Assembly: GCA_023244815.1 (NCBI GenBank)
Contig: JAHFLQ010000002.1
Coordinates: 6,994-70,993, forward strand
DNA from: a bacterium
GTDB lineage: Bacteria; Patescibacteriota; Minisyncoccia; UBA6257; WO2-44-18
Length of the DNA stretch: 64,000 nucleotides
Direction of reading: 5' to 3'
The notes under the pieces were generated by a model that was not told the origin of the DNA, searched no databases, and worked only from the letters and a program-made list of their open reading frames with translations. The translations under genes were made by a program, and so were the position numbers. Of this stretch, positions 1 to 64,000 are shown piece after piece (position 1 is the first letter of the stretch; each line of letters starts with the position of its first letter).

Positions 1-574
1 AAGCGCCGACTGATTTCGCAATCGTACCGATTTTCTGAAAATCGAGCGCTCTAGGATAGGCAGTGGTTCCGGAAATAATAACTTTCGGTTGGTGTTTTTT
101 GGCAAGATTGCCCATCGCCTCATAATCTAAAAGTCCGGTTTGGATATCAACGCCATACTGTACCGAATTAAAAAATTTGCCGGTGAAACTAACTTTATGC
201 CCGTGCGTAAGATGCCCGCCAACAGCCAGGCTCATTCCCATCAGCGTTTCGCCGGGATTCATCAAAGCGCTATAAATTGCGAGGTTTGCCGGCGAACCCG
301 AATATGGCTGGACATTAACCGCCCAATCGCTGGGTTTTAATTTAAACGCTTTGAGCGCCCGCTCTTTTGCCAGCTCTTCAATTTGGTCGTAATAAACATT
401 GCCAGGGTAATAACGTTTGCCCGGATAACCCTCCGAATACTTGTTCATCAACGGCGAACCAACCGCCATTAAAATATCGGGCGAGGCATAGTTTTCCGAA
501 GCAATCAAGTCAATGGTTTCCTGCTGACGCTTCGTTTCCAAGACGATTAGTTTTTCTATAGCTTTATCCTTCAT
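1..574 (-). CDS. glyA: Serine hydroxymethyltransferase, N-terminal part (3' end runs off the window)
   Basis: The reverse-complement translation starts MKDKAIEKLIVLETKRQQETIDLIASENYASP...GYPGKRYYPG, the canonical SHMT N-terminus. ATG at 574-572 on the minus strand. The frame stays open to the window edge. Confidence 0.85.
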   Translation of the reverse strand, partial: MKDKAIEKLIVLETKRQQETIDLIASENYASPDILMAVGSPLMNKYSEGYPGKRYYPGNVYYDQIEELAKERALKAFKLKPSDWAVNVQPYSGSPANLAIYSALMNPGETLMGMSLAVGGHLTHGHKVSFTGKFFNSVQYGVDIQTGLLDYEAMGNLAKKHQPKVIISGTTAYPRALDFQKIGTIAKSVGA

Positions 575-690
575 TTATAGCTTGTACTATAGCATAATTT
601 GGCACTCCGGCTACCCAAAATTAAAGAGAAACCAAATGATAAACCCGCTGGTTGTATATAGTAGATTGATTGATTATTTTTGACCTCAAC

Positions 691-728
691 CACAAAGCCC
701 TCCGATGTGCATCGGAGGGCTTTGTGGT
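691..728. terminator. Perfect 18-bp-stem hairpin downstream of the minus-strand gene 736..1833
   Basis: 691-708 ccacaaagccctccgatg is exactly the reverse complement of 711-728. The flanking U-tract is weak. The core ccctccgatgtKcatcggaggg recurs at 16921-16946. Confidence 0.5.
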
Positions 729-735
729 TGATAGA

Positions 736-1833
736 TTACCGTTTAAGAAAATCTCTAGCGAAAATAGCGGCGCAATATCCGGTGCCATCCAAAGTCCCCC
801 ATCTTTCCAAAATTTCCTTCTTGGTCTGCTGGCAAGACCGCTTTGCATGCTCGGATTTTTTCAGAAGTTCTTTTAAGGGCTCCTCTCGATAAACGATTCC
901 GATTCCGGTTTTTTCTATAGCTAGGTTGTTGAAATAAATTTCCGGATCGTCAGCGGAGTCGTATTCCGGAACAATAATCGGTTTTTCGGCGAGCAGAGAA
1001 AACCACACCGACGCCCAGCCGGAACGGGCGAAGTGAAGCAAAATGGTTTGATTGGTTATCAGATTCGGATTATGATCGCCATTACTGTATATTTTCAGAC
1101 CAAGCTTTTCCGCTTTTCCATAGAGCCGTTCCAGCCCGGGTATGCCAGTTTTAGTAACGTAAATCCCTTTTTCAATTTCAGAGGTGTCCGGCCGGGGCAT
1201 TGGACCAATCGGCGGAGCCAGGACCTCTCCCTTATGCACCGGCTGATAATCCTTCGCCCAGGAAAACACTCCGGGATACGCGACTGCTTGTATTTGCTGT
1301 TCCCGTTCGATGCATTTGGAAATTTCCGCCGCTTTCTGCAACAATTCTTTCTGGATTTTTATAACCGGCACCTCCAAAGATTTTTCAAAAATCTGACTCA
1401 TGTGCCCGAAAGAGGTGGAATACGCAGGAGCCACTCCATAAAGAAGCCGCGGCGACCGATTCAGTTCCACCGCAATATCAGAGCCATACCTCGCAGACAA
1501 ATACGCATTGGCCTCGCGTGACACTTCCTTAAAATTTGCGGTCCACTTTTTCAAATACGTTTCGTAGTCTGTGCCGCCATAAAAAACTTTTTCTAAAATA
1601 CCCCCCAATCCGGCGTCCAATATGAGCTCGCCGGGGTATTTTTTCTCATAGCCGGAAAATTCTTCCGCCATGATTCTTTTCTGTTTCTCGCCGTAAACCC
1701 AAGGAACAATGATTCCCATTCTGGGTTGGCCGGCTCTTTCTAATTCGTCGTTAAAGGCCGCGGCCAATTTCGTTGTCATCAAGTATGGTCCCGTGCCGTA
1801 GGCGAAGTTGGTAACAATATATTTATGATGCAT
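736..1833 (-). CDS. GT-B fold glycosyltransferase (GT1/GT28 MurG-like C-terminal domain)
   Basis: 365 aa. The N-terminus NFAYGTGPYLMTTKLAAAF and the C-terminal ARSGWASVWFSLLAEKPIIVPEYD...DPEIYFNNLAIEKTGIGIV resemble the donor-binding region of UDP-glycosyltransferases. Confidence 0.45.
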   Translation of the reverse strand: MHHKYIVTNFAYGTGPYLMTTKLAAAFNDELERAGQPRMGIIVPWVYGEKQKRIMAEEFSGYEKKYPGELILDAGLGGILEKVFYGGTDYETYLKKWTANFKEVSREANAYLSARYGSDIAVELNRSPRLLYGVAPAYSTSFGHMSQIFEKSLEVPVIKIQKELLQKAAEISKCIEREQQIQAVAYPGVFSWAKDYQPVHKGEVLAPPIGPMPRPDTSEIEKGIYVTKTGIPGLERLYGKAEKLGLKIYSNGDHNPNLITNQTILLHFARSGWASVWFSLLAEKPIIVPEYDSADDPEIYFNNLAIEKTGIGIVYREEPLKELLKKSEHAKRSCQQTKKEILERWGTLDGTGYCAAIFARDFLKR

Positions 1834-1836
1834 AGT

Positions 1837-2712
1837 TTAGGAAAATAATATCGTCACCACTCCCAAAACCGCGATCACCGCGCCGAAAAGTTTTTGGGAT
1901 ATATTCTTTTCTTTAAAAAACAGCCAACCCCAAACCACCCCCAATAGAACGCCCATTCGCTTAACCGCTATCGTATAAGAAGCAAGACCAGCAAGTAAAG
2001 CTGAATTATGCACGACATTGCCAATGGCTAGAAGCACGCCCACACCCACTAACAATAACGGCCCCGAAACGGACCCGGCTCCCGATCCAGTATGAAGAAA
2101 TATCTTTTTGTAACGAGTTAATAGATAAATCGCACTGCCAAGGGCGATAACGGCCAACACTCCTGCTGATCCTAAAAATCGATCGGAATGCTGTACCGCT
2201 AATTTGTCAAAATTTACCGAAATTGAAAAAATTGCGGCCACCGATACGCCCAGCCAGTTACCTTTGGCAAAACCGGGAATGTCGATGTGCTTGTGTTGAG
2301 AAGTAATAAACCATAGCCCGGATACCGTCAATAAAACTCCCAGTATGCCAACCGGCGATGGCGCCTCGCCTAGAAATATAAACGAGGTTATCAGAAGAAA
2401 AACCGGCGTTAGGAGAATCATCGAGTAAACCGAGGAAAACTCTCCGACCTCGTAAGCTTTGAGCATAATCGGCCAAGCTAGAGCGTTTAAAGCCCCGGTG
2501 ATAAAAATTGCTGACCAAAATTGATTGTCTATCTGCGGCAAACCGACGATAAAATAAGAAACTACAAAAATAAGAGCGGCGGCAATCGCGGTAATAACAA
2601 AAGTGATAGTGACCTTGGAATAGCCGACAACCGTAACCGCCCGTTTCTGCAAAGTCTGCATAAAAGAATGTATAATCGCCGCACTAAACGCCAGCAAAAA
2701 CCAGGTCAACAT
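1837..2712 (-). CDS. EamA/DMT-superfamily membrane transporter
   Basis: 291 aa with about 10 hydrophobic helices and a duplicated EamA-like architecture. It abuts the upstream gene. Confidence 0.6.
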   Translation of the reverse strand: MLTWFLLAFSAAIIHSFMQTLQKRAVTVVGYSKVTITFVITAIAAALIFVVSYFIVGLPQIDNQFWSAIFITGALNALAWPIMLKAYEVGEFSSVYSMILLTPVFLLITSFIFLGEAPSPVGILGVLLTVSGLWFITSQHKHIDIPGFAKGNWLGVSVAAIFSISVNFDKLAVQHSDRFLGSAGVLAVIALGSAIYLLTRYKKIFLHTGSGAGSVSGPLLLVGVGVLLAIGNVVHNSALLAGLASYTIAVKRMGVLLGVVWGWLFFKEKNISQKLFGAVIAVLGVVTILFS

Positions 2713-3672
2713 TTATTTATGGAGATGCTTCTTAGCCAGATCGGCGATAAAATCTTGCGTAATTTCTTTAGCTTCGTAAGTAGTGCCGCCAATGTGGGGC
2801 ACGATCAGCAGGTTTTGATTTTCTTGAGCGTATTCTATTAGCGGATTATTTTTAAGATGGCTATTATCGTCTTTTTCATCCCACAAAACATCCGCCGCCG
2901 CGCCGGCTATCCATTTTTCTTTTAGGGCTTTTTCCAGTAATCCCCTTTCAATCAACTCGGCGCGGGCGGTATTGATCAAATAAGAAGATGGTTTCATGCT
3001 TTGCAGATGCTTGGCCTTGATTAACTCCCGGGTATCATCCTGCAGCAACACATGCAACGAAACCACGTCGGCGGTTTTGAACAAATCTTCCATTGCTACT
3101 TTCGTAACGCCAAGTTTTGCCATGTCTTTTTCGTCAACATAGGGATCAGCGGCAACAACTTTCATGCCAAAAGCCAAAGCGTAGCCAGCTACCAATTTAC
3201 CCAAACGACCAAGTCCGAAAATTCCTAAAGTTTTGCCGGAAAGTTGATGGCCTACCCACTGATTGGTGTTCCAATGCCCGTTTTTCACGTCTTCAAACGC
3301 CCAGGGCAGGTTTCTCAAAAGAGCGATGATCAACCCCATAGTTTCTTCGGCAGTTGAGGGAATTTTTTCTAGAAACTCTGTACGGCCACGCAAAGAAATT
3401 ATCTCAATGCCTTTATTTTCGGCATATGCGGTATCAATATGGTTCAGCCCCGTGGTAGAAGTAGCGATTACTTTTAGGGCCGGCATCTTATCGAGCAACT
3501 GCCTATCCACCGTTAAGGCCAATCGGACCGCCAAAATGTCCGCTCTTGGGAGAATCGCCGCTTTTTCCGCTTCGCTCAAATCAAACCAAAAATAAACTTC
3601 GCCAAGCTCTTTGTAGGTGGCTATGGCTTTGGGCGAATAATTCGGCTCGGCGATTAAAGTGATAAATCTCAT
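2713..3672 (-). CDS. D-isomer-specific 2-hydroxyacid dehydrogenase family, NAD-binding
   Basis: 319 aa. Rossmann motif GIFGLGRLGKLVA and the typical family C-terminus (...IVPHIGGTT...). Confidence 0.7.
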   Translation of the reverse strand: MRFITLIAEPNYSPKAIATYKELGEVYFWFDLSEAEKAAILPRADILAVRLALTVDRQLLDKMPALKVIATSTTGLNHIDTAYAENKGIEIISLRGRTEFLEKIPSTAEETMGLIIALLRNLPWAFEDVKNGHWNTNQWVGHQLSGKTLGIFGLGRLGKLVAGYALAFGMKVVAADPYVDEKDMAKLGVTKVAMEDLFKTADVVSLHVLLQDDTRELIKAKHLQSMKPSSYLINTARAELIERGLLEKALKEKWIAGAAADVLWDEKDDNSHLKNNPLIEYAQENQNLLIVPHIGGTTYEAKEITQDFIADLAKKHLHK

Positions 3673-4385
3673 GGCTGTAGTTTTTTCATTATCTCCTCGG
3701 CTTTTAAAAAATCTTCTAGATTGTCTATGTCCACGGCATATTTGGATTCAATAATTTGGGGCGCGGTTTTTTCGCCGTAAAAATTTGGGTTGTCTTTATC
3801 AAATAACAGATTGGTTTTAAAAAGATAAATCAGATTAGCGCTCCAATAATTTTTTGGCCGATCCTGCCGGCGAGGAATCCGTTTGTAAATAGGATCGCCA
3901 TTAACCAGCCTTAAGAAGCCGTCCGGTCGGATAATCATGCTGGCGGAATGATTAAAATGCTCCGGAACTTCCGCTACGCTCATTACAGAATCCGCTCCCG
4001 TCTTTAAAATCAATTCCACCGCTTCTTTAATATGAAATGACTGGAGCGTAGGCGCGGTTGGCTGAAGAATCATAGTGTAATCGGGCTGGTAATTCTCATT
4101 TTCTTTCAACCAACGGACTGCGTGTTGTAGTACCGCTAAGTGCGCAGTATCATCCTGCGCAAGCTCCGCCGGCCTCATAAACGGCGCTTCGCAGCCATAT
4201 TCTTTGGCCACTTCAGCAATTTTGGGATCGTCGGTCGATAAAATTATCCGGTCCAAAACACCTGATTTTTGAGCCGCTTCTATTATGTAGACAATCAACG
4301 GCTTGCCTAAAAGCGGTTTGATATTTTTCCCAGGCAGTCCCCTGGATCCACCCCGAGCGGTTATGACGCCTAAGATTTTAGCCAT
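3669..4385 (-). CDS. CMP-sugar (acylneuraminate/NulO) cytidylyltransferase, paralog 1
   Basis: Start is probably MAKILGVITARGGSRGLPGKNIKPL (ATG at 4385). This N-terminal motif is characteristic of the NeuA/PseF/LegF CTP-transferase-3 family. The gene is translationally coupled to its neighbours. Confidence 0.75.
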   Translation of the reverse strand: MAKILGVITARGGSRGLPGKNIKPLLGKPLIVYIIEAAQKSGVLDRIILSTDDPKIAEVAKEYGCEAPFMRPAELAQDDTAHLAVLQHAVRWLKENENYQPDYTMILQPTAPTLQSFHIKEAVELILKTGADSVMSVAEVPEHFNHSASMIIRPDGFLRLVNGDPIYKRIPRRQDRPKNYWSANLIYLFKTNLLFDKDNPNFYGEKTAPQIIESKYAVDIDNLEDFLKAEEIMKKLQP

Positions 4386-5106
4386 TAAAATTTGGCTTCT
4401 GAAATGTTGCTTCCGCGATTGCCCAATCTTCAGGAGTATCAATATCAACATTATATTTCGGATCGATCACGAGTGCCCGCACGTCATCGCCAAGCATGCC
4501 CGCGTCCTCGTCGTATTTAAAAAGGTTATCCGTTTTAAAGAGGTAAATCATGCCATTACTCGCGTAAGACGCTGGAAGATCCTGCCGCCGCATGATTCTT
4601 TTCCGGACTGGTTGACCATTGATGAGTGCCAATCTGTCTTCTGCGTCCTTGGTCATAGAACGGTAGGGATTATAATGCCCAGGAACAGGAGAAACTCCGA
4701 ACACTGAATCAGCCTCCGTTTTCGTAATGATCTCCACCGCTTCGCGTATGTGTTCTGGCTGCCGGAGCGGGCAGGTTGGAAAAAGCGTCATGACATAATC
4801 CGGAACGTATCCCTCATTGTCTTTAAGCCAGTTAATCGTATGGCGCAATACGGGAAGGTGCTGAGTGTCATCCGCGGCTAGCTCTTTGGGGCGCATAAAT
4901 GGGACCTCACAGCCGTATTTTTTTGCCACATCAGCAATGCGAGCGTCGTCGGTCGTTAAAATAATGCGGTCAAACACTCCCGATTTTTTAGCAGCTTCAA
5001 TAGAATAGGCGATGAGAGGCTGTCCTCCTAACAGTTTAATATTTTTTCCCGGAACGCCCTTGGATCCGCCGCGCGCAGTAATGATTCCTAAAATTTTTTT
5101 ATCCAT
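4378..5106 (-). CDS. CMP-sugar cytidylyltransferase, paralog 2
   Basis: Start MDKKILGIITARGGSKGVPGKNIK (ATG at 5106). Same family as 3669..4385 and in tandem with it. Confidence 0.75.
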   Translation of the reverse strand: MDKKILGIITARGGSKGVPGKNIKLLGGQPLIAYSIEAAKKSGVFDRIILTTDDARIADVAKKYGCEVPFMRPKELAADDTQHLPVLRHTINWLKDNEGYVPDYVMTLFPTCPLRQPEHIREAVEIITKTEADSVFGVSPVPGHYNPYRSMTKDAEDRLALINGQPVRKRIMRRQDLPASYASNGMIYLFKTDNLFKYDEDAGMLGDDVRALVIDPKYNVDIDTPEDWAIAEATFQKPNFNG

Positions 5107-5824
5107 GGCGTTGTTTTTTTGATAATAAAAATTCCGCAAATTCCCAATCAATTGGGGAATTAATGTCTATATTTTCTTCTTCTATCACATAGGGCAAAAT
5201 ACGGTCGCCGGAAACAGATTTTTTCTCCATCACTGTGGCATAGCGAGTCACATCTACCTGCCCATAGTGCGCGTAGGTTCTCGGAAGCTTCTGCCTTCCC
5301 CAACAGAACGCCTCCTTTTCTCCTGGAATAGTGATGACTGGATTCAGATAGCCGCTCTGGCTGATATGGAAGATTTTATATGGGGGCACTGGCGGCGTAG
5401 AAACCGTCCATACCGAATCGGCGCCGGGATTATTCGCGAGCATCTCAATGCCCTTCTCAATAGAAGAGAATTTCCTCAAAGGGTATGTCGGGCGTAAATG
5501 AACAATAAAGTCAGGCTTCCAGCCTTCATGCTTTTCCAGCCACTCTAGGGCATGTAAGAAAACTGGAAAATCTTTAGTGTCATCTTGCGCTATTTCCTTC
5601 GGTCGCATAAATGGCACTTCACACCCATGCTGGCGACCCACTTCCGCAATCTTCGGATCATCGGTAGTTAAAATGACACGGTCGAAATATTGCGCCGCTT
5701 TCGCGCTCTCGATGGTGTAGACCAGAAGGGGCCTGCCCAACAGCGGTTTAATATTTTTCCCCGGAACGCCCTTGGATCCGCCGCGCGCAGTGATCAGGCC
5801 TAGCACTTTGTAGTTCTTATACAT
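5099..5824 (-). CDS. CMP-sugar cytidylyltransferase, paralog 3
   Basis: Starts MYKNYKVLGLITARGGSKGVPGKNIKPL. Third tandem copy. It shares a near-identical nucleotide tract of about 46 nt with paralog 2 (5035-5080 versus 5750-5795). Confidence 0.75.
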   Translation of the reverse strand: MYKNYKVLGLITARGGSKGVPGKNIKPLLGRPLLVYTIESAKAAQYFDRVILTTDDPKIAEVGRQHGCEVPFMRPKEIAQDDTKDFPVFLHALEWLEKHEGWKPDFIVHLRPTYPLRKFSSIEKGIEMLANNPGADSVWTVSTPPVPPYKIFHISQSGYLNPVITIPGEKEAFCWGRQKLPRTYAHYGQVDVTRYATVMEKKSVSGDRILPYVIEEENIDINSPIDWEFAEFLLSKKQRHG

Positions 5825-5828
5825 AGAC

Positions 5829-7544
5829 TTAGAGCCTCTTATAATTAACGCCCTTGACCTTTTCTACTTCTGCCTTTTCATACAGTCCCCATGTGTCAAA
5901 CAAAAGGCAGGGCTTATTAGCTACCGAGAGCAGGTTGCGAATCTCCAAATCTTCAAAAGCCGGATTGTTGTTCATCACTATTACCGCGTCGGCGCCTTCA
6001 AATCCCTTTTTTAAATCCGAAACGTGTTTCACCTGCAGCGCCGTGACAGAGGAGCGTTTCACCGCCGGATCATACCCGTAAATATTCTTGGTTGCCTTTT
6101 TTAATTTCTGGACCAGAGGGATGGTGGTAGAGCCGCGCATATCGGAAGTCACCGGACGGCCCTTAAACGCAAATCCTAGGACTAGTAATTTAGGATTTTT
6201 TACAGCCGGATTGTTTTCTTTCAAGAAAGAAATGGTGGAATCGGCAACAAAATTTACCATAGTATCGCTGATGGTCCTGGAGTGCTTTATCAAAGAAGGG
6301 CCATCCTTTCTTTTAGCGCTATGGAGCAAAATAAACGGATCTTTTTCCAGACAGGCGCCGCCGACTCCGGGACTCGGCAACGGCACACTGCTTCTTTCAT
6401 AGCCACGGTTAGCCGCGGCAATCACCCGATGGGTATCAATGCCCAGCTGATTGCAAATCAGAGAAAGTTCGTTGGAAAACGCGAAATGCACGTCCCGGTA
6501 GGTATTGTTGATTAGTTTGACCATTTCCGCCTCTTCCAGCGAATCTACTAGAACAACGGAATGGGTCATGTGATTGAAAATGGAAGCGGCTAAATCAGTA
6601 CTGGACTTGTCAAAGCCACCGATTACCTGAGGAAGGGTGCGCAATTCTCGCAGGGCCTTGCCTTCGATAGTGCGCTCCGGAGCGAAGGCGACAAAAAAAT
6701 CCTTGCCCGCGCGCAATCCCGAGTATTTTTCTAAAGTAGGAATTACGAAACTCCGCGTTGTGCCCACTGGAACCGTGGACCGCAAAATCACCGCATCGCC
6801 GCTTTTCAAAACCCTTCCGATGCGAACAGAAGCGTTTTCCAAATATTCAAGCATTGGCTCCCTTTTTGTGTTGAGAGGCGTACCTACGGCTATGAAATAA
6901 ATATCGCAATTGTTTTCACTGCGAAAATCTTTGACCGGCTCGAAACTCTTACCCAAATTATCCTTCAGTATTTGTTGTATGCCTTCCTCAAAGAAATGTG
7001 CCTTCTTTCTCGCCAAAGATGCCATCACTTCATTGTTAGTATCAAAGCCGCGTACCTTAAAGCCTAGATCCGCTAACGTAAGCGCCAAAGTTAAACCGAC
7101 GTACCCCAAACCCAAAACTCCGATCTGTTTGAAGCGGGTGTCGCTTCTCTGCCAAAGGTCGTAAAAAGAAACTAGATCAAGAACTTTGCGATTTTGATCC
7201 ACTATAATAATTTTATTCAGCCGATTATCGCGCCATTTTTCCTTCCTGTTTTTCTCCGCTACCATAGACAGAATTTCCGTATTGGTTTTCACGCCCTCAA
7301 TAACAAAGGGGGTTTTGTTCATTATTTTCAAAATCGGGCTCTCTAAAGATACGCCGCGAGAAAGCGCGCGGCGGATATCTCCATCCGTAGCTACGCCCAT
7401 CAGCCTCTCGTCTTTACCAACAACCAAAACAATCCCCTGGGGAATCATAGTTATGCCCGGTTTGTTAGTTGTGAGCTTCCGAAGCGCCGCCCTAATGCTT
7501 TCCGTCGGCTTCACAAAAATTTTCGGTAAATGTTTATTGGCCAT
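5829..7544 (-). CDS. CBS-domain pair fused to a UDP-glucose/GDP-mannose 6-dehydrogenase-family nucleotide-sugar dehydrogenase
   Basis: 571 aa. The N-terminal ~130 aa are CBS-like. They are followed by the NAD fold GVLGLGYVGLTLA and the catalytic-cysteine motif GVGGACLEKD of the UDPGDH family. Confidence 0.7.
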   Translation of the reverse strand: MANKHLPKIFVKPTESIRAALRKLTTNKPGITMIPQGIVLVVGKDERLMGVATDGDIRRALSRGVSLESPILKIMNKTPFVIEGVKTNTEILSMVAEKNRKEKWRDNRLNKIIIVDQNRKVLDLVSFYDLWQRSDTRFKQIGVLGLGYVGLTLALTLADLGFKVRGFDTNNEVMASLARKKAHFFEEGIQQILKDNLGKSFEPVKDFRSENNCDIYFIAVGTPLNTKREPMLEYLENASVRIGRVLKSGDAVILRSTVPVGTTRSFVIPTLEKYSGLRAGKDFFVAFAPERTIEGKALRELRTLPQVIGGFDKSSTDLAASIFNHMTHSVVLVDSLEEAEMVKLINNTYRDVHFAFSNELSLICNQLGIDTHRVIAAANRGYERSSVPLPSPGVGGACLEKDPFILLHSAKRKDGPSLIKHSRTISDTMVNFVADSTISFLKENNPAVKNPKLLVLGFAFKGRPVTSDMRGSTTIPLVQKLKKATKNIYGYDPAVKRSSVTALQVKHVSDLKKGFEGADAVIVMNNNPAFEDLEIRNLLSVANKPCLLFDTWGLYEKAEVEKVKGVNYKRL

Positions 7545-7553
7545 GTTGTCTAT

Positions 7554-8510
7554 TTAATACCATGGTTGGAGCGCGTACCGTGACGCGTGATCGGATAATT
7601 TTTCTAACTCGCTATCATTCGGATAAACAAATTGAGGCAACCACAGAGAAGCAGCGGAACAAAAACCGCCGGTAAACATCAGTCGCTGTTTACTCTTGGC
7701 ATAGCCACCCATATGAATGCCGGCGGTATCACCAAAGATAACCGTGCCGGCCCTGCCCATCGCCACCTTGATGCCGTCGTGTTGGGCGAGACGCTTTATT
7801 GCATTTTCATTGATGTTAATGCTTCCGTGAGGCGGCTTTTGCGGAAAAAGATTCCCCCAGCGCCCGCCGGAATTCGATCTGGCAAAATAACTAAGCGGCC
7901 CGGCCTCTGCGTCCACGTCACTGAGATAAATGAAGATCTTACAAAGTTTTTTATCTTCCGGATCCCGATGCCAGCGCTGGGAAGAAATCGGCTCCGCGCT
8001 TCCCACCGGCAGAACCAGGTTAAGATTGTACATATAAAACTTGGAATACATATCCAGATATCCATTAGCAATGCCCACTACTTTCGGAGATAAAGTTAAT
8101 TTGATAAATGGGTTACTTAAATCCACAGTGTTCATTTTTTCCCAGAGATCGGCGATGTAGGTCTTTCCCTTCTCCCGCTGGTGCTTATTGTCAATTAATC
8201 CTTCGGCGAATTTTTGTAACTGCGGCAAAAGATTCTGGCCCGGAAAAAGCTCATCCAGATGAGTGATGGCTATTCCGTTTTCTTTTAATTCACCGACTAC
8301 TCTCTGCTGCGCAGTATCTAACGGTTTTTTATTTTCTTCATATAACTTCCTGGCTTTCCTGTTTACAATATTAAACCAAACTGGCCAGGTGCCCTGCAAA
8401 ATATAATAAGGCCGCAAAACCCGATAGAGTGGGCGCACGGATTTTTTATACTTCAAATACACCAAGTTCGGCCAAACCGTTTTAATTTTGCTGACAAGTT
8501 TTTTAAACAT
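7554..8510 (-). CDS. PhyH-like Fe(II)/2-oxoglutarate-dependent dioxygenase
   Basis: 318 aa. It has the WHRDPED (HxD) motif and a distal His (TAGIHMGG), as in the phytanoyl-CoA dioxygenase family. Confidence 0.45.
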   Translation of the reverse strand: MFKKLVSKIKTVWPNLVYLKYKKSVRPLYRVLRPYYILQGTWPVWFNIVNRKARKLYEENKKPLDTAQQRVVGELKENGIAITHLDELFPGQNLLPQLQKFAEGLIDNKHQREKGKTYIADLWEKMNTVDLSNPFIKLTLSPKVVGIANGYLDMYSKFYMYNLNLVLPVGSAEPISSQRWHRDPEDKKLCKIFIYLSDVDAEAGPLSYFARSNSGGRWGNLFPQKPPHGSININENAIKRLAQHDGIKVAMGRAGTVIFGDTAGIHMGGYAKSKQRLMFTGGFCSAASLWLPQFVYPNDSELEKLSDHASRYALQPWY

Positions 8511-9678
8511 TGTGAAAACTTTTTTGGCTATAAAGCCTTGCCTTGCTTAATATTTTCACTATCTTATCGCTGGTGCCAGGCTGGTAGTAGACGTTGGATT
8601 TCGGATATCGTCCATGCTGGAGCTGTTTTTTTATGGATTGGATAATTAAACTTTTGTCACACTTAACGTCAATTACACTGGGTCCCCTCAAACGGCCCTT
8701 CTGCCGTGTGCCGATATTCACCACTGGAACGCCGAAATAAGACGCCTCTTTAATACCCGAGGAAGAATTACCTACCAAGGCACTGGTTTTGCGTAAGAGG
8801 CCGATAAAGTCCTCCGGCAGAAGATCGGTTATGAATCGAATTTTGCCGTTTTTGATCTTGCCGTGTTCTCGGTACATCCGAATCGCTTTCGCGATCTCGT
8901 TGGTACCGGCATCGCTATTCGGCCAAAACCAGATCGCAGGAAAATTCAGTTCATCAACGGCCTGTAAAAGTTTCTCGGTTTTTACCCGATTGTCTTTTTC
9001 GGTGGTTACAGGATGATGTAGCACCATTAAAAATGGTTTCTGCAAGTCGATCTCCGAACCAGTGCCAGTTTTATTAACCACGCGGCCATCGTGTTTCAAG
9101 TCAACTCGCGCGGCGAATTCTACCTCCGGCGACCCGACATTAAAAACCGATCTGGGATTTTCGCCCATCTGAATAACTCGGCGGCGAGCGTCTTCATTGG
9201 TCACAAAATGAATGTGCGCCAGCTTGGTAATGGCGTGGCGAATGCTTTCATCAATCGTGCCGCTCACGTCGCCCCCTTCGATGTGGGCGATGGTTTTATT
9301 GAGATAGGCCGCCACCATCGCTATAGCTAGTTGCTCAAACCGATCACCGCGAATCACTACAATGTCGGGATCCAGTTTGTATAACGAATTGGCAAATTCT
9401 AGCGCTGTCAGACCGGCGGTTTTCGCCATTGCGATGTGACTGCCGCCATCCACCACATTAAAAAGTGTGTCACCAATGGTCAGGCCTGAGGTTTTAATGG
9501 CGGGCAAAAAACGCTCGCCGTATTTATCTAATAAAATGGAACCGCCGACCACCAACTGAAGATCGATCGCCGAATTTTTTTGCAATTTTTCCAGCAAAAT
9601 TTTTTGGCGCGCATAGTGAATGCGGCTGGTAATTGGGAAGCAAATAACACGTTTTTTCTTAGGTTTTGCCGTAGCCAT
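8503..9678 (-). CDS. UDP-N-acetylglucosamine 2-epimerase, hydrolysing NeuC type, copy 1
   Basis: 391 aa. It has the Epimerase_2 family motifs HIEGGDVSGTIDESIRHAITKL and GNSSSGIKEASYFGVPVVNIG. Confidence 0.7.
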   Translation of the reverse strand: MATAKPKKKRVICFPITSRIHYARQKILLEKLQKNSAIDLQLVVGGSILLDKYGERFLPAIKTSGLTIGDTLFNVVDGGSHIAMAKTAGLTALEFANSLYKLDPDIVVIRGDRFEQLAIAMVAAYLNKTIAHIEGGDVSGTIDESIRHAITKLAHIHFVTNEDARRRVIQMGENPRSVFNVGSPEVEFAARVDLKHDGRVVNKTGTGSEIDLQKPFLMVLHHPVTTEKDNRVKTEKLLQAVDELNFPAIWFWPNSDAGTNEIAKAIRMYREHGKIKNGKIRFITDLLPEDFIGLLRKTSALVGNSSSGIKEASYFGVPVVNIGTRQKGRLRGPSVIDVKCDKSLIIQSIKKQLQHGRYPKSNVYYQPGTSDKIVKILSKARLYSQKSFHNV

Positions 9679-9728
9679 ATAAACTGTATAAAAGTATAAC
9701 TTATTTTAAAGCTGTTTTGTAACCAATA

Positions 9729-9754
9729 AAAAGGGCCCATTTAATGGGCCCTTT
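9729..9754. terminator. Hairpin aaagggccca-tttaa-tgggcccttt at the 3' end of the minus-strand gene 9741..10730
   Basis: 10-bp stem with the stop codon in the loop. On the minus strand a T-rich tract follows (ttttattgg). Confidence 0.6.
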
Positions 9755-10730
9755 GGGGTTTGTTTTCCGCGGCGCTTCGGCGGCAGGCTTCAAGAACCCG
9801 CACCACTGCGAGGCCTTCCGCGTAACCGGTCTCGACCTTCCCGCCGCTTTGAACCGCGTAGAGAAATTCCTTCAGCTCTTCTTCAATCGGATCGGCTTTG
9901 GCCACTGCCAGCTCCTGCCGGTTGGTTTCAGTTTTTTGATAGACTTCTCTGCCAGGCCTTAACCAAATCCTGTTTCTATCTATGTAGATTGCTCCGTCGG
10001 TTCCGGAAATAAAGCAATACCTTTCGATCGGCACATTGTAGTTGCACTGCAGAAACACCGTTGCTCCGTTTTCCATGTTCAAGACCACCGAACTGGTGTC
10101 GGGTGACTCCGTCTCCCCGCTAATGTTCTGCAGTTGCGCGTAAACCGACTCTACTCTCCCGAAAAGGTAGTGGATGGTATCAATACAGTGACTGCCTACC
10201 ATCACCAGCGGGCCAAGATCGGTTCTGGCGGCACTGGCGCGCCATTCGTCTTTGCGCGTCGTGAAAACTTTGCTGCTGGAATAATTGAAGTTGACGTTAA
10301 CGATCTTTCCGATCAGTCCGTCATTCAACAATTCTTTCGCCTTGCGATAAACGCTTCCGCGCCTATGGCAATGGCCGACCATGAAAACTTTGCCGGCCCC
10401 TGCGTTGAACTTTCCGAGATGGACGGCTTGATCCAAACTGTTGACCATCGGCTTTTCCACAAAGATGTGGCGTGAGCCATCTTCCAGTAGGCGCCGCAGA
10501 AGGCCGAAGTGCCGGTCGTTCGGAGAAGCAATCACGAAGGCGCCGACCGAATCACAGTTAAGCACTTCGGACAGGCTCGCTATCCCGAGAGGTCCGTAAG
10601 TTTTAGCCTTTTCCGGTTCCGGATGGTAAAGATACTTTACCTCACAGCCTCCGATTTTTAGCAGGCGAGGGTGCAATTCTTTTTGCGCGAACTCGCCGTA
10701 CCCAGCAATGCAGATGCCGATCTTACGCAT
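9741..10730 (-). CDS. Gfo/Idh/MocA-family NAD(P)-dependent oxidoreductase
   Basis: 329 aa. N-terminal Rossmann MRKIGICIAGYGEFAQ, the EKP motif (HIFVEKPM), and a C-terminal alpha/beta domain. Its G+C is visibly higher than in the flanks. Confidence 0.65.
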   Translation of the reverse strand: MRKIGICIAGYGEFAQKELHPRLLKIGGCEVKYLYHPEPEKAKTYGPLGIASLSEVLNCDSVGAFVIASPNDRHFGLLRRLLEDGSRHIFVEKPMVNSLDQAVHLGKFNAGAGKVFMVGHCHRRGSVYRKAKELLNDGLIGKIVNVNFNYSSSKVFTTRKDEWRASAARTDLGPLVMVGSHCIDTIHYLFGRVESVYAQLQNISGETESPDTSSVVLNMENGATVFLQCNYNVPIERYCFISGTDGAIYIDRNRIWLRPGREVYQKTETNRQELAVAKADPIEEELKEFLYAVQSGGKVETGYAEGLAVVRVLEACRRSAAENKPQRAH

Positions 10731-12057
10731 CGCTACTCCCCTTACCTAGACAGTTATTGCAAGGACGGAAACAGTTCTTCTTGCCGGTTATGAACGCGAG
10801 GCGGAGCTTCCGCATCGTAAGTTCGTGTTTGGTATTGCCAAGCCAGATTTCGTGAAGCGATTCGGTATTGGCATTGCCAAGACAGAGCCAGCTAAGGTAG
10901 TCGTTTTCGCACGGATTCACTCTGCCATCCGCCCAGACATACATTCTGGTAAAAGGCGCGATGCAGACCCGGTCCGGAGCCACATTGCGCGGCGTGCCGT
11001 CCGGATTGTTGAGATAGGTACTGCCCGCCTGCTCGGCATTGGCCGTCTGCACGGAAAATTCGTCCACAAGCGGCGCCCACATTACGCGCGCGGCTTCCGG
11101 ATCCTGATCCTTAGGGCGGGAAATCACCATGTTGATGCGCGTTCGCACCGGCGAATTGGGGAATTCTTCTTTGCGAATCCGGGCAAACATTTCCACGTTG
11201 GCCTTGACCTTGTCAAAATCGGCGCCGATGCGGATCTCTTCAAACACTTTCTTATCGCCAGCATCCACCGAAAAAACAATGATCAGACAGGCATTCATGG
11301 ATAGCCATTCTCGGGCCATCTTCTCGGTCAAATAAGTCGCGTTCGTGTTGAATTTGAGATGAAGCACGCCTTTTTCGTGGCAATACCGAAGCATATCCGT
11401 AAAACGCGGATTGATCGTCGGTTCGCCTCGTCCGGCAAATACCATTCCCCGACATCCGTGTTCATAGGCTTCATCCACGACCTTAGTGAAGAGCTCCCAA
11501 GGCATCGTCTTAACCTTCTGCTCTTTGATGAGTTCCTTAAGGCGTTCGTCGGACTGGTAGCACATCGTGCATACCAGATTACAATTCGTCGCCGCTTCCA
11601 AGTGCAACAAGGGTATAAAACCAGAAGTATCCAGTTTATACGCGAACTTCTTAATCTTGTAACGATAGAGAAGATATTCAATGCCCTTCTCTTCCCTCCC
11701 GCTGTCGAAAAACCGCATAACTTGATTCAATTCGCTGATCGCAAGCTCAAAGCCGTTCGTATCAAAACCGTCTTCGTCTGTGGATGGGTTTTCCAGGTCG
11801 TAGGTTTTCAGGTGCGCCAGAATGTTGTAAAGGCTGTATTCTTCCGGCTGGACATTAGTCGCAAGCCTCTTTTCAATCGCCGCAATCAGCTCGTCCAACT
11901 TTTCCTTGTCGGTGCTCTGGATCAGCGGCTTGATGCGAAGCTTTGGCCGGCCTCTTTCGTTAATCAACTCCACCGCTTCTTTAGCCCGCTGCTCAAACCC
12001 GGCCATTGCCTCTTCGCGGCGCCGCCGAATGTCATCGGATCTTTCCGACATCGCCAA
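10723..12057 (-). CDS. Radical SAM enzyme with a SPASM/twitch-like C-terminal Cys cluster and a ~150-aa charged N-terminal extension
   Basis: 444 aa. CNLVCTMC is a CX3CX2C radical-SAM motif. The C-terminus has CIAPF...C...CLGNA...CFRPCNNC cysteine clusters. The region is G+C-rich. Confidence 0.65.
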   Translation of the reverse strand: MAMSERSDDIRRRREEAMAGFEQRAKEAVELINERGRPKLRIKPLIQSTDKEKLDELIAAIEKRLATNVQPEEYSLYNILAHLKTYDLENPSTDEDGFDTNGFELAISELNQVMRFFDSGREEKGIEYLLYRYKIKKFAYKLDTSGFIPLLHLEAATNCNLVCTMCYQSDERLKELIKEQKVKTMPWELFTKVVDEAYEHGCRGMVFAGRGEPTINPRFTDMLRYCHEKGVLHLKFNTNATYLTEKMAREWLSMNACLIIVFSVDAGDKKVFEEIRIGADFDKVKANVEMFARIRKEEFPNSPVRTRINMVISRPKDQDPEAARVMWAPLVDEFSVQTANAEQAGSTYLNNPDGTPRNVAPDRVCIAPFTRMYVWADGRVNPCENDYLSWLCLGNANTESLHEIWLGNTKHELTMRKLRLAFITGKKNCFRPCNNCLGKGSSDA

Positions 12058-12147
12058 CCTCCTGAATAAATTTCAAAGGACACAGATAAAACCCGCTTTA
12101 AAGCCGTAAAGTTACGGCCAAAGCGCCAGTTAGAGAGTATAAATAAA

Positions 12148-12174
12148 ATACCCCGAAGTCAATCTTCGGGGTAT
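12148..12174. terminator. Rho-independent terminator for the minus-strand gene 12182..13249
   Basis: ataccccgaag-tcaat-cttcggggtat is an 11-bp stem. On the minus strand it is followed by tttatttat. Confidence 0.65.
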
Positions 12175-12181
12175 TGAATTG

Positions 12182-13249
12182 TTAGCTAAGCAGTTTCGTC
12201 AGGACTTCTGTCATGATCCTGACCGCGGCACCGCGTTCCTTCGGCGCCGGGAAACAGGCTTTCTGGCGGGCGCGCATTGCGTTAAAACCTCCTGGTGCCA
12301 TCAAGTCCTGAATCGCCCGCGAGAGCTCAATGGAATCGCCCATCACCGGGCGGGAAATTCCGAACTCGCACGGAGGCCAGACGTCACTGCCGGTTTGCTC
12401 TTTCATCCTCTTCAGACCGGCTGGCGAGAAAAAATCGATGACCGGTTTGCGCAGGCAAGCCGCTTCGATACCCGCAGTGGAAACTGCGGCGACCATGAGG
12501 TCGCAAACCGCGATCATATCAAGGGACTTAAGGCCCATGGCCTTTAGATCCTGTGCGGGCATGAGCCGGGCGACAACACGCTCGCCTTCGTCTCCACTAA
12601 GGATATCCTGGTAGGCGGTCGGCGAGTTCTGGTCACCCGGATGGAGCATGAAGAAAATCTTCCACCGCCGCCAGTCCTCAAGCCGAGAGACTGCCTGCAT
12701 GACCGCGCTGAAATGCGCCCTATTAACCTCCAGGTCCTTGCCGGCCGTACAGTAGAGCAGCAAATCTTCAGCGCTCATGCTGAGCAATCTCCGCGTCTCC
12801 GCTGGCGATCCGGAAAAGAAGAATGGTTCTTCCAAAACCGGATTGCCGGACGCGACCACTTCCGCGTTGGGGAAAAGTCGCCGCGTCGCCTTCGCTTCCT
12901 CCTCGGACATCACGAAAACGAACCTGGCTTTCTCGCGGAGCGGCTCGAACCAGGCGCGGCTGGAAGTTCCGAAAGTGTCCGCGTAAAAACCGTAGGGTAC
13001 GCCCGCCACGATCGCTTCCTTGGCCGAAGCAATTTCTTCCTTAGCGAGATCGGACGAGCAAGACATGCCCAAAAATAAGCATTGACTGTTGCGGACGTCT
13101 ACCGAAACTTGTTCGGCAGAGCTGGCGAGCGGCTTTCCGTGGCCCAGATAAGCCGAAACGGTAACGCCCTTGGCCGACAGATCGGCCTTAACCAAATCCA
13201 GAGTCCGAGACGGAGCCAGATCGCGCGCGACCAGAGTCGCCTTTGCCAA
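12182..13249 (-). CDS. Hypothetical GT-B-like protein, possibly a divergent G+C-rich member of the TagF-like family found in this locus
   Basis: 355 aa. The C-terminal KSLDMIAVCDLMVAAVSTAGIEAACLRKPVIDFF resembles the LADLLYHSDVVVAVASTLAIDAATLGKPVVFIGFDG motif of the 450-aa paralogs. Codon usage is G+C-rich. Confidence 0.3.
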   Translation of the reverse strand: MAKATLVARDLAPSRTLDLVKADLSAKGVTVSAYLGHGKPLASSAEQVSVDVRNSQCLFLGMSCSSDLAKEEIASAKEAIVAGVPYGFYADTFGTSSRAWFEPLREKARFVFVMSEEEAKATRRLFPNAEVVASGNPVLEEPFFFSGSPAETRRLLSMSAEDLLLYCTAGKDLEVNRAHFSAVMQAVSRLEDWRRWKIFFMLHPGDQNSPTAYQDILSGDEGERVVARLMPAQDLKAMGLKSLDMIAVCDLMVAAVSTAGIEAACLRKPVIDFFSPAGLKRMKEQTGSDVWPPCEFGISRPVMGDSIELSRAIQDLMAPGGFNAMRARQKACFPAPKERGAAVRIMTEVLTKLLS

Positions 13250-13327
13250 GTACCACCTCCAAAAAAAGAAAAAGAAGCTGAAAACGAACTGCTGCTATCC
13301 TAACACGCTCACGATAAAAGTCAAATT

Positions 13328-14038
13328 TTAACTTTTCACCATAAAATATTTTCCGTACTGCGCATCGCGTTCAATTTTATAAGGCTTGCCGGCAAAATAT
13401 TCGTCAATCGCTTTTTTCGCACCGGGACAAACAATGGCTTCATTTCTATTATCATACTCATCAAAAAGCACCACTCCGCCCTTCGCGACTTTCGAGAAAA
13501 GTTTTTCCAGGCAAGTTTTGTAGCCAGAGTAAAGATTAATGTCCAGATGAAGGAACGCGATCGGACCCATCTGACCAGCGGTTTTGGGCAGGGTATCTTC
13601 AACAAAGCCCTTTACTAATTTCACACGCTTCAAAATGTCCTCATCTATTCCTGCCCGGCGCAACACGTCAAAAACCAGATTGTCGCCAAGAAAATTCCAC
13701 TCGCCCGCCTTGCGCTCTCGCGGACTCTGATCTTCGGGTTTCGGATCGGGATAGCCCTCAAACGAATCAAAGCCCCAGAGGTTTTCTGGTCGTTTATAAT
13801 GATGCATCAGCATCGCCAGCATTTGAAAGGATTTAGCTTTCCCTACGCCGCATTCAACAATATCGCCGGATACTCTGGCAACTTTTTCCAGCATACGCTG
13901 AAAATAAAAAAGTCGGCCGGCCAGTCCCTGGGTCAGATGGAGGTCAAACTGCCGCGCGTACGCATTAGAACGCGCGCGCAATGCGTTAATTCCTAACTTT
14001 AAAAATAATTTGTTAATAAATTCCATATATGCCCTCAT
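13328..14038 (-). CDS. TylF/MycF-type (macrocin-O-methyltransferase family) SAM-dependent sugar O-methyltransferase
   Basis: Motifs GDIVECGVGKAKS, FLHLDINLY and GGVVLFDEY. The start was moved to MRAYMEF to avoid overlapping the neighbouring gene. Confidence 0.6.
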   Translation of the reverse strand: MRAYMEFINKLFLKLGINALRARSNAYARQFDLHLTQGLAGRLFYFQRMLEKVARVSGDIVECGVGKAKSFQMLAMLMHHYKRPENLWGFDSFEGYPDPKPEDQSPRERKAGEWNFLGDNLVFDVLRRAGIDEDILKRVKLVKGFVEDTLPKTAGQMGPIAFLHLDINLYSGYKTCLEKLFSKVAKGGVVLFDEYDNRNEAIVCPGAKKAIDEYFAGKPYKIERDAQYGKYFMVKS

Positions 14039-14054
14039 TTTATCGCATCCGTTG

Positions 14055-15407
14055 CTATTGCCACAATAAGATATGCTCGGCAATCCTCTGCCCAGCCTTC
14101 CCATTCAATAGTCCGCATTGCTCGCGGACTAATCGCTTCCGGCCTTCGCGGTCATGTTCGGGATGCGTGAGATATTCATTTATTGCAGCGGCCAGCTCTT
14201 CTTTGCTTTTCGGCATACGGATGCCGCCGCTTTTCAAGGCTTTTTGATAATGTTCCGTCTTATAAAAAAATGTCGGCGATTTAGACATCAGCTCTTTTTC
14301 CTTTACCTCAAAATTAATATTAATTGCCGGCTTGTCGAAGATCGCCGCCTCCACGCTCATACTAGAGGCATAGCAGATGAATAGATGGGCGTTGGCTAAA
14401 GTATCGGTCAAGCTTTTGATATCATCGAAGCTCATGTCCCAATTCACGCCCCGTACGCGCGAAAACCGGATGCCGGGCATGGCATAGCGCAGCCAGGGAC
14501 GCTTTGCCAATTCTCGCTCGTCAACAAAATCATTAGGCTGGAAACGCACAAAAAGCTGTGCGTCTCGGCCCTGTCTCTCAGTAATTATTTTGTTCAGCAT
14601 ATCAACAATGTCCCAATCGGAATTACTGAATGCTTTTCCCATTGGGGCGTACACAATGATTTTCTTCGTTGGATCTAATTTATTTTTTTCGCAGAAAGTT
14701 TCCCGGGAAACCGCTTTGTAATTAACGTGCCAATCATATTGGGGAACGCCTGAGACAAAAATATCTTTCTCTTTCATGTCCGCATAGGTCATCGCCTCTT
14801 GTTTCACAATATCATTAAACACCACCAGCGAATCCGGCAGGAGGCGCAGACTATGCCGCGTAGTTAGCTTGTCCCAAGAATTTATGAAGCCGATGGCGGG
14901 AATGCTTCTGCGCCTGGCCTCTCGCAAAAGACTAATTTCGTGATCATCAAAAAGGTGGGCTAAAAAAACCGCGGCTGGATTATATTTTTCGAAAAACTCC
15001 GTAAAAACATTACTGCGTATCAAGCGATAATCTAGCGCCCGCACTAATTTTCTTACCCAACGTCTTGCCAAAATGTGGTTAGCGATCAGCGAAAACCAGT
15101 AGTGGAGATAGCGGCGATTTTCTTCGAGGGCCATTTTCCGGCGTAAGTCAGTAGTCGCGGTGCGTAAAAGCAAGAAGCCCAAAGAGGAAAAAAGTGCATC
15201 CACCCCCCTGGGGGTAGTTAGAGGCGATACTTCATAAATTACCCGAGGATGAGAAAATTCTTTCTGGTAATATTCGGCTCTTTCCGCAGTGTCCACAAAA
15301 AAAACAATTCTCGTATCGCCGTGAGCGATGAGGGTTTTATAAATATCGGTGCGCAAAATGTTTTTTGCTTCCGCCCCCTGAAAAATTGTTATAAAAATAG
15401 TTTTCAT
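14055..15407 (-). CDS. TagF-like (CDP-glycerol glycerophosphotransferase-like, PF04464-like) GT-B transferase, paralog 1
   Basis: Start MKTIFITIF matches paralog 2. Shared motifs are GFINSWDKLT, IIVYAP and HLFICYASSMSVEAAIFDKPAININF. Family assignment is by motif only. Confidence 0.5.
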   Translation of the reverse strand: MKTIFITIFQGAEAKNILRTDIYKTLIAHGDTRIVFFVDTAERAEYYQKEFSHPRVIYEVSPLTTPRGVDALFSSLGFLLLRTATTDLRRKMALEENRRYLHYWFSLIANHILARRWVRKLVRALDYRLIRSNVFTEFFEKYNPAAVFLAHLFDDHEISLLREARRRSIPAIGFINSWDKLTTRHSLRLLPDSLVVFNDIVKQEAMTYADMKEKDIFVSGVPQYDWHVNYKAVSRETFCEKNKLDPTKKIIVYAPMGKAFSNSDWDIVDMLNKIITERQGRDAQLFVRFQPNDFVDERELAKRPWLRYAMPGIRFSRVRGVNWDMSFDDIKSLTDTLANAHLFICYASSMSVEAAIFDKPAININFEVKEKELMSKSPTFFYKTEHYQKALKSGGIRMPKSKEELAAAINEYLTHPEHDREGRKRLVREQCGLLNGKAGQRIAEHILLWQ

Positions 15408-15512
15408 CCCATTAGAAGGGCCTCCAACTTCGCTACCTTTATTATTTTTATTAGTTTCCATAAATTATGCGATCTCATTAATACGACCATACCCCTCATC
15501 CTCTAACGGGAT

Positions 15513-16868
15513 TCATTTTATGAATTGGATAAGAAAATCAGCGATTCGTTCTCCTGATCTGCCGTCCAACTTCCACGCTTGCAGTTTTAAAAACTGGGCG
15601 CGGTTTCCCCGATCTAAAGAAGTATTTTTCAAATAATTATTTATATGATAAACCAATTCTTCTTTGTTTCTCGTAAACGGCGCCCAGCGGGTAAAAAGCA
15701 TTTTCTTGGTATGATCCCAGTCTAAAAATCGGACCGCGCTTTTCAAATACGCATTATCTTTCTCTCCGTCGAAGGCAATGCCGATGATCGGTTTATCGAA
15801 AGCGCAGGCGTCGATATTCAGGCTGGAGGTATAAGCAATCACCAGATCGCTATAATATAGCGTATCAGCAAGATGGACCATCGCCTCACGGTCTAATTCC
15901 TGATCTCGATATGCCCTATCTTGAAACCTATGGGAAGGATGCTCAATCCGAAAATGATCATCAGGCACAAAATCTCCCATAGGTATCGTGTCGTTGGGCG
16001 GAATACGAACCAGAAATTGAAGATCTCTTGATATCTCGCCTTTTAGGCGGACGTCTTTCAAAATTTTCATAATTTTCCAATCGGTATCAATAAATCGGCC
16101 GCCCCAAGGAGAAAACAGGATCAGCGGTTTTTTCGGGTCAAAATTAATGTGCCGGAAAAAATCTTCCCGGCTGGATCGGGGCTCGTTCAGATAGTAATCC
16201 AGCTGCGGCATGCCGGCGACAAAGATATTTTCTTTTTTCATGCCGCCATATTGTATCGCTTCATCACGGATAATTTCATTATTTACTATCAGCTTGTCCG
16301 GCTTTATCCGAAACAAACCCTTATTGGTAATGTTGTCCCAGGAGCGGACCATGCCAACGGCGCAGATACCGCGATGCTTCGCTTCAGCCAAAAAATGAAG
16401 GTCGTCTACATGGTATACATCCGGCCCAAACACCAGGTCGGGCTGATAGCGATTAAAGTATTCAGCAAATTTACTTTTGGAAATCGTCAGCTGATCCAAA
16501 AATCGGATTAAATTCTTCACCGGCAACAACCATCCTATCCAAGAAAGGGCGTGAGAAAAAAGGTAGGCAAAGAGATTCTTATTGCGTAAAAAAATCTCTT
16601 TGCGATGAATCGCCAGGGTTTGAGTTCGAATCAGCGACCTTCCCAAATAACCAAAGACAACGTCTTGTTTAGAAAATCTTTCATTTTTAATTGGCTGAAT
16701 GATAACGTTTTCTTTTTTAAAATGCTTTTCAAAGTATTCTTTTTTGTAATCCGGGCAAAAAATCACTATTCGGAGATTTGGATTTCCGGCTAATTTCTTG
16801 AATACGTCGGTAAAAAGGATATTGCGCGTTATGAAAGGATTGAGACTGGTGATGAAGATAGTTTTCAT
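15513..16868 (-). CDS. TagF-like GT-B transferase, paralog 2
   Basis: 451 aa. MKTIFITSLNPF...GMVRSWDNITNKG...LILFSPWG...LVIAYTSSLNIDACAFDKPIIGIAFDG...LDGRSGERIADFL. Confidence 0.5.
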   Translation of the reverse strand: MKTIFITSLNPFITRNILFTDVFKKLAGNPNLRIVIFCPDYKKEYFEKHFKKENVIIQPIKNERFSKQDVVFGYLGRSLIRTQTLAIHRKEIFLRNKNLFAYLFSHALSWIGWLLPVKNLIRFLDQLTISKSKFAEYFNRYQPDLVFGPDVYHVDDLHFLAEAKHRGICAVGMVRSWDNITNKGLFRIKPDKLIVNNEIIRDEAIQYGGMKKENIFVAGMPQLDYYLNEPRSSREDFFRHINFDPKKPLILFSPWGGRFIDTDWKIMKILKDVRLKGEISRDLQFLVRIPPNDTIPMGDFVPDDHFRIEHPSHRFQDRAYRDQELDREAMVHLADTLYYSDLVIAYTSSLNIDACAFDKPIIGIAFDGEKDNAYLKSAVRFLDWDHTKKMLFTRWAPFTRNKEELVYHINNYLKNTSLDRGNRAQFLKLQAWKLDGRSGERIADFLIQFIK

Positions 16869-16915
16869 TTTACTTAATAATACAACTTATATGAGCTTAT
16901 CGGAGTTTCTGAAAG

Positions 16916-16946
16916 AAAAAATCCCTCCGATGTTCATCGGAGGGAT
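16916..16946. terminator. Rho-independent terminator for the minus-strand transaldolase gene
   Basis: atccctccgat-gttc-atcggagggat is an 11-13-bp stem. On the minus strand it is followed by TTTTTCTTTC. The core is near-identical to the hairpin at 691-728. Confidence 0.7.
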
Positions 16947-16953
16947 TTATGGA

Positions 16954-17787
16954 TTATTTGGGCTTCTTGAGCCAGTCTGCGTACTCTGTGAGGAACTGGT
17001 TGAGGACCTCATCGGTCTTGAAATGCTGAACCATCTTCGGAAAATCGTCGAAAAACTTGTAAGGCACGGTGACGATGTGCGCGCCGGCCAGCATGGCGTC
17101 GCGCACATCCCAGATCGTCCGGATCGAACCGGCAATGATCTCGCAGTTGAACTTCTCGCGGTCAAAGATCTCGCGGGTGCGCCGGACGACTGAAGCGGGA
17201 TTGCAGTCGTCGTTGGTCAAGATTCCATCGCGCAGAAGCTGTAAAGATTTTAAGCGGTGCTTTTCTAGAAAGTCCCACTGCGTCGGGTTTGACTCACACT
17301 TGCCTTGTTTAAGCTCGATTGCTTCTGGCGAAGCATCCCGAATCCTGCCCCAAAACAAGCTGGCGTAACGAGCGCCGGACTTGGCCGCCCACACTGCCTG
17401 GGAAACGGTCATGCAGGCAGTGCAGTTTACGCTGACATCGCGCCGAGCCAGATCTCGAATTACTGCGAGCTCAGGCCAGCCGATCTGAACCTTCACGCTC
17501 AAGGCGGGGTAGCGGAAAGTTGCCTTGAAATGGGCGGCCTGATTCATGATCTCAACGGGGTCTTTGGAAAAAACCTCCACGCTAAGATGCTTGTAGTGAT
17601 GCTGATCAAAAACATCTGTAACTTTGTTTTGATTGAGAATCTCGATGATCTTTCCAATGTGTTCCTCAAACCTCCCCTTCGGCTCCTTCGCGAGCAGGGA
17701 CGGGTTAGTAGTCACTCCATCGACAAACCCGAGATCCATTGCCGCCTTGATCTCATCCAGATTCGCCGTGTCCACGAAAATTTTCAT
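16954..17787 (-). CDS. Transaldolase / fructose-6-phosphate-aldolase-family protein
   Basis: 277 aa. The N-terminus MKIFVDTANLDEIKAAMDLGFVDGVTTNPSL is diagnostic of the transaldolase/FSA family. G+C is higher than in the flanks. Confidence 0.7.
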   Translation of the reverse strand: MKIFVDTANLDEIKAAMDLGFVDGVTTNPSLLAKEPKGRFEEHIGKIIEILNQNKVTDVFDQHHYKHLSVEVFSKDPVEIMNQAAHFKATFRYPALSVKVQIGWPELAVIRDLARRDVSVNCTACMTVSQAVWAAKSGARYASLFWGRIRDASPEAIELKQGKCESNPTQWDFLEKHRLKSLQLLRDGILTNDDCNPASVVRRTREIFDREKFNCEIIAGSIRTIWDVRDAMLAGAHIVTVPYKFFDDFPKMVQHFKTDEVLNQFLTEYADWLKKPK

Positions 17788-17860
17788 GCCAACCTCCTTA
17801 AAAAGAACATCCGACTAACACCAACAATGTAAAAGAATGAGGAACAAACGTCAACCTTAT

Positions 17861-17886
17861 AAAAAGAGCGCTGGTTAAGCGCTCTT
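17861..17886. terminator. Hairpin terminator with the gmhA stop codon in the loop
   Basis: aagagcgc-tggttaa-gcgctctt has A-runs before it and T-runs after it, read on the minus strand. Confidence 0.5.
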
Positions 17887-18522
17887 AATTTCTGAAATGA
17901 GTTCCTTGAGGCGGAAAGCGATCAGGTGAGCGAGCACCACGTGGAACGATTCCACCAGCGGCGTACCGAGATCTTTTTCCGCGACCGGTACCACCAGCGC
18001 GACATCCACCAACTTTGCCATCGGACCGCCATCAAAACCGGAAAGTCCAATAGTGATCCCGCCGCGATCCTTGATGTACTGAAGTCCCTTCAAGAGATTC
18101 TGCGACCACTGGCCGCCAAAATCCGATCCGCTGCCACCATGGACGCTGATACCGATACCTACCGCCTTGCGCTTGGCAAGAAAACCGTCTAACCAGAAAG
18201 TGTCCAGCCAAGACGTGAAGTAGTCTTCTTTTGGGCGATCGTTCACGATCGCGCTGATGAGCGGAATGTTGTCCCAGGGAGTCAGCGCGAAAATACTGCG
18301 CTTGCCCGGCACATCATTGACGGTTTTGGCCAAATCAGCGGCCAGATGCGAAGCGGTAGATGCCGACCCGCCATTCCCAAGAATGTAGACAGGCGCACCG
18401 TTCAGCCAGGCAGTGAAAAGAACATTGACCGCCTTTTCAATCTGCTCGCCTTGCTTTTCCAGTTCCTCAATAACACCATGGGCGCTTTGAAAGAACCGGG
18501 CAACATATTCGCGAGTATGCAC
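17875..18522 (-). CDS. gmhA: SIS-domain sedoheptulose-7-phosphate isomerase (phosphoheptose isomerase)
   Basis: 215 aa. It has GNGGSASTASHLAADL and a second SIS half (GISVHGGSG), as in GmhA. Confidence 0.7.
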   Translation of the reverse strand: MHTREYVARFFQSAHGVIEELEKQGEQIEKAVNVLFTAWLNGAPVYILGNGGSASTASHLAADLAKTVNDVPGKRSIFALTPWDNIPLISAIVNDRPKEDYFTSWLDTFWLDGFLAKRKAVGIGISVHGGSGSDFGGQWSQNLLKGLQYIKDRGGITIGLSGFDGGPMAKLVDVALVVPVAEKDLGTPLVESFHVVLAHLIAFRLKELISEIKSA

Positions 18523-18620
18523 GGGGCCTCTCTTTCCGTATTAATGAACATCCTCACCTTAATAAGAAACTCGCCAGTGGTCAATCTTGTTTCGTCGAAT
18601 CCTTGTGGTAGGCTTGAGAA

Positions 18621-19286
18621 ATGAAAGCAGTAATTTTAGCCGCTGGACGCGGAAAAAGAATGCACCACCTTACTGAAGAAACACCCAAACCGCTTCTGAA
18701 AGTCAGTGGTAAAACCTTTTTGGACATAATTTTCGATGCCTTACCGGAAGAAGTAAATGAGATCATCGTTGTTATCGGCTATCAGGGAGAGAAAATAAAA
18801 TCTTATCTCGGCGATAACTACAGAGGCCGAAAGATTCATTGTGTAGTCCAGCGGGAACTTAGCGGTACCGGCAAAGCTGTCTTGCTCACCAAAGAATATT
18901 TCAATCCCGGCGAGCGTTTCCTGATTTTCTACGCCGACGAATTAATTTCTAAGACCGATGTAAAAGATTGCCTGACCCACGAATTCAGCTGGCTTTGCTG
19001 GAAAGTAGCCGATTCGAAGGCCAGCGGCATCGCCACTATTTCTCAGGACGGATTTATCACAAAAATCACGGAGAAACCGAAAAGTCCGGAGTCCAATCTC
19101 GGTGTCACCGGTCTTCTCGTAGTGAACACGGATATTTTTCAATATGCGCCCGAGGCGCACGAGACCGGAGAATATTATCTTACCTCAATGATGAACGGAT
19201 TTGTGAAAGACCATAAAGTGTATCCGGTGATCGGGGCAAACCGACCATCTTTCAGCACGCCGGAAGACCTTGCTAAAATAAATTAA
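18621..19286 (+). CDS. Sugar-phosphate nucleotidyltransferase (HddC/RmlA-like)
   Basis: 221 aa. MKAVILAAGRGKRM...PKPLL is the NTP-transferase G-loop. It sits between gmhA and the heptose kinase. Confidence 0.65.
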   Translation: MKAVILAAGRGKRMHHLTEETPKPLLKVSGKTFLDIIFDALPEEVNEIIVVIGYQGEKIKSYLGDNYRGRKIHCVVQRELSGTGKAVLLTKEYFNPGERFLIFYADELISKTDVKDCLTHEFSWLCWKVADSKASGIATISQDGFITKITEKPKSPESNLGVTGLLVVNTDIFQYAPEAHETGEYYLTSMMNGFVKDHKVYPVIGANRPSFSTPEDLAKIN

Positions 19287-19316
19287 AAATGTCCCGAAGT
19301 ACTTCGGGACATTTTT
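19285..19316. terminator. Bidirectional Rho-independent terminator between convergent genes
   Basis: aaaaatgtcccgaa-gtac-ttcgggacattttt is a perfect stem with an A-tract upstream and a T-tract downstream. Confidence 0.8.
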
Positions 19317-19318
19317 TG

Positions 19319-20299
19319 TTAGAATTCGATTCGATGAACTCGCGATCCCTTTTTATCAATTTCGATGGGGATGATTTTCATTCCCCGCTTGGCGACTTCG
19401 CATGCCAGCCACATTTTATCTTCAACAGTTCGGCAGTAGAAGAGGAAATACCCTCCGCCGCCAGCTCCGATGAGCTTGCCGCCCAGAGCGCCGTTCCGCA
19501 TGCAAAAATCGTAAACCTCATCTATTTCCGGGACAGTCATCTTGTCGGACATCGCCTTCTTCAGCTGCCAGTGCTCATTCATCAATCGGCCGAAGCTTTC
19601 AAGATCGCCGGTCAAAAACCCGTCTAGCATCCAGCGGCCGATTTCTTTGGTGCGGTGTTTCAACTCCAACACCATCGGCGCGCTCTGATCGCGAAGAATT
19701 TCCACGCTGTCGCGCCGGATACCGGTATAGAAAAAGAGCGAACAGTTTAAAAATCTGTCTCTCGTTTCTTCGCTGATATTCGGATGATGCCACTTTACCG
19801 AATCATCATTGGCAATCTCCATTACCAGAAAATCGCCCAACGCCACGATGTAAGGATCCTGTTTGCCATCGGGAAGTCCGAGTGTCTGCGTGATCTGGAA
19901 GGCCTGCTCGGCCAGTTCTTCCTGGTTTTTAATCGAGCTCAGACCTTTGTGCCACCAGAGCGCGTTCAGCAGTCCAACCGCGCAACTGCCGGAACCGCCC
20001 AGGCCAGTGCCGATCGGGGTATCCGATTTGAAATAAACGCTGACACACCGATCAACACCGGTGAGCCGTAAAGCCTCTCGCCCAATCGGGTGTTGAACTT
20101 CGTCAACGGAGTTTACAGATTCGAACTTCAGATACTGAAGATCGATCTTGTCGTAGATCACCGGTTTCCTGATGATGATATCAATGTACATCTTGATCGC
20201 CACGCCAAAAATGAATCCGCCATGACTACGTGAGTAAGAAGGGAGGTCAGTTGAACCGCCTCCCAGCGAAATCCGGAAAGGCGTTCGGGCAATGAGCAT
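19319..20299 (-). CDS. GHMP-family D-glycero-D-manno-heptose 7-phosphate kinase (HddA-like)
   Basis: 326 aa. The N-terminus MLIARTPFRISLGGGSTDLPSY and the PIGTGLGGSGSCAVGL GHMP ATP-binding motif. Confidence 0.7.
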   Translation of the reverse strand: MLIARTPFRISLGGGSTDLPSYSRSHGGFIFGVAIKMYIDIIIRKPVIYDKIDLQYLKFESVNSVDEVQHPIGREALRLTGVDRCVSVYFKSDTPIGTGLGGSGSCAVGLLNALWWHKGLSSIKNQEELAEQAFQITQTLGLPDGKQDPYIVALGDFLVMEIANDDSVKWHHPNISEETRDRFLNCSLFFYTGIRRDSVEILRDQSAPMVLELKHRTKEIGRWMLDGFLTGDLESFGRLMNEHWQLKKAMSDKMTVPEIDEVYDFCMRNGALGGKLIGAGGGGYFLFYCRTVEDKMWLACEVAKRGMKIIPIEIDKKGSRVHRIEF

Positions 20300-20361
20300 T
20301 ATCTACCTCTATATTTATGAACTGATAACAGTGTAGTCTGGTAAAAAAAATAACGCAATAC

Positions 20362-21099
20362 TTATTTTTGCAATATCCAAATCTGGTTGTAACCCCAAAG
20401 CTTTTCAAAATAACCCATTAATTTCGGTAGATAACCGGCGAGAGATAAAATCCGTTTTCTGATAAACCCCTTTACGCCGGCAAGGCTCCGCGGATCAATT
20501 AGATATTCCATATCAACTTTTTTAAAATATTTGGAAATCGCGCTCTGAAAAGTTCCTGGCGTAAAAATGGAAACGTGATTTTTCCCGGGATAGTACCGAG
20601 CCAGTTCTCCATTCTTCAAAAAGAAGTTAATGCTGGCCCGGGAAAGAATATGGGGGAGACTTAAGATAAACAAACCTCCGGGTTTTAAAATTCGCAGAGT
20701 TTCCCTGATACAAAAGTGGGGATTTTCTAAATGCGGGAGGACGCACCAGGCCGTAACGATATCAAAAGAATTGTCCGGCCACGACACCTTGTCATAGCTC
20801 AAATCGGCGGTTTTAAATTCTTTGACGTAACCTTTGTTTTCGTCGGCAAGATAGTTGTCGATGTCCAGGCCGGAAACATTGTGAAATCCCAGTTGGTATA
20901 ATTGGGCAACAAAGGCGCCGCCGGCTACGCCGTAATCCAGAAATTTCGTGGTTGATCTGTCTTTAAAAAAACGGTCGTGATATCTGGCAACCAGATTGGC
21001 AGCAAAAAGATTCTGTAAATTTCTGCCAACGTAATTTCCCATATCATTCCTAAGCCTTTCTCGATTATTCTTAATTTCCTGATTGGTAAGGTATTCCAT
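20362..21099 (-). CDS. Class I SAM-dependent methyltransferase (Methyltransf_11-like), MTase family A, copy 1
   Basis: Motifs LDYGVAGGAF and ILKPGGLFILS. The start was set at MEYLTNQ (ATG at 21099) to avoid a head-on overlap with 21172..22068. It shares the WPDNSFDI..AWCVLPHLENP motif with 32338.. and 37263.. Confidence 0.6.
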   Translation of the reverse strand: MEYLTNQEIKNNRERLRNDMGNYVGRNLQNLFAANLVARYHDRFFKDRSTTKFLDYGVAGGAFVAQLYQLGFHNVSGLDIDNYLADENKGYVKEFKTADLSYDKVSWPDNSFDIVTAWCVLPHLENPHFCIRETLRILKPGGLFILSLPHILSRASINFFLKNGELARYYPGKNHVSIFTPGTFQSAISKYFKKVDMEYLIDPRSLAGVKGFIRKRILSLAGYLPKLMGYFEKLWGYNQIWILQK

Positions 21100-21171
21100 T
21101 GTTTCTACAGTTATAAAATCACGCGTAGCAATAATTTGCAACGTGTTATATGATAGAAATAATTTATTATC

Positions 21172-22068
21172 ATGCAAGTTTCTGACCATCGTTTTCTCAA
21201 TATTCTTCTCTGCCCCAATTGTAAAACGGCTAATCTGGCCGACCAAAAGGACAAGCTGACTTGCCGCCAATGCCAGTCAACTTATCCTGTTGTAAATTCC
21301 GCACCTTATCTGATTCACCAGGAACTGATTCAACAATATAAACAATATCAGAAAGAGGTGGCGTCGCCCGTCAACAAGCTCAAGACGCTCATCAAAAAAT
21401 CCCCTTGGCTTTTCCAATTTCTCACCTACGCTATTGGCAGTATCTCCTATTTCGGCTGGTCACCGAGGAAAGCACTGAAAAAAACCTTCCGAGAGGAACA
21501 GCTTCACGGCAAGATCATACTGAATATCGGCTCGGGCATCAAAGCGATCCACCCGGAAGTTATTAATGTGGACATCTTTCCCTACCAAAATGTGGGATTG
21601 GTCACGGATGCTACCAAATTACCGATTACTGACAATTCGGTAGATATGGTTATTACCGAATCCACCCTGGAACATATTCCGGATGTCGAACTGGCGATCC
21701 AAGAAATCTGCCGCGTGGTCAAACCTGGCGGATTCGTCTACATCAGCATCCCTTTTCTTATGCCATTTCACGCCTCGCCAAATGACTACTTCCGCCTCAC
21801 CAGTGCAGGAATAAAACATAAATTCGCTATCTTCGAAGAACAGCGGGTGGGCATGAACGGCGGGCCGGCTTCCGCACTGGTTACCCTGTTAATGCACTTT
21901 TTCGCCCTGCCATTTTCTATAATCTCAACAAGTCTCTACAACTTTATGACTTACGTCATAATGGCGGTTTTGTCCCCGCTCCGCATTTTAGATCTTGTCT
22001 TTTACCTTTTCCCCAGGTCAATGGATGCGGCCGCGATGACTTATTTCATCGGCAAGAAGCGCGCCTAG
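21172..22068 (+). CDS. Trm112-like zinc-ribbon plus class I SAM methyltransferase with a hydrophobic C-terminal tail
   Basis: 298 aa. ILLCPNCK...LTCRQC is a zinc ribbon. LNIGSGIK and VVKPGGFVYISIP are MTase motifs I and II. The last ~60 aa are hydrophobic. Confidence 0.55.
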   Translation: MQVSDHRFLNILLCPNCKTANLADQKDKLTCRQCQSTYPVVNSAPYLIHQELIQQYKQYQKEVASPVNKLKTLIKKSPWLFQFLTYAIGSISYFGWSPRKALKKTFREEQLHGKIILNIGSGIKAIHPEVINVDIFPYQNVGLVTDATKLPITDNSVDMVITESTLEHIPDVELAIQEICRVVKPGGFVYISIPFLMPFHASPNDYFRLTSAGIKHKFAIFEEQRVGMNGGPASALVTLLMHFFALPFSIISTSLYNFMTYVIMAVLSPLRILDLVFYLFPRSMDAAAMTYFIGKKRA

Positions 22069-23961
22069 CTACTTGCGTATCTTGTAAATTTCTACGTCCT
22101 GATTCTTGTAAACAAGCTCCAGTCCTGGATCCCGCGATAAGTCTGTTTTGGTAATTTCTTTTTCCCATGGTCCGTAGTACACATACTCCGCATCGATATT
22201 TTTCCAATCAACCGAAAGTTTCGGATATGCCGCAATCAGTTCATCGGCTTTTTCCTTGCTGACAAAGCGATAGGTCGTTTCACTTCTAGGAAAGCGGGCC
22301 GGGTCGTTTACGTAGTAGCCAACGTATAGGTGAGTGATAGTCTCAACCGTGTTCAAATGCTCGTGCAAATCCTGATTAATGCATTCTCCGGCACAGACCA
22401 TGTTCCGATAGTCCATTGCCAGAATGTTTTTTAAAAATTCCGGCTTAACTTTAAATAGCCTGTAGGTGGTTAAAAATCTTTCTTCGAGCAATTGATTAGT
22501 GGCAGCGGTATTAAAACCGCCGGCAAAATACGGGCGGGCGGAAGTTTGAGCGTTTAAATAAAGCGAGGTTATAAAAGATGGTGAAATAATTTTCGGCTCG
22601 TGCGGTAAATGTTTGTTGATCCAATTCCAGGATTCGACGATGCTCGGATTGAAGGTTCGGGATTCAAAAGTTTTTTCCGCAATAAATTCTTGCGGCGGAT
22701 TTACAAAAACCAAAGCGTTTACGACTTTTTTGGAAACCAGGAGCGCCGATCCGATAACTAAAAATATCGCGGCAGTTTTGTAATTTACTTTCTGCAACAA
22801 TTCATAAAACCCGTGGAGTAAAATTATAAATACAAAGGCGCTGATCGGCCGGAACCAATGATCAGGCGATGGCACATAGCCGGTTACGACCTGAACATTC
22901 CAGACCGCGAACATGGCGACGATAAAAATCCAGTAGAGCGCCGCGGTATCTTTTTGGCCACGCCTGAAAAAAACAAAATAAACAAAAAATGCTAAAATCG
23001 CGTAAAAAATATAATGAAAAATTGCCGGCTCGCCGCCGATAAAGAAAGGCGCGCGGCTGGTTTCCACTCCAATTCTCGCCGTAACCTCCGCGGCGGTTGG
23101 AGAATTTTTGAAAATAAAAAAATTAATCCAGTAAGGAATGGTAACGAAAATCAAGGCACCGAACATAACCAGCGCCGATTTAAATAAGCCGGTGTCTTTT
23201 TTAATTCTCACCAAAGAGTAACCGCCGATAAGACCGGCAATGATTGCCAGAAAAACCCAATAGTGGAAATAGATGTAAAACATCAGGCCGATCAAAACGC
23301 CAAGCAATGATCCGGATTTCCAGCTGGGCTTCTTCCAAAAAAGCAGCAGGGCCGCGATGGCCGGTAAAAACACGAGATAGGTTAGTAGAGGGTCTTCCGT
23401 CCTGCCAAGCGGCAACTTCGCGAGCGGCGTTCGTACTAGTGGGATAAAATAATTGCCAATGTTGTTAAAAAAAAGGTTTACGCTCTGAAAGGACAGCGGC
23501 AATGCCCGAAACATTGGTGTAAAAACACCCAAAAGGGAAAGGAATATGGAGAAGATTTTATTTCCGGTTATAACTTTTCCTAACCAATAAAAAAGCAAGA
23601 AAAGTATGGGTGACAATAAAAAAGTAGCGAAAAGATAAGAAAGATTGATATTGCCGCCGAAAAGGTAAATAAACGCGGCCATCAAAAGCGGCATAATTTG
23701 AAATGGCCCAAATGGAGTTACAGAGTTTCCCTCAAAATATAAATCTCCCGGGGGGAAGTGGCCGTCATAAATTTCCCGAAACCGGGAAATAGTGCCATAG
23801 GCCTCATCGCCGTGATGAGTTAATTGAATCGCAACATAGGGCTTACCTAAGCTGTGCAGTTTATTCCAAATGAGAAGCTCTGGGGTGACATAAAGAATGC
23901 CCACCAGCAAGGCAAGCCCCAAAAGTAGCCAGGTGAATTTATTTTGTAATGCGCCTCGCAT
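22069..23961 (-). CDS. Large polytopic membrane protein, putative GT-C-fold glycosyltransferase
   Basis: 630 aa. About 12 TM helices at the N-terminus and a ~200-aa soluble C-terminal domain. It is adjacent to a Dpm1-like GT2. The fold is inferred. Confidence 0.4.
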   Translation of the reverse strand: MRGALQNKFTWLLLGLALLVGILYVTPELLIWNKLHSLGKPYVAIQLTHHGDEAYGTISRFREIYDGHFPPGDLYFEGNSVTPFGPFQIMPLLMAAFIYLFGGNINLSYLFATFLLSPILFLLFYWLGKVITGNKIFSIFLSLLGVFTPMFRALPLSFQSVNLFFNNIGNYFIPLVRTPLAKLPLGRTEDPLLTYLVFLPAIAALLLFWKKPSWKSGSLLGVLIGLMFYIYFHYWVFLAIIAGLIGGYSLVRIKKDTGLFKSALVMFGALIFVTIPYWINFFIFKNSPTAAEVTARIGVETSRAPFFIGGEPAIFHYIFYAILAFFVYFVFFRRGQKDTAALYWIFIVAMFAVWNVQVVTGYVPSPDHWFRPISAFVFIILLHGFYELLQKVNYKTAAIFLVIGSALLVSKKVVNALVFVNPPQEFIAEKTFESRTFNPSIVESWNWINKHLPHEPKIISPSFITSLYLNAQTSARPYFAGGFNTAATNQLLEERFLTTYRLFKVKPEFLKNILAMDYRNMVCAGECINQDLHEHLNTVETITHLYVGYYVNDPARFPRSETTYRFVSKEKADELIAAYPKLSVDWKNIDAEYVYYGPWEKEITKTDLSRDPGLELVYKNQDVEIYKIRK

Positions 23962-24868
23962 AGTACTCTATTGTGCGCTTCAGGCCTGTCTCCAAATCTA
24001 CTTCTGGTTTCCACCCAAGTTCTTTTTTAATTTTGCTGATATCGCCTACAGTAACGGTTGGATCTCCTTTTCTTTCTCCCATTTGTTGAATCTCCAATTT
24101 TTTACCCATCACTTTCTCCAAAGTCTTCACAAGGTCGCTCATCCAGATCCCCTCGCCGGAGCCAACATTATACACATGCAGACCTTCGCACTTCATCGCA
24201 GCCATTAGATTCGCTCGCGCCACATCCTCTACATATATGTAGTCTTTCTTTTGCTTTCCTTCCCAATACAAAGGGAGGGGCTTATTTTCTAAAGCGTTGA
24301 CAACCCAAGTCGGCGCGGCGCGCGTCCGCGGAAGCTGTTCGTCGCCCGGCCCATATACATTAAAATACCGGAAAGAAATGCTTTGGATGCCGAAGGAATG
24401 ATAGTAAGCGCTCAATACATGCTCAAACGCCGCCTTGGAAGCGCCATAAGGGTTGATCGGTTTAAATGGGTGGCTCTCCGGAATCGGAACTTGCTCCGGC
24501 TCTCCATACGCCGAAGAGCTGGAAGAGTAGACTATTTTGTTCACCCCGTGCCGGCGCATGGCTTCCAAAAGTTTAACGCCGTTTAGCACATTATTTTCAA
24601 AATAAAAATACGGGTTTTCCAGAGAAAGCTTGATGATCCCGGCGGCGGCGAGATGCAACACAACATCTTTTCCCGGAACTAGTTGGTCCAGGAGTTTCTC
24701 GTCACCAATATTGCCGACAACAAGCTTTGCTCGCTGATCAATTTCGTCCGGGGTGTGCCCAGCGGAGGAAAGATCGTCTATAACCGTTACTTCGTAGCCT
24801 TTGTCGCATAAAAATTTTGTTAGATTGGAACCTATAAAACCCGCTCCCCCAGTAATTAAAAATTTCAT
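23939..24868 (-). CDS. NAD-dependent epimerase/dehydratase (GalE-like extended SDR)
   Basis: 309 aa. MKFLITGGAGFIGSNL and YGASKAA (YxxxK). Confidence 0.7.
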   Translation of the reverse strand: MKFLITGGAGFIGSNLTKFLCDKGYEVTVIDDLSSAGHTPDEIDQRAKLVVGNIGDEKLLDQLVPGKDVVLHLAAAGIIKLSLENPYFYFENNVLNGVKLLEAMRRHGVNKIVYSSSSSAYGEPEQVPIPESHPFKPINPYGASKAAFEHVLSAYYHSFGIQSISFRYFNVYGPGDEQLPRTRAAPTWVVNALENKPLPLYWEGKQKKDYIYVEDVARANLMAAMKCEGLHVYNVGSGEGIWMSDLVKTLEKVMGKKLEIQQMGERKGDPTVTVGDISKIKKELGWKPEVDLETGLKRTIEYYARRITK

Positions 24869-24869
24869 T

Positions 24870-25601
24870 TTATAAGTAGAACTTGCGCCAGACTTTAAAA
24901 GTATCTTTTATAAACCCCCAGATAATTCTGGGCTTTACAAAAGCGATAATCTTCCCGCGCCCGCCAATTTCCGCGTCTGTTTTTCCTTTAGCACGATGGA
25001 AATGATGCACGCCAACTTCTCCAATCGTAAAGCCGTTTTTAAGGCCGGTCAAGTAAATTTCCACGTTAATTACGCCCTGGGTTAAGCTTGGCAAAAAATC
25101 CACCTTATCAATCACTTCCCGACGGTATAATTTAAAGGCGCAATTCACGTCTTTTACCTTCAGCCCGAAAAGCAGGCGCATCGTCCAGTTGTAAATCTTG
25201 GACGTCCAGATCCGCATCAGCGGGTCGTGCCGCTTTATTTTATAGCCGGTAACAATGTCATATTTTTCAATCATCGGCAAAAGAAGGTCCAGTTCTTTGA
25301 TATCGAATTGGCGATCGCCGTCCGTGTAAAAAATCAGATCTTTTTTGGAATTTGTAAAACCGGTGCGCAACGCCCCGGCATAGCCGAAATTTTCCGGACG
25401 GGCAAGTAACTTTAAGTGCGGGATCTGGCCTTCCAGCTCTTTGACAATCTCATTGGTCTTGTCGGTGCTTCCTTCGCTAACAATTAAAATTTCATGGTCT
25501 TGAAAACGATTTTTTAAGTAGTCATTTATCTCAAAAACAAGATCCCGAATATTTTCTTCTTCGTTATATGCTGGCACGAAAACTGAGATGCTTTTATTCA
25601 T
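24870..25601 (-). CDS. GT2-family polyprenyl-phosphate sugar synthase (Dpm1/ArnC-like)
   Basis: 243 aa. ISVFVPAYNEEENI and DGDRQ (the DxD region). The short GT2 form is typical of dolichol/undecaprenol-phosphate glycosyltransferases. Confidence 0.65.
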   Translation of the reverse strand: MNKSISVFVPAYNEEENIRDLVFEINDYLKNRFQDHEILIVSEGSTDKTNEIVKELEGQIPHLKLLARPENFGYAGALRTGFTNSKKDLIFYTDGDRQFDIKELDLLLPMIEKYDIVTGYKIKRHDPLMRIWTSKIYNWTMRLLFGLKVKDVNCAFKLYRREVIDKVDFLPSLTQGVINVEIYLTGLKNGFTIGEVGVHHFHRAKGKTDAEIGGRGKIIAFVKPRIIWGFIKDTFKVWRKFYL

Positions 25602-25647
25602 GCGATTTATTGATTTTAACCGAAAATCAGGCTATCGTGAAGCCATA

Positions 25648-26616
25648 ATGACCGTGCCCAAAACTATCTTGGTTACCGGCTGCGCCGGATTTATTGGCAG
25701 TAATTTTGTGAAAACTTTCTCGGAACGATTTCCGGAAACGGATGTCATCGGCATCGACAACTTTTCCACGGGACGAAGAGATGCTGTGTTACCAAAAATA
25801 GTTTTTTATGAAGGCTCGGTTCTAGATAGCGGTTTGCTGGAAAAAGTTTTTGCCAAACATCAGCCCAAGTATGTATTTCATTTCGCGGCTATTCCAAGAG
25901 TTTCCTACTCCGTGGAACATCCCCGGGAAACCACGGAGAACAACATCATCGGCACCGTGGCGCTTCTCGAAGCCTCTAAAAATCATAGCGTAAAAAGATT
26001 CGTCTACTCTTCTTCCTCATCTGTTTATGGCGGGGCGGCGAAGACGCCAACTAAAGAATCGGATAACCCGCCAAATCCGAAATCCCCTTACGCTTTTCAA
26101 AAATACGCCGGCGAACAGCTTTGCCAAATGTCCAGCGAGCTTTACGGAATAGATACCGTCTCGCTCCGGTATTTCAACGTCTTCGGTCCCGGACAATACG
26201 GCGACTCGGCTTACGCTAGCGTTATTTCCGGATGGCTTGAAGCGATTTATTTCCCCGATAAAAACAAGAATCCTTTTATTGAAGGCGATGGCGAACAGTC
26301 GCGGGATTTTTGCTACGTAGATAATGTCGTGGAAGCAAATATCTTAGCGATGCGACATCCTAATCCTCTAAAAGGAGATGTATTTAACATCGCCTATGGC
26401 GAGCGCACTAGCGTGAATCAGACTCGCCGGCTGATAGAAGAAATGACGGGCCGAAAACTTAATTTGGAACAGCGCCCGACACGCGCCGGAGATATTAAAC
26501 ATTCCCACGCTGACATCTCTAAGGCGCGGGAAATGCTTGGCTATGATCCAAAAGTAAATTTTAAAGAGGGCCTAAAAAGAACTATTGCCTGGTATCAGCA
26601 ACGTTCTGATAAATAG
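25648..26616 (+). CDS. NAD-dependent epimerase/dehydratase (WbpP/GalE-like)
   Basis: Start MTVPKTILVTGCAGFIGSNF. Motifs SSSSVYG and YAFQKYA (YxxxK). Confidence 0.7.
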   Translation: MTVPKTILVTGCAGFIGSNFVKTFSERFPETDVIGIDNFSTGRRDAVLPKIVFYEGSVLDSGLLEKVFAKHQPKYVFHFAAIPRVSYSVEHPRETTENNIIGTVALLEASKNHSVKRFVYSSSSSVYGGAAKTPTKESDNPPNPKSPYAFQKYAGEQLCQMSSELYGIDTVSLRYFNVFGPGQYGDSAYASVISGWLEAIYFPDKNKNPFIEGDGEQSRDFCYVDNVVEANILAMRHPNPLKGDVFNIAYGERTSVNQTRRLIEEMTGRKLNLEQRPTRAGDIKHSHADISKAREMLGYDPKVNFKEGLKRTIAWYQQRSDK

Positions 26617-27673
26617 CATAGTATGCGGTAGCCGCTTTCGCCCAAGTCATTGAATTGGCGAAGGAGATAGATTCTTTGGCGAAAGACTCTTTCAGTTTAC
26701 GATCGTTTAAAATTAATTTCATCATCTCGGCGGCGGCGGCCGAATCTTTCGGCGGTACCAAAAAACCGTTCTTACCGTCGGCAATCGCATCTTCGGCGCT
26801 GGTATTTTTTGTCGCCACTACCGGCAAGCCACAGGCGGCCGCTTCCAAAAATACCAAACCAAATCCTTCAATGTCCTTTTGGTCATCCTGTGATAACAGT
26901 ATAAATAGTTCGGCATTCTGATAAAGCGCGCTAACGTAATCTGGATGAATATTTTCCAAGAAAATTACACGATTTTGTAATTTGTAATTAGTAATTAGTA
27001 ATTGGAGCGCTTCGCGCTCGGGCCCTCCTCCTACAACCACATATTTCAAATCCGGAAAGTCTTTGGCAATTTTCGCGAAAGCTTCAATGGAATAATTAAA
27101 CCCTTTGCGCTTCTTTAAAGACCCGATGCTTAAAACGTAGGGCTTGAGTTTTTGCGCCTCGGCCTGATAGCCGGCGTGGATTGATTGGAATTTCGCAAAA
27201 TCAACACCGTGATGAATAATTTCTATTTTTAAATCAGGCAAAAACTTTAGAATTTCCTTTTTGGTACTGTTGCTCACCGCCACTACTTTATCGGCTTTCC
27301 TATATGCCCATTTCATAATCGGACGCTTCCACCAGCTATAAAACGGCTGGACCGCCCCCGTGCCGATAGCGGTAATAATAAATGGCTTTTTTAGGCCGAT
27401 ATTGGCAAGCGCCGCAACCACGCCGTAGGGCCAGCCATCAAGCGCATGAATCAGGTCGCATCGGCGCAATACCCTTCTGATTGCCGGAAGGGCAAGCAAT
27501 AACTTTAATTTGTTCGGATACAAAATATTTTCCGAAGTTAATGCCTCAATCTCGACGCCAGAAATAATTTTCTTAACGGCGGTTGAAAAAGAATTATAAA
27601 ACTGCCCGGCGCCTGTATTGCCGCGAGTGTCGTGATTTAAATAACAAATACGCATTATTTTTCTCGATGCCAT
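26582..27673 (-). CDS. GT4-family GT-B glycosyltransferase
   Basis: 363 aa. EGFGLVFLEAAACGLPVVAT (the EX7E region) and YVVVGGGPERE. It carries an in-frame heptamer tract that encodes LQLLITNYKLQN. Confidence 0.7.
   Translation of the reverse strand: MASRKIMRICYLNHDTRGNTGAGQFYNSFSTAVKKIISGVEIEALTSENILYPNKLKLLLALPAIRRVLRRCDLIHALDGWPYGVVAALANIGLKKPFIITAIGTGAVQPFYSWWKRPIMKWAYRKADKVVAVSNSTKKEILKFLPDLKIEIIHHGVDFAKFQSIHAGYQAEAQKLKPYVLSIGSLKKRKGFNYSIEAFAKIAKDFPDLKYVVVGGGPEREALQLLITNYKLQNRVIFLENIHPDYVSALYQNAELFILLSQDDQKDIEGFGLVFLEAAACGLPVVATKNTSAEDAIADGKNGFLVPPKDSAAAAEMMKLILNDRKLKESFAKESISFANSMTWAKAATAYYAIYQNVADTRQ
26977..27004. repeat. Tandem heptanucleotide tract (GTAATTR) x4 inside a GT4 coding sequence
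   Basis: gtaattt gtaatta gtaatta gtaattg. On the coding strand this is (YAATTAC)n and encodes LLITNYKL. Confidence 0.9.
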
Positions 27674-28602
27674 TGAATGGTCCGTCGCAACCCATCAGCA
27701 AATTCAATCTTCGGCGTAAAACCGATAAGCTTCTTCATTTTTGAACCGTCGGCGTGTCGGTACCTGATCTCCCCGGCAATGCGCGGCGCTACATATTTCG
27801 GTTTCATTTTTTTGCCAAACGCTGTTATTACCCGTTCCGCTAGTTGCTCAATGGTGCAGGGTTTTCCCCGGACGATATTGATTACTTCTCCATTTGTTCT
27901 GGGTGAAACCAAAGATCGCAGGACGGCCTCAACATTGTCGTCCACATAAATAAAATCCCGCGTTTGGCGCCCATCGCCAAAAACCGTCGGCGGTTTTCCT
28001 GCCAAAACCTGCTGGATAAACCTGCCGACGACAAATCCTTCGTTGCTTGCGTCCTGGCGAGGCCCGTAAACGTTGAAAAATCTCAGCGCCGTTCCCGCAA
28101 GGCCGAGGTCGGAATATACTTTCACAAATTCTTCCCCAACCGCTTTAACAACACCGTAAGTTGTTTTCGGATTTAATGGGTCGTCCTCACGATTCGGCAT
28201 TTTTATCGGCTCTCCATAAACTTCCGAAGAAGAGGCGAAGGCTACTTTTTTTACGTGGTATTTTTTGGCAAGAGCAAAAAAGCTGGATATCCCATCGAGG
28301 TCGGCCAACACGGTTAGTGGGCGCTCTTGGGTTCTTTTTACACCAACCACCGCGGCGTAGTGGATCGCGTAGTCAGGCCGAAATCTTTTGAAAACACTTT
28401 CAAGATTTTTTCCGTCATTAGCGTCACTCTTCACAAGCTCGAATGATGTGCAAGTCAATGCTTTTTTAAGATTCGCGCGCCGACCGGTGGAAAGATCGTC
28501 AATGGCAAGAACCGAAGCCCCCTCGGAGAGCAGGCGATCAATCAAATGCGATCCCAAAAATCCCGCCCCACCGGTTATCAGCACCTTCTTACCCTTAAGC
28601 AT
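27655..28602 (-). CDS. NAD-dependent epimerase/dehydratase (extended SDR)
   Basis: 315 aa. KKVLITGGAGFLGSHL and YGVVKAV (YxxxK). Confidence 0.7.
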   Translation of the reverse strand: MLKGKKVLITGGAGFLGSHLIDRLLSEGASVLAIDDLSTGRRANLKKALTCTSFELVKSDANDGKNLESVFKRFRPDYAIHYAAVVGVKRTQERPLTVLADLDGISSFFALAKKYHVKKVAFASSSEVYGEPIKMPNREDDPLNPKTTYGVVKAVGEEFVKVYSDLGLAGTALRFFNVYGPRQDASNEGFVVGRFIQQVLAGKPPTVFGDGRQTRDFIYVDDNVEAVLRSLVSPRTNGEVINIVRGKPCTIEQLAERVITAFGKKMKPKYVAPRIAGEIRYRHADGSKMKKLIGFTPKIEFADGLRRTIQWHREK

Positions 28603-29761
28603 TCTCGTAAAGTCTTTTTTGCACGCTCGGCAATGGAACTTCAGCTAAGATTTTGGCAATTTTCTCTCCCGCGTTTCCCTTGCCGTAAATAAATTCTTTT
28701 TCATATGGCCCGTGGTTTAACTGCTGCATAACCGCCTGGCGTATTTCGTTTTTGTTATACCCAGCGTGCAGCACATTCCGACCATGCTCTCGGCCTTTTT
28801 GACGCGTGCCGATATTGACGGTTGGAATTCCAAAATAACCTGACTCCCTGATGCCGCTGGAGGAATTTCCTATCAAGCATTTTGTCTTGCGGAGCAGATT
28901 CGCGAAAATCGCGTGAGGCATATGGCCAAGAATGGTCAATTTCTCTCCCGGATTAGCAAGCTTGAAAAGCCTTATTCCCCTGCTGACATCTTCACTGCCA
29001 GCATCAATATTTGGCCAAAGCATAAAAATCTGCATTCCCAAACCTTTAATTCCCTCAAGGGTCTCTTTCATCTGGCTGATGCCGCTGCCAAACTCCGTGG
29101 TAACCGGATGCTGAATAGCCATAAGATACGGCTTCTCCGGATCAAAGTCCGCTTGAGGATCCTTAAAAAGGGAACGGACGCTTTGCGTCAGCTCTGTTGG
29201 ACTCATCTCCGGCGTAGAAAGAAGAATGTCGGTTGCCGGACAGCCAACGTCAAAAACATAATTGGGATTCTCGCCCATTTTGATAATTCGGTCTTTGGCT
29301 GTGGCAGTTGCCGGAAAATGTATGTGGGAAAGCTTGGTCATCGCGTGGCGCAAGCTCTCGTCAATCGTACCGGTAATTTCTCCTCCCTGAATATGCGCGG
29401 TCGGTATGTTCATTGTTGCCGCCGCTATGGCTGAAGCAAAATTTTCATACCGGTCTACCAGAGCTACTACAATGTCCGGTTTCAGATTAGCGAAACAGGT
29501 AGCAAATTCTAAAACTCCAAGCCCAACAGATTTTGCCATGGTAACCGGCTCACTACCCTGAAGCTCCATCGGAATCCGCGCCGCAATCGGAAATCCGTCC
29601 CGTTCAATGTCCTTCACCGAAAGGCCGTAGTGGTCGAGAAGGTGCGAGCCGGCTACTACTAATTGCAACTGAAGAGCCGGATGCTTCTGGACAGCCGCAA
29701 GAACCGATTTCACTCGGCTGTAATCCGCCCTATTCGCAGTAACAATTGCTATTTTTCTCAT
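28595..29761 (-). CDS. UDP-N-acetylglucosamine 2-epimerase, hydrolysing NeuC type, copy 2
   Basis: 388 aa. HIQGGEITGTIDESLRHAMTKL and GNSSSGIRESGYFGIPTVNIG. Paralog of 8503..9678. Confidence 0.7.
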   Translation of the reverse strand: MRKIAIVTANRADYSRVKSVLAAVQKHPALQLQLVVAGSHLLDHYGLSVKDIERDGFPIAARIPMELQGSEPVTMAKSVGLGVLEFATCFANLKPDIVVALVDRYENFASAIAAATMNIPTAHIQGGEITGTIDESLRHAMTKLSHIHFPATATAKDRIIKMGENPNYVFDVGCPATDILLSTPEMSPTELTQSVRSLFKDPQADFDPEKPYLMAIQHPVTTEFGSGISQMKETLEGIKGLGMQIFMLWPNIDAGSEDVSRGIRLFKLANPGEKLTILGHMPHAIFANLLRKTKCLIGNSSSGIRESGYFGIPTVNIGTRQKGREHGRNVLHAGYNKNEIRQAVMQQLNHGPYEKEFIYGKGNAGEKIAKILAEVPLPSVQKRLYENA

Positions 29762-30861
29762 ATGTCTTCTTTCTGTATCATTTCTCCAGCTGAAATAGAA
29801 CGTTTAACTTTTTTCCCTATAATAGAATGATAATCTTTTGAGCGTATGCCTGTTCCCGGACGTTTGCTGGTGATCATATCCCGAGTTAAAGCCTGCCCGA
29901 CAGAAATATCGCATGCCGCAACTACAGATCGCTTTGCCCAAATCCAAACCGGTTTTTCGTCGTCAGATACTGCACGCTCCTTGCCAAAACCTTCCTCCGC
30001 CGTCTTAATCGTCTGAATTAATTTACTCAGATCTTTCGGGTCAAGCGAGAATTTGGAATCTGCGTCCGGAGCGTTACGGTCAATCGTAAAATGCTTTTCA
30101 ACAAATGCGGCGCCAGCGCCAACCGCCCCCCAAATCATCTCCTCTTGAGATGCCCTTCTTCCAAAAGAATCCTCCACTCCTTCCGGAGAAGTGTGGTCAG
30201 AAAGACCGACGGGAACGCCATAGCGATGCCTCATCTCTCCTATAACTCCCATCTGGAGCTGCGAGGTTTTTTTCGGCGAGTAAACCGAGATACAATGTGC
30301 GAGAGCGAAAGGGGTCCCAATGCTCTTCATTGTATCAACAGTTAGATCAACTTCGTCCCAGTTAGACATGCCGGTGGAAATTATCATCGGCTTTCTCATT
30401 TTCGCCGTCTCTTCTATAAATGGCAGGTCCTCCGTTTCGCCCGACCCGATTTTAAACGAGCTGACGCCCATGTCACGGAGCAGCTCGGCTGCCTTAAGGG
30501 AAAATGGCGTACAAAAATACTCAATGCCGATTTTCCCGCAGTATTCGCGCAACTGCGCGTGTTCATCTGGTTTCAAAAGATTTTTTTGAATAAATCCGTA
30601 AAGAGACCCCCACTTAGAAAACATCGCGCCGGAGGTTTCTTCCATTTTCTCCTTTACCATTTCTTCGTCGGGAAGGTGCAGTTGAAATTTGATGATTTTC
30701 GCTCCCGCTTCTTTAGCGGCATGGGCCATTTCTTTCGCCAAAGCCAAACTGCCCCGATGATTATCTCCTCCTTCCGGAATAACTATGCACGGCTCTCCCT
30801 CACCGATGGCAATCGGTCCAATGGAGATTTTTGAAATTTTCTTAGGTTGTTCGGATGCCAT
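29758..30861 (-). CDS. NeuB-family nonulosonic acid synthase (N-acetylneuraminate / legionaminate / pseudaminate synthase) with a C-terminal SAF domain
   Basis: 367 aa. NeuB motifs KIIKFQ, FKIGSGE, IISTGM and GLSDHT. The C-terminus is antifreeze-like/SAF. Confidence 0.75.
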   Translation of the reverse strand: MASEQPKKISKISIGPIAIGEGEPCIVIPEGGDNHRGSLALAKEMAHAAKEAGAKIIKFQLHLPDEEMVKEKMEETSGAMFSKWGSLYGFIQKNLLKPDEHAQLREYCGKIGIEYFCTPFSLKAAELLRDMGVSSFKIGSGETEDLPFIEETAKMRKPMIISTGMSNWDEVDLTVDTMKSIGTPFALAHCISVYSPKKTSQLQMGVIGEMRHRYGVPVGLSDHTSPEGVEDSFGRRASQEEMIWGAVGAGAAFVEKHFTIDRNAPDADSKFSLDPKDLSKLIQTIKTAEEGFGKERAVSDDEKPVWIWAKRSVVAACDISVGQALTRDMITSKRPGTGIRSKDYHSIIGKKVKRSISAGEMIQKEDI

Positions 30862-30904
30862 ATATAAAGAAAATGGTATGTTGCTTTAACCGTAATGTCA
30901 AAAA

Positions 30905-32281
30905 TTATTTAAGTTCATTTATTAAAAATTCTCCCGCTCTTTCGCTGGACCTCTCATCTAACTTCCAGCAAAATTCATCGGCAATTTTTTTTCTGTTTTC
31001 TTTGTCTAAAGAGGGATTTTTTAAATAGGCGCTCACGCATTCGACAAACTCTCTTATATTGCTGGCCAGACGCACGCCCTTAGTGTTTAAAAGATAGCGC
31101 TGGTGGTCGTAATCATAATATCGCCGTAAACTATTCCAATAAGGGCGTGCCTCACCGTCAAAACCTATAAAAACTACTGGTTTGCCGAGCGTAGCCGCGT
31201 CAATAGCCAGCGTGGAGGCAACCGCGACTACTACGTCACTGTGATAAAGAAGGTCCGCTAAATGCGCGTCTTCTTTTGGAGCAAGGTCGGCATCTGCCAT
31301 ACTCAGGTGTTTTGATGGAGCGTCAATTGCTAGCTTTCCGGAGATTGGCTTGATGTTTCCCAATTTAACCTCTCCCACCATATACGGCCTGATAATTAAT
31401 TGTGCGCCGTCCAGCTTCTCTAATTCTTTTATCACCTGAACCGAAACCGGATTGTTTTTGGTGTACATATCGCTGGGGGGAGCAAAGAAAATAGTTTTCT
31501 TGCTCGGATCGAGATTTAATTCTTTGAAAAGGTTCTCGCGGGAAGTCCGGAATTTTGCCGTATAGCGGTCGTAATGCGGAATTCCGGAAATAAAAATATT
31601 CTCTGGCAAAACATCGTTATACTTAATCGCTTCTTCTTTAATTTTTGGCGTATTGACAATTAATTTGTCGGGAATCATTCGGTTCAGACCGTGGGAGGTG
31701 ATGTTGTCCCAGGATCTAACCATTCCGATAATTTTAATTTTGCGGGCGCGAGCTTCGCGCATCACCTGAATGTCGTGCTCGTTAAAAACATCTGTCGCAA
31801 AAACTATAGCTGGCTGATATTTTTCAAAATATTCTTTATGCCTATTTTTTGAGAGTAGGACGTAGTCCAGATGGCGTAAAAGAGAACGGAACAATTTTAG
31901 ATTTCCTAATTTCGCCAAAACCCAGTGCAGAAATGATCCAACATAATAGCCCCCATGACGCTCTACGGTCCGAACTACTCGCAAAGTGCTGGTATCAGAG
32001 GCGTTCAAAAACAAGGAAAAGAAAAGGCGTTCCAGCCAAGATTTTGATGCGCTTGCCCATTTGAAAGCGTCCATTCTGGCGTTTTTTAACGCCACCCCTT
32101 CAACAATCACATTTTTTTTATCACCGACAAAAAAACTTTCATAGTTGGCCTTTTTCTCCTGGGGCGCCAAAATAACAATCCGAGTATCGGGACTTTGGCT
32201 CAAAATGTCCAAAATTCTAGTTGAGAGAATGTTGCGGGCACTTAGGCCGAAAAATGAAGTGATAAAAACAGTTTTGGGCAT
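30905..32281 (-). CDS. TagF-like GT-B transferase, paralog 3
   Basis: 458 aa. MPKTVFITSFFGLSARNIL...GMVRSWDNITSHG...LADLLYHSDVVVAVASTLAIDAATLGKPVVFIGFDG...LDERSSERAGEFL. Confidence 0.5.
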   Translation of the reverse strand: MPKTVFITSFFGLSARNILSTRILDILSQSPDTRIVILAPQEKKANYESFFVGDKKNVIVEGVALKNARMDAFKWASASKSWLERLFFSLFLNASDTSTLRVVRTVERHGGYYVGSFLHWVLAKLGNLKLFRSLLRHLDYVLLSKNRHKEYFEKYQPAIVFATDVFNEHDIQVMREARARKIKIIGMVRSWDNITSHGLNRMIPDKLIVNTPKIKEEAIKYNDVLPENIFISGIPHYDRYTAKFRTSRENLFKELNLDPSKKTIFFAPPSDMYTKNNPVSVQVIKELEKLDGAQLIIRPYMVGEVKLGNIKPISGKLAIDAPSKHLSMADADLAPKEDAHLADLLYHSDVVVAVASTLAIDAATLGKPVVFIGFDGEARPYWNSLRRYYDYDHQRYLLNTKGVRLASNIREFVECVSAYLKNPSLDKENRKKIADEFCWKLDERSSERAGEFLINELK

Positions 32282-32337
32282 TTAGGTAGCCTTACTAAAA
32301 CCTAATTGCCCCTTTAAAAGTTACATATTATTATATA

Positions 32338-33111
32338 TTGGCTGGGCCTAAAAACACGATGAAATATCTCACTCCTGAAGAAATTAAAAACTCTCATAAA
32401 GACGAAGCCCACTCAATCCTAGAAAAATCCAAGAGCCAGTTGGTGCGCTTTAGTTTTGGCATTGAGTTATTTAAAAAATGTTTAGCAGACCAATTTTCCG
32501 GCAATAAAGCAATAAAAATCCTTGACCTAGGAAGCGGAAGCGGTTCTTTCGCCCGCCAATTGGCCGAAATTGGCTGCGTTAATATTTGCGGAGTAGATAT
32601 AGACGACTATCGCTCGGCCGAAGCCAAATCGATTTATAAAGAATTTAAACAGGCAGATTTGGGATGGGACAAACTACCATGGCCAGATAATACTTTTGAC
32701 ATAATTAACGCCTGGTGCGTATTGCCTCATGTAGAAAATCCATTTCACTGTGCCCGCGAGGTAAGCCGGGTTCTGAAGCCAGGCGGGATTTTCATTTTTT
32801 CATTGCCTCATCTTACCTCAAAACCGGCCATTGATTATTTCATTAAAAATAAGAATTTCGGCCAATATAAAGGTGAGAATAATCACATTATTCTTTTTAC
32901 CTACCCGATCATTAAAAAAACAATTTTAAAATATTTTGATACGGTAGATATAGCATATCCAATCAGGCCAAAAGTTTTTGAAAGGGGGGTCAAAGGAAAG
33001 ATTCGTTCTGTTGTGTATCCGCTGATTAACAAATTTTTTCCAAATGCAGGGAAGGCGTTAAGTTATCGGTGGGCCTACGAAGCCGTGTATCTGGCGCACA
33101 AAAGCTCTTAA
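32338..33111 (+). CDS. Class I SAM-dependent methyltransferase, family A copy 2
   Basis: 257 aa. ILDLGSGSGSFA and VLKPGGIFIFSLP, plus the shared WPDNTFDIINAWCVLPHVENPFH block. Confidence 0.6.
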   Translation: MAGPKNTMKYLTPEEIKNSHKDEAHSILEKSKSQLVRFSFGIELFKKCLADQFSGNKAIKILDLGSGSGSFARQLAEIGCVNICGVDIDDYRSAEAKSIYKEFKQADLGWDKLPWPDNTFDIINAWCVLPHVENPFHCAREVSRVLKPGGIFIFSLPHLTSKPAIDYFIKNKNFGQYKGENNHIILFTYPIIKKTILKYFDTVDIAYPIRPKVFERGVKGKIRSVVYPLINKFFPNAGKALSYRWAYEAVYLAHKSS

Positions 33112-33116
33112 TTAAA

Positions 33117-33139
33117 AAACCCGGTGCTGAACCGGGTTT
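33117..33139. terminator. Bidirectional hairpin terminator
   Basis: aaacccggt-gctga-accgggttt is a 9-bp stem. On the minus strand it is followed by tttttaatt. Confidence 0.6.
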
Positions 33140-34202
33140 AAGCAAGTAGTTTTTTCAACGTTTCCAAGCCCCACGTAAACTCCTCGCGGGAAAGATCCTG
33201 GACGAGTAGCAGGTGACTGTCGCGATGCGGCAAGATAATCGCCACGCCCTCTCCAGTGCGCTTCTTATCCTTGCGCATGGCTTGCCAAAGATTGTCGGTG
33301 TCAAAAAACTTGTTTTGAAGGTTCAGAAGTTCGCCATGGAACGATGGTGAGAGAATTTGCTTCACCATAAAATCAAACACCTCGCCATCAATCAATTGCC
33401 GTTTCAGTGAGACGGCGCTCGCGAAGATCATTCCCGCCACTACAGCAAGGCCGTGAGGAATCGTGAATTCCGATGCCGACTCGAGCGCGTGCCCGAAGCA
33501 GTGCCCGTAGTTAAGAAGCTTCCTTCGACCCTCGTCGAATTCGTCTTCTTCGATGTACTCCTTCTTAATAAGAAGGCTATCGTAGAGCAGGTTGGAAGGG
33601 TCGTCATTTTTCAGACGATGGGCAAGGGCCGAAAAATCGCCTAAGTTTTTAGCCTGCATCAGATGCAACTTAACAATCTCACCAAACCCGCTGAAAATTT
33701 CTTTTGGATTCAGCGTCTTAGTAAATTCATAGCTGATGAAAATTCTCTTCGGAGGATAAAAAGTGCCGACTAAGTTCTTGTACGAATCCAAGTTGAGCGA
33801 TGTTTTACTGCCGATACAGCTATCCGCCTGCGCGAGTAGCGTGGTCGGGACGTAAGTCCAATTCAGGCCGCGATACAATGCTGAAGCAACAAATCCCGTT
33901 ATGTCCTGAGTTATGCCGCCACCTACAGAGACAAAATCGGTGTTCCGCTTACAAGACTTTGTCACAAGTTCACGACATAATCTCATCGCGCTATCAACCG
34001 TTTTCTCCTCCTCTTTGGCGTCGATCAAGACTATTGAATCTGAACCGATGCTATCAAAGTGCTGGCGGTAAACATTAAAAACGTTTCTGTCGATAGCCCA
34101 AATGCCGGGTTTTTCTTTCAGTGCGTCCAAAAATCTTAGATCGTTTTCGAATGAGGCCTTGTAGGGGCCCCTGTACGACTGAATAGTAAGGCTATTTTTC
34201 AT
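33138..34202 (-). CDS. 3-dehydroquinate-synthase-like sugar-phosphate cyclase superfamily protein
   Basis: 354 aa. GGGITQDITGF is the glycine-rich NAD loop. LNYGHCFGHALE and HGLAVVAGM are metal-binding His motifs of the DHQS family. There is a GGAGG RBS upstream. Confidence 0.6.
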   Translation of the reverse strand: MKNSLTIQSYRGPYKASFENDLRFLDALKEKPGIWAIDRNVFNVYRQHFDSIGSDSIVLIDAKEEEKTVDSAMRLCRELVTKSCKRNTDFVSVGGGITQDITGFVASALYRGLNWTYVPTTLLAQADSCIGSKTSLNLDSYKNLVGTFYPPKRIFISYEFTKTLNPKEIFSGFGEIVKLHLMQAKNLGDFSALAHRLKNDDPSNLLYDSLLIKKEYIEEDEFDEGRRKLLNYGHCFGHALESASEFTIPHGLAVVAGMIFASAVSLKRQLIDGEVFDFMVKQILSPSFHGELLNLQNKFFDTDNLWQAMRKDKKRTGEGVAIILPHRDSHLLLVQDLSREEFTWGLETLKKLLA

Positions 34203-34274
34203 AAAACCTCCACCATTAGAACCCTCAACGAGCCATCTAGGTTATAGCAGGCCGTGAAATAACGGTCAATTAAA

Positions 34275-34297
34275 AACCCCGATGCAGGATCGGGGTT
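34275..34297. terminator. Hairpin terminator for the minus-strand gene 34307..35092
   Basis: aaccccgat-gcagg-atcggggtt. On the minus strand it is followed by ttttaatt. Confidence 0.6.
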
Positions 34298-34306
34298 CGT
34301 TACTGT

Positions 34307-35092
34307 CTAGAGCATTGTGCGCTTCTCAAGCATTCTGATACGCTCTTTGTCCTCAACTGAAATAACGTGGTAGTAATCGTGCTTGTTGCAAAGCCATTGG
34401 AGCTCAAATCTGTTGGCTCTCCTAAGACTCTCCGCCGCGTCCTCAAGACCCTTGGATGCGCTGAAGATAATTTTTCGGGTTTCAAAGCGATCCAACAGGT
34501 TAGCATCCACCAACTGCCTGATAAAAGGAATTGCTTCCGGCGTGATCGCTCCGCCGATCGTGGGGCTTAACTTCGCGGCCCGCGTCTTTTCGCAAATGCC
34601 CTTTGTGATCTCAAAAATTTTTTCGGAATTAATTTCTTGCCGTCCCAAATCGAGAGAGCCACAGAGATCCACTCGGCCAACCGTTATGCGCGAGAGTTGA
34701 TGCGCACCCGGAAGCGCGAGCATCCGGTCGAGGTTCTGATAAGCCTGGATCGTTTCCACATTGACGGCAAAGGCAATATCGCTCTTCGCGTCTTCCGGCA
34801 CATGCTTCGCGATAGCTTCCAAAAACTTCTGGAGCGCATACGCGCTTTCCACCATCGGAGCAACGATACCGGATACGCCGAGAGTCATCGCGTCGAAGAT
34901 ATCCCGAATCGCTTCTGGGCCGCCGATCTTCAAGACAATGCCCATTCCGCAGCGAGATGCGATCTCCTTCAGGCGCATCAGTTCATTCAGCCGCGCGCCC
35001 TCGGATTCAAATTCCGCCTTCACATCAACCGCGCCATAGTTATCGCGCAGATCAGTCAAGACCTCCACCATTTCTTTTTCAAGGCTGTTCAT
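34307..35092 (-). CDS. HpcH/HpaI-aldolase / citrate-lyase-beta-like TIM-barrel protein
   Basis: 261 aa. GIVAPMVESAYALQ resembles the PMVET motif. ITVGRVDLCGSLDLG resembles GxxDLxxxLG. There is a GGAGGG RBS upstream. Confidence 0.4.
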   Translation of the reverse strand: MNSLEKEMVEVLTDLRDNYGAVDVKAEFESEGARLNELMRLKEIASRCGMGIVLKIGGPEAIRDIFDAMTLGVSGIVAPMVESAYALQKFLEAIAKHVPEDAKSDIAFAVNVETIQAYQNLDRMLALPGAHQLSRITVGRVDLCGSLDLGRQEINSEKIFEITKGICEKTRAAKLSPTIGGAITPEAIPFIRQLVDANLLDRFETRKIIFSASKGLEDAAESLRRANRFELQWLCNKHDYYHVISVEDKERIRMLEKRTML

Positions 35093-35095
35093 TTG

Positions 35096-35824
35096 CTACC
35101 CTCCAAAGCCTCCGGTATTGTACTTCGGAAGTTCGTCATAGGCAAGTTCGGGAGAAACATTCTCCCGGGAAACACTCGGCTTGCCTTCTACCCGAAGCAC
35201 ATTGAACCAGTCGCAGAATTTTTCTTGAACCAACGCTTCTCTCCAGATAATTCCGGCAATTTCTCGCGGATCCATAAACTCGGAGGTATTGATACTCGCC
35301 GGGAAAAGCCCAGTTTTCATTCCCGCGGGATGCACAATCACGACTTTTGACCCGGGCAAATCCCGTTCGAACTCCAAAGCAAGCGATCGGGAAAACTGGG
35401 CCTGATACGCTTTCGTACCGGCATAGATCGCCATATCCGCACGCGCTTTCCAAACAGCGACGGACGCGATCGTAATGAGATGGAAAGGCGAGCGCAGTTT
35501 TTTCTTACGCCTCACGAATGTTTGCAAAATCCTCGTCGGTGCGTCCGCGTTGATCGCGAACATACTCGCAAGCTTCTCCGCCTGATCAAAGGGACCGTAT
35601 TCAAATTCACCGGCATTCCATACGAAAAATGAAACGTCCTTTAGAAGTTCGGCCTCCATAACTTCAATTTTCTGACAAAGAGCTTCAACGCTTTGGCGAT
35701 CGGAAAGATCTACCTGAAGTTGAGAATTTCTTCCCAATGTCACCGGATCAATACTGTGACGCTCGGCTTCTTTTACAAGCTCCAAACCCAACCCCGAGGA
35801 CCCGCCAAGAATCCACGCCTTCAT
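35096..35824 (-). CDS. Short-chain dehydrogenase/reductase (classical SDR)
   Basis: Start MKAWILGGSSGLGLEL with AAGGA 6-10 nt upstream. YAGTKAY is the YxxxK motif. Confidence 0.65.
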   Translation of the reverse strand: MKAWILGGSSGLGLELVKEAERHSIDPVTLGRNSQLQVDLSDRQSVEALCQKIEVMEAELLKDVSFFVWNAGEFEYGPFDQAEKLASMFAINADAPTRILQTFVRRKKKLRSPFHLITIASVAVWKARADMAIYAGTKAYQAQFSRSLALEFERDLPGSKVVIVHPAGMKTGLFPASINTSEFMDPREIAGIIWREALVQEKFCDWFNVLRVEGKPSVSRENVSPELAYDELPKYNTGGFGG

Positions 35825-35892
35825 TGGTTTTCCTTTCATCATTGCCCACATAATGAAACACAAAATCGATCAAAAAGGTTATACTGATACCA

Positions 35893-37236
35893 ATGAAAAC
35901 TTTATTTCTCTTCATTCCTCATTACGTTTTTACGTCCGACTTACTGCATACCAATTTTATAAAAAGTCTTTCGGAAAAATACCGGGTCGTGGTCTTTGGG
36001 CCAGTATCGTCTTCCAATTATTACCAGTCATCCAATGTGGAATATATCTCAAGGGAAGCGGAATATCCGAAGTTCTGGCTGCTTTTTACTAAAACGCTGC
36101 GCCTAAGCTTTGTCCGGGAGTTTGATAATCTAGAATATCTTAAACTTCGACGAAAGCAGAAAATTAACATGAACTGGCAGCGCTATCTCCTGCGGGGCAT
36201 AAGCTGGCTTCTTCCCCGCTCTCTTACTACTGCGAGCTTTTTCACTAAATTAGAAACATGGCTCTTGCCAAATTCCGAATCTTTTCAGAAATACGTGAAA
36301 AAATACCGCCCAAGCATCGTCCTTACCTGCACGCCAGGTTTTAACAATCTTGAAGCGGAAGCGATTATTCTCGCGAAAAAGAATGGCATCCCAACCGCCT
36401 CTATTAATTCCAGTTGGGATAATTATACTTCCAACTCTGTACAATTCCGGAGAACCGATTATTTAATTTGCTGGAACGAAGTTATGAAGAAAGAAGCGAT
36501 TAAAATCCACCGCTATCCGGAAAGTCGGGTTTTTGTTTCCGGCACTTATCGGTTCGACCACCATTTTCAGCCTCATGGCAAAGAACCAACTCGGGAGGAA
36601 TTTTTATTCAGCAAAGGCCTTGATCCGGCCCTAAAAACGCTTTGGCTCTGTACCGTACCGCCCAATACTTATCCGCCACAATATGGCGTGTGGAAAGAAA
36701 TTGTCAGAATGCGCGAAAGTGGCGAATTGGCGCAAAATGTGAACCTTTTTTTTCGCATTCACCCAAATGATGAGGCGGAGTATTATAAAGAATATCAAGG
36801 TCTGAAAAATATTCATGTTGAGCTAGCCGGCCATACCAAAGAAAAAGCTCCGGGCAGCGGTCAGAAAATAGAAATGGATGAAAAAGACCTGGACAATCTT
36901 CGCCATTCGTTTCAATACACCGATATCAATATCAACTTCCGTTCCAGTTTGAATCTAGAATCCTCGATCTACGACCAACCCTGCATTGACCTCGCGCTGG
37001 AAAATTATAGGGAGCGCTACTGGGTTGACTGGTACATTCCCCTTGTGGAAAGCGGCGGCTTAAAATTAGTCTCAACCGAAGAAGAATTGAGAAAAGCTAT
37101 CAATGATTATCTCAAAAACCCCAAATTGGATAGTTCGGGAAGAAAAAAGATATTTGATGACTATATTGGATTTCGCGATGGACTTTCATACCAAAGAAGC
37201 GTGGACGCCATCTCTAAAATTGTCACGTTAATTTAG
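35893..37236 (+). CDS. TagF-like GT-B transferase, paralog 4
   Basis: 447 aa. It is the more divergent copy. Motifs SINSSWDNYTSNS, RSSLNLESSIYDQPCIDLAL and the family C-terminus LSYQRSVDAI. Confidence 0.45.
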   Translation: MKTLFLFIPHYVFTSDLLHTNFIKSLSEKYRVVVFGPVSSSNYYQSSNVEYISREAEYPKFWLLFTKTLRLSFVREFDNLEYLKLRRKQKINMNWQRYLLRGISWLLPRSLTTASFFTKLETWLLPNSESFQKYVKKYRPSIVLTCTPGFNNLEAEAIILAKKNGIPTASINSSWDNYTSNSVQFRRTDYLICWNEVMKKEAIKIHRYPESRVFVSGTYRFDHHFQPHGKEPTREEFLFSKGLDPALKTLWLCTVPPNTYPPQYGVWKEIVRMRESGELAQNVNLFFRIHPNDEAEYYKEYQGLKNIHVELAGHTKEKAPGSGQKIEMDEKDLDNLRHSFQYTDININFRSSLNLESSIYDQPCIDLALENYRERYWVDWYIPLVESGGLKLVSTEEELRKAINDYLKNPKLDSSGRKKIFDDYIGFRDGLSYQRSVDAISKIVTLI

Positions 37237-37262
37237 GCCTCATAAAGTGTTACTATTTCCGT

Positions 37263-37958
37263 ATGCGTTATTTGAATCCAGAAGAAAGGAAAGATAGCAA
37301 AGAAGTAAGAGAGTACTTGAGTGAATTCGTATCTCAGTCTATTAAGCATAATTTTCCTCTCCAAACACTTCAGAAATACCGCCCCGAAAAAAGCACCCGC
37401 ATTTTGGACGCGGGAACCGCCAGCGGCGCTTTTCTTAAGCAACTAAGCGAGGCGGGATATGAGAATCTTTATGGGCTGGATTTGGATAATTACATTACTT
37501 CTGGCGTAGTCCTGAAAGAATTCCAAAAGGCAGATCTAAATACCGGCATTCTGCCGTTTTCCGATAATAGCTTTGATGCCATCACCGCCTGGTGTGTCAT
37601 AGCCCATTTGGAAAATCCGCACCACTTTATCCGTGAAGCCCGCCGCATCCTGAAACGAGGCGGGGTGCTGATCCTAACGCTTCCCAATATTGAATCGAAT
37701 TCCGAAAAACTGAATTTTTACAAAAAGGGTGAGTTCATCGCCTACAAACCAAACAACGATCACATTACAATTTGGACGCCGTCAATCTTAAAGAAAACAA
37801 CTTCCCTTTATTTTGATCTGATCGGCGAAGAGTATCTTGTCAAAAATAAACACTTCCGTGGCATCCAGGGCTTGGTGAGAAAGTGGCTACTGGGAAAAAA
37901 CCGGAACTTACCCCATAAGTGGGGATCGAAAGTAGCGTACTTACTAAAAAAGAAATAA
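37263..37958 (+). CDS. Class I SAM-dependent methyltransferase, family A copy 3
   Basis: 231 aa. ILDAGTASGAF and ILKRGGVLILTLP, plus the shared FSDNSFDAITAWCVIAHLENPHH block. Confidence 0.6.
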   Translation: MRYLNPEERKDSKEVREYLSEFVSQSIKHNFPLQTLQKYRPEKSTRILDAGTASGAFLKQLSEAGYENLYGLDLDNYITSGVVLKEFQKADLNTGILPFSDNSFDAITAWCVIAHLENPHHFIREARRILKRGGVLILTLPNIESNSEKLNFYKKGEFIAYKPNNDHITIWTPSILKKTTSLYFDLIGEEYLVKNKHFRGIQGLVRKWLLGKNRNLPHKWGSKVAYLLKKK

Positions 37959-38030
37959 CCATCAGATGCCAGCGGATGCTGCCGCGCAATGAGATGATCT
38001 TTCGAAAAAGTCGAAGAAACGGCCGGTTTT

Positions 38031-39380
38031 TTATTGCAATTTTTCTCCCACTATGCCGGCGAGAACATTGCCAAGCCGTTCTCCCGATTTGCCGTCCAGT
38101 TTATAGCAATAACGCTCGCGCACCAGCTGACGCCCCTCTGCGCCCAACTTCGGATCGGCAAGATGGGCCTTAAGCTGGCCGACGAATTCATCCACATTTT
38201 CGGAAAGTTTCACCCCGCCGGTCGCGATCAGATCACGGGCGCAGTCCATATCAAAGAACCAGCGCACGCTCTGGTGATACGGCATTGGCTTTGTGTTAAA
38301 ACCGATAAAAAATGCCGGCTTGTCAAAAACAATGGCATCGATGGCCAGTGTGGAAATATGAGAAACCATGGCATCGCAGTGATATAAAAGGTCAGCCAGG
38401 TGATCGTCACCAGCCATAATGTCAGCTTTTATGAAATCCTCGGCGCTTTCGGGCTCATCAATAGTAAGTGCATTAGGAATAGGCTTAAGCTTCCCAAGAT
38501 TGGTCTTCCCTACTAAAGCAGATCTGACGATAACTTGAATATTTTCAAACGGCGCGAGGGCATGAACAATCATCTCCGCAATCGGATCACTAGCATAGTA
38601 CAGGAGCGGGGGAGAAAGAATGATGGTTTTCTTCTTTGGATCAAGATTCAGTGAATGAAAAAACTCTTCACGGGGTTTCCGCCTATCTTTAACATAACGA
38701 TCATAATGGGGCACGCCTATAACATCAACTTTGCTCGGATAGACATCGCCGTACCGCACAATGTCCTCTTTCATCTTTTCCGCCTGAACCACTACATAAT
38801 CCGGAACAAAGTGATTCAATCCTTTAGTGCTTAAATTATCCCACGAACGGACCATGCCCAGAGTCGCAACTCCTCGCAAATGCGCTTCGCGCATTATCTC
38901 CACGTCTTGATGGCGAAATATATCTGTCGCAAATACCAGATCCGGATTGTATTTATTAAAATATTTTTTATAACGATCTTTTCGCGTTAATAAATAGGCG
39001 GAACGGCGCGCCAGTTGACGAATTAATTTGATCCTGCCCAGCCAGCCTATCAAAGTAAGAATCGCGGCATGAAAATATTTGCCCTGTTCCCTGATAGCGC
39101 TACGCGCTATCTTGGCAGATTCAGTGGGAGATAAAAAGAAGAAGAGTTTTGCTAAAAAAAGCTCGAAAGGCGTTTCCGGAATAGATGGCACACCTTCAAC
39201 AATCACCCGATCGGATCCAAATAGGCCCTGATAGGTTTTCTGCTTTTCTTCCGGAAGCAAGATGACAACCCTGGCCCCGGAAGAATGCGCGAATAGCGTT
39301 TTTAATATATCAGTCCCCAAAAGATTACGCCCGATCAGGCCGTAAAAAGAAGTTATAAAGATAGTTTTTTGCTTGTTCAT
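38031..39380 (-). CDS. TagF-like GT-B transferase, paralog 5
   Basis: 449 aa. MNKQKTIFITSFYGLIGRNLL...GMVRSWDNLSTKG...LADLLYHCDAMVSHISTLAIDAIVFDKPAFFIGFN...LDGKSGERLGNVL. Confidence 0.5.
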   Translation of the reverse strand: MNKQKTIFITSFYGLIGRNLLGTDILKTLFAHSSGARVVILLPEEKQKTYQGLFGSDRVIVEGVPSIPETPFELFLAKLFFFLSPTESAKIARSAIREQGKYFHAAILTLIGWLGRIKLIRQLARRSAYLLTRKDRYKKYFNKYNPDLVFATDIFRHQDVEIMREAHLRGVATLGMVRSWDNLSTKGLNHFVPDYVVVQAEKMKEDIVRYGDVYPSKVDVIGVPHYDRYVKDRRKPREEFFHSLNLDPKKKTIILSPPLLYYASDPIAEMIVHALAPFENIQVIVRSALVGKTNLGKLKPIPNALTIDEPESAEDFIKADIMAGDDHLADLLYHCDAMVSHISTLAIDAIVFDKPAFFIGFNTKPMPYHQSVRWFFDMDCARDLIATGGVKLSENVDEFVGQLKAHLADPKLGAEGRQLVRERYCYKLDGKSGERLGNVLAGIVGEKLQ

Positions 39381-39383
39381 TTA

Positions 39384-40775
39384 TTAATTTCTTTTTATAG
39401 ACGGCAATAAACCGCGAAATTGGGAAAAGAGTTGGCTGGCAAATTGCTTATCAGTTTTATCAAACCTGAATAATCGGTGAAGTTTTATTTTAAATTCGGG
39501 ATGGTGCCTGGTGAGCTGGCTATAAAGAAACCAGGTACGCTCAATATACCGTGCTAGGTATATAATTCCTATTCCGGTTATGCCAATTGTTGGCAAGAAA
39601 ATAACCGATCCCACAATGAGAATAATCAGTTCGTTTAATAAACGCCTAGCCAAAACTTTATATTCCCGCAAAGAAGCAAGTATGGTGTGAAGAATCTTGG
39701 CCACTCCATAAAGAGGCAGTCCGAAAGTCAGGGATATAAAAACCGGAATAGCGGGTGTGTATTTTGGGAAAATAAAAACCACTAAAGGCGGGACAGCAAC
39801 GACGCTTATGATCAGAAACGCGCTACCTATCCAAAACACGTACTTCACCGCTACTTTGGAAATATAGGCCAGCTCATCTAGCTTATCAGCCTTCAGCGCC
39901 AAAATAGGCTTTATTCCGGAGAGAGGCATAAAATCTTGTATAAAAGCTACTAGGCTTAGAGACAAAGAATATAATCCAACTCCTTCGGTATTCACAAAAA
40001 AGTTAATGAGCCACGGAGTTATATCTTGTAAGATTTCTTTCATTCCAAAAATCGCGAAAATTCTTGGGCCGTGATTTTTCACCATGGGAATCATCAGAGG
40101 CTCCGGCGCTGACTGAACATTTCTAAAGGCTTTCTGATACATTTTAATAAAAATAAAAATTGAGGAGGCAAAAGTAGCAATGCCCTCTGCGACAACGTGG
40201 GCAATGAAAACTTCCGTGATCGTGAACCGATGCAGTAGTAAAAACCCTATGATCAGGGCAAGTTTGATAAATTCTCTAAATGCCGAAACGCCTTGCTGGC
40301 TAAAAGAAACAACAGATTGCAAGAATATCGATATTAGAGATTGAAAAGAGCTGGTTAGCAATAAAATGCTGGCCCATTTAATTAAGATAGATATATCCTT
40401 GCCGTAAAAATTGGCTACGATATCGGACCCAAAAAAGACCGCGGCGGCCATAAGCGCGCCGGCTGCTAATTTAAAAAAAATGTTTTCTTTAAAGAGTTTC
40501 TTGGCAAGATCCGGCCTTTGGAGATTAAAATAGCGCCGCATATCCAGAGTGACTAAACCGTCAAAGAAATTAATGCCGATCCCTCGCAAAATAGAAATAA
40601 AAGATAAGATAAGCTGGTAGAGTCCGAAGGAAAACACGCTCAGCGTGCTGATAATAAAATAAGAATTAACTAAGGTTATGCCTGTTTCTAGGGCGCCAAA
40701 CACTCTCTTCGCAGATTCCGCCCTAAAAAAATAGTGCGCTAAAGGCTTTGTTTGGTCTTTCTGGCCTACAATCAT
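39384..40775 (-). CDS. Wzx-like oligosaccharide/polysaccharide flippase (MOP superfamily)
   Basis: 463 aa with about 12-14 TM helices and the typical polysaccharide-biosynthesis-protein topology. It lies within the glycan locus. Confidence 0.55.
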   Translation of the reverse strand: MIVGQKDQTKPLAHYFFRAESAKRVFGALETGITLVNSYFIISTLSVFSFGLYQLILSFISILRGIGINFFDGLVTLDMRRYFNLQRPDLAKKLFKENIFFKLAAGALMAAAVFFGSDIVANFYGKDISILIKWASILLLTSSFQSLISIFLQSVVSFSQQGVSAFREFIKLALIIGFLLLHRFTITEVFIAHVVAEGIATFASSIFIFIKMYQKAFRNVQSAPEPLMIPMVKNHGPRIFAIFGMKEILQDITPWLINFFVNTEGVGLYSLSLSLVAFIQDFMPLSGIKPILALKADKLDELAYISKVAVKYVFWIGSAFLIISVVAVPPLVVFIFPKYTPAIPVFISLTFGLPLYGVAKILHTILASLREYKVLARRLLNELIILIVGSVIFLPTIGITGIGIIYLARYIERTWFLYSQLTRHHPEFKIKLHRLFRFDKTDKQFASQLFSQFRGLLPSIKRN

Positions 40776-41536
40776 TTCGCCGCACGTTTCTGCTTTAATA
40801 ATCCTGCTACTATTTCCAAATCCCGCGGCTCATCAATATCCACCGCTGTTTTGGGATCGGAAATTACCGCGCCAATCGGCCCGGCGAATACGGCCCTCAC
40901 TCCTCGTTTTATATTTTTTGCCCAAATAGCATCCACGGCACCATTATGGAAATAAACTTTCGACAATTTCTGTCTTGGCACGTCATTGCCCCATTTGGCA
41001 AAATCCACTCGAGATACAAATTCCGGCAAAAGCGAGTGCAGTCTGTTTGTTTGTTTATCGACTATCCACATCCGGTAGGGATGCTGGTCCGGTTTTGCTA
41101 CTGTCCTGACCATGCTAAAATTTCCCTTTTTTAAAACCTTAATTACTTTATCAATGTCGCTCGCCGGACGAAGCGGCGAGGTAGCCTTGATAATCACGAC
41201 AATTTCCGGCTGCCAGCCGCGGTGTTTTTCCAACCAAGCCAAAGCGTGTTGCTGATATTCGATTTCGGCAGAAAATTTTTCCGCGGTATTGCTTGGGCGT
41301 AAAAATGGCACGTCAGCGCCTAGGCGCTTCGCCACCTTGGCAATTTTCGGGCTGTCCGTAGAAACAATAAAGGCGTCTAGAAGTTTGGACTTCTGAGCTT
41401 CCTGGATTGAATAGTAGATGAGGGGCTTGCCGCCAACATCTGCTATATTTTTGTACCGGATGCTGGTTGATCCGCCGCGAGCCGGAATAATGCCTAATAT
41501 CTTTACCTTATGCGGACTAGTTTCTCTCATATACAA
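40772..41536 (-). CDS. CMP-sugar cytidylyltransferase (NeuA/KdsB family), paralog 4
   Basis: 254 aa. VKILGIIPARGGSTSIRYKNI. Same CTP-transferase-3 family as the tandem trio at 3669-5824. Confidence 0.7.
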   Translation of the reverse strand: MYMRETSPHKVKILGIIPARGGSTSIRYKNIADVGGKPLIYYSIQEAQKSKLLDAFIVSTDSPKIAKVAKRLGADVPFLRPSNTAEKFSAEIEYQQHALAWLEKHRGWQPEIVVIIKATSPLRPASDIDKVIKVLKKGNFSMVRTVAKPDQHPYRMWIVDKQTNRLHSLLPEFVSRVDFAKWGNDVPRQKLSKVYFHNGAVDAIWAKNIKRGVRAVFAGPIGAVISDPKTAVDIDEPRDLEIVAGLLKQKRAAK

Positions 41537-41562
41537 AGATAATAATGAAACTGAAATTAAGG

Positions 41563-43719
41563 CTAAATTGTCACCGATTTAAGGCAATCCGCGAGACGGA
41601 TCACTAGAGTTGCCAGACTATGCTTTTCGACGATAAGCGCGCGCATTGTTTCTGATATTTTACCAACTTCTACCAATGGTTTTTTAATAAATGCCGTTAT
41701 TTTTCCCGCCAAATCTTTATAGTTATTTTCTTCAAACATTAATTGTCCGACCAAATTTTCCGGGAAAATATCCAAAAACGCCTTATTGCTCACAATTGCC
41801 GGCAAACCACAGGCCATGGCTTCCAGTGTGCTTTTGTCGAAACTTCCGGTATCGGTGAGATTAATAAATAAGTCATACTGATTGTAAATTCCCGGAGTTG
41901 CATAATTAGGCACCGACGAAAGGAATTTTACCCGATCGAATATGCCAAGGTCGGTCGCCAATTTTTTGATTTCTTCATAATACGCAGTCTCTATTGGCTT
42001 GCCCGGCGTTGGCTCGCCTAAAATTGTTAGCGAAGCATTGTCGGTATGATACAGAGCGGCAAAAGCCCGAAGCAAAACATCAACGTGCTTCACTGGCGCG
42101 ATTCTCCCTAAAAACAATATCTTGAATCCTGAATCTTGAATCGTGAATCGTGAATCTCCGAACGGCTTAAACCGCTCTGTATCAATTCCCTGTTGCAACA
42201 CTTCAAGTTTCCTGCTCTGAAATGGATATGCCAAACGTACCGAAGTGACAATTTTATCCGGAAAAATCGCCGCGAGTTTTAGTTTCCATGTACCACGATA
42301 ATGGGCATACCAGAAAACCACGCGCCTGCCCAGTAATCTCCACAGCCAGCCGGCTAAAATTAAATACTCCGGATTCATGTGTACGAAAACCACGTCATAA
42401 TCATTTCTAAGACGCCAAACATATCTATAAAAATTAATCAGGTATTTTAATCTACCGGCATTGGATTCTTTGCCCAGAGAATGAGTTGCCACGTTGGGCG
42501 GTAAATTAGTCCGGCCACGGTAAAGGCAGATCACATGCACTTTGTCGAACTTTCCCGCTAAACCGGCAACCCATTGGTGATAAACACCTAAAACATCGTC
42601 GTCCAGATCCAATTTTTGGGTGATAAACAGTAATTTTTTAAACTTTTCTAGTTTTAAAGAATTCGCGTAAGCCGTTAGATATTCCTGCTTGCTAGGCAAA
42701 TTTTTTATAACTTCCTTTTGCTTGTTAACTAATTCCTGTCGCTCCTTAAAATCTCCGATAAGACTCTGCACGGCAGATGCCACCGCTTGTCGATCGCCAA
42801 CTGGCACTACTTTTCCTATCGCCACACCCACGTCGGTCATCACGACCGGGACGGCGGCTATCGCGGCCTCTACTGCCACGCGGCCATAGCCTTCATAATT
42901 AGAGGTCAGTAAAAATAAATCCGCGTTTTTGTAGTAGCTCGCGAGATCATCATTATACGGCTTAATGACAACATTATTCTGTAGTCGGTAATTGGTAATT
43001 AGTAATTGGAGTTTTCTACGCTCTGGCCCATCCCCAACAATCACTAGCCGTAATTTTGGATTTTCTTTGACTAAATCAGCCATGGCCTCAATTGCTAGGC
43101 CAATGTTTTTCTCTCTGGTAAGCCGGGACGCCATCAGTATTAAAAAATCTTGGCCGTTACCGGCTTTTACGTTTTGAATCCCAACAAGGTCGGTAAAGAT
43201 TGGCAAGGTGGTGATTTTCTCCTCCCCAGTTACTGTTCGTTTAATCAAAGATTTTTTTATACGATCGGAAACTACTCGTACGCCATCCGCTTTTGGCAAA
43301 ATCCTTTTCGCAATCCATATGCGCAACCGGTTTTTGAAAGATTCGCCCGCAAAATAAGGACTTAAAAAATCCGTATGGACCTGAAGCTGAAGAGGCGCCT
43401 TGAACTGACGGGCTAATCGGTAGGCGATCCAGCCGTTTTCAAATGGATCCTGCGCGGTAACTACCCATTGGCCACCAGATTTTAGCAATCGTTCACCTAT
43501 CCCATAAGCAGTCCAAAGTGCCCAGAACTTGAATCTGGAATCGGTAGGGTGCGCGACGGCATTTTCTGATATTAAATCTTCTGTTTTGCCAAAATCCTTC
43601 GCGGTCAGAACAATAATATGCAGCTCGTCGAAATACTGACTGTATTCCCGCATTCTCTTTCTTGCTTCCGAATTTTCTCGCAGAATATTTTCATCTGTAG
43701 AAAGCATTAACACTTTCAT
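41563..43719 (-). CDS. Double-module GT4 glycosyltransferase (two GT-B units in one 718-aa polypeptide)
   Basis: Module 1 has VIVGDGPERRKLQLLITNYRLQ...EGYGRVAVEAAIAAVPVV. Module 2 has ILFLGRIAPVKHVDVLL...FDKSTLEAMACGLPAIVS. It contains two heptamer tracts. Confidence 0.65.
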   Translation of the reverse strand: MKVLMLSTDENILRENSEARKRMREYSQYFDELHIIVLTAKDFGKTEDLISENAVAHPTDSRFKFWALWTAYGIGERLLKSGGQWVVTAQDPFENGWIAYRLARQFKAPLQLQVHTDFLSPYFAGESFKNRLRIWIAKRILPKADGVRVVSDRIKKSLIKRTVTGEEKITTLPIFTDLVGIQNVKAGNGQDFLILMASRLTREKNIGLAIEAMADLVKENPKLRLVIVGDGPERRKLQLLITNYRLQNNVVIKPYNDDLASYYKNADLFLLTSNYEGYGRVAVEAAIAAVPVVMTDVGVAIGKVVPVGDRQAVASAVQSLIGDFKERQELVNKQKEVIKNLPSKQEYLTAYANSLKLEKFKKLLFITQKLDLDDDVLGVYHQWVAGLAGKFDKVHVICLYRGRTNLPPNVATHSLGKESNAGRLKYLINFYRYVWRLRNDYDVVFVHMNPEYLILAGWLWRLLGRRVVFWYAHYRGTWKLKLAAIFPDKIVTSVRLAYPFQSRKLEVLQQGIDTERFKPFGDSRFTIQDSGFKILFLGRIAPVKHVDVLLRAFAALYHTDNASLTILGEPTPGKPIETAYYEEIKKLATDLGIFDRVKFLSSVPNYATPGIYNQYDLFINLTDTGSFDKSTLEAMACGLPAIVSNKAFLDIFPENLVGQLMFEENNYKDLAGKITAFIKKPLVEVGKISETMRALIVEKHSLATLVIRLADCLKSVTI
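42124..42158. repeat. Tandem heptanucleotide tract (GAATCNT) x5 inside a coding sequence
   Basis: gaatcct gaatctt gaatcgt gaatcgt gaatctc. In frame on the minus strand it encodes GDSRFTIQDSGFK. Confidence 0.9.
42981..43008. repeat. Tandem heptanucleotide tract (GTAATTR) x3, plus one degenerate unit, inside a coding sequence
   Basis: gtagtcg gtaattg gtaatta gtaattg. It encodes LQLLITNYRL. Confidence 0.9.
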
Positions 43720-43721
43720 TG

Positions 43722-44360
43722 CTATTTGGACAACTTTTCCAGTACAAAAAAATAATGATAGTGGTTCAACACCGGCCGAACCTCTTTCAATACTGTAAAG
43801 TATTGTTTTAAAACACGGCGAACTTTAGATAAGGAATATTTCCAGGCATCAATCTCCCAATAATGCTGGCCAGAAACTTTAATGCCGCCGAACTTCAGCG
43901 GCATTCTGACAAAGAAATCTAGAAACGACTTCTTAAACAAAGTCCGGACACCGGGGAAGCGCAAGGCCACCTCCCAACCGCTGGATTTATAAGGCAAAGA
44001 TAATACGATGTATCTTGAACTGACGCGCTTAAGTTCGGAGAGCGCTTTGGGCAAATCTTCAAACGGAATGTGTTCCAGAATCTCAAACGCCGTAACCGTC
44101 TCAAATTCGCCGTCGCGAAACGGTAAATTACGCACATCGGCCACCACATCTGGATTCAGATTCTTGTCAAAATCGCAGGTAGTAACCAAACCCCCCAACT
44201 TTTTCAGATAATCGGAAAAAGTGCCATTGCCCTTCCCAAGCTCCAAAACATTTTTAGGATTTAAGCCGGTCGTCAGATCAATCTGATAAAAATAGGAAAT
44301 AAACCGGTTTAGATCGTCATATTTCTTAACAAAATAATGTTTTTTATCTACCTGAGGCAT
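43722..44360 (-). CDS. Class I SAM-dependent methyltransferase
   Basis: 212 aa. VLELGKGNGTFS is motif I and RYIVLSLP is motif II. Confidence 0.55.
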   Translation of the reverse strand: MPQVDKKHYFVKKYDDLNRFISYFYQIDLTTGLNPKNVLELGKGNGTFSDYLKKLGGLVTTCDFDKNLNPDVVADVRNLPFRDGEFETVTAFEILEHIPFEDLPKALSELKRVSSRYIVLSLPYKSSGWEVALRFPGVRTLFKKSFLDFFVRMPLKFGGIKVSGQHYWEIDAWKYSLSKVRRVLKQYFTVLKEVRPVLNHYHYFFVLEKLSK

Positions 44361-46590
44361 GGCTTATTAATTCTACTAAATTATTAACCGTTCGTTCTAT
44401 TGAAAACTTCCCTGCTTTCTTCTTGGCATTTTCAGTAATGGACTCCCGGAATAACGGGTCGGAATCAATTTTTTTGATCGCGGCGATAATTTGTTCCTTA
44501 TTGTTAGGCTGCACAATAATGCCCTCCCTGCCATCCTCTATAAGTTCCGGAATGCTGCCGATCTTTGTGGCAACTATTGGCACACCCGCGTTCATCGCTT
44601 CCACTACTTGAAAAGAAAAGCTCTCAAAAGAAGTGTTCAGCACAAAAACCGACGCTTTCGATAAATATTTTTCCAATTCTTCTCTTGAGACAGCACCGGC
44701 TAATTGAATTTGATCTTGTAATTGGTAATTAGTAATTAGTAATTGGAGATTCGCCCGCTCCGGTCCGTCCCCAACAATCACCAGGCGCCAATCCGGTAAT
44801 TCTTTCATTATTTCTATTAAAACATCGAACCCTTTCCATGGAACCAACCTTCCAGCTGAAAGAATAGTTTTGTCTTTGCTTGCTACTTGCTGCCCACTGC
44901 TTGCTAATAAATTGATACCATTATAAATTACCTGAACCTTTTCCGGATTTTTTACCCAACCGCCAACAAGCTGTTGAAAATACTTGCTTGGCGTAATAAC
45001 AAGATCGGCTTGGCCAACTACAAATTTTTGAATTTTTCTCAAAAATTCCACTTTCAGACCATATTTATTTTTCTGAAAATCATCTATCGTATCTTTCACT
45101 CCAAATCTTTGCGCGGACTGCTCCCAGGCATAGTCACCAGCCACACGGATAAAGAATTTCTTACCTCTTAACCGCGCCGCGATTAAAGCCGGCAAGCCAA
45201 CGCTAGCGGGGTCTTGGGCATAAACAAAATCAAAGCCCTTTATTAATTTCCAGCAATTCCAAAAGTAGTATAGATGGCGAATAATTTTTGGTTTCTTCCT
45301 AAAATCGGTAAACGCCAAATGGCCCACCAAAAATCTACGCTTCGGCAACTCCTCTTCCAGCAGCTTAGTGTAGGTCGCTGGCCCGCCTATGTCCGGCGGA
45401 TAGATTCCGGTGGCAATCAAAATCCGATTTGTGGGCTGTAGGCTGTGCACTGTAAGCCTTTCAAAAAGGCTATTCATTTTTGAGGCAATACCGTCCCAAG
45501 AATAATTTTCCCGAACCAGCCTTTGGCCGTTTTGAGCGATTCTTTCCGCCAACTCCTGATCAGCGAAAAGTAAACTTATTTTTTCCGATAAATCTTTTGG
45601 GTTATCTATTGCACAAAAAAGGCCAGTGGCGCGATCTTTTAAAAAATCCGGTATGCCGCCAACTGGCGTACCAATCACCGGCAAACCGGCCGCCATCGCT
45701 TCCAGAAAAGAACTGCCCAGTCCCTCGGAGCGGGAGGCTCTTACAAAAAAATCGGCTTTTGCTAGATACTCCGGAACTTTTTCTGGATCTAGGTGGCCAA
45801 AAAACTTGACCCGATCCGCTACGCCCAACTCCGCCGCAAGTTTTTTCAACCCTTCCTCTTCGGGACCGCCGCCCAAAATTAGTAATTGGTAATTGGTAAT
45901 TGGTAATTGAGCGGCCGCTCTGATTAAAATATCCACTCCATTTTTATGAACCAATCGCGAAGTGGTGATAATAACTGGGCCGGCAATTTTTGACTTATCA
46001 TTTTTAACTTTTAATTTATCCAGAGCTACTCCATTCGGCACTACCTCGATTGGACAGCGCGCGCCATGGCGCCGAGCAAAATCGGCAAGATAATTACTGA
46101 TAGCTTGGATATGGTCCGCTTTTCTGAAAATCCAACGCCAAAATGGATAAAAAATGCCTACCCGTTTTAAAATATAGATTTCGGAATCTCCCTCCTGAAG
46201 CGTCAGCAAAAATGGAACTTCCGGATGCCGTAGTTTAAATAATAGCGCTGACAGACCGGCATAAGCCGCCATTATGCTCCAAATCGCTTTAAAAGGCTTT
46301 TGTTTATGAATACGCTCTGCCGCGCGCCAGGCCAGGAAAACATAAATAAGCTTTGAAAAAAACCCGCCATAATATTGGCCATCCTTTCTGCCCGCTCCAA
46401 GACGAACGACCGAGATATTGGCATCGTTCTCTATGTCCGGCCAGCGGGCGTCAAATTTTTTAGTTAAAATTATAAATTCAGTCTTGGAAACATGTCTGGC
46501 AATTTCCCGCACAGCGACCTCTGCTCCTCCTACAAAAGGCGCGTAAGCAAGACTAAAAACCGCAATCCCTTCCTTGCGCGAAGAAATCAT
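44344..46590 (-). CDS. Double-module GT4 glycosyltransferase (748 aa)
   Basis: Module 1 has LLILGGGPEEEGLKKLAAELGVADRVKFFGHL...SEGLGSSFLEAMAAGLPVIGT. Module 2 has IVGDGPERANLQLLITNYQLQ...ESFSFQVVEAMNAGVPIVAT. It contains two heptamer tracts. Confidence 0.65.
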   Translation of the reverse strand: MISSRKEGIAVFSLAYAPFVGGAEVAVREIARHVSKTEFIILTKKFDARWPDIENDANISVVRLGAGRKDGQYYGGFFSKLIYVFLAWRAAERIHKQKPFKAIWSIMAAYAGLSALLFKLRHPEVPFLLTLQEGDSEIYILKRVGIFYPFWRWIFRKADHIQAISNYLADFARRHGARCPIEVVPNGVALDKLKVKNDKSKIAGPVIITTSRLVHKNGVDILIRAAAQLPITNYQLLILGGGPEEEGLKKLAAELGVADRVKFFGHLDPEKVPEYLAKADFFVRASRSEGLGSSFLEAMAAGLPVIGTPVGGIPDFLKDRATGLFCAIDNPKDLSEKISLLFADQELAERIAQNGQRLVRENYSWDGIASKMNSLFERLTVHSLQPTNRILIATGIYPPDIGGPATYTKLLEEELPKRRFLVGHLAFTDFRKKPKIIRHLYYFWNCWKLIKGFDFVYAQDPASVGLPALIAARLRGKKFFIRVAGDYAWEQSAQRFGVKDTIDDFQKNKYGLKVEFLRKIQKFVVGQADLVITPSKYFQQLVGGWVKNPEKVQVIYNGINLLASSGQQVASKDKTILSAGRLVPWKGFDVLIEIMKELPDWRLVIVGDGPERANLQLLITNYQLQDQIQLAGAVSREELEKYLSKASVFVLNTSFESFSFQVVEAMNAGVPIVATKIGSIPELIEDGREGIIVQPNNKEQIIAAIKKIDSDPLFRESITENAKKKAGKFSIERTVNNLVELISHASGR
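44718..44745. repeat. Tandem heptanucleotide tract (GTAATTR) x4 inside a coding sequence
   Basis: gtaattg gtaatta gtaatta gtaattg. It encodes LQLLITNYQL. Confidence 0.9.
45882..45909. repeat. Perfect tandem heptanucleotide tract (GTAATTG) x4, with a fifth degenerate unit, inside a coding sequence
   Basis: gtaattg x4 at 45882-45909, preceded by aaaatta. It encodes QLPITNYQLLIL, placed before the GGGPE motif rather than after it. Confidence 0.9.
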
Positions 46591-47684
46591 GACAGATAAA
46601 CTCGCTCTGTTTCCTGAACCATTCTAGAAAGTGTAAGTCTTCGCCGTAAAAATTGCCCAGCGCCTGTAGAAAATTTTCTGGCTTCTTCCGGATGCTCCAG
46701 ATAATACCTAATCGCTCGCGTGATTTCCTCCGGTTCCCCGGGTGGCATCACTAGGCCGCGATCCTGGACAATTTCGGTCATGCCGCCAACTCGGGTTACG
46801 ATTATCGGAACATCCGCCGCCATTGCTTCCAGCATAGTATAAGGCAGACCCTCTTTGATAGAAGTTAGAAGAAAAACATCAAAAGCTTTTAAATACGGGG
46901 CGGCGGGAGCTAATTTCTCCGCTATAAAACACCGATTGCCCAAACCAAGTTTTTTAATTCTTGCTCGCAGTTTTAGCAATTCATATCCGGAACCAATAAT
47001 AAAAAAGTTGGCGTTCGGCAAAAGCGCCGCCGCCTCTAGAAAGGTTCCGTAATCTTTTTCCACAACTAAACGGCCGACAGAGCCAATCCACACGCTTTTC
47101 TCATCAACCGGCGCACCGGTTATTTTTTTAAGGACACGGCGGGCTTCGGATCTTCCGATAAAATTTATCGGCGCAATACCGTTATACACGGTTACCAGTT
47201 TTTCCGGCTGGGCGATGCGATTCTGTATGGCCAATTGGGAATCATAATCGGAAACCGAAATTATGGCATCCTGAAAACGGGCGGCTATTTTATGAAGCAG
47301 TACGTAAAAACGCCGTCGCAACCAGCTTAGCCGATTGCTGGGATTAAATACCCACCCATGGGCGGTAAAAATCACTCGCGGCACTCCGGCAAATTTTGCC
47401 GCCATCGCACCAATCACACCGGCCTTAGAGCTGTTAAGATGGATGATGTCTGGTTTTTCGCGGCGGAAAATAAAAACTAGCTCCAAAAGAGCGAGGAGAT
47501 CGTTAACAAAAAGAAAGTACGGACGGATCGAGTTAGAAAGAAAGCGCAAGCCATTTTTCCCACCCATTAAAACCTTGACCTGAAATTTCTGGGGATTCAG
47601 AGATTCCGCCAATTCTCGGACATATTTTTGGGCGCCCCCGACGTCGTCCTTGGTAATGACAAAAAGAACTCTTTGCATGTACAT
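46587..47684 (-). CDS. GT4-family glycosyltransferase
   Basis: 365 aa. KEGLPYTMLEAMAADVPIIVT (EX7E) and an N-terminal GT4 domain. No heptamer tract. Confidence 0.65.
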   Translation of the reverse strand: MYMQRVLFVITKDDVGGAQKYVRELAESLNPQKFQVKVLMGGKNGLRFLSNSIRPYFLFVNDLLALLELVFIFRREKPDIIHLNSSKAGVIGAMAAKFAGVPRVIFTAHGWVFNPSNRLSWLRRRFYVLLHKIAARFQDAIISVSDYDSQLAIQNRIAQPEKLVTVYNGIAPINFIGRSEARRVLKKITGAPVDEKSVWIGSVGRLVVEKDYGTFLEAAALLPNANFFIIGSGYELLKLRARIKKLGLGNRCFIAEKLAPAAPYLKAFDVFLLTSIKEGLPYTMLEAMAADVPIIVTRVGGMTEIVQDRGLVMPPGEPEEITRAIRYYLEHPEEARKFSTGAGQFLRRRLTLSRMVQETERVYLS

Positions 47685-47724
47685 CTAATATAACTGGGCG
47701 CCGCAAATTATAGTTACGGAATAC

Positions 47725-48513
47725 TTAATTGGCGCTTAGCGTCGCTACTTCTTCTTTAAAAGCCTCTTGCTGGGCGCCACTGATTAGCGGCGATTTTAAC
47801 AATTGTGAAAATCGTTGAATCGCGTTTTCTTTATCGCCAATTGATTTATAGTAATATGCCAAGTCTATTATAATATTCGGATCGCTCGGAATATTTTTTA
47901 GCCCATCCAATAATACATCGTCAACCAGTCCGTATTTCTCTTTATAAGCATCCCGATAAAACATGGCTAGTCCCAAATAAAAATCTGGTAGCGTAGGAGT
48001 TAATTGAATGGCTTTTTGGAAGTTGTCTTCCGCTCTTTTGAAGTCGCTTAAGTAAAAACCATAAAGATTGCCTAAATTGTAATGGTTCATCGCGTCAGAA
48101 GGTTTAATGACGTTCAAATACTCCCAAGCGTCTCGCGAGCCCACGTAGTTATCGAAGGATTTTTTAATTAAACCGATATCGGTCCATCGCTCTGCCTGAA
48201 TCGGATTTTTATTAACCGCTTCCGCTAATTCCAAGAGTATCGCGCGTTTTTTCTCCACAAATTCCTTTGGATATTTAGCTAGAATCTCTGGACTCCCAAG
48301 ATAATTCAGGGCCTGGCCTTTATATTTTGGACCAACCGGCTTCTCTGCTGGGATTGGATTGGGCGTTGACGTCGCGTTGTCGAATATTGAAACAGGAGAA
48401 TTGCCGGAGTCGGCAATAACTTTGGTTTGCTTAATGGAATTAAAAATAAATAATCCACCGCCAATCGCGACTACTCCAAAAGTTAGCAGTAAGAATATAA
48501 GTCTTTTAGACAT
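47725..48513 (-). CDS. Membrane-anchored TPR-repeat protein
   Basis: 262 aa. The N-terminus is a TM segment (LIFLLLTFGVVAIGGGLFIF). The C-terminal half has TPR-like repeats (AEDNFQKAIQL, YLGLAMFY). Confidence 0.5.
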   Translation of the reverse strand: MSKRLIFLLLTFGVVAIGGGLFIFNSIKQTKVIADSGNSPVSIFDNATSTPNPIPAEKPVGPKYKGQALNYLGSPEILAKYPKEFVEKKRAILLELAEAVNKNPIQAERWTDIGLIKKSFDNYVGSRDAWEYLNVIKPSDAMNHYNLGNLYGFYLSDFKRAEDNFQKAIQLTPTLPDFYLGLAMFYRDAYKEKYGLVDDVLLDGLKNIPSDPNIIIDLAYYYKSIGDKENAIQRFSQLLKSPLISGAQQEAFKEEVATLSAN

Positions 48514-48564
48514 CGAGGTTATTTAAACAAATAATTGCTCAAAACGCAACTACCCGCTTGAACC

Positions 48565-48594
48565 AAAACCCCCCGATATATATCGGGGGGTTTT
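48565..48594. terminator. Perfect 30-nt palindrome terminator at the 3' end of the giant gene
   Basis: aaaaccccccgatat|atatcggggggtttt has a G/C core with A/T tracts on both arms. Confidence 0.65.
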
Positions 48595-48629
48595 GTACTC
48601 AAGTAAGGGTCTCAAGCACCTTACCAGGG

Positions 48630-51600
48630 TTAGCTCTTGGTTAGCGTTTCAGCAACTCCGGTGTCGGTATTGCTCAAGCCTGGCACTAGGAAGCCGTCGA
48701 ACCAGTCATATGATTCAATGCTCTGACCAGTGCTAGTTGAGTTACCAGACCAGATGAAGTCGTTGTCCACCCAAGAATCGATTGCCCAAACAGTCGTAGC
48801 GAATGAGTAGCCTTTGGTTGTCCAATCATCCTGATTGTTGATGTGGAACGCGCCAATGTTGGTCGCTTCGGTATGAGTACCCGCGGAGAACGTACCATCG
48901 CCTTGCATCTTGACTGAGATACTCGTGGTGGTAGTAGCATTCGCGATGTCTCCTAGCAACTCGAAGTACTTGGTCGTACCGGCATCAATCCTGATAGCTT
49001 CTGACGTTTGGCCGCTAGAAGCCGTCGGGTTGAAGTAGACCGGGAAGTCAACGTCTGGAGAGCCGTCTTGTACCAAGCCATCACCCTGCGCGTCACCATC
49101 GTCATCGCCATCACTGGAACTGCTTATAGGCGCGGTGGTCATATCAGAGGAAGTAGAACCGAAGTCTTGGTTTGCGTTATTGCCATCGGCAATCGCGAGA
49201 CTAAACTGGTTCAATGTACCGCTGGTATTGCCGCAAGACGGGGTAACGAACGCATCCGCGTAACATTTCACCACAAAGTTGCTAACCGTCATCTGACCAG
49301 TGGCGCTCGGAGTATCGCCAACAGCCGTACCGTTAGTCGCTTTTGGCAACTCGGTTATACCGTTAACGGAGGTCGCGACGTTGAAGGTGAACTTGTACAA
49401 GCTGATGCCATTGCCGCTGGCCGGAGCAGTCACGCTAAACCTATACAAAGATTTAGATGAAGCCGATTGACCAAAGGTGTTGCTTGGCAAGGTGAGTTTA
49501 GTAACCGTCGGAACAGACCTTGCGATTCTGGCGCCGTTAGTGTTGGAATCAGAACCTCCTGAACCAACTGCCACGCCGGAAGACATACCAACTCCAGTAG
49601 CACCTCTCTGACAGCTGGTATTCACGCCGCCGGAGCAGTTGCTGGAATTGCTGGCGTCATAGTTAATGAGCGCCAAGTGACCAGGCCGCGCCGGACCGCT
49701 GGTGTAAATCCCACCGATGTCAGCCTTAACAGTCAGAAGTTTCTGACCGTTCTTAGGCACAACAACGCCGGAAAGTGTGGCGGTAGCATAATCAGTTGAA
49801 GAGAAGACCGCTTCGCCTACCTTTTGCTGTCCGACAGGAAGTGACATATCCCAAACAGTTACCTTTGTCAGGTCTGACGGGGTGTTGGACGCATAGGTAT
49901 CGGCAGAAGCAGTGGAAGTACCAAGCTGGAGGCCTAGAGTGTTGATGCTGATGTCCTCGTTCGTAGCATTGAACCGGAAGACAGCCAAAGCATTATCCGT
50001 AGATCCCGCTTGTACCCACTTCAAAGACGGACTGGATGAATCTAGAGCAAAGGCAAGGGTACCGCTGGTGGCAGCCGCTATAACACGGCCGTCATTTCCA
50101 GTAATAGCATCAGATCCATCAACGCTCTGGCCGGAAGTCATTCCAGTCGCGTTAAGAGATGCGTCAGCATCGGTAATACCCCAATTCCATTGACCGCTAG
50201 CGTTAGCACCGGAAACAAGGTTGCATTTCATAGATATCGTCTTAACTGTCCCTTTCGGAACGATTAAGCCTGTATCCAGGTTAAATGTCTTGTTAGCCGC
50301 GCTGGAATCGCTGTTGGAAGGATTGACGACATTGCCACCGGTGTTTAGAACGGTGTTGCCATCATACAACTGACAGTTGGTCAGATCATCAGCCGTATTA
50401 GACGAGCTGAAGGTATTTCTCAACTGTAAGCTGTTCACTCTAATATCTTCACCAGAACCGCTGGCATCCAATACATAGTCGGTGAACTTGTAGCCACTCG
50501 TGCCAGCAACAACTGTCTGGGCACTCGTGCTAGCATTGCTCCCCTGTTGAGTTTCTGCAGAGAGAGTGAAGGTCAAAGAAGCTGCTTTAACCGTCATTGT
50601 ACTCATCGTAACAGCACTCGCAGGAGTCGGAGTAATAGTCACGCCAGAAGTTGAGCCTCGAACAGTGGTCCAGTCAGCATTAGGAGTCGTGGAAGCGGCA
50701 ATAGTATCGTTGCTTCCAAGATCGGTGCCAACCTTACCTTTCAAGGTGTAAACGTGCCTGCCGGGGCGGAAGGTTACGGTATCGGTGAACCGAATAGCAT
50801 TATTGCCACCAGCTACACCATCAACCGGACCAGCAACCACTTTGCCAGTATCATCAACTAAAGTGATGTTTGTGACATCGTTGGTTTCCACTGAACCGCC
50901 AGTATCCGTATCGTCAATCGCGCTCATATCGAAGTTCATTGCCGCAACGGTAATGTCTTCGCCCTTGACGTCAATGATCAAACCGCCCAATGGCTGGTTT
51001 GGAAGGCTGACGGCAACGTTTTGCGCGCCAACAGTCGGAGCGTTTTGAGCGTTGATTGTACCCGCATCAATGTAGGCCTGCGAAGCGTCATAGCGAGGCT
51101 CCGCATTCTGGAATTCGCTGTCATCAGCAGTAGTCGTTGTGCCGCCTTCAGCTGAGGATGGCAGAACGTCATAGCCATAGGTCAAACCCTGAGCTTGCAA
51201 GTCCGAGTAACGGTACAAGTCAAAGTCAACCGTACGAGCGGAACCGCTAACAACATCACCCTTGACATACATTTCCTTATTAAGACCTTTTTCGATCTTA
51301 ATACCACTGCTAAATTTAGCAGTGTAATATTTGCCATCGGAGCTGACGGTAGTGTCATAGGACACACCGTCAAGAACGACTTTTACATTAGCGAGGTCGT
51401 TAAGGCTCGCTGAACCGGACTGGTTCCATTTTATTGACTTCACCAAAATATCTTCGTTGGTGCTGGCAGTTAATCTAATGCCGGAGAAAATGTAGCCCAC
51501 AGTGCCGATCTCTTTAGTCAAACCGGCGCTTGGATCATACGATCCCTTGGCAAGAGTTAAGCCACCAATAGCCAACGTGCTGTTGACCGTCATTAAGCTG

Positions 51601-52457
51601 CCGGTCAACGGGAAGCCAGCGTTAACAGCCGCGCCGGAGGTTTCTACACCTACCAAGCTTAAGCTGACTAACTGACCATTGTAGTCATTCTGGTCGCTGT
51701 CGGAATCACCAGCTAAGGTAATGGTCTTAGTCTGGCCAGCCTTAACAACGAATGATTCGGTTAAGCGAAGGCGGTGATCAGAGCCAAATGTCTTAGATGT
51801 TCCCTGTCGAATTCCATCTTCGTCCAGGTAGACGACTCCGGAGAAAGCACTGTCAGAACCCTGGCCAGTCCTTTCTAGCGTCATGGCTTTAACAGTAACG
51901 TCACCGTCGGCCGATGCGGTAAACCGCAATTTAGTAAACGGCCGGCTGGCAAACGATTCGCCGAACAAGCCGGTAGCCGGCTGATCAGCGGCTAGCATAA
52001 CGGATAGTCCCGTCCCTGATACAGGAGTCGTGGTCGGGGTCGGAGCTGGACCACCCGCTACCATTGAAGCGTATTTAGCTCGAGACTTCGCTCCAAAGTA
52101 ACCGGCGGTCGGGGAAACGCTGTTATCCGACTGCCACTTTGAAACCGCGGCCTGTGTAATCGGGCCGAAGTAGCCGGAAGTTGGGGAAACTTTCAGATAT
52201 GTCTGCAAGCACTTCACGTCATCGCCCTTAACGCCCACGGTGAGGTCGCGGGAGAAAGAACAGGCGGCGGAAGAGCTCGGACTCTGAGAGGCCAACTGGG
52301 CCTGCAAAGCAGCAATTTGAGATAACAAAGCGTTGATCTGGGCCTGCAAGTCCGTAGTTTGCGCGTTGGCAATCGGAACGAACATCGCAAAACCAGAAAT
52401 CCATACAGCGGTAGTCGCGGAAAGCAACACCGATGTAATTTTGTTTGTTATATTCAT
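48630..52457 (-). CDS. Giant secreted Thr/Ser/Gly/Asp-rich surface protein (1275 aa) with an N-terminal peptidoglycan-binding-like domain. It is a candidate S-layer or adhesin and a candidate glycosylation substrate.
   Basis: Signal peptide MNITNKITSVLLSATTAVWISGFAMFVPIANA. A PG_binding-like region (CLQTYLKV...GYFGPITQAAVSKWQ) follows. The next ~1100 aa are low-complexity beta-rich T/S/G/A/D/N sequence. G+C is elevated because of Thr/Ala/Gly codons. Confidence 0.6.
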   Translation of the reverse strand: MNITNKITSVLLSATTAVWISGFAMFVPIANAQTTDLQAQINALLSQIAALQAQLASQSPSSSAACSFSRDLTVGVKGDDVKCLQTYLKVSPTSGYFGPITQAAVSKWQSDNSVSPTAGYFGAKSRAKYASMVAGGPAPTPTTTPVSGTGLSVMLAADQPATGLFGESFASRPFTKLRFTASADGDVTVKAMTLERTGQGSDSAFSGVVYLDEDGIRQGTSKTFGSDHRLRLTESFVVKAGQTKTITLAGDSDSDQNDYNGQLVSLSLVGVETSGAAVNAGFPLTGSLMTVNSTLAIGGLTLAKGSYDPSAGLTKEIGTVGYIFSGIRLTASTNEDILVKSIKWNQSGSASLNDLANVKVVLDGVSYDTTVSSDGKYYTAKFSSGIKIEKGLNKEMYVKGDVVSGSARTVDFDLYRYSDLQAQGLTYGYDVLPSSAEGGTTTTADDSEFQNAEPRYDASQAYIDAGTINAQNAPTVGAQNVAVSLPNQPLGGLIIDVKGEDITVAAMNFDMSAIDDTDTGGSVETNDVTNITLVDDTGKVVAGPVDGVAGGNNAIRFTDTVTFRPGRHVYTLKGKVGTDLGSNDTIAASTTPNADWTTVRGSTSGVTITPTPASAVTMSTMTVKAASLTFTLSAETQQGSNASTSAQTVVAGTSGYKFTDYVLDASGSGEDIRVNSLQLRNTFSSSNTADDLTNCQLYDGNTVLNTGGNVVNPSNSDSSAANKTFNLDTGLIVPKGTVKTISMKCNLVSGANASGQWNWGITDADASLNATGMTSGQSVDGSDAITGNDGRVIAAATSGTLAFALDSSSPSLKWVQAGSTDNALAVFRFNATNEDISINTLGLQLGTSTASADTYASNTPSDLTKVTVWDMSLPVGQQKVGEAVFSSTDYATATLSGVVVPKNGQKLLTVKADIGGIYTSGPARPGHLALINYDASNSSNCSGGVNTSCQRGATGVGMSSGVAVGSGGSDSNTNGARIARSVPTVTKLTLPSNTFGQSASSKSLYRFSVTAPASGNGISLYKFTFNVATSVNGITELPKATNGTAVGDTPSATGQMTVSNFVVKCYADAFVTPSCGNTSGTLNQFSLAIADGNNANQDFGSTSSDMTTAPISSSSDGDDDGDAQGDGLVQDGSPDVDFPVYFNPTASSGQTSEAIRIDAGTTKYFELLGDIANATTTTSISVKMQGDGTFSAGTHTEATNIGAFHINNQDDWTTKGYSFATTVWAIDSWVDNDFIWSGNSTSTGQSIESYDWFDGFLVPGLSNTDTGVAETLTKS

Positions 52458-52827
52458 TGAATAATTATTTTTGACCTTAAACTAACTTTATTTGTTTGTA
52501 ATTACTTTCGTCAAAATTGCTTCCTATCTTACTCTTATCGCTTAGGCGACAGAGAATCGACCTCGATAGAACAGCCAATCTTGTTTTCTTTTTAAGATTG
52601 CTTAGCTTATGCAATGACTTTTTTACTTGTTCGAATTTCTCTATTTGTGAGGAATAAAAAAACTCTCCCATATATGGGAGGGCCGGAAAAGATACGTCGT
52701 TATATCGACATCCCGAAGTATCAGTATTGAATGACCCGGCCTCACCCAAAGTCATTACACATAATATAACGACCTAAAAAGTAGTTTATTACGGCAATTT
52801 TGGGGCTAGCAAATGCGGCAAATACGC

Positions 52828-53460
52828 CTATTTAAGCACATAATAACTACCAGGCCCGCCATTGCCAATACGCTCAATTAAGCTCTGACTGCAAAGTTTT
52901 TGGAGGTCATAACGCATAGTCCTTTCGCTAACTTCCGGAAATGCGGCAAGTATCTCTTTAAGTTGAATTTGCCGATTTGCCGATTGCCGAATTTTCTCTA
53001 AAATTGCCGATTGCCTGATTGCCGAGGCAAGGCCATTTCCATTGACATTAGGCCCATTACCATTTTCTTCTGTGATGATCGTTGGACCATTGTCATATTC
53101 TTTCTTTTGAGAAATAACCGCTGGAACCTTAGAGAAAAATCTTCCTAGATCGGGGGCTTCTTCGGTTTCAGAGTCATCTAAGCCAACCAGCTGCCTAATG
53201 GCCGAATTCAAAGACTCTAACTCACCAATAATTATATTTGCGTTTACCGGCTCTACTTCATAAATTGCCCGGCCCAACCCAATCAGACTTTCAAGGCTGG
53301 CAATCGTCTTGAGTGCCAATTCAAAACTTTCAGAAGATGTCTCCTCTAGTAATTGGAAAGCTAATCTTTCCATTCTGTGCCTTAATTCTGGCCGTCGAAT
53401 ATATGGAGAAATTTTTACAAGCGCGTAGCTTATTTCCTGGGATTTTTGATTAATAAACAT
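52828..53460 (-). CDS. Putative transcriptional regulator with a C-terminal winged-helix (DeoR/Fic-accessory-like) DNA-binding domain
   Basis: 210 aa. The C-terminus NRQIQLKEILAAFPEVSERTMRYDLQKLCSQSLIERIGNGGPGSYYVL is HTH-like. It lies directly upstream of the giant surface-protein gene on the same strand. Confidence 0.4.
   Translation of the reverse strand: MFINQKSQEISYALVKISPYIRRPELRHRMERLAFQLLEETSSESFELALKTIASLESLIGLGRAIYEVEPVNANIIIGELESLNSAIRQLVGLDDSETEEAPDLGRFFSKVPAVISQKKEYDNGPTIITEENGNGPNVNGNGLASAIRQSAILEKIRQSANRQIQLKEILAAFPEVSERTMRYDLQKLCSQSLIERIGNGGPGSYYVLK
52967..53027. repeat. Imperfect 7-8-nt tandem repeats (ATTTGCCG / ATTGCCG) inside the regulator coding sequence
   Basis: atttgccg atttgccg attgccg ...aattgccg attgcct gattgccg. 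It encodes SAIRQSAI...IRQSANRQI. Confidence 0.7.
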
Positions 53461-53487
53461 TACCCAAGAAATACTAATAGGTAGTAT

Positions 53488-55044
53488 CTATTTAATCAAG
53501 TAGATGGCTTCGAAATTGGTTTCAAATTTTTTTTCAAAATGGGAATCTCCTTCCAGAAATTGACGTACTGCGGGATTTTCCATTTTCGTTAAAAGCACGT
53601 ATTTCGCTTGAAAATCTTTTTTTAATACGCCGTAAGTGTCTTCCAACATATCGCGAGTGCAGGCGATGGCGCCACACGTTTTTTTAGTAACAACATCAGT
53701 GGCAAGATAATGAAATTTCCAATAAAGACTGGGGCTGTATTCATACTGAAAAATCGGATCTAGTCCGCTAATGTAATAATTTTTTTGATTCCAGAAAAAC
53801 AGCGCAGAAAAATCAGGCCAATGCAGATTGAAAACGATTTCTCCGGATTGGCTATTATCCCTCAGCCAAAGAGCCGCCTCCTGAAGCTCGGTGGGTTTGT
53901 AGCCATCCTTGCCGATCGCGGCGACTCCCTTTGAGCCAGAGTAAAAGATCATAAACACAAATATGATGGCAAGCATTGTGGCCGACGACTGGGCAATAGG
54001 CTTATGAGAAGAGTTGCTGGAAATACAGTAAGAGAATACCGCCGCGACAAAAATAATTCCGAATTCCGCCCAAAAATTATAGGCGCGACGAGCCACCAGC
54101 ATTGTAAAAATAAAGAAAATTATGGCAAGTGCCGCGCTCGACCAAAGAACAATCTTTTGATCCTGGCTTACAGGCTTATGCTTCCACATCTGAAACCAAA
54201 AAATAAAGATGGCGCCGCCCAGTAAAATCAAGAATGGGCTAAAATTCTGAAAGAGAGCGGTGAATTTCAAAGGTAGGTTCTCTTTGCCAAATAAAAGGGG
54301 TAGGCCCCCTTGCTTTTGGAATACTTGCTGAATAACTTGCACATAAAATAGCCGGAGAGCGCCAAAAGGATTGGGCCGGAGAGCCCAACCAAGCAACAGT
54401 CCGCCTAAGATAGCTCCCCCTTTATAAACCAGCTCTTTCCATCGCGATCTGCCATAGGTAAAGAATTGGGCGGTCGCCACTACGGCAAAAATCAACGCCG
54501 GAAGCCAAGCAAAATTAAGATGCGCCCAGGCGATTCCAAACGAAGCAAAAGCAATCCCCGGCCAACTGCCCATAATCAGCAAAGAAAATAAAATGGGGAC
54601 GAGCGCTAATGACACGATTTGAGGCCGAACCATTAAAAACTGAGCGAGAACATTCGGCACGGAAAAAAATAGCAATAACGGCCACAAGAATGGCCAACGG
54701 AATTGATGGCGGTTCATTACCCAGTAAAAACTGAACAAAGCGGCGGCGGTAAAAATTACGCCCGCGATTTTAATGCCAATGAAAAGATTGCCAATCAATG
54801 TAAAAGGGACTAACAAAAAGGCGAAGCCATACCATAACGAAGCGGAGAAAAGTTTAATAACGGAGAATTGTGCCCATGGAAATGTTACGTCAAATAGGCC
54901 GTTGGTTCGCAGGAGCCAAGATTGGCGGATGTAGTAAAAACTATCCAAATCCACTATATTCGAAGACCAAAAATGAAAAAGGGCGGCAAAACCAATAAAG
55001 AAAATCGGCGGTAAGAGCCACTTATATCTGTTAGCCACCTTCAT
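53488..55044 (-). CDS. Polytopic membrane protein, possibly a GT-C/PMT-like glycosyltransferase
   Basis: 518 aa. About 11-13 TM helices and a ~150-aa soluble C-terminal domain. No diagnostic motif was recognised. Confidence 0.3.
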   Translation of the reverse strand: MKVANRYKWLLPPIFFIGFAALFHFWSSNIVDLDSFYYIRQSWLLRTNGLFDVTFPWAQFSVIKLFSASLWYGFAFLLVPFTLIGNLFIGIKIAGVIFTAAALFSFYWVMNRHQFRWPFLWPLLLFFSVPNVLAQFLMVRPQIVSLALVPILFSLLIMGSWPGIAFASFGIAWAHLNFAWLPALIFAVVATAQFFTYGRSRWKELVYKGGAILGGLLLGWALRPNPFGALRLFYVQVIQQVFQKQGGLPLLFGKENLPLKFTALFQNFSPFLILLGGAIFIFWFQMWKHKPVSQDQKIVLWSSAALAIIFFIFTMLVARRAYNFWAEFGIIFVAAVFSYCISSNSSHKPIAQSSATMLAIIFVFMIFYSGSKGVAAIGKDGYKPTELQEAALWLRDNSQSGEIVFNLHWPDFSALFFWNQKNYYISGLDPIFQYEYSPSLYWKFHYLATDVVTKKTCGAIACTRDMLEDTYGVLKKDFQAKYVLLTKMENPAVRQFLEGDSHFEKKFETNFEAIYLIK

Positions 55045-55104
55045 ATATATGTACTAAATGGTAGCAAAAATAGAGTTCTTTGTGTATTATTAACTCTGTT
55101 AAAG

Positions 55105-55929
55105 ATGGCTAAGATCACCAAAGCTGTTTTGCCGGCTGCCGGATTAGGCACCCGAATCATGCCGTTAACTTTGCATCAGCCCAAAGCCATGATTGGGATA
55201 GTTGACCGACCGATAATCCATTATGTAATCAAAGAGGTGTTGGCTACTGGAATAAAACACCTGATAATTGTCACGAGTCCGGAGCAAAAAGAGTTTCAAA
55301 AATATATAAAATACCTGGCTAGCGATCCAGAATGGCGGGGCCTCGGAGTGAAATTTGACTTTGCCGTCCAAAAAAAACCGTTTGGCAATGGTGATGCGAT
55401 ATTGTCAGCCAAACCTTTTCTTGATCAAAACCCGTTTTTAGTCTGCTTTTCCGACGATCTCTTAGTGGCTAGAAAGCCGCCGCTATTAACACTGGTACAA
55501 TTATTCGAAAAAACTCGGGCTCCGATAGTTGCCTTGGAACCAGTTCCTAAAAACCAGGTCTCTCAATATGGCGTAGTGAAAGCTGAAAAATCGATAATTA
55601 GCAAGGATCTTTATCAGCTAATAGATGTAGTGGAAAAGCCAGCACTGGAAGAGGCTCCATCCAACCTTACTATAATAGGTAGGTACATCCTGACTAAAGA
55701 TATCCTGGACGAAATTAAGAAACTCTACCCTCATCAAAGAAAGGAGATCGGCTTGGCCGAAGCTTTAAAAAATTATGCGCGATCCGGCGGCCGATTGTTT
55801 GGCTGGCATTTTCGCGGCGAGAGGTTCGATGGCGGTTCTAAAATTGGCATACTGAAGGCGCAAACCTACTTTGGTCTCCGCCATAAAGAACTGGGGCCAG
55901 AATTCAGAAAATATATTCAAGGTTTATAG
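55105..55929 (+). CDS. galU: UTP-glucose-1-phosphate uridylyltransferase
   Basis: 274 aa. KAVLPAAGLGTRIMPLT...PKAMIGIVDRPIIHYVIKE matches the GalU N-terminal consensus. Confidence 0.75.
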   Translation: MAKITKAVLPAAGLGTRIMPLTLHQPKAMIGIVDRPIIHYVIKEVLATGIKHLIIVTSPEQKEFQKYIKYLASDPEWRGLGVKFDFAVQKKPFGNGDAILSAKPFLDQNPFLVCFSDDLLVARKPPLLTLVQLFEKTRAPIVALEPVPKNQVSQYGVVKAEKSIISKDLYQLIDVVEKPALEEAPSNLTIIGRYILTKDILDEIKKLYPHQRKEIGLAEALKNYARSGGRLFGWHFRGERFDGGSKIGILKAQTYFGLRHKELGPEFRKYIQGL

Positions 55930-56637
55930 CGACCATCTGGAGAAACCGAGGATTAACAGGACAACGATTAAAAATACGGTTGAATTAGTTAAGATCTTCC
56001 TATGAGAAAGGTTCTTGCTGACGTAGTAATGGTAGGCAAGGTCAATTAAGGCGAAGTAAACCAATAAAGCCAGGTTGGCTGAGTTGATAAACCCGATAGG
56101 GAGCAATGAAATGGCCCAGAGAATTTCCAGGGTTAGAAACGTGATAAGCCAAACGGCGATTTTTTTATTAATAACACTTTTCACTAAAATAAGTGTGGCT
56201 AAAAAGATCAAAACCGTCTTCGGTAGTAGGGCGGATTGGCTATTATAAAAGAACAAAATAAACGCCGGGTAAGCTAAGGCGACATTCAAGATCCGATACC
56301 AAACCTCTCTATTAGTAAAAGCTAAATCCTTTACGCCTAAAATCAAATAAAAAACGGCGGCGAAGTAAAGAGTCAGCAGGCTAAAGTAGCTACTGGCCAG
56401 AAACGTCCAGGAAATCAGAAGTGCGTCAGCAAAAAAAACCAGCAAAACCGACATGAGCTCTAAAGTTCTAAAAAGTGGGACGGAGTAAAAGAAGATCGTC
56501 GCGGCCGTGAAAAGGAGGACCGGCCAGAAGCCGAAATCGCCCAGCTTGATCAACTGGAAAAAGCCGGCGAAAACTAGCGCCTTAAGCGCTAACCGTAATT
56601 TGGGATTCCGCAAAACTGATTTTAACTTTATCGCCAT
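55924..56637 (-). CDS. Integral membrane protein of unknown function
   Basis: 237 aa with about 7 TM helices. The annotated start overlaps the 3' end of clpB by 56 nt, so the true start may be internal. Confidence 0.35.
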   Translation of the reverse strand: MAIKLKSVLRNPKLRLALKALVFAGFFQLIKLGDFGFWPVLLFTAATIFFYSVPLFRTLELMSVLLVFFADALLISWTFLASSYFSLLTLYFAAVFYLILGVKDLAFTNREVWYRILNVALAYPAFILFFYNSQSALLPKTVLIFLATLILVKSVINKKIAVWLITFLTLEILWAISLLPIGFINSANLALLVYFALIDLAYHYYVSKNLSHRKILTNSTVFLIVVLLILGFSRWSL

Positions 56638-59197
56638 CTTTTACTTTGCCGCCGATTATTTTATCCGCCAGTTTATCCAAAATCGCCTTTTGAATCATTC
56701 GTTTTATGGGTCGGGCGCCGTATTCCGGATCAAAACCATTTTCCACCACGTACTTTTTAACTGTTGGGTCGATGTTGATCTTTATGCCGCGTTCTTTGAG
56801 CTTCTCCTTAACCAGATCCAATTGCAAATCCACGATTTTTTCGATTTCTTTTTTCCTAAGCGGATTGAAGATAATCAGCTCATCTAATCGATTCAAGAAT
56901 TCCGGTTTGAAAGTGCGCCGCAGGGTATCCAGCACTTTTTCTTTAAAATTAGTTTCCTGTCCGGTATCTTCTCCATCGGTTAAAGAAGCGAAGCCAAGAT
57001 TGGACATTTGTTTGAAATACTGACTGCCGACATTAGAGGTCAGCAGCACAATTGAGTTTTTGAAATTCACGATTTTCCCTTTGCTGTCAGTTAATCGGCC
57101 GTTGTCCAAAACTTGGAGAAGAATGTTAAACACCTCCGGATGGGCTTTCTCGATTTCATCAAACAAAATCAGGCTGTAAGGCCGATGCCGAACGGTCTCT
57201 GTCAACTGACCACCCTCTTCGAAACCAACGTAGCCAGGCGGCGAGCCGATTAATCGTGAAACGGAATGCTTTTCCATGTATTCGGACATATCAATCCTAA
57301 CCAGCGCTTTTTCGTCATTAAACATAAATTCTGCCAGCGCTTTGGCCAGCTCTGTTTTGCCAACTCCGGTCGGCCCCAAAAACATAAACGATCCCAGCGG
57401 CCGATTTTCGTCGGCGAGACCCGCGCGCGCCCGGCGGAGAGCGCTGGCCACCGCCCCAATCGCCTCTTCTTGGCCAACCACTCGGCGTCCTAAAGCTTCT
57501 TCAATGCGTGTGAGTTTTTGAGCTTCTGATTCCAACATTCGGCTCACCGGAATACCGGTCCAGCGTGAAACTACCGTGGCAATATCTTCCGCGTCCACTG
57601 CTTCTTTTATAAAACCGGCAGCTTTGGAATGTTTCCTTTCCAGGTTTTTATAATCCTTTTCCGCCTGCGGCAAACTGCCATAGAGAATCTCGGCTACTTT
57701 CTCTAAGTCTCCTTCCCGCTCCGCAACTTCGGCCTGTCGCCGCAAGTCTTCTATTTTTTTGCGAAGATTGTGGAGATTTTCAAAAGCCAGTTTTTCTCCA
57801 TGCCAGGTGGCAGAAAGGTCGTCATTGCGAACCTTGGATTTTCCCACTTGCTCGTTGATTTCTTTAATCCGATTTTTGTTTTTAACCGCGCCCTCTTTTT
57901 GAAGAGCGGACTTTTCTATCTCCAGTTTGGTCATCTCGCGGCGAATTTTATCTATCTCGGAGGGCAAACTCTCCGTCTCCAATCTCCGAGCGGCGGCCGC
58001 CTCGTCAATTAAATCGATGGCCTTATCCGGCAAAAATCTATCGGTAATATAACGAGATGATAAATTCACCGCCTCCATAATCGCCTCATCGCTGATGCGC
58101 AGGCCGTGATGTGTTTCATATTTTTCCTTCAGTCCGCGCAGAATCGCCACCGCGTCTTCCACGGACGGCTCCTCCACAATAATCGGCTGGAAGCGGCGCT
58201 CCAACGCCGGGTCTTTTTCAATATACCGCTGGTATTCTCTGGTGGTCGTGGCTCCGATAGCATGCAGTTCGCCTCTCGCCAGCGGCGGTTTCAACAAATT
58301 AGAGGCGTCCACCGCGCCCTCGGCGGCGCCGGCGCCAACGATCATATGGATTTCATCGATAAACAATATCAAACGCCCAGCCGCGTTCTGAATTTCCCGG
58401 ACAAAAGCTTTTAGCCGGTCCTCAAATTCGCCGCGGAACTTTGTCCCGGCAATCAGTGAACCCAAATCCAACATAATAATTTCTTTATCTTTAAGCGTTT
58501 CCGGAACATCGCCGGAAACTATCCGCTGGGCCAGCCCTTCAACGACAGCCGTCTTACCAACTCCCGGCTCGCCGATCAGTACCGGATTATTTTTGGTGCG
58601 CCGGCTCAAAACCTGAATCAAACGGCGCAATTCTTCTTCGCGGCCGATCACCGGATCCAGCTTCCCCTCTCTCGCCTTGTCGGTGAGATTGATGGCATAT
58701 TTTTCCAGAACCTGAAATTTGCTCTCGGGCGTTTCATCAGTAACCCGCGTAGAACCTCTCAACTGCGCCAGCGCCCGGAAAGCCAGATCCCGACGCAAGC
58801 CGAGCCGCTCCAAAATTTTTTGAGCCGCGGATGGAGATTCTAAAATGCTCAAGAGCAGGTGCTCGCAGGAAATATATTCGTCTTTTTGCTGAAGAGCGAT
58901 CTTGCCGGCGCGATCCAGCACTTGCATCAGCTCCGGAGAAAGATAAAGCTGGCCGACGTTAGAGGAGGCGAAAATTTTCGGCATTTTCTTTAACTCTTCG
59001 TCAATTTCCTTATGCAAAGAATCAATATTAACGCCAGCCTTAATCAGCATCGGGCGAACCAGCGTTTGTTCGTCATCAATCAGAGTAAGTAAAAGATGGG
59101 TCACCTTGAACTCACCGTGATTGCGATGAGCGGCCATTTCTTGGGCGCTTTGCAGGGCTTCCTGCGCGCGAATTGTAAATCTATTGAAACTGGGCAT
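56582..59197 (-). CDS. clpB: ATP-dependent chaperone ClpB (Hsp100)
   Basis: 871 aa. Two AAA+ modules ([17 protein letters not shown] and [19 protein letters not shown]), a coiled-coil middle domain and an N-terminal Clp_N domain. Confidence 0.9.
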
Positions 59198-59233
59198 TTC
59201 TTATTTAAATTATAGCAGATTTTAACATAGAAA

Positions 59234-60367
59234 TTATTGCTTCGCAAGAATATCTAAAATTAATTTTACCGCGTAATCAATTTCCGCTTTGGAAGTCTGC
59301 CGGCCGAGGCTGAACCGTAAGCTTCCTCCGGACCGCTCCGGCGAAAATCCCATTTCTTCAAGAACATAGGAGGACTTGGCGACTCTGGTCAGACAAGCCG
59401 CTCCCGGCGAAGAAGCAATGCCGGCCATATCCAATTTTATTAAAAGATCGTGAGCTTCCCGATCGGGAAAATAGATGTTCAGGTTGTTAGGCAGGCGATT
59501 TTCCAACGAACCGTTCATTTCTAATTTGGGCATCTTCTTTTTCAATCTAGCCCAAAAATAATCACGCAGTTTAGCAACACGCGCACTTTCCTTTTCTTTA
59601 ATTTTTTCAGTAATCGCTACCGCTTTGGCAAAACCGACTATATACGGAACATTATCAGTGCCAAAATGCCAACCCAGTTGGTTTTTCCGTTTTTGATCCA
59701 GGCCCCTGATGTAGAGCACTCCAATTCCTTTCGGACCGTAGATCTTGTGGGCCGACAAAGTCAGCAGATCCACGCCCAGCTTATTCACATTGCAGTCAAG
59801 ATATTGGAAAGATTGGACGGCGTCAGTATGAAGCAACGGATAAACTGAGCCTGGCTTTCGCGCTTTTTTAATGAACGCGGCAATTTGCTCAATCGGCTGA
59901 ATTGTTCCTACTTCATTGTTGGTATGCATTACCGATACCAAAACCGTATTCGCGTTAATGGCCGCTTTAAGTTTATTGAAGTCAACAAACCCAGACCGGG
60001 AAACGGGAATATAAATAACCTCCACGCCCTCTTTCTCCAAGTTGCGGCAGATTTCCAGCACCGATTCGTGTTCAATCGCCGAAACAATGACTCGGGGATT
60101 CTGGTTTTGGGATTCTTGAACAATTCCGCGAATGGCTAAATTATTCGCGTCCGTTGCCGAACCGGTAAAAATAATCTCTTGATAATCGGCGCCCAGCGCC
60201 TCCGCTATCTCGCAACGCGCCTTAAAAACTGCCCGGGAAGCTTCCTGCCCGAATTGATGCAGGGAGTTAGGATTCCCGAAAATACTCCCAAAATAAGGCC
60301 TCATAGCCGCCTCGACCTGCCTATCAACAGGGGTAGAGGCCGCGTAATCAAGATAAACTCTCTTCAT
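59234..60367 (-). CDS. iscS: Cysteine desulfurase (class V aminotransferase, IscS/NifS family)
   Basis: 377 aa. MKRVYLDYAASTP...SAHKIYGPKGIGVLYIRG contains the PLP lysine motif. Confidence 0.8.
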   Translation of the reverse strand: MKRVYLDYAASTPVDRQVEAAMRPYFGSIFGNPNSLHQFGQEASRAVFKARCEIAEALGADYQEIIFTGSATDANNLAIRGIVQESQNQNPRVIVSAIEHESVLEICRNLEKEGVEVIYIPVSRSGFVDFNKLKAAINANTVLVSVMHTNNEVGTIQPIEQIAAFIKKARKPGSVYPLLHTDAVQSFQYLDCNVNKLGVDLLTLSAHKIYGPKGIGVLYIRGLDQKRKNQLGWHFGTDNVPYIVGFAKAVAITEKIKEKESARVAKLRDYFWARLKKKMPKLEMNGSLENRLPNNLNIYFPDREAHDLLIKLDMAGIASSPGAACLTRVAKSSYVLEEMGFSPERSGGSLRFSLGRQTSKAEIDYAVKLILDILAKQ

Positions 60368-60432
60368 GGTTTAGGTATCTACTATTATATATAACTTTAC
60401 AAACCTTCTGAATAGAGGTAATTTACTACCAA

Positions 60433-60927
60433 ATGACACCGGCCGAAAATTATTTTTTTAATAGTTCTTTGGGCTTACAGCTTAGCGCCGAACAGGTTAG
60501 CCGCGAAATTATTAACTTTATGAACGAGCGTCCCGACTATGAGTACAAGATAACTCTCGGCACCGACTCGGAAAAAGACCAGAACAACAACGCGGATTTT
60601 GTCACCGCTATCGTTGTCCACCGCGTCGGCAACGGCGGCCGATACTTCTGGCGCCGCATTGACGGGCCGGAAAAATATCACACCTTGCGCAATCGGATCA
60701 CCCAAGAAGTGTTGATTTCATTGGAGATAGCGAAAAACTTCCTCCAGACATTCAAAAATGCCGATCCGCCAAAATTTGATTTTGAAATTCACGTTGACGT
60801 TGGAGAAAACGGCGCTACCAAAACCTTAATCCAAGAGTTAGTCGGCATGATCCGCGCCAATAATTTTGAAGTGCGCACCAAGCCGGATAGCTATGCGGCT
60901 TCTAAAGTGGCGGACAGGCATGTATAG
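60433..60927 (+). CDS. RNase-H-like fold protein (YkuK/DUF458-like), putative nuclease
   Basis: 164 aa. KITLGTDSEK...ADFVTAIVVHR resembles RNase-H-like small nucleases. The assignment is weak. Confidence 0.3.
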   Translation: MTPAENYFFNSSLGLQLSAEQVSREIINFMNERPDYEYKITLGTDSEKDQNNNADFVTAIVVHRVGNGGRYFWRRIDGPEKYHTLRNRITQEVLISLEIAKNFLQTFKNADPPKFDFEIHVDVGENGATKTLIQELVGMIRANNFEVRTKPDSYAASKVADRHV

Positions 60928-60969
60928 GCTTTCTTCGTCTGCCGACTCGAAAATTTATACATAATCGGC

Positions 60970-61533
60970 ATGGACAAACTAGTAATTGACATAGAAACTA
61001 AAAATAGTTTTGCCGATGTCGGGGGACAGCAAAATCTTCATAAACTGGATGCTTCATTTGTGGGAGTTTATTCATATGACAAAAATGAATATTTTTCTTT
61101 TTTTGAAAATCAATTTAACGACCTGGAATCGCTTATCCAAAAAGCCGGCTTAATTATCGGCTTCTCCATCAACCGGTTCGATATTCCGGTGCTGGAAAAA
61201 TATTTCAAGTTTAACCTGCGGGCAATTCCCAAGTTGGATCTATTGGAAGAAATAGAGCTCGGACTGGGACAGCGGGTTAGTCTGGACATTCTCGCCAAAA
61301 CCAATCTTGGCATCGGTAAAACTCATCACGGCCTGGAAGCCATCAGGTTCTACAACGAAAAAAACTGGGTGGAACTGAAAAACTATTGCCTGAACGACGT
61401 GAAAATAACCAAAGATCTCTACGACTTAGCAAAAAAACAAGGGCATCTTATGGTGCCCCGTAAATACTCCGATGAAATAGTTAAGGTATCGTTCAACTGG
61501 AAAGAGCAGATTCTTCCCGCAACCTTGTTTTAG
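60970..61533 (+). CDS. DEDDy-type 3'-5' exonuclease (DnaQ/RNase D/PolB-exo-like)
   Basis: 187 aa. LVIDIETKN is Exo I (DxE) and YCLNDV is Exo III (YxxxD). Confidence 0.5.
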   Translation: MDKLVIDIETKNSFADVGGQQNLHKLDASFVGVYSYDKNEYFSFFENQFNDLESLIQKAGLIIGFSINRFDIPVLEKYFKFNLRAIPKLDLLEEIELGLGQRVSLDILAKTNLGIGKTHHGLEAIRFYNEKNWVELKNYCLNDVKITKDLYDLAKKQGHLMVPRKYSDEIVKVSFNWKEQILPATLF

Positions 61534-61540
61534 AATAAAA

Positions 61541-61560
61541 CCCCCGAAGTATTTCGGGGG
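61541..61560. terminator. Hairpin terminator between convergent genes
   Basis: cccccgaa-gtat-ttcggggg is preceded by aaaa. A T-rich tract follows on the minus strand. Confidence 0.55.
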
Positions 61561-61568
61561 GTGCTGTC

Positions 61569-61781
61569 TTAGTGCTTCTTGTCCTTGTCACAATCATGGT
61601 GATGGCAACAGCGGCCGTGCGCGTGATCGTCCTCACCGCAGTGCCAGCCGGGTCCGGGAACAACAGTCACTGTAGTCGGGTTGTTGATAATCGTCGTTTC
61701 GTCATGTCTGCGAAAGTGCCGACAGCCGGCGAAAGCGAACGCCGCGACCACCAGAGCCAACAGCCAGAAAGCCTTGCGCAT
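61569..61781 (-). CDS. Small His/Cys-rich secreted lipoprotein (putative metal-binding)
   Basis: 70 aa. The signal peptide has a lipobox (LALVVAAFAFAGC). The C-terminus is HCGEDDHAHGRCCHHHDCDKDKKH. Confidence 0.4.
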   Translation of the reverse strand: MRKAFWLLALVVAAFAFAGCRHFRRHDETTIINNPTTVTVVPGPGWHCGEDDHAHGRCCHHHDCDKDKKH

Positions 61782-61828
61782 AGCCGCCTCCTTAAAAAAG
61801 GACCAACAAGGAACGCACGAATTGTAAA

Positions 61829-63098
61829 CTAGCCCTGAAGAAAAAGCAAGTCCGTAATTTCCGTGAGTTTTTCTTTAAACCAAGACTCGCTTTCTGCCTC
61901 CAAATTCAGGCGCAGAAGATTTTCCGTATTAGACGGTCGAACATTGAACCACCACTGATCAAATTCCATCGACAATCCATCCAGTTCCGACGTTTTTTTG
62001 GCGCTTGAGCCGTATTTTTCTTTCAGAGCGGCAATCGCCGCCGCCTTGTCCGCTACTTCAAAGTTTATTTCCTCGGAAATAAAGTGCGGTGGTAATTGAT
62101 TAATCCATTGGGCGAGGGGTTGCCGCAGGTCGGCGGCGGCGTTGATAAACTCTAAGGCCGCGAGAATTCCGGAATCCAAGCCAAAAAATTCTTTGAAATA
62201 ATAGTGGCCGGATTGCTCGGCGGCAAAATCTAATTGCTTTTCTTTTATAAGTTTTTTTAAAAAATAGTGGCCGACCCGCGAGTCAATGGCTTTTCTGCCA
62301 ATTTTAGACAGTGCCTTCTTCACAAATGGCCCGACATTCACCGGCAAAGCCAGGTCTCCGGCGAAACGGCTGACTAGTAGTAGAATGGCCGCCGCCGGCC
62401 GCACCAGTCGGCCGAGATTATCTGTAAAAAAGACCCGATCGCCATCGGCGTCAAATACTGCGCCCAAATCACTTTTGCTCATAACTACCGCGGACGCTAA
62501 TTGGTCTAAAGCGCCCTTGGCCAGTGGATTTGGCCCATGCGCCGGAAAATTTCCGTCCGGCCGTTCGTTAATCAGCTTCGCCTCTATCGGAGTTTGTTTG
62601 CCGGCAAACAAATTCTTCAGTACTAAACCCGTAGTGCCATTGGAACAGTCAAAAACAACCCTGAGCGGTTGTTTCACATCCAAAAATTCCGACAGGTATT
62701 CTGCGTATAATCTAAAGTAGTCCATAAATTTCTTTTCCACTCATTACTAATCCGCCATAACCCACCACCTTCAGGCCGTTGTACTCTTTCGGATTATGGG
62801 AGGCGGTGATCATTATTCCGCCAACCGCTTTTAATTGATTTGCCAGAAAATAAAACATCGGCGTGGTGGCGAGATCTATCTTTTCAATTTCCAGATCCGG
62901 ATTTGTCATTAATCCTTCAATGGCCGCCGCGTAGAGCTGTGGAGAACTCAAGCGGGTGTCATAGGCGACGACTATTTTCCCGCTTTTAAAATGCCTCCCA
63001 AGCGCTGCGGCAATGGTTAGCGCTGTTTCTTCATTCAATTCATCCGGGTAACGGCCGCGAATGTCGTAGGCTTTAAAAATATCTGGTTTTATATTCAT
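61829..63098 (-). pseudogene. Phosphomannomutase/phosphoglucomutase split by a frameshift into a 128-aa N-terminal ORF and a 303-aa C-terminal ORF
   Basis: The 62712..63098 ORF carries the active-site TASHNP. The 61829..62740 ORF carries FDADGDR (the Mg site) and AEQSGH (sugar binding). The two frames switch within ggaaaagaaattt at about 62722-62734. Confidence 0.6.
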
Positions 63099-63355
63099 CC
63101 CGTTAGAGACAGGAAACGCTTTAATCTGTTTTTCAGATAACGTTTACCCATTCCTGATTTAAGATATTTCTCACGCGACCTTGCGTCTTGTTCGTTAAAA
63201 CAAGCTTCGTAGTAAATTAAATTGAATGGGCCGCGATTTTTGGTATAAGTAGATTTATTCTCGTTATGCTCCTTAAAGCGCTTCCGTAAATCATCGCTAT
63301 ATCCCATATACCAACGTCCATCCTGTTTACTTTGTAATAAGTAGGTGTAATACAT
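63095..63355 (-). CDS. Small GIY-YIG nuclease-domain protein (YhbQ/UPF0213-like)
   Basis: 86 aa. YYTYLLQSKQDGRWYMGYSDDLRKRFKEH is the GIY-YIG core. Confidence 0.55.
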   Translation of the reverse strand: MYYTYLLQSKQDGRWYMGYSDDLRKRFKEHNENKSTYTKNRGPFNLIYYEACFNEQDARSREKYLKSGMGKRYLKNRLKRFLSLTG

Positions 63356-63368
63356 TCTAGCTGTTTCT

Positions 63369-63401
63369 AACGGGATTCATCCCGTTTAACTATAATATAA
63401 T
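63369..63401. promoter_or_regulatory. Palindrome AACGGGAT-tc-ATCCCGTT followed by tandem TATAAT hexamers in a divergent intergenic region
   Basis: The perfect inverted repeat at 63369-63386 abuts tataatataat (63391-63401). It lies 43 nt upstream of the ftsK-like start and 14 nt upstream of the GIY-YIG start on the opposite strand. Confidence 0.3.
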
Positions 63402-63443
63402 CGGAATCTTTTTATTAGCTTTTATTTTTGTTAGACTGATAGC

Positions 63444-64000
63444 GTGGCGAAAAAAGATAAACGGCAATCGCTAATCGTCAATCCGGAAACCAAAAACAGC
63501 ATCGTCGCTATTTTTTTAATCGGTTTGTCCGCAATCCTGATTTTGGCGGCCTTCCAAAAGGCCGGTCCGGCAGGTTCAGCCATCCATCTTGTGTTAAACG
63601 ATCTGTTCGGATGGGGCTACTATTTATTGCCAACTATTTCTATTTTAGTGGCCCTGCTGTTTTTCTTTTCCCGCCAACGGGTATTTATCGGCGCTAGTAT
63701 GGTCGGTTCGGTTTTATTCGTCGTTTCCGGACTGGGCTTAATCGATATTTTATTCCCAGCCCAAGGCGGCTGGGTGGGGAAAATTATAGGATTTCTTCAG
63801 ATACCGTTCGGTTATACCGCTTCTATTATTTTAACCATTGTTCTGTTAATTGTTTCTTTGCTGATAACTTTTAACGCTTCCATTAAATTCAAAAAGGCGG
63901 GAAAGAAGATAGCCGGTGAGCCGGAGCCCTTTGCTGAAAAAGAAGTTGAGGATATAAAAATAGCGGAAATGGAAACCAGGCCGCAACGCGAAAATAAAAG
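63444..64000 (+). CDS. ftsK: FtsK/SpoIIIE-family DNA translocase, N-terminal membrane domain (partial; runs off the window)
   Basis: GTG start. The translation SIVAIFLIGLSAILILAAF...GWGYYLLP...VGSVLFVVSGLGLIDIL...GGWVGKIIG has the four TM helices of the FtsK N-terminal domain, followed by a charged linker. Confidence 0.5.
   Translation, partial: MAKKDKRQSLIVNPETKNSIVAIFLIGLSAILILAAFQKAGPAGSAIHLVLNDLFGWGYYLLPTISILVALLFFFSRQRVFIGASMVGSVLFVVSGLGLIDILFPAQGGWVGKIIGFLQIPFGYTASIILTIVLLIVSLLITFNASIKFKKAGKKIAGEPEPFAEKEVEDIKIAEMETRPQRENK

Follow-up and report, generated by a model that had tools for sequence, protein, structure and literature searches.

The window, a 64,000-nucleotide stretch of DNA, is part of the MAG of an uncultured Patescibacteria (CPR) bacterium and contains a large sugar-biosynthesis locus. 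Five paralogous genes, encoding proteins of 447–458 residues, are distributed across it: T15513 (15513..16868) and T14055 (14055..15407), which form a tandem on the minus strand, T30905 (30905..32281, minus strand), T35893 (35893..37236, plus strand), and T38031 (38031..39380, minus strand). All five are present where an earlier sequence-only reading had placed them and, as expected of the family it had proposed, align from end to end far beyond chance. Specifically, pairwise BLASTP gives 23.5–41.8% identity over 445–472 columns (E 1.8e-27 to 1.1e-124), with the exception of the T30905/T35893 pair, which aligns over only 328 columns (E 4e-23). T35893 is the most divergent member (23–26% identity to the other four), while the nearest paralog of T38031 is T30905 (42%). 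A family HMM run on the window retrieves exactly these five at E 1e-114 to 3e-215, plus an ORF at 12182–13249 (E 5.8e-6).

The motifs reported from the sequence alone are found in the family consensus as MKTIFITSF..RN.L, GMVRSWDN.T.KG, HLAD.LY..D......SSL.IDA..FDKP.I and KLDG.SGER. The S-W-D motif is invariant, and the family carries a helical insertion of ~60 residues of basic/aromatic character; T35893 is the sole paralog of the five with an H-P motif (FFRIHPND). The longest ORF of T14055 begins at 15461, while the MKTIFIT start at 15407 agrees with the other paralogs; both starts are used among public gene calls. No transmembrane segment was detected in the paralogs, the maximum 19-residue Kyte-Doolittle hydropathy being below 1.5.

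PF04464 is the only Pfam family matched, and four of the five paralogs exceed its gathering cut-off (T15513, E 2.3e-11; T38031, E 1.7e-10; T30905, E 9.9e-10; T14055, E 1.8e-6), with T35893 narrowly missing it (20.8 bits, cut-off 22.1). The match covers the C-terminal two-thirds of the proteins (profile positions ~127–366 of 367), and the significant PDB sequence matches, TarL (8va1) and Cps3D (8qoy) alone, both fall in the C-terminal nucleotide-binding domain. The AF2 model of T15513 has a GT-B fold (pLDDT 93.8) and its Foldseek matches are GT-B proteins, in agreement with the original call of GT-B transferases; in Foldseek, UDP-GlcNAc 2-epimerases and MshA outrank TagF, and the fold by itself is therefore not discriminating. 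In NCBIfam, every one of the five matches NF046086 BFO_1060 best (E 2e-12 to 6e-22; T15513, E 2.3e-12, profile positions 34–365; T14055, E 1.9e-16; T35893, E 5.8e-22), with scores of 46.7–78.3 bits that are far under its 200-bit cut-off. The T15513 match extends to residue 129 and thus covers the SWD region. Membership of the five paralogs in the TagF/PF04464 superfamily, as first suggested, is supported, while the plain TagF label attached to it is too narrow, because the PF04464 match is C-terminal only, the K-x-H-P histidine is lost in four of the five, and CDP-alditol genes are absent. The paralogs are a divergent, CPR-expanded branch of an already known superfamily.

The ORF at 12182..13249 (minus strand, 355 aa), which had been flagged as a possible short relative, is a remote GT-B homolog. 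Profile-profile alignment with hhalign (A3 versus A6) gives a probability of 97.7% and E 2.4e-12 over 285 columns at 15% identity. Searched as a single sequence it yields a match of 30 residues only, and it has no match in Pfam or NCBIfam. AF2 models the protein as a complete and compact GT-B fold (pLDDT 95.2) that lacks the helical insertion. Residues H203 and D206 are invariant, and P204-G205 between them are nearly so (LHPGD). The region is G+C-rich, as described (0.527 versus about 0.44–0.46), and a gene of this type also comes after the T15513-T14055 tandem in two related loci (L005 and L007).

The window encodes four PseF-like cytidylyltransferases along with two NeuC and a single NeuB. 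Three of these CMP-sugar synthetases (CTP_transf_3) stand in tandem at 3669..5824 on the minus strand (PF02348, E 3e-20 to 4e-26); their best NCBIfam model is TIGR03584 PseF (146–197 bits, under the 205.7 cut-off). The fourth, at 40772..41536 (minus strand; PF02348, E 2.2e-22; TIGR03584, 124 bits), is two genes from T38031. A NeuC (hydrolysing UDP-GlcNAc 2-epimerase; TIGR03568, 402 bits, cut-off 236) and a NeuB-family nonulosonic acid synthase (PF03102, E 5.6e-61; NeuB_NnaB, 272 bits, under the 400 cut-off) occupy 28595..30861 on the minus strand, with NeuB abutting T30905, and a second NeuC-type 2-epimerase lies at 8503..9678 (minus strand; TIGR03568, 363 bits, above the cut-off of 236). DegT-type aminotransferase and pseB/C/H/G-type genes are absent from the window's locus, indicating that its sugar is probably neither Pse nor Leg.

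The methyltransferase types had been assigned correctly: a TylF-type O-methyltransferase (13328..14104, minus strand; PF05711, E 5e-25) adjoins T14055, and three class I SAM methyltransferases form a single family A, with 37–40% mutual identity. Specifically, the family-A gene at 32338..33111 (plus strand; PF08241, E 2.7e-19) forms a divergent pair with T30905, that at 37263..37958 (plus strand; PF08241, E 1.3e-16) lies between T35893 and T38031, and the third, at 20362..21270 (minus strand; PF08241, E 2.8e-15), has no transferase neighbour. Public annotation gives the TylF-type protein a start that makes it 232 aa long, and additional methyltransferases occur at 21172 and 43722. Each transferase had been described as adjacent to a methyltransferase; four of the five touch one, while T15513 is one gene away. 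The link itself is real: across 79 related loci, every one from Patescibacteria MAGs, methyltransferases occupy 45 of 245 flanking slots versus 28.4 ± 4.1 when genes are shuffled within the locus, a count reached in 0 of 2000 shuffles, and one homolog (P0135) is a transferase fused to a methyltransferase domain. A further 23 neighbour methyltransferases in the related loci match no gene of the window.

The cytidylyltransferases are likewise enriched in the 79 loci. In 44 of them a family gene has a CTP_transf_3 homolog no more than 10 kb away and in 34 it has NeuB, and 22 of the 30 loci of at least 20 kb carry one or the other. As an immediate neighbour of a family gene, CTP_transf_3 occurs 17 times versus 9.5 ± 2.6 in within-locus shuffles (reached in 9 of 2000), while NeuB, GT4 and SDR genes show no immediate-neighbour enrichment in the same test. 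The T15513 type is the commonest subfamily (74 ORFs), and 11 of these 74 adjoin CTP_transf_3, more than in any other subfamily. The number of family genes does not track the number of cytidylyltransferases (r = −0.22). In an independent lineage, the cultured Rhizobium sp. WL3 carries a full-length member (WP_147885260; HMM E 9e-55), which keeps the motif as GSWDQ and has no match to NF046086; its gene comes immediately after a run of neuB, kpsF, a glycosyltransferase gene, neuC and a PseF-like neuA. In Priestia, PF04464-type genes adjoin pseB and pseC.

The repeated duplication of a transferase-plus-O-methyltransferase module, which the sequence-only reading had proposed, is not supported by the comparison; the polymer of several differently linked, methylated units that it took this to imply is hypothetical. 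Each paralog is 48–72% identical to orthologs from other Patescibacteria but 26–42% identical to its best paralog in the window, which indicates long-established subfamilies whose synteny is conserved. For T14055 the external orthologs go up to 69% identity; for T35893 they go up to 77% at full length, and to 79% where 93% of the query is covered. With a single exception, the paralog pairs of a neighbour-joining tree do not coalesce until clades that comprise 74–78 loci; the common ancestor of T38031 and T30905 subtends 11 sequences from 9 loci. The T15513-T14055 tandem is also found in L004, L005 and L007. Next to the 22 T30905-type genes there are 12 family-A-type methyltransferase genes, and the two types recur in divergent arrangement in L008, L009, L010, L032 and L039; the divergent pair and the tandem are inherited synteny. 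Moreover, two transferase-methyltransferase pairs differ in gene orientation and TylF is unrelated to family A, both of which argue against module duplication. The paralogs are best explained as old, functionally separate subfamilies, differing in donor and/or acceptor, and not as recent copies.

We consider it probable that the paralogs are transferases of CMP-nonulosonic acids and act together with methyltransferases on a surface glycan. The sequence-only reading had mentioned sialyl-type transfer, given the CMP-sugar setting, as a secondary idea, and this is the idea favoured overall. The paralogs would be peripheral cytoplasmic GT-B transferases with a cytidine-nucleotide donor, which we infer to be a CMP-activated nonulosonic (sialic-acid-like) sugar supplied by the NeuC/NeuB and PseF-like enzymes that the locus itself encodes. 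The acceptor would be a sugar on the growing surface glycan, probably lipid-linked, with a possible precedent in the remotely homologous Tannerella forsythia GtfS acting on CMP-Pse/Leg derivatives. The neighbouring SAM methyltransferases may act afterwards, on the product or on a residue close by, with glycosylation putatively preceding methylation. Asp178 is a putative catalytic base, and the basic/aromatic insertion may associate the enzymes with the membrane surface. Several observations count against a nonulosonic donor: the sub-cut-off NF046086 scores and the unmatched Rhizobium member, copy numbers that cytidylyltransferases do not track, a single NeuB for four cytidylyltransferases with no DegT-type aminotransferase, a sialyltransferase HP motif in only one of five paralogs, and a fold that is non-discriminating in Foldseek.

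The least unlikely of the alternatives, although we still regard it as unlikely, is that the paralogs are GT-B glycosyltransferases using another nucleotide sugar, such as NDP-heptose or UDP-hexuronic acid, and that the nonulosonic link reflects shared large glycan loci. A heptose-like gene set (transaldolase, SIS, kinase, nucleotidyltransferase), which also counts against the nonulosonic reading, adjoins T15513/T14055 here and in L005 and L022, with the tandem directly after TAL-SIS and the NTP-transferase and GHMP kinase near; the heptose-pathway assignments are weak (HddA, 123 of 600 bits; GmhA, 56 of 209 bits). GT9 heptosyltransferases recur as neighbours (7/106), 6 of the 30 long loci have 3–4 family genes with CTP_transf_3 absent within 10 kb, again counting against a nonulosonic donor, and the best Foldseek matches are generic GT-B enzymes. 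However, all sequence relatives of known donor (TarL, Cps3D, TarB/TarF, GtfS) take cytidine nucleotides, and in loci that are rich in sugar genes anyway the cytidylyltransferase is specifically enriched as direct neighbour, whereas GT4, SDR epimerase and NeuB are not.

Another alternative, and the one reflected in the names of public annotation, is that the paralogs are true TagF/TagB-type alditol-phosphate transferases, which would use CDP-glycerol or CDP-ribitol to form a teichoic-acid-like polymer or glycerol-phosphate decorations. PF04464 as sole Pfam family, the PDB matches to TarL and Cps3D only, weak NCBIfam TarB/TarF matches, and several database homologs annotated 'CDP-glycerol glycerophosphotransferase family protein' are consistent with such a role, and Patescibacteria are thought to be monoderm. 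We nevertheless judge it improbable: the N-terminal acceptor domain lies outside the PF04464 match, the canonical K-P-H-P histidine is replaced by Q, P, Y or A in four of the five paralogs, and by spacing the invariant Asp178 takes the position of the N-domain Q-H-G histidine. Furthermore, no TagD, TarI, TarJ or glycerol-3-phosphate cytidylyltransferase was found in the window, the G-x-[FYCVI]-D-x-x-H-x-G-H cytidylyltransferase signature occurs in no ORF of the 79 loci, its family is missing from the top neighbour Pfam families, and the enriched cytidylyltransferases are of CMP-ulosonic acid type. That the paralogs are instead non-transferases, GT-B-fold sugar-nucleotide enzymes (2-epimerase- or PseG-like hydrolases) of nonulosonic acid biosynthesis, is very improbable. 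UDP-GlcNAc 2-epimerases and NeuC do rank among the top Foldseek matches of both models, T15513 has a faint NeuC match (E 0.006), and a few homologs (P0039, P0369) carry a precomputed PF02350 match, but the TM-scores of 0.5–0.6 at 6–9 Å rmsd show no more than a shared general fold and the profiles indicate PF04464 and BFO_1060 rather than PF02350. Two bona fide NeuC enzymes are already in the window, it is hard to see why a locus would need five to six paralogous hydrolases, and the relative GtfS acts as a transferase by genetics.

Among known systems, the classical sialyltransferases and Kdo transferases (GT38, GT42, GT52, GT80 and KpsC/KpsS, PF05159) would draw on the donor class of the paralogs, CMP-ulosonic acid, and several of them combine a GT-B or GT-B-like fold with an acidic catalytic base. 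Membership in these families is ruled out, as no paralog matched a sialyltransferase or Kdo transferase Pfam model, including PF05159, at E ≤ 0.01 and no sialyltransferase is among the PDB sequence matches. TagF/TarL/TagB and Cps3D resemble the paralogs in their GT-B fold, their C-terminal motifs (G-x-P-x-x-D, (K/R)-x-x-P and the D/SS...D/E...KP helix-strand) and their peripheral membrane character without a transmembrane helix. Unlike TagF/TarL/TagB, the paralogs have an unmatched N-terminal domain, have lost the K-x-H-P histidine in four of five, and appear to carry Asp178 at the N-domain histidine position, and in the genome they are accompanied by genes for CMP-ulosonic acid synthetases and for methyltransferases, not by CDP-glycerol/CDP-ribitol supply genes. 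Bacillus subtilis SpsB, set alongside here by description only, is likewise a TagB-like GT-B protein beside NeuB-like and CMP-synthetase-like genes, and was proposed as the nonulosonic acid transferase of the sps legionaminic acid operon (PMC7439481). Its deletion does not reduce spore legionaminic acid, SpsB being dispensable for Leg transfer (PMC7439481), which counts against our preferred reading and indicates that such a genomic association alone is no proof of nonulosonic acid transfer.

The closest curated profile for the paralogs, NF046086, is the family of T. forsythia GtfS, of which the paralogs are remote relatives and not members (46.7–78.3 versus 200 bits). BFO_1060 is an allele of GtfS/Tanf_01245 (TFUB4_00887), a protein of 445 aa; when it is deleted, the O-glycan lacks its Pse or Leg derivative (PMC5420450, PMC6120980). 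GtfS, the alpha-2,4 pseudaminic/legionaminic acid derivative transferase of the S-layer O-glycan, with a role known from genetics and not enzymology, resembles the paralogs in length, GT-B fold and TagB-like homology. Its locus, like the window, combines CMP-nonulosonic acid synthesis with UDP-ManNAc-dehydrogenase/2-epimerase, GT1/GT4, GT2 and a flippase-like membrane protein. The methyltransferase genes mtfJ and mtfO come next after gtfS, as direct neighbours comparable to those of the paralogs, and the glycan of the gtfS mutant lacks Pse and one methyl group (PMC6120980). By contrast, the window is without pseB/C/H/G-type and aminotransferase genes, only one paralog has the HP motif described for GtfS, and the paralogs differ from GtfS in their invariant S-W-D motif and ~60-residue basic/aromatic helical insertion. 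Finally, the family is represented by five to six copies per locus here, versus one gtfS in T. forsythia.

The five paralogs, T14055, T15513, T30905, T35893 and T38031 (named by start coordinate), are encoded by ORFs of 447–458 aa, four on the minus strand (14055–15407, 15513–16868, 30905–32281 and 38031–39380) and one on the plus strand (35893–37236). As the sequence-only reading had proposed, they form one family: BLASTP aligns them over their full length at 23.5–41.8% pairwise identity (E 1.8e-27 to 1.1e-124, 445–472 columns), except that the alignment of the T30905/T35893 pair spans only 328 columns (E 4e-23), and the motifs quoted in that reading are present in the five-paralog consensus. 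A family HMM retrieves exactly these five proteins from the window, with no further hidden copies, plus the ORF at 12182–13249 (E 5.8e-6). This sixth ORF, previously listed as a possible relative, matches nothing in Pfam and NCBIfam scans, and profile-profile comparison shows it to be a genuine, if remote, homolog (hhalign probability 97.7%, E 2.4e-12, 285 columns, 15% identity). Its AlphaFold model (pLDDT 95.2) has a compact, complete GT-B fold lacking the helical insertion of the family. The G+C content is 0.52–0.53 at 10000–14000, a segment spanning the radical SAM, remote GT-B and TylF genes, and 0.43–0.46 on both sides.

The family is large. When 1.84 billion cluster representatives were searched with a profile, 8,924 proteins scored E ≤ 1e-3; at E ≤ 1e-10 there were 4,919, and at E ≤ 1e-30 there were 1,771, the last giving a size of at least 1,771 clusters (50% identity). 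Public records annotate its members as 'hypothetical' or 'CDP-glycerol glycerophosphotransferase family protein'. Homolog searches recovered almost exclusively proteins of Patescibacteria or of unnamed metagenomic origin; those that carry a name belong to Harrisonbacteria, Minisyncoccia, Campbellbacteria, Azambacteria, Niyogibacteria and similar groups, and identical proteins are present on a 98-kb ENA metagenome contig. The 79 related loci from species-representative genomes all derive from Patescibacteria MAGs, in a scan that used the family-specific pattern GM[VI]RSWD[NY] and is biased towards this branch. Together they hold 151 family ORFs, with one copy in 33 loci, two in 21, three in 24 and four in 1.

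The tentative assignment to PF04464 (Glyphos_transf) is upheld for four paralogs, which exceed the gathering cut-off of 22.1 bits (27.6, 43.7, 38.3 and 40.8 bits), while T35893 falls slightly under it at 20.8 bits. The match in every paralog is confined to profile positions ~127–366 of 367, and a Pfam-A scan at E ≤ 0.01 detects nothing else. Specifically, the sialyl- and Kdo-transferase families suggested as alternatives (GT38, GT42, GT52, GT80 and Capsule_synth) match none of the five at this threshold. A PDB sequence search yields only two significant matches, TarL (8va1) and Cps3D (8qoy), a TagF-like capsule polymerase, and in each case the match lies in the C-terminal domain. The AF2 model of T15513 (pLDDT 93.8, pTM 0.91) is a GT-B structure, and this model and that of 12182–13249 each show two Rossmann-like domains with an inter-domain cleft. 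Foldseek matches these models with probability 1.00 to MshA, UDP-GlcNAc 2-epimerases, TagF and PglA; because MshA and the 2-epimerases rank above TagF for T15513, all at TM about 0.5–0.6, the fold does not discriminate between them. Among NCBIfam models, all five paralogs match NF046086 best (46.7–78.3 bits, E 2.3e-12 to 5.8e-22), the family of the Tannerella forsythia Pse/Leg transferase GtfS (Tanf_01245/TFUB4_00887); the match is remote, none of the five reaching the curated cut-off of 200 bits, and in T15513 it runs from residue 129 to the C-terminus. TIGR04396, a surface carbohydrate biosynthesis protein model with a cut-off of 125 bits, matches two paralogs only (22.2 and 33.8 bits). The branch is a divergent, very large part of a known superfamily, with GtfS, known from genetics alone, as a plausible functional analogue.

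Residues P143, S176, W177, D178, G219, D224, R288, P360 and R441 are invariant over 43 family sequences. The paralogs do not conform to the conserved PF04464 histidine motifs (N-domain Q/W-H-G and C-domain K-x-H-P; the TagF reference histidines are H444 and H548, the positions mutated in PDB 3l7j and 3l7m). Specifically, the 'IIKPHP'/'LIKPHP' segment of PF04464-type proteins encoded on a Priestia plasmid aligns with LVR-x-x-P-N-D of the family, where the paralogs read VRFQPN, VRIPPN, IRPYMV and VRSALV, and RIHPN in T35893. R288 occupies the Lys position of K-x-H-P in this alignment, and four of the five paralogs have Q, P, Y or A in place of the His, which T35893 and a Rhizobium homolog keep. 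In the canonical Priestia proteins Q-H-G/A precedes G-H-P-x-Y-D by 42–44 residues, and D178 of the invariant S-W-D lies 41 residues upstream of G-x-P-x-x-D in the family; from this motif spacing, rather than from structural superposition, we infer that the position of the catalytic histidine in TagF-type enzymes is taken by Asp178. CMP-sugar glycosyltransferases typically employ an acidic base. The paralogs have no transmembrane segments, and a basic and aromatic four-helix insertion of ~60 residues (residues ~67–128) could contact the membrane surface.

The window encodes four PseF-like CTP_transf_3 proteins, three from overlapping tandem ORFs at 3669–5824 and one at 40772–41536; all are closest to PseF (124–197 bits; cut-off 205.7), with KdsB much further away. 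There are also a NeuB-family synthase (29758) and two NeuC (8503 and 28595, both above their cut-off). One NeuB-family protein against four PseF-like synthetases leaves the substrates of at least three synthetases unaccounted for in the window, and a DegT-type aminotransferase is absent from the 64 kb. Other sugar genes comprise a UDP-ManNAc-dehydrogenase-like enzyme, GT2, GT4, several SDR epimerases/dehydratases and multi-pass membrane proteins. The methyltransferases are as the sequence-only reading described, namely a TylF-type gene at 13328–14104 and three members of one class I family at 20362, 32338 and 37263 (37–40% identity), and two more are found at 21172 and 43722. The statement that every paralog adjoins a methyltransferase holds as direct contact for four of the five; the fifth is separated from one by a single gene.

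Several further genes accompany the transferases. Between two transferase/methyltransferase pairs, 33138–35863 encodes a 'sugar phosphate phospholyase (cyclizing)' related to AroB (TIGR04425, 394.6 bits; cut-off 400), an HpcH/HpaI-like aldolase and an SDR; the first two have homologs in none of the 79 loci and the SDR in one, and the set may provide a route, specific to this genome, to an unusual sugar or ulosonic acid. A 630-aa protein (22069–23961), predicted to cross the membrane ~11 times and without a match in Pfam or NCBIfam, has homologs in 20 of the 79 loci. One locus (L010) has as many as three copies, and nine times a homolog directly adjoins a family gene; the protein may be a polymerase, a ligase or a GT-C-like enzyme. 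A 463-aa protein with ~10 transmembrane segments and no family match (39384–40775), encoded between T38031 and the fourth cytidylyltransferase and with homologs in 18 of the 79 loci, is a candidate flippase or polymerase. The 1275-aa product of 48630–52457 has a signal peptide, matches PG_binding_1 weakly (22.3 bits; cut-off 23) and may be the cell-surface glycoprotein target; L039 shows the same order of this gene with those for a TPR protein and GT4 enzymes. The transaldolase, SIS isomerase, nucleotidyltransferase and GHMP kinase genes at 16954–20299 resemble a GDP-heptose pathway, with weak scores (GmhA 56/209, HddA 123/600 and HddC 70/300 bits), and the set recurs beside T15513/T14055 genes in L005 and L022.

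Within 10 kb of a family gene, a CTP_transf_3 homolog occurs in 44 and NeuB in 34 of the 79 loci; among loci of at least 20 kb, 22 of 30 carry one or the other. Against 2000 within-locus shuffles over the 79 loci, CTP_transf_3 genes are enriched as immediate neighbours (17 observed, 9.5 ± 2.6 shuffled; 17 reached in 9/2000), as are methyltransferases (45 of 245 flanking slots, 28.4 ± 4.1 shuffled; 45 reached in 0/2000); NeuB, GT4 and SDR genes show no such enrichment. Flanking genes unmatched in the window (n = 106) are mostly additional sugar-modifying enzymes, including 23 methyltransferases, 12 polysaccharide deacetylases, 9 GNAT acetyltransferases, 7 GT9 enzymes, 5 formyltransferases, 2 carbamoyltransferases and 2 sulfotransferases. 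Furthermore, the family domain is fused elsewhere to Methyltransf_23 (P0135) and to a polysaccharide deacetylase (P0194) and forms tandem self-fusions of ~900 aa (P0121 and P0122); no nucleotidyltransferase, which would be a clue to the donor, is among the fusion partners. In the 30 long loci, the number of family genes shows no correlation with the number of cytidylyltransferases (r = −0.22), on which ground 'one paralog per CMP-sugar' was rejected as a general rule, and six of these loci have three or four family genes with no cytidylyltransferase nearby.

The sequence-only reading had explained the paralogs by repeated duplication of a transferase-methyltransferase module. A recent local duplication is contradicted by ortholog identities, by the tree and by the non-matching orientations of the gene pairs. 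The best external ortholog and the best in-window paralog share 69% and 34% identity for T14055, 72% and 37% for T15513, 57% and 42% for T30905, 64% and 26% for T35893, and 48% and 42% for T38031. Paralog pairs coalesce in a neighbour-joining tree of 147 sequences only in clades spanning 74–78 loci, with the exception of T30905/T38031, which join in a clade of 11 sequences from 9 loci. Gene arrangements also recur in other loci: the divergent pair of T30905 and its class I methyltransferase in L008, L009, L010, L032 and L039, and the T15513-T14055 tandem followed by a 12182-type gene in L004, L005 and L007. In L004 and L005 the latter genes form a contiguous block with a radical SAM/SPASM gene (10723–12057) and a GFO/IDH/MocA oxidoreductase gene (9741–10730), and L007 has the transferase and radical SAM genes without the contiguous block, which suggests that a radical-SAM sugar modification is tied to these transferases. 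The arrangements are thus inherited, and the window is a collection of old subfamilies, not the product of recent module duplication.

In our view the five paralogs are probably GT-B enzymes of the cytoplasm that associate peripherally with the membrane and take CMP-activated nonulosonic acids as donors, by analogy with GtfS; the flanking methyltransferases would act on the transferase product or on a neighbouring residue. Against this reading stand the remoteness of the NF046086 match, the lack of copy-number correlation with the six long loci devoid of a nearby cytidylyltransferase, and the single NeuB for four cytidylyltransferases with no aminotransferase in the window. Bacillus subtilis SpsB is a further caution, as it shows that a TagB-like protein can be encoded in a legionaminic acid operon without necessarily being its transferase. 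The heptose-like gene set adjoining T15513 and T14055 also counts against the reading; that the donor is another NDP-sugar seems rather unlikely. A role other than transfer is very improbable.

Classical alditol-phosphate transfer, the activity implied by the PF04464 match and by public annotation, is unlikely. TagD, TarI and TarJ, which supply CDP-glycerol and CDP-ribitol, are absent from the 64-kb window, although they could lie elsewhere in the genome, and the remaining nucleotidyltransferases of the window are generic sugar-1-phosphate types only. Across the 79 loci, no ORF carries the cytidylyltransferase signature G-x-[FYCVI]-D-x-x-H-x-G-H, and the top 25 Pfam families of neighbouring genes include none for CDP-alditol supply. 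If the proteins were ordinary TagF enzymes, the finding would be routine. Use of CMP-nonulosonic acids would instead allow a wider reading, which we hold only tentatively: the family may represent CMP-nonulosonic acid transferases of a new class that arose from the TagB/TagF scaffold, the Asp of S-W-D standing in for the catalytic His. Arrays of as many as five or six old subfamilies in one locus would then cooperate with several PseF-like synthetases and with dedicated methyltransferases to assemble a surface glycan that is O-methylated and multiply sialylated.

If true, this would give the episymbiotic Patescibacteria (CPR) their first defined cell-surface glycan chemistry and make the family a candidate for a new one in CAZy. 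Few transferases are known for nonulosonic acids other than sialic acid, and these are poorly defined; the TagB-like type is known by genetics in a single species. The present family is abundant and well delimited, with confident models, invariant S176-W177-D178, R288 and R441, and strong context links, and would therefore offer many testable candidates for such transferases and their partner methyltransferases. It also corrects the widespread annotation 'CDP-glycerol glycerophosphotransferase', which wrongly implies teichoic acids in CPR bacteria. The finding further suggests that these ultra-small, host-attached bacteria commit a large share of a tiny genome (> 45 kb here) to an acidic, methylated surface glycan, an investment that bears on host attachment or evasion.

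In the library searched, no paper mentions both Patescibacteria and nonulosonic acids, and among the papers listed for sialic-acid terms with the Candidate Phyla Radiation, none mentions that radiation. Outside the CPR, the cultured alphaproteobacterium Rhizobium sp. WL3, which could be tractable for genetics, encodes a full-length family member (WP_147885260, HMM E 9e-55) directly after neuB, kpsF, a glycosyltransferase gene, neuC and a PseF-like neuA in a nonulosonic acid cluster (L083; plasmid NZ_CP042825, 621–646 kb), where no fewer than two further 'hypothetical proteins', remotely TagB-like and with HP motifs, are also encoded. PF04464-type genes of Priestia likewise adjoin pseB and pseC. 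The closest parallel is T. forsythia. GtfS is a 445-aa TagB-like protein, of which BFO_1060 is an allele, and deletion of gtfS yields an S-layer O-glycan without the terminal pseudaminic or legionaminic acid derivative (PMC5420450; PMC6120980). The gene order is gtfS followed by mtfJ and mtfO, the glycan of the gtfS mutant lacks one methyl group besides Pse, and the O-glycosylation cluster further contains wecB/wecC, GT1/GT2 genes and a flippase gene (PMC6120980). A GtfS-type context, CMP-nonulosonic acid biosynthesis genes together with flanking methyltransferases, is found in the window and among the 79 loci, and the overall layout of the window mirrors the T. forsythia O-glycosylation cluster.

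Follow-up and report, generated by a model that had tools for sequence, protein, structure and literature searches.

The 64,000-nt stretch of DNA analysed here (hereafter the window), from an uncultured, ultra-small bacterium of the Patescibacteria (Parcubacteria-type), contains three intact open reading frames, ORFs A, B, and C, that encode GT4 glycosyltransferases. Matches to PF00534, PF13439, and PF13692 had E-values between 1e-15 and 1e-88, and the pairing of a Glyco_transf_4 N-domain with a Glycos_transf_1 C-domain, each a Rossmann domain, corresponds to the GT4 family and its GT-B fold. The best PDB matches were the BshA structures 5d00 and 2jjm, and the AlphaFold model (pLDDT 89.5) showed an alternating strand-helix topology in both modules. 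The surrounding gene cluster includes NeuB, UDP-GlcNAc 2-epimerase, CTP_transf_3, and Glyphos_transf, and this gene content supports the assignment of the GT4 genes to a surface-glycan cluster. All three genes carry in-frame tandem repeats of 7 nt, and ORF C also holds a decayed array and a variable linker patch (Table 1).

Table 1 GT4 genes of the window, their heptanucleotide tracts, and a variable linker patch
Feature	Positions	Strand	Gene product or sense sequence	Encoded peptide	Location in protein
ORF A	26582..27673	-	363 aa, single-module GT4 glycosyltransferase; carries tract 1		
ORF B	41563..43719	-	718 aa, double GT4 glycosyltransferase; carries tract 2 and the GATTCAN tract		
ORF C	44344..46590	-	748 aa, double GT4 glycosyltransferase; carries tracts 3 and 4		
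Tract 1	26977..27004	-	CAATTAC TAATTAC TAATTAC AAATTAC	QLLITNYKLQ	ORF A, helix after GGGPE (site B)
Tract 2	42981..43008	-	CAATTAC TAATTAC CAATTAC CGACTAC	QLLITNYRLQ	ORF B module 1, follows GDGPE (site B)
Tract 3	44718..44745	-	CAATTAC TAATTAC TAATTAC CAATTAC	QLLITNYQLQ	ORF C module 2, model helix 612-621 plus loop
Tract 4	45877..45909	-	(CAATTAC)x4 plus TAATT	QLPITNYQLLIL	ORF C module 1, loop 228-234 plus strand 235-240, before GGGPE (site A)
Fifth period-7 tract	42119..42157	-	(GATTCAN)x5.4	DSRFTIQDSGFKI	ORF B module 2, true inter-domain linker, ahead of ILFLGRIAPVKH
Decayed heptamer array	45985..46020	-	AAATTAA AAGTTAA AAATGAT AAGTCAA AAATTG	KLKVKNDKSKI	ORF C module 1, inter-domain linker; low-pLDDT block
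Inter-module linker patch	45418..45492	-	75 nt		ORF C, aa 367-390

Four tracts of the unit GTAATTR lie in-frame on the sense (minus) strand of these genes and translate to GGGPEREALQLLITNYKLQNRV, GDGPERRKLQLLITNYRLQNNV, GDGPERANLQLLITNYQLQDQI, and AAQLPITNYQLLILGGGPE. Nine overlapping matches to three GTAATTR units (at most 2 mismatches) were found in the window, compared to 0.00 in 100 dinucleotide-preserving shuffles, and TRF reported 3.9 copies at 26977-27003, 3.3 at 42987-43009, 3.9 at 44718-44744, and 4.7 at 45877-45909. Pattern matches, TRF, and shuffles thus bear out the positions given for the four tracts in the original prediction, translation bears out their peptides, and we consider the four (GTAATTR)~4 tracts confirmed as genuine and as exceeding chance by a wide margin. 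The shuffles rule out an artefact of composition, and an artefact of assembly is ruled out by the identity of the window sequence to independent ENA and Logan assemblies. Other kinds of element were also rejected: the tracts had no Rfam match at gathering score and no tRNA, they are unstructured as single strands (z-scores -1.3 to +0.9), which argues against a hairpin or cruciform, and internal promoters or terminators were no more numerous than in shuffles. The rest of the window had been described as free of anything comparable, but ORF B contains a fifth tract of another unit, (GATTCAN)5.4, and ORF C the decayed array.

The four tracts had been placed in the inter-domain region of the enzymes, a location that needs correction. 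Three of them correspond to the helix between strands 2 and 3 of the C-terminal Rossmann domain, based on the alignment to BshA 5d00 and the AlphaFold helix 612-621, and the fourth corresponds to the loop and strand preceding GGGPE (residues 228-240). Across the loci surveyed below, arrays occupy about ten recurrent sites in permissive parts of the protein, namely linkers, the loop ahead of the GxGPE strand, and the helix that follows GxGPE; none lies at the catalytic motifs. In the BshA alignment, site-B arrays add no protein length relative to ordinary GT4 enzymes, so simple expansion cannot be the whole story.

We surveyed the window together with 80 related Patescibacteria loci (81 sequences, 702 kb) and detected coding 7-base repeats in the GT4 family in 38 of the 81 sequences. 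TRF recovered 109 period-7 arrays, 101 of them with at least three copies; 92 of these 101 fell in GT4-like ORFs (351 kb) and 7 in other ORFs (339 kb), so that 99 lie inside ORFs and the class is not predominantly intergenic. In Patescibacteria the repeat class is frequent in GT4 glycosyltransferase genes and almost restricted to them. Among tandem periods, enrichment was limited to period 7: 4-5 such tracts occur in the window, where shuffles gave 0 and periods 4-6 and 8-12 gave no tract, and the 80 related loci have 56 versus 1, with 0-3 at other periods. Exact runs of at least three copies numbered 33 versus 0 in shuffles. Copy number is narrowly distributed, with 64 of the 109 arrays at 4.0-5.0 copies, none between 5.5 and 7, and two outliers at 7.4-7.6 that equal the main peak plus three units; array size is likewise uniform at ~30-34 nt, whatever the structural site. 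The units themselves are diverse (61 different ones among the 92 GT4 arrays, seven in L001 alone) and their class tracks phylogeny only in part, being shared by the nearest neighbour in 23 of 39 comparisons. A metagenome scan for generic (AATTACY)3 returned longer arrays in mostly unrelated contexts, and the unit is thus not GT4-specific outside Patescibacteria. Our literature search found no description of coding heptamer arrays in GT4 genes.

Heptanucleotides are reported to be the most abundant class among prokaryotic long simple repeats of 5-11 nt, for which polymerase slippage has been proposed (Mrazek 2007, as cited in PMC4679880); the cyanobacterial STRR repeats and the Beggiatoaceae TAACTGA repeats belong to this class. 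The arrays described here resemble those repeats in their tandem 7-nt units, favoured length, and abundance within a lineage beyond chance. The 2-6 copies of the TAACTGA sets are also comparable (PMC4679880), and the AATTACY unit of the window is likewise arrayed in many unrelated metagenome contigs. However, those repeats are mainly intergenic, usually with one dominant unit per genome, and TAACTGA lies just upstream of start codons, whereas the arrays here are coding, in frame, on the sense strand only, restricted to one enzyme family, and composed of dozens of units.

Several observations place the repeat at the level of nucleotides. Synonymous recoding lowered lag-7 identity from the observed 0.84 to 0.49 (p<0.01 for 84 of the 92 arrays), and 0 of 2000 synonymous recodings reached the observed periodicity of the five window tracts. 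Furthermore, a 55-nt composite of array plus palindrome in L045 is present at two sites in two reading frames. Because recoding abolishes the periodicity and the composite is read in two frames, we conclude that this is a nucleotide-level rather than a peptide-level feature, and the prediction that a nucleotide repeat recurs at differing protein positions held up. The converse reading, in which LQLLITNYxLQ is a conserved helix under selection and the nucleotide repeat is incidental, can point to the AlphaFold model, where this peptide forms a confident helix, and to the hydrophobic pattern of the canonical GT4 helix (L..LI..Y.L), which it matches (compare BshA ELIRKYGLEDQV). Yet identical peptides lose the periodicity when recoded in all five window tracts, one and the same nucleotide repeat encodes, depending on the site, either a helix or a loop followed by a strand, and the composite is translated in two frames. 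Nor do orthologues carry an LITNY peptide that is widely conserved independently of the repeat; they fill the shared site with other heptamers, and their peptides differ, each again encoded by a heptamer array. The recoding test and these orthologues effectively refute conservation at the peptide level, to which we assign a negligible probability.

The sense strand of the arrays is A-rich and G-poor (A 44%, G 10%), a bias that exceeds the prediction from coding constraint; stop-codon avoidance was rejected as its cause, since it would predict A 23.5% and G 25%. This composition could reflect cis-acting mRNA or DNA sites, in which unstructured segments of ~32 nt bind a regulator that co-regulates the transferase genes, such as an RNA binder resembling S1, Csp, or Hfq, or a protein with affinity for heptad repeats in DNA. 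The narrow array length, the lack of single-strand structure, and the limitation to one functional gene class would agree with such sites, and a similar proposal exists for the intergenic TAACTGA heptamers (PMC4679880). Tract 3 is also consistent with this reading, given that its 36 nt are 100% identical to those of the L001 orthologue at an overall gene identity of 61% and form the most conserved stretch of the gene; judged from this alignment, the identity to a distant orthologue looks like sequence conservation rather than turnover. Against a sequence-specific binder speak the 61 units, with several per genome, while recognition based on composition needs no exact periodicity and the tracts carry neither a promoter nor a terminator signal. 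We accordingly regard binding sites as highly improbable.

None of the 92 arrays in GT4 ORFs of the 81 sequences interrupts the reading frame, and a one-unit slip, which we looked for across the surveyed arrays, was not observed. Two assemblies, L082 and L083, match the window exactly, and L081, a second strain with 99.8% identity, does not differ from it at tracts 42119, 42981, 44718, and 45882; the tract at 26977 lies outside these three sequences, so that the comparison covers the other four tracts in a small sample of two distinct strains, both represented by assemblies only. Orthologues of exactly identical sequence were found on 18-35 contigs, and no length variants at the arrays occurred among full-length members of orthologue clusters on up to 35 contigs. 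In JGI metagenomes, a flank-anchored pattern with a variable gap, designed to reveal strain-level copy-number variants, gave no hit. Between species, the lengths of an orthologous CCCTAWA array in L001 and in L012 are exactly 21 nt, or three units, apart. This step keeps the frame, contrary to the earlier view that a 7-nt unit is unable to vary without a frameshift, and together with the turnover of units between relatives it is evidence for instability on evolutionary time. Frameshifted GT4 alleles at or beside repeat regions were present in L209 and L211, indicating that natural loss of GT4 genes is possible; these two alleles result from deletions of 74 nt and 20 nt and not from unit slips.

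Two further irregularities were seen in the related sequences. A frameshift at the arrays was considered and rejected as the source of orthologues that appear split, as each of the 23 splits falls at the inter-module linker. The apparently chimeric tail of P0157 past its array has its junction ~140 nt from the end of a contig with 3.5x coverage and is therefore uninformative.

These data bear directly on whether the tracts are phase-variation switches, as was first proposed. One part of that proposal stands, in that a one-unit slip would truncate the protein, and 7 of 10 simulated slips produced a TAA at once, inside the tract; the other part does not, as neither copy-number nor ON/OFF variation was found in the sequences compared. 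Simple-sequence contingency loci in Haemophilus, Neisseria, and Campylobacter share with the arrays a non-triplet tandem repeat in the coding sequence of surface-glycan transferases of small-genome bacteria, where a change of one unit truncates the enzyme, and the window has five period-7 tracts where 0 are expected, in GT4 genes of a NeuB cluster. They differ in that the unit here is always 7 nt rather than 1 or 4 nt and varies by genome, that the 4-5 copies lie mid-gene at about ten structural sites, often several per gene, and that all arrays are in frame with no conspecific length polymorphism. Known contingency loci are frequently OFF in reference genomes, whereas 0 of the 92 arrays are OFF. 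Classical rapid phase variation, with frequent slipped-strand mispairing and both ON and OFF cells for each transferase in every population, would account for a unit length that is no multiple of three, for several tracts per cluster, and for the clean stop after a slip, and it would suit surface-glycan transferases of a small-genome, probably host-attached lineage, given that the same gene class is generally known to be phase-variable in the three pathogens named above (PMC2651432). The closest parallel in unit length is provided by the heptanucleotides of H. influenzae hmw1A and hmw2A, which affect expression of surface-related genes; the hmw tracts, most of them in promoters, comprise 13-38 copies, with documented differences in copy number from strain to strain, and in one strain an (AATTTTG)14 tract that lies within the gene comes with a frameshift (PMC2651432). 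Arrays of 4-5 copies, mid-gene rather than 5'-proximal and without variation among the conspecific assemblies, fit poorly with that behaviour, and rapid switching appears improbable.

The Rickettsia palindromic elements and the small dispersed repeats of cyanobacteria are known examples of short elements that enter protein genes without disturbing the frame. The arrays could similarly be neutral or selfish DNA-level repeats with no switching, spread with nested 21-24-nt GC-rich palindromes by copy-paste or illegitimate recombination and persisting only where the encoded peptide is harmless, as do the Rickettsia elements in protein genes. Like those elements, the arrays are nucleotide-level and tolerated in permissive surface segments; all of them preserve the frame, and they are limited to loops, linkers, and a single surface helix. 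GC-rich palindromes of 21-24 nt are indeed nested in arrays of L006, L045, L002, and L208, and identical composites are present at two sites both in L006 and in L045, in the latter in different frames. Within-species stability, the constant array size across structural sites, and 21-nt (7-aa) presence/absence indels inside 90% protein clusters are also consistent with this origin. On the other hand, the window tracts are tandem and not palindromic, add no length at site B, and occur in one gene family. Half of the surveyed DNA consists of non-GT4 genes, whose permissive loops a general selfish or mutational process would be expected to enter as well, yet these genes hold only ~7% of the arrays. 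The large majority of arrays have no palindrome, and we identified neither transposition machinery nor target duplication. Taken together, we consider a purely neutral or selfish origin unlikely, though it retains appreciable weight.

Recombination offers another account, in which the shared units serve as anchors for gene conversion that let paralogous GT4 genes swap segments or delete the intervening DNA. The initial suggestion of a recombination hotspot gained only indirect support, from identical array-plus-palindrome composites at two sites in single genomes, and we detected no chimeric GT4 whose breakpoint falls at a tract. In the window, three genes carry four tracts built from one unit, all directly oriented and sharing one codon phase, array pairs share a unit (at most 1 mismatch) more often within a locus (17.8%) than between loci (7.8%), and one deletion falls between heptamer direct repeats. 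Yet the flanks of the window tracts show no mutual similarity, the units of one genome mostly differ among its arrays, and 28 nt is short for homologous recombination. The recombination block between L084 and L085 spans the array and does not end there, and the replaced linker patch described below has no donor that we could find. Such anchoring therefore seems very improbable.

The inter-module linker patch of ORF C differs from the tracts in its variability. It is wholly replaced, with length unchanged, in strain L081 (otherwise 99.98% identical), and both alleles show weak period 7; a search for the donor of the replaced sequence found none. The patch does not fit a diversity-generating retroelement target, because its differences involve all four bases and our search recovered no template copy. 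One possibility, which we consider unlikely, is that heptamer arrays, nested 21-24-nt palindromes, and rapidly replaced linker cassettes together reflect an unrecognised DNA-level system of Patescibacteria that is specific to GT4 genes and actively generates and rewrites these elements. If true, this would provide programmable ON/OFF or allelic variation of surface glycans in regulator-poor, host-attached cells, by a mechanism distinct from classical contingency loci and diversity-generating retroelements.

The explanation that we favour, tentatively and at somewhat less than an even chance, is that the tracts are slippage-born coding heptanucleotide microsatellites acting as slow frameshift switches. 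Strand slippage or out-of-register repair would create the arrays and keep them homogeneous, and selection would purge every array length that breaks the frame or the fold. We infer that arrays accumulate in GT4 genes because individual glycan-decorating transferases may be dispensable for a time, such that temporary loss of one is not lethal to the cell. A one-unit slip would truncate the protein, usually in or just beyond the tract, so that a tract could turn a transferase module off and later on again. Counting against this reading are the absence of any observed one-unit slip, the A-rich, G-poor bias of the sense strand, and the identity of tract 3 to its distant L001 orthologue. The observations favour slow glycan variation at the level of strains over the fast phase variation seen in pathogens; why the period is 7 and why the arrays are restricted to GT4 genes we can presently explain by inference.

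Patescibacteria comprise a large share of bacterial diversity and are host-attached with few regulators. A GT4-specific, nucleotide-level, frame-keeping repeat class is a concrete candidate for a source of glycan variation in this group. The arrays also provide a natural case in which to study why 7-nt units are favoured among bacterial tandem repeats and how frame-breaking repeats survive inside genes, and they can serve as assembly-independent markers of GT4 hot spots. Lastly, they account for odd low-complexity peptides in CPR annotations, such as ITNYQL, KFKIENL, KSQISNL, and similar sequences.

The four (GTAATTR)n tracts lie where the original prediction had placed them: a window search for the three-unit pattern with at most two mismatches returned nine overlapping matches, every one within these tracts, against an expectation of 0.00 from 100 dinucleotide-preserving shuffles. 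All four are on the sense strand of long intact ORFs that encode GT4 glycosyltransferases (ORFs A, B and C; modules assigned by Pfam), where the unit reads YAATTAC and is translated in each of the three frames. Immediately after G(G/D)GPExxx, three of the tracts encode LQLLITNY(K/R/Q)LQ, and the fourth encodes QLPITNYQLLIL immediately preceding GGGPE. When periods 4-15 were scanned, tandem repeats of several copies turned up in the window at period 7, at its multiple 14 and at no other period, always within ORFs A, B and C. The view that nothing comparable exists elsewhere in the window had to be abandoned, since ORF B carries a fifth tract of a different unit and ORF C a decayed array. We also observed CGGCAAT/CGGCAAAT repeats in two blocks (units of 7-8 nt, some three copies per block), which encode AIRQSAI...IRQSANRQIQ in an ORF with a weak HTH_DeoR match, and which are the sole short-unit tandem array in any non-GT4 gene of the window.

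Positions of repeat tracts, host genes and associated features (window coordinates unless a related locus is named)
Feature	Position	Strand	Remarks
ORF A	26582..27673	-	363 aa, one GT4 module, tract 1
ORF B	41563..43719	-	718 aa, two GT4 modules
ORF C	44344..46590	-	748 aa, two GT4 modules, two tracts
Tract 1, (GTAATTR)n	26977-27004	+ reading	inside - strand ORF
Tract 2, (GTAATTR)n	42981-43008	+ reading	inside - strand ORF
Tract 3, (GTAATTR)n	44718-44745	+ reading	inside - strand ORF
Tract 4, (GTAATTR)n	45882-45909	+ reading	inside - strand ORF
Fifth tract, (GATTCAN)5.4	42119-42157	-	ORF B, true inter-domain linker of second module
Decayed period-7 array	45985-46020	-	ORF C
Patch differing between strains	45418-45492	-	75 nt; ORF C aa 367-390, inter-module linker
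Terminator-like hairpin	45455-45471	antisense	inside the 75-nt patch
NeuB, UDP-GlcNAc 2-epimerase, NAD-dependent epimerase, CTP_transf_3 and Glyphos_transf genes	27655-30861 and 38031-41536
ORF without any Pfam match	48630-52457	-	1275 aa
CGGCAAT/CGGCAAAT blocks	52967-53025	-	in ORF 52828..53373
Nested GC-rich palindromes	L006 2118-2138 and 2304-2324
Nested GC-rich palindromes	L045 3563-3586 and 4566-4589
Nested GC-rich palindrome	L002 ~5903-5923
Nested GC-rich palindromes	L208 ~2070-2150

We surveyed 80 related loci, drawn from Patescibacteria assemblies at one genome per species, which together with the window gave 81 sequences and 702 kb. The same scan found 56 period-7 tracts in the 80 loci versus 1 in shuffles, every other period yielding 0-3, and exact runs of three or more copies came to 33 at period 7, where 0 were expected, with a comparable excess at no other period. 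Using TRF, we recovered 109 period-7 arrays, of which 64 formed a sharp peak at 4-5 copies and none fell between 5.5 and 7; two outliers of 7.4-7.6 copies correspond to the main class plus three units. Arrays of at least three copies were present in GT4 genes of 38 of the 81 sequences, and 92 of 101 such arrays lay in GT4-like ORFs (351 kb in total), compared to seven in other ORFs (339 kb), three of these in what look like GT4 genes cut short where the locus ends. The main rival explanation is that the arrays are purely neutral or selfish in origin, but this sits poorly with their near absence from non-GT4 genes. The commonest site follows GxGP(E/D); others precede the LxIxGxGP strand or fall in the inter-domain linkers, the inter-module linker and a few N-domain loops. 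In metagenome contigs matching AATTACYAATTACYAATTAC (L088-L167), many of them unrelated, this same unit forms arrays that reach about 13 copies and mostly lie in short ORFs or none; our guess is that they represent STRR-like repeats from other phyla.

The heptamer arrays are a nucleotide-level feature. When each array peptide was re-encoded by sampling synonymous codons according to codon usage in the genome concerned, lag-7 identity fell from 0.84 to 0.49; fewer than 1% of recodings matched the observed value in 84 of 92 arrays, and for each of the five window tracts none of 2000 attained it. The 92 arrays comprise 61 different units, and one related locus, L045, carries a 55-nt composite (array, 24-nt palindrome, array) at two sites that are read in two frames. 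The original prediction had named conservation of the LITNY peptide apart from the repeat, in combination with invariant tract length, as contrary evidence; we found no such conservation, and the recoding, unit diversity and two-frame reading together exclude selection at the peptide level. In ORF C orthologues, the post-GDGPE peptide often resembles the three-frame translation of a different heptamer (LKFKIENLKL, LESRILNLEL, LKSQISNLKL, LELRIKNYEL and others). The four tracts had been assigned to the inter-domain region but do not lie there. In alignments to BshA proteins of solved structure, LQLLITNYKLQNRV pairs with ELIRKYGLEDQV and LQLVKNLHIEDRV at equal length. When ORF C was modelled with AlphaFold (mean pLDDT 89.5, both segments at high confidence), tract 3 fell in helix 612-621 and the loop after it, and tract 4 in loop 228-234 and strand 235-240. 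A single nucleotide repeat thus specifies a helix at one site and a loop plus strand at another.

If a window tract loses or gains a single unit in simulation, the protein is truncated, with an in-tract TAA as the stop in 7 of 10 cases. Rapid ON/OFF phase variation, as originally proposed, is not supported at the level of assembled sequences. All 92 GT4-gene arrays were in frame, and where the double transferase occurs as two ORFs (23 loci) the break is always at the inter-module linker and never at an array. Two independent assemblies (ENA and Logan) are identical to the window over covered stretches, and in L081, a second strain of the species (99.8% identical over 16 kb), the tracts at 42119, 42981, 44718 and 45882 are identical to those of the window, the tract at 26977 falling outside all three assemblies. 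Among full-length members of nineteen 90%-identity orthologue clusters, some with exact sequences on 18-35 contigs, we found no indels at arrays. Phase-variable heptanucleotide tracts of H. influenzae, by comparison, have 13-38 copies (PMC2651432).

Several observations point to instability of the arrays over longer timescales. An orthologous CCCTAWA array differs between L001 and L012 by exactly 21 nt, equal to three units, and the post-GDGPE unit class tracks the phylogeny of the proteins only in part: in 23 of 39 cases a protein and its nearest neighbour have the same class, and classes can differ at up to 83% protein identity yet agree at 41-44%. In relatives, GC-rich palindromes of 21-24 nt (e.g. 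CCCGCCTGCCGGCGAGGCAGG) are nested in arrays, in frame and duplicated within the genome, with matching 7-aa presence/absence indels inside 90% protein clusters. Two ORF C orthologues carry natural frameshifts, showing that these transferases can be lost in nature. L209, relative to L208, has a 74-nt deletion between AAATCCGAAATC heptamer direct repeats in the inter-domain linker of module 1, which removes two palindromes and yields the truncated allele P0158; L211, relative to L212, has lost 20 nt immediately 5' of an array, and with them the conserved VVPNGVD codons, which leaves the gene as two ORFs (182 and 559 aa). Neither deletion is a unit slip.

The data at hand point to change that is slow and at the level of strains, not to rapid phase variation, and the best-supported reading is that the tracts are coding heptanucleotide microsatellites. 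Slippage-type processes would generate and homogenise the arrays, a filter would leave frame-preserving sizes in permissive segments, and arrays would build up in genes for transferases that can be dispensed with for a time. The arrays are potential frameshift switches. Alternative roles as recombination anchors or as putative binding sites for a regulator are possible, with less support. That bacterial long simple repeats favour 7-nt units, with slippage as the proposed cause (Mrazek 2007, as summarised in PMC4679880), has already been described, and repeat-mediated glycosyltransferase switching is classical in pathogens (PMC2651432); our literature search turned up no account of heptamer arrays that are in frame, low in copy number and specific to the GT4 genes of Patescibacteria.

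Some observations fit the microsatellite reading less well. The sense strand of arrays is A-rich and G-poor (44% A and 10% G, versus 28% and 24% in whole genes); stop-codon avoidance in three frames was rejected as the cause, as it predicts no such bias. Tract 3 is identical to its L001 orthologue over 36 nt and is the most conserved 12-codon stretch of a gene that is 61% identical overall, with 49% identity at third positions of conserved residues. The sole substantial difference between the two strains is the 75-nt patch in ORF C, which L081 replaces with unrelated sequence of equal length (32 differences, against 2 SNPs in the remainder of 16 kb); both alleles are weakly period-7, and a search for a donor found none.

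ORFs A-C belong to a surface-glycan cluster, with surrounding genes for NeuB, UDP-GlcNAc 2-epimerase, NAD-dependent epimerase, cytidylyltransferase, glycerophosphotransferase and methyltransferases; the gene set at 27655-30861 and 38031-41536, epimerases included, suggests a surface polymer that contains nonulosonic acid or is teichoic acid-like. Name-bearing ORF C homologues are labelled as Patescibacteria or Parcubacteria-group MAGs, the nearest non-identical relative being 66% identical. The two GT4 modules are separate ORFs, not a fused gene, in 23 of the 80 loci, always divided at about residue 373-378 of ORF C. The ORF lacking a Pfam match adjoins the glycan cluster, and its position is kept in relatives, with genes of 1272 aa and 1275 aa in L210, L081 and L082.

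Follow-up and report, generated by a model that had tools for sequence, protein, structure and literature searches.

Several bacterial systems are built on heptanucleotide repeats. In Neisseria, the pilin-glycosylation glycosyltransferase gene pglE contains a heptanucleotide coding repeat that switches the gene by frameshift, the tract being long, variable and the only one in its gene. The short tandemly repeated repetitive (STRR) heptamers of heterocystous cyanobacteria consist of a few conserved units that are dispersed and mostly intergenic. The neuO gene of E. coli K1 undergoes heptanucleotide phase variation through 5'-AAGACTC-3' repeats in its 5' coding region, the translated unit forming a 7-residue repeat and only the right frame yielding full-length protein; the repeats number from 3 to 53 (most often 20), 66% of 64 genomes are OFF, and minority repeat lengths are measurable within one culture (PMC13001214). 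In H. influenzae, heptanucleotide SSRs have 13–38 copies, the number varying from strain to strain, and most are located in promoters, examples being the promoter TGAAAGA repeats of hmw1A and hmw2A, and an intragenic AATTTTG x14 also occurs (PMC2651432).

The tract described here lies in a 64,000-nucleotide stretch of DNA (the window) from an uncultivated bacterium that only metagenomes have revealed, within a gene for a fused double GT4 glycosyltransferase; it is a translated heptanucleotide microsatellite and belongs to a class found almost only inside GT4 genes in Patescibacteria. It resembles the repeat of pglE, likewise a glycosyltransferase gene with a 7-nt repeat in its coding sequence, but the GT4 arrays are short, fixed in length and present several to a gene. 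Like the STRR heptamers, they are tandem heptanucleotide arrays in excess across a whole lineage, and in both cases the origin is unexplained; in contrast to them, they belong to Patescibacteria, use 47 units rather than a few, and are mainly coding (80 of 84 in GT4 coding sequence, four intergenic). As in neuO (PMC13001214), a 7-nt unit sits inside the ORF of a surface-glycan-modifying enzyme; unlike neuO, the focal array has 5.4 imperfect units, is of fixed length, is always ON and is internal to the fold, not N-terminal, and instead of an N-terminal heptad (poly-psi) domain of free length we found internal arrays that are length-invariant at constrained sites. The H. influenzae repeats are likewise period-7 simple sequence repeats tied to surface and glycosylation functions (PMC2651432), but their high copy number, promoter placement and strain variation were all unseen in the GT4 arrays. 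In the literature library searched, no paper connected heptanucleotide repeats with CPR or Patescibacteria, and the in-frame 7-base GT4 repeat class is apparently new to the literature. The focal gene and its repeats of the focal unit are as follows.

41563–43719, reverse strand: fused double GT4 (GT-B) glycosyltransferase gene bearing the focal array; ORF open for 718 aa
42119–42158, reverse strand: focal heptanucleotide array, GATTCAC GATTCAC GATTCAA GATTCAG GATTCAA GAT, 5.4 imperfect units; encodes DSRFTIQDSGFKI, aa 522–534
43530–43542, reverse strand: two-unit mini-repeat of the focal unit (GATTCCAGATTCA) in the same gene, near the N terminus; encodes part of PTDSRFK

Pfam PF00534 matched the 718-aa protein over two stretches (1.1e-55), marking two Glycos_transf_1/GT4 modules, and PF13439 and PF13579 also matched; with a Glyco_transf_4 N-domain, a Glycos_transf_1 C-domain and conserved motifs that include GRIAPVK and EGYG, the protein has what characterizes a GT4 enzyme of GT-B fold. 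Its AlphaFold model (mean pLDDT 88) contains two pairs of Rossmann-like halves, with the lowest confidence at residues 521–530 (pLDDT 53) and the focal segment modelled as coil up to the strand at 532–537. According to this model the focal array encodes the coil-like, lowest-confidence linker that joins the N-terminal Rossmann half of module 2 to the C-terminal one, DSRFTIQDSGFKI being a disordered linker ahead of the first C-domain strand. This agrees with an earlier note, made from the sequence alone, which had placed the tract just before the ILFLGRIAP strand of the second module: the translation reads G-DSRFTIQDSGFKI-LFLGRIAP (aa 521–541). Gain or loss of one or two focal units was predicted to yield ORFs of 534–548 aa, and of three units 711 or 725 aa; a change of one or two units would leave module 1 intact and strip module 2 of its donor-binding half. 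Since such a change would truncate the protein, the focal tract can act as a reversible frameshift site.

The earlier note had described five GAATCNT units at 42124–42158, and the forward strand does read GAATCCT GAATCTT GAATCGT GAATCGT GAATCTC, the final base of the fifth unit being C, not T; on the coding strand the unit is GATTCAN. TRF reported the array at 42119–42156 (period 7, 5.4 copies, 90% matches, score 55), together with an alternative period-14 row, and perfect repetition extends over no more than 20 nt (2.9 units). The two-unit motif GATTCANGATTCA occurs six times in the window with at most one mismatch, against 0.52 expected, and four lag-7 segments with at least 18 of 21 matches were found there, whereas no other lag between 4 and 12 gave any and neither did 100 dinucleotide shuffles; the focal tract is far beyond chance. 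The mini-repeat at 43530–43542 overlaps a conserved PT[ND]S..K motif and so could be either a coincidental match or a seed. No RNA structure was found at the focal tract (fold z-score -0.57), and a search for known RNA families there gave zero Rfam hits. A GANTC methylation or restriction site, present in each GATTC/GAATC unit, was considered as an explanation and dropped because the sister arrays use 47 unrelated units.

A GTAATTR tract had also been claimed for the focal gene, and it is indeed there, at 42987–43009, within one of several further arrays or array-bearing features in the window.

26972–27003, reverse strand: AATTACW array of the single-module GT4 gene 26582–27673 (site 4), encoding QLLITNYKLQ
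42975–43009, reverse strand: AATTACY array (GTAATTR on the forward strand) of the focal gene, encoding LQLLITNYR, which follows closely on VGDGPE and lies in helix 234–243 of module 1 ('site 4')
44344–46590, reverse strand: adjoining double GT4 gene of 748 aa; carries two AATTACY arrays and a polymorphic linker with heptamer periodicity
44716–44744, reverse strand: AATTACY array of the 748-aa gene, encoding QLLITNYQLQ, module 2, site 4
45418–45492, reverse strand: linker between the two modules of the 748-aa gene ('site 7'), with a different allele of the same length in a second strain
45877–45909, reverse strand: AATTACC array of the 748-aa gene, encoding QLPITNYQLLI; lies ahead of the L.I.G.G strand in module 1 ('site 6')

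A 27-nt stretch of the 44716–44744 array is identical in orthologs of two other species (loci L039 and L040). When the two strains were compared over ~7.6 kb of alignment, all 30 differences were confined to 45418–45492; both strain alleles of this linker are heptamer-periodic, the alternative one resembles the focal unit CACGATT, and no donor copy for the patch was found in the window or in ~100 loci.

The earlier note had further suggested a genome-wide tendency to generate 7-mer coding repeats, to be pursued with a period-7 TRF scan and a test for enrichment in surface or glycan genes, and had held that equal frequency in housekeeping genes would speak against it. We took a DNA census of 1.33 Mb, made up of 80 Patescibacteria loci of 22 kb and the window, and the tendency proved to be lineage-wide and specific to GT4 within the glycan genes: 80 of the 84 period-7 arrays lay in GT4 reading frames (0.36 Mb of the census DNA), with none in 0.89 Mb (890 kb) of other coding sequence. 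TRF found 82 period-7 arrays, while no other period exceeded 11 and shuffles gave 0.2, and by a copy-normalised criterion unit size 7 alone was enriched, other sizes from 4 to 14 being at background. There are 47 canonical units across the class, up to 8–10 different units per genome, and from 0 to more than 10 arrays per locus. Independent protein sets gave 92 and 110 repeats of amino acid period 7, versus at most 31 for other periods; a protein-level control of Lactobacillaceae GT4 enzymes gave seven, and a plasmid-borne DNA control, with too few GT4 genes for a GT4 comparison, had no lag-7 arrays in 161 kb. Seven arrays called 'intergenic' were considered as possible OFF alleles; three of these proved to be in GT4 frames missed by the ORF caller, and the remaining four are short, AT-rich and truly non-coding.

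The arrays are uniform in size, almost always 4.3–4.7 units (30–33 nt), with copies clustering at 4–5 and near 4.6 units across species, and the corresponding amino acid repeats in the protein sets are 10–12 residues long. They are in frame and stop-free and recur at about nine places on the surface of the GT4 fold; in-frame stops are avoided on the coding strand, and in arrays inspected by eye the variable seventh base sits where TAA, TAG or TGA would enter the frame. Segment length at sites 3 and 4 is equal with and without arrays, i.e., at length-constrained sites arrays replace sequence rather than add length. The inter-module linker (site 7) is free in length, its lengths clustering at 17–19, 21–25 and 28–34 aa, and steps of ~7 aa were seen only there, as in one orthologous pair whose linkers differ by 7 aa. 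Growth of a chance seed by exactly three inserted units (21 nt) was rejected as a general account because arrays add no length at site 3 or site 4; for the free inter-module linker it remains a fit. Small palindromic inserts were also seen in or beside arrays.

Arrays are often conserved across species, many of them better than their flanks, orthologous arrays being at least as conserved as their flanks, and in one gene pair of about 67% identity a 47-nt stretch is identical. Units change in concert between species with the register kept (e.g., GTKAAAA vs GTCAAAT). Similar units are shared within a genome more than expected (28 similar pairs vs 11.6, exceeded in none of 2000 permutations) and recur at non-homologous sites of one genome or gene. 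There are also abrupt changes: an array has been replaced between genes 93% identical, and completely different arrays occur at the same place in some close relatives. Orthologs of the focal linker encode unrelated peptides of similar length, one of them from a perfect (TCAGGAA)x5.1 array at the focal linker position.

A DNA period arising as a by-product of protein-level selection that favours a repeated peptide (DS.F.I.), or by coincidence where the linker is of low complexity, would accommodate the overlap of the terminal units with a conserved F[KR]I[LI] motif, the 7-aa repeat in the peptide (DSRFTIQ/DSGFKIL) and the tolerance of the linker to change. We give this almost no credence, and the shuffle and lag controls effectively refute it: shuffles give no arrays, the phenomenon recurs with 47 different units, the linker peptides of orthologs are unrelated, and, as a 7-nt period reads each unit in a different frame, peptide selection cannot create the period. 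A classical contingency locus, in which slipped-strand mispairing flips module 2 ON and OFF at high frequency and diversifies the surface glycan under phage or host pressure, has more to recommend it, and phase variation was the interpretation of the earlier note. The unit is not a multiple of three and lies within an ORF, so that a change in its number alters expression (7 nt, 5.4 units), with clean truncations on gain or loss of one or two units; the gene class is typical of phase variation, the GT4 restriction is a prediction of second-order selection for mutability, some sister arrays are perfect, such as the (TCAGGAA)x5.1 array, and concerted evolution implies repeated turnover of units. 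There is, in addition, one OFF allele of a sister array in a related gene, in read-derived data, where P0122 equals the P0099 gene minus one 7-nt unit; this -7 nt frameshift shows that slippage happens, so switching may occur at a low rate. Against high-frequency switching, the DNA of the focal gene is the same in all five contigs, which represent two strains and at least three samples, a small set of consensus assemblies in which rare length variants would be invisible, and no further length allele of the focal tract turned up when JGI metagenomes were scanned with its flanks as anchors. The P0099 array is constant in 13+2 contigs (the two, from a flank-anchored metagenome scan, having standard length), copy number is invariant across species, many arrays surpass their flanks in cross-species conservation, and none of the 84 arrays is at a frameshift junction, versus 66% of neuO genomes OFF (PMC13001214); a split neighbouring gene in locus L095 was traced to a nonsense point mutation, not an array change. 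The 2.9 perfect units of the focal tract compare with 13–38 in hmw (PMC2651432) and 3–53 in neuO (PMC13001214), and genes carry up to six arrays, some in a buried-frame helix. Nor did a second repeat in the focal gene strengthen the case for phase variation as the earlier note had argued, since in some related genes 4–6 arrays are present, every one of them in frame. The consensus-level data do not support classic phase variation, and we regard it as unlikely; as the focal tract is fixed in the ON frame in the population data, it is a weak, low-frequency switch at most.

Function at the level of the nucleic acid is also to be weighed, with arrays as signals for binding, for recombination or conversion, or for a targeted rewriting cassette, recognised by their 7-nt periodicity; a lineage-specific mechanism would then write or exchange arrays in GT4 genes, translation being only a constraint. 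We think such a dedicated function distinctly unlikely. It would account for a size that stays close to 32 nt from unit to unit and is shared by one non-coding array of the four, and for the reuse of units at non-homologous sites, the conservation of array DNA beyond that of its flanks, and the palindromic inserts. The array replaced between 93% identical genes also fits, as does the same-length allelic replacement at 45418–45492 within one species, where kilobases of flank are identical and the alternative allele resembles the focal unit CACGATT. However, the replaced patch has no donor copy in the window or the ~100 loci, the 8–10 units reached in some genomes argue against a single sequence-specific reader, RNA structure and Rfam matches are lacking at the focal tract, and the allelic patches are explicable as short imports from diverged relatives via conserved flanking motifs. 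A further proposal, that the arrays are left by a lineage-specific, GT4-targeting, length-preserving process that repeatedly overwrites ~30-nt surface segments with 7-nt-periodic sequence and moves units between genome sites, is in our judgement a long shot.

The reading we favour, with confidence only a little better than even, is a coding microsatellite maintained by slippage or conversion and filtered by selection, which would make it no classical contingency locus and no more than a weak switch. The periodicity would be made and renewed by replication slippage and/or by short-patch conversion, out of register or from array to array, and selection would then pass only versions that are in frame, stop-free and compatible with the fold; three 7-nt units would give a 7-residue period, which may suit an amphipathic helix. 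Several observations sit poorly with this favoured reading. Its periodisation mechanism is inferred, the seed-plus-three route being contradicted at length-invariant sites, and tolerance alone leaves unexplained why arrays are absent from other Rossmann-fold or non-essential genes of the same loci. Array DNA is sometimes better conserved than its flanks, which could point to a nucleic-acid-level function, and slippage alone does not yield wholly different arrays between close relatives.

The array class is confined to one enzyme family, quantised in size, kept in frame, evolving in concert and sometimes different between otherwise identical strains, a pattern that fits neither textbook phase variation nor neutral microsatellites. 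One practical consequence is for annotation: ITNYQL, KLKIENW, NLKSQIS and DSRFTIQ in CPR glycosyltransferases should be taken as read-outs of heptamer DNA arrays and not as protein motifs. The arrays are also ready markers for strain-level and read-level population work. Patescibacteria (CPR) are ultra-small and mostly episymbiotic, and both attachment to the host and susceptibility to phage are probably governed by the glycans on their cell surface. Should the arrays be weak frameshift switches, the biology of contingency loci would reach an uncultivated superphylum, with dozens of testable loci per genome; if targeted rewriting or conversion is true, this would be a new mutational mechanism, and length-preserving overwriting of GT4 genes, if true, would be a new way to diversify or mark glycan-synthesis genes, apart from slipped-strand phase variation and diversity-generating retroelements.

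The five-unit heptamer tract that the earlier note described at 42124-42158 is present in the sequence (plus strand GAATCCT GAATCTT GAATCGT GAATCGT GAATCTC) and was recovered by TRF as an array at 42119-42156 (period 7, 5.4 copies, 90% matches), though it is imperfect, the longest perfect run being 20 nt or 2.9 units. Its host ORF (41563-43719, minus strand) encodes a 718-aa protein with two GT4 modules, matched by Pfam Glycos_transf_1 in two stretches (1.1e-55). On the coding strand the units read GATTCAC GATTCAC GATTCAA GATTCAG GATTCAA GAT and encode DSRFTIQDSGFKI (residues 522-534), immediately upstream of LFLGRIAPVK. An AlphaFold model of the protein has a mean pLDDT of 88.3, and because residues 521-530 form its lowest-confidence block (pLDDT 53) and are coil until a strand at 532-537, the tract encodes a flexible linker that joins the two Rossmann halves, N- and C-terminal, of module 2. 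The other tract noted in this gene, GTAATTR, is likewise real (42987-43009); it encodes LQLLITNYR, which corresponds to helix 234-243 in the model. A chance origin of the focal tract is excluded, as its two-unit motif (≤1 mismatch) occurs 6 times vs 0.52 expected, and the window contains four strong lag-7 segments vs none in 100 dinucleotide shuffles, with none at other lags from 4 to 12. There was no RNA structure signal at the tract (z = -0.57), and an Rfam search of the whole window gave no matches.

We surveyed the window together with 80 Patescibacteria loci fetched around relatives of the focal gene (1.33 Mb), a set that is centred on GT4 clusters yet includes 0.89 Mb of other genes. With TRF (score ≥40, copies ≥3) we identified 82 arrays of period 7, 11 of period 8 and at most five of any other period, vs 0.2 period-7 arrays in codon-block shuffles; when the criterion was normalised to four unit lengths, unit size 7 alone was enriched. 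ORFs were classed with a GT4 profile made from the family alignment, which initially placed 77 of 84 arrays in GT4 ORFs, none in other coding sequence and seven outside called ORFs. Three of these seven proved to lie in GT4 frames missed in ORF calling, so 80 of the 84 arrays are in GT4 sequence (0.36 Mb) and none in the 0.89 Mb of other coding sequence, which bears out the enrichment in glycan genes that the earlier note had proposed to look for. A lag scan, under the original classes, gave 56 lag-7 segments in GT4, none in other coding sequence and seven in intergenic sequence, and at most three at each other lag. In the window itself five arrays are spread over three of the four GT4 ORFs, and its GT2, glycerophosphotransferase, NeuB and epimerase genes have none. 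Among proteins, we counted 92 and 110 repeats with a seven-residue period (≤31 for other periods) in two independent homolog sets (n = 120 each), while 120 Lactobacillaceae GT4 proteins contained seven, a background level, although as close orthologs of a single family these make a limited control for lineages other than Patescibacteria. The sole period-7-like repeat of the window outside GT4 genes is at 52967-53025, where short repeats of ATTGCCG (7 nt) and ATTTGCCG (8 nt), about three copies each and with indels, lie within a 210-aa ORF that has a weak DeoR-type HTH match and a product containing ...SAIRQSAILEKIRQSANRQI.

Arrays cluster at 4.3-4.7 units (30-33 nt) and only two exceed 5.3 units; repeats in the proteins span 10-12 residues. 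The canonical units number 47. On the coding strand they are rich in A and poor in G, and stop-forming ones are depleted (28/77 vs 53% expected; 56/77 antisense). In arrays inspected by eye the variable base sits where TAA, TAG or TGA would fall in frame, which accounts for the tyrosine (Y) of both ITNY and KNYE. Array sites recur at some nine places in the GT4 fold, and the unit at a given position differs among genomes. The focal linker carries an array in 6 of 44 orthologous domains, one of them a perfect (TCAGGAA)x5.1 whose coding unit, GAATCAG, is one base off the focal unit; the closest ortholog (59-60% identity) has none there. Arrays replace sequence and are not inserted into it, because segments at sites 3 and 4 (the latter the helix just after VGDGPE) are equally long with and without an array, and at a length-invariant helix the orthologs of the neighbouring 748-aa double GT4 have either no array or arrays of four different units. 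Lengths of the free inter-module linker cluster at 17-19, 21-25 and 28-34 aa, and within one orthologous pair the difference is exactly three units (7 aa).

At 7.6 units, an array with the unit CCCTATA (L039 9405-9457) is longer than any other in the set, and another in the same gene (10048-10077) has CCCTAAA, identical to the plant-type telomere repeat, which is probably a coincidence. A palindromic insert of about 20 nt (CCTGCCTGCCGGTAGGCA...) is the same in two genomes, inside or adjoining heptamer arrays of a 742-aa GT4 (L019, site 4) and a 765-aa GT4 (L033, site 7, the inter-module linker). Larger in-frame insertions into GT4 loops were seen in the homologs P0150 (CHCEESATRQSQ...LLHFVRNDR) and P0127 (about 50 aa, containing ...EIASVASLPRNDV).

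The earlier note read the focal tract as phase-variable, and a change by one or two units in either direction is indeed predicted to truncate the protein at 534-548 aa, while a change by three would keep the frame. However, high-frequency phase variation is unsupported, as we found no population variation and known switches behave very differently. In a comparison that rests on consensus assemblies, the 718-aa protein occurs on five contigs, one of which is a distinguishable strain, from at least three samples, and the gene DNA is identical on the three contigs retrieved; a look-up with the neighbouring methyltransferase returned the same five contigs and no variant, and a flank-anchored scan of JGI metagenomes yielded no further focal allele. 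Across the class (84 arrays) there are no frameshift junctions at arrays and copy number is invariant among species; within ten clusters formed at 90% identity, comprising ~45 close relatives, the arrays differ mostly by point changes, with one replaced outright. The neuO switch, by comparison, has 3-53 repeats and is OFF in 66% of genomes (PMC13001214), and hmw arrays have 13-38 copies that vary between strains (PMC2651432). Slippage at low frequency is demonstrated for the class, not for the focal tract: P0122, one of these close relatives, is a frameshift, and removal of one AGTTTAC unit from the P0099 gene, whose array is of standard length in 13+2 assembled contigs, gives the P0122 sequence for more than 40 residues past the array.

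In another Patescibacteria population, one of seven contigs has a neighbouring 349-aa GT4 interrupted by a TCA-to-TAA nonsense mutation (L095 1599-2648 vs L090 3202-4251), so GT4 genes can be inactivated by ordinary point mutation. At L048 8444-9530 a GT4 gene is seemingly divided between two reading frames, with the break ~100 nt upstream of its heptamer array and not at the array itself; the cause may be pseudogene formation or misassembly.

Between close relatives it is array content that differs, not copy number. Over ~7.6 kb a second strain (ERZ27279977) matches the window except for 30 differences, all in a 75-nt patch inside the 748-aa gene (44344-46590, minus strand):

Strain-variable patch: window 45418-45492 and L005 2864-2949, inter-module linker of the 748-aa GT4.

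Both alleles are equally long and heptamer-periodic, with different units and unrelated sequences; the alternative one (CACGATT AACGATG CGCGATT CATGATG) resembles the focal unit, and a search of the window and about 100 loci found no donor copy. Similarly, two genes of 93% identity have unrelated arrays at site 3 (TGTCACA vs GTTGTAG). Such differences may be short recombination imports via conserved motifs in the flanks, or may have a more specific cause. Arrays are also often conserved across species: when ten orthologous pairs were compared, arrays usually matched as well as their flanks or better (e.g., identity of 0.89 vs 0.61), two other species have orthologs that share 27 nt of the window's QLLITNYQLQ array without a difference, and in two Moranbacteria-like loci (~67% DNA identity) one array and its borders are identical for 47 nt, while a second keeps register and length with all units changed (GTKAAAA vs GTCAAAT). 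Units are shared within genomes (28 similar pairs vs 11.6 expected, exceeded in 0 of 2000 permutations), also at non-homologous sites within one gene.

The homologs are named as Patescibacteria or Parcubacteria, and the window amounts to a large region of surface-glycan genes, with several NAD-dependent epimerases/dehydratases, a GT2 and methyltransferases. Around the GT4 genes, 22069-41536 encodes a predicted sialic-acid-like and teichoic-type pathway (NeuB, CMP-sugar cytidylyltransferase, UDP-GlcNAc 2-epimerase, a DHQ-synthase-like enzyme and two or three CDP-glycerol glycerophosphotransferase-like proteins), unusually rich given a small-genome bacterium. A 1275-aa protein (48630-52457), whose single weak match is to a peptidoglycan-binding domain, has a counterpart in the closest relative (L007 1374-5135) that is likewise syntenic with the GT4 genes; the protein may be a surface protein and a substrate for glycosylation.

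The nearest known systems are heptanucleotide phase-variation loci such as pglE, neuO and hmw, coding or promoter, and the cyanobacterial STRR heptamer repeats. The focal tract resembles the former in principle only, lacking three of their defining features among those tested here, and differs from STRR in location, unit repertoire and lineage. The literature search turned up no account of repeats of this kind in CPR bacteria. We consider it improbable that the arrays stem from a truly novel rewriting process targeted at GT4 genes. The molecular route to the periodicity, like the cause of the GT4 restriction and any adaptive value, we infer, and we lean slightly towards a coding heptanucleotide microsatellite filtered by selection. 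Slippage and/or short-patch conversion, the latter out of register or from array to array, would create the 7-nt periodicity and maintain it, and selection would pass those versions that keep the frame, avoid stops and suit the fold. Three units give a seven-residue period, close to two helical turns, which may be why a repeat of seven is tolerated in the helices of these glycosyltransferases.
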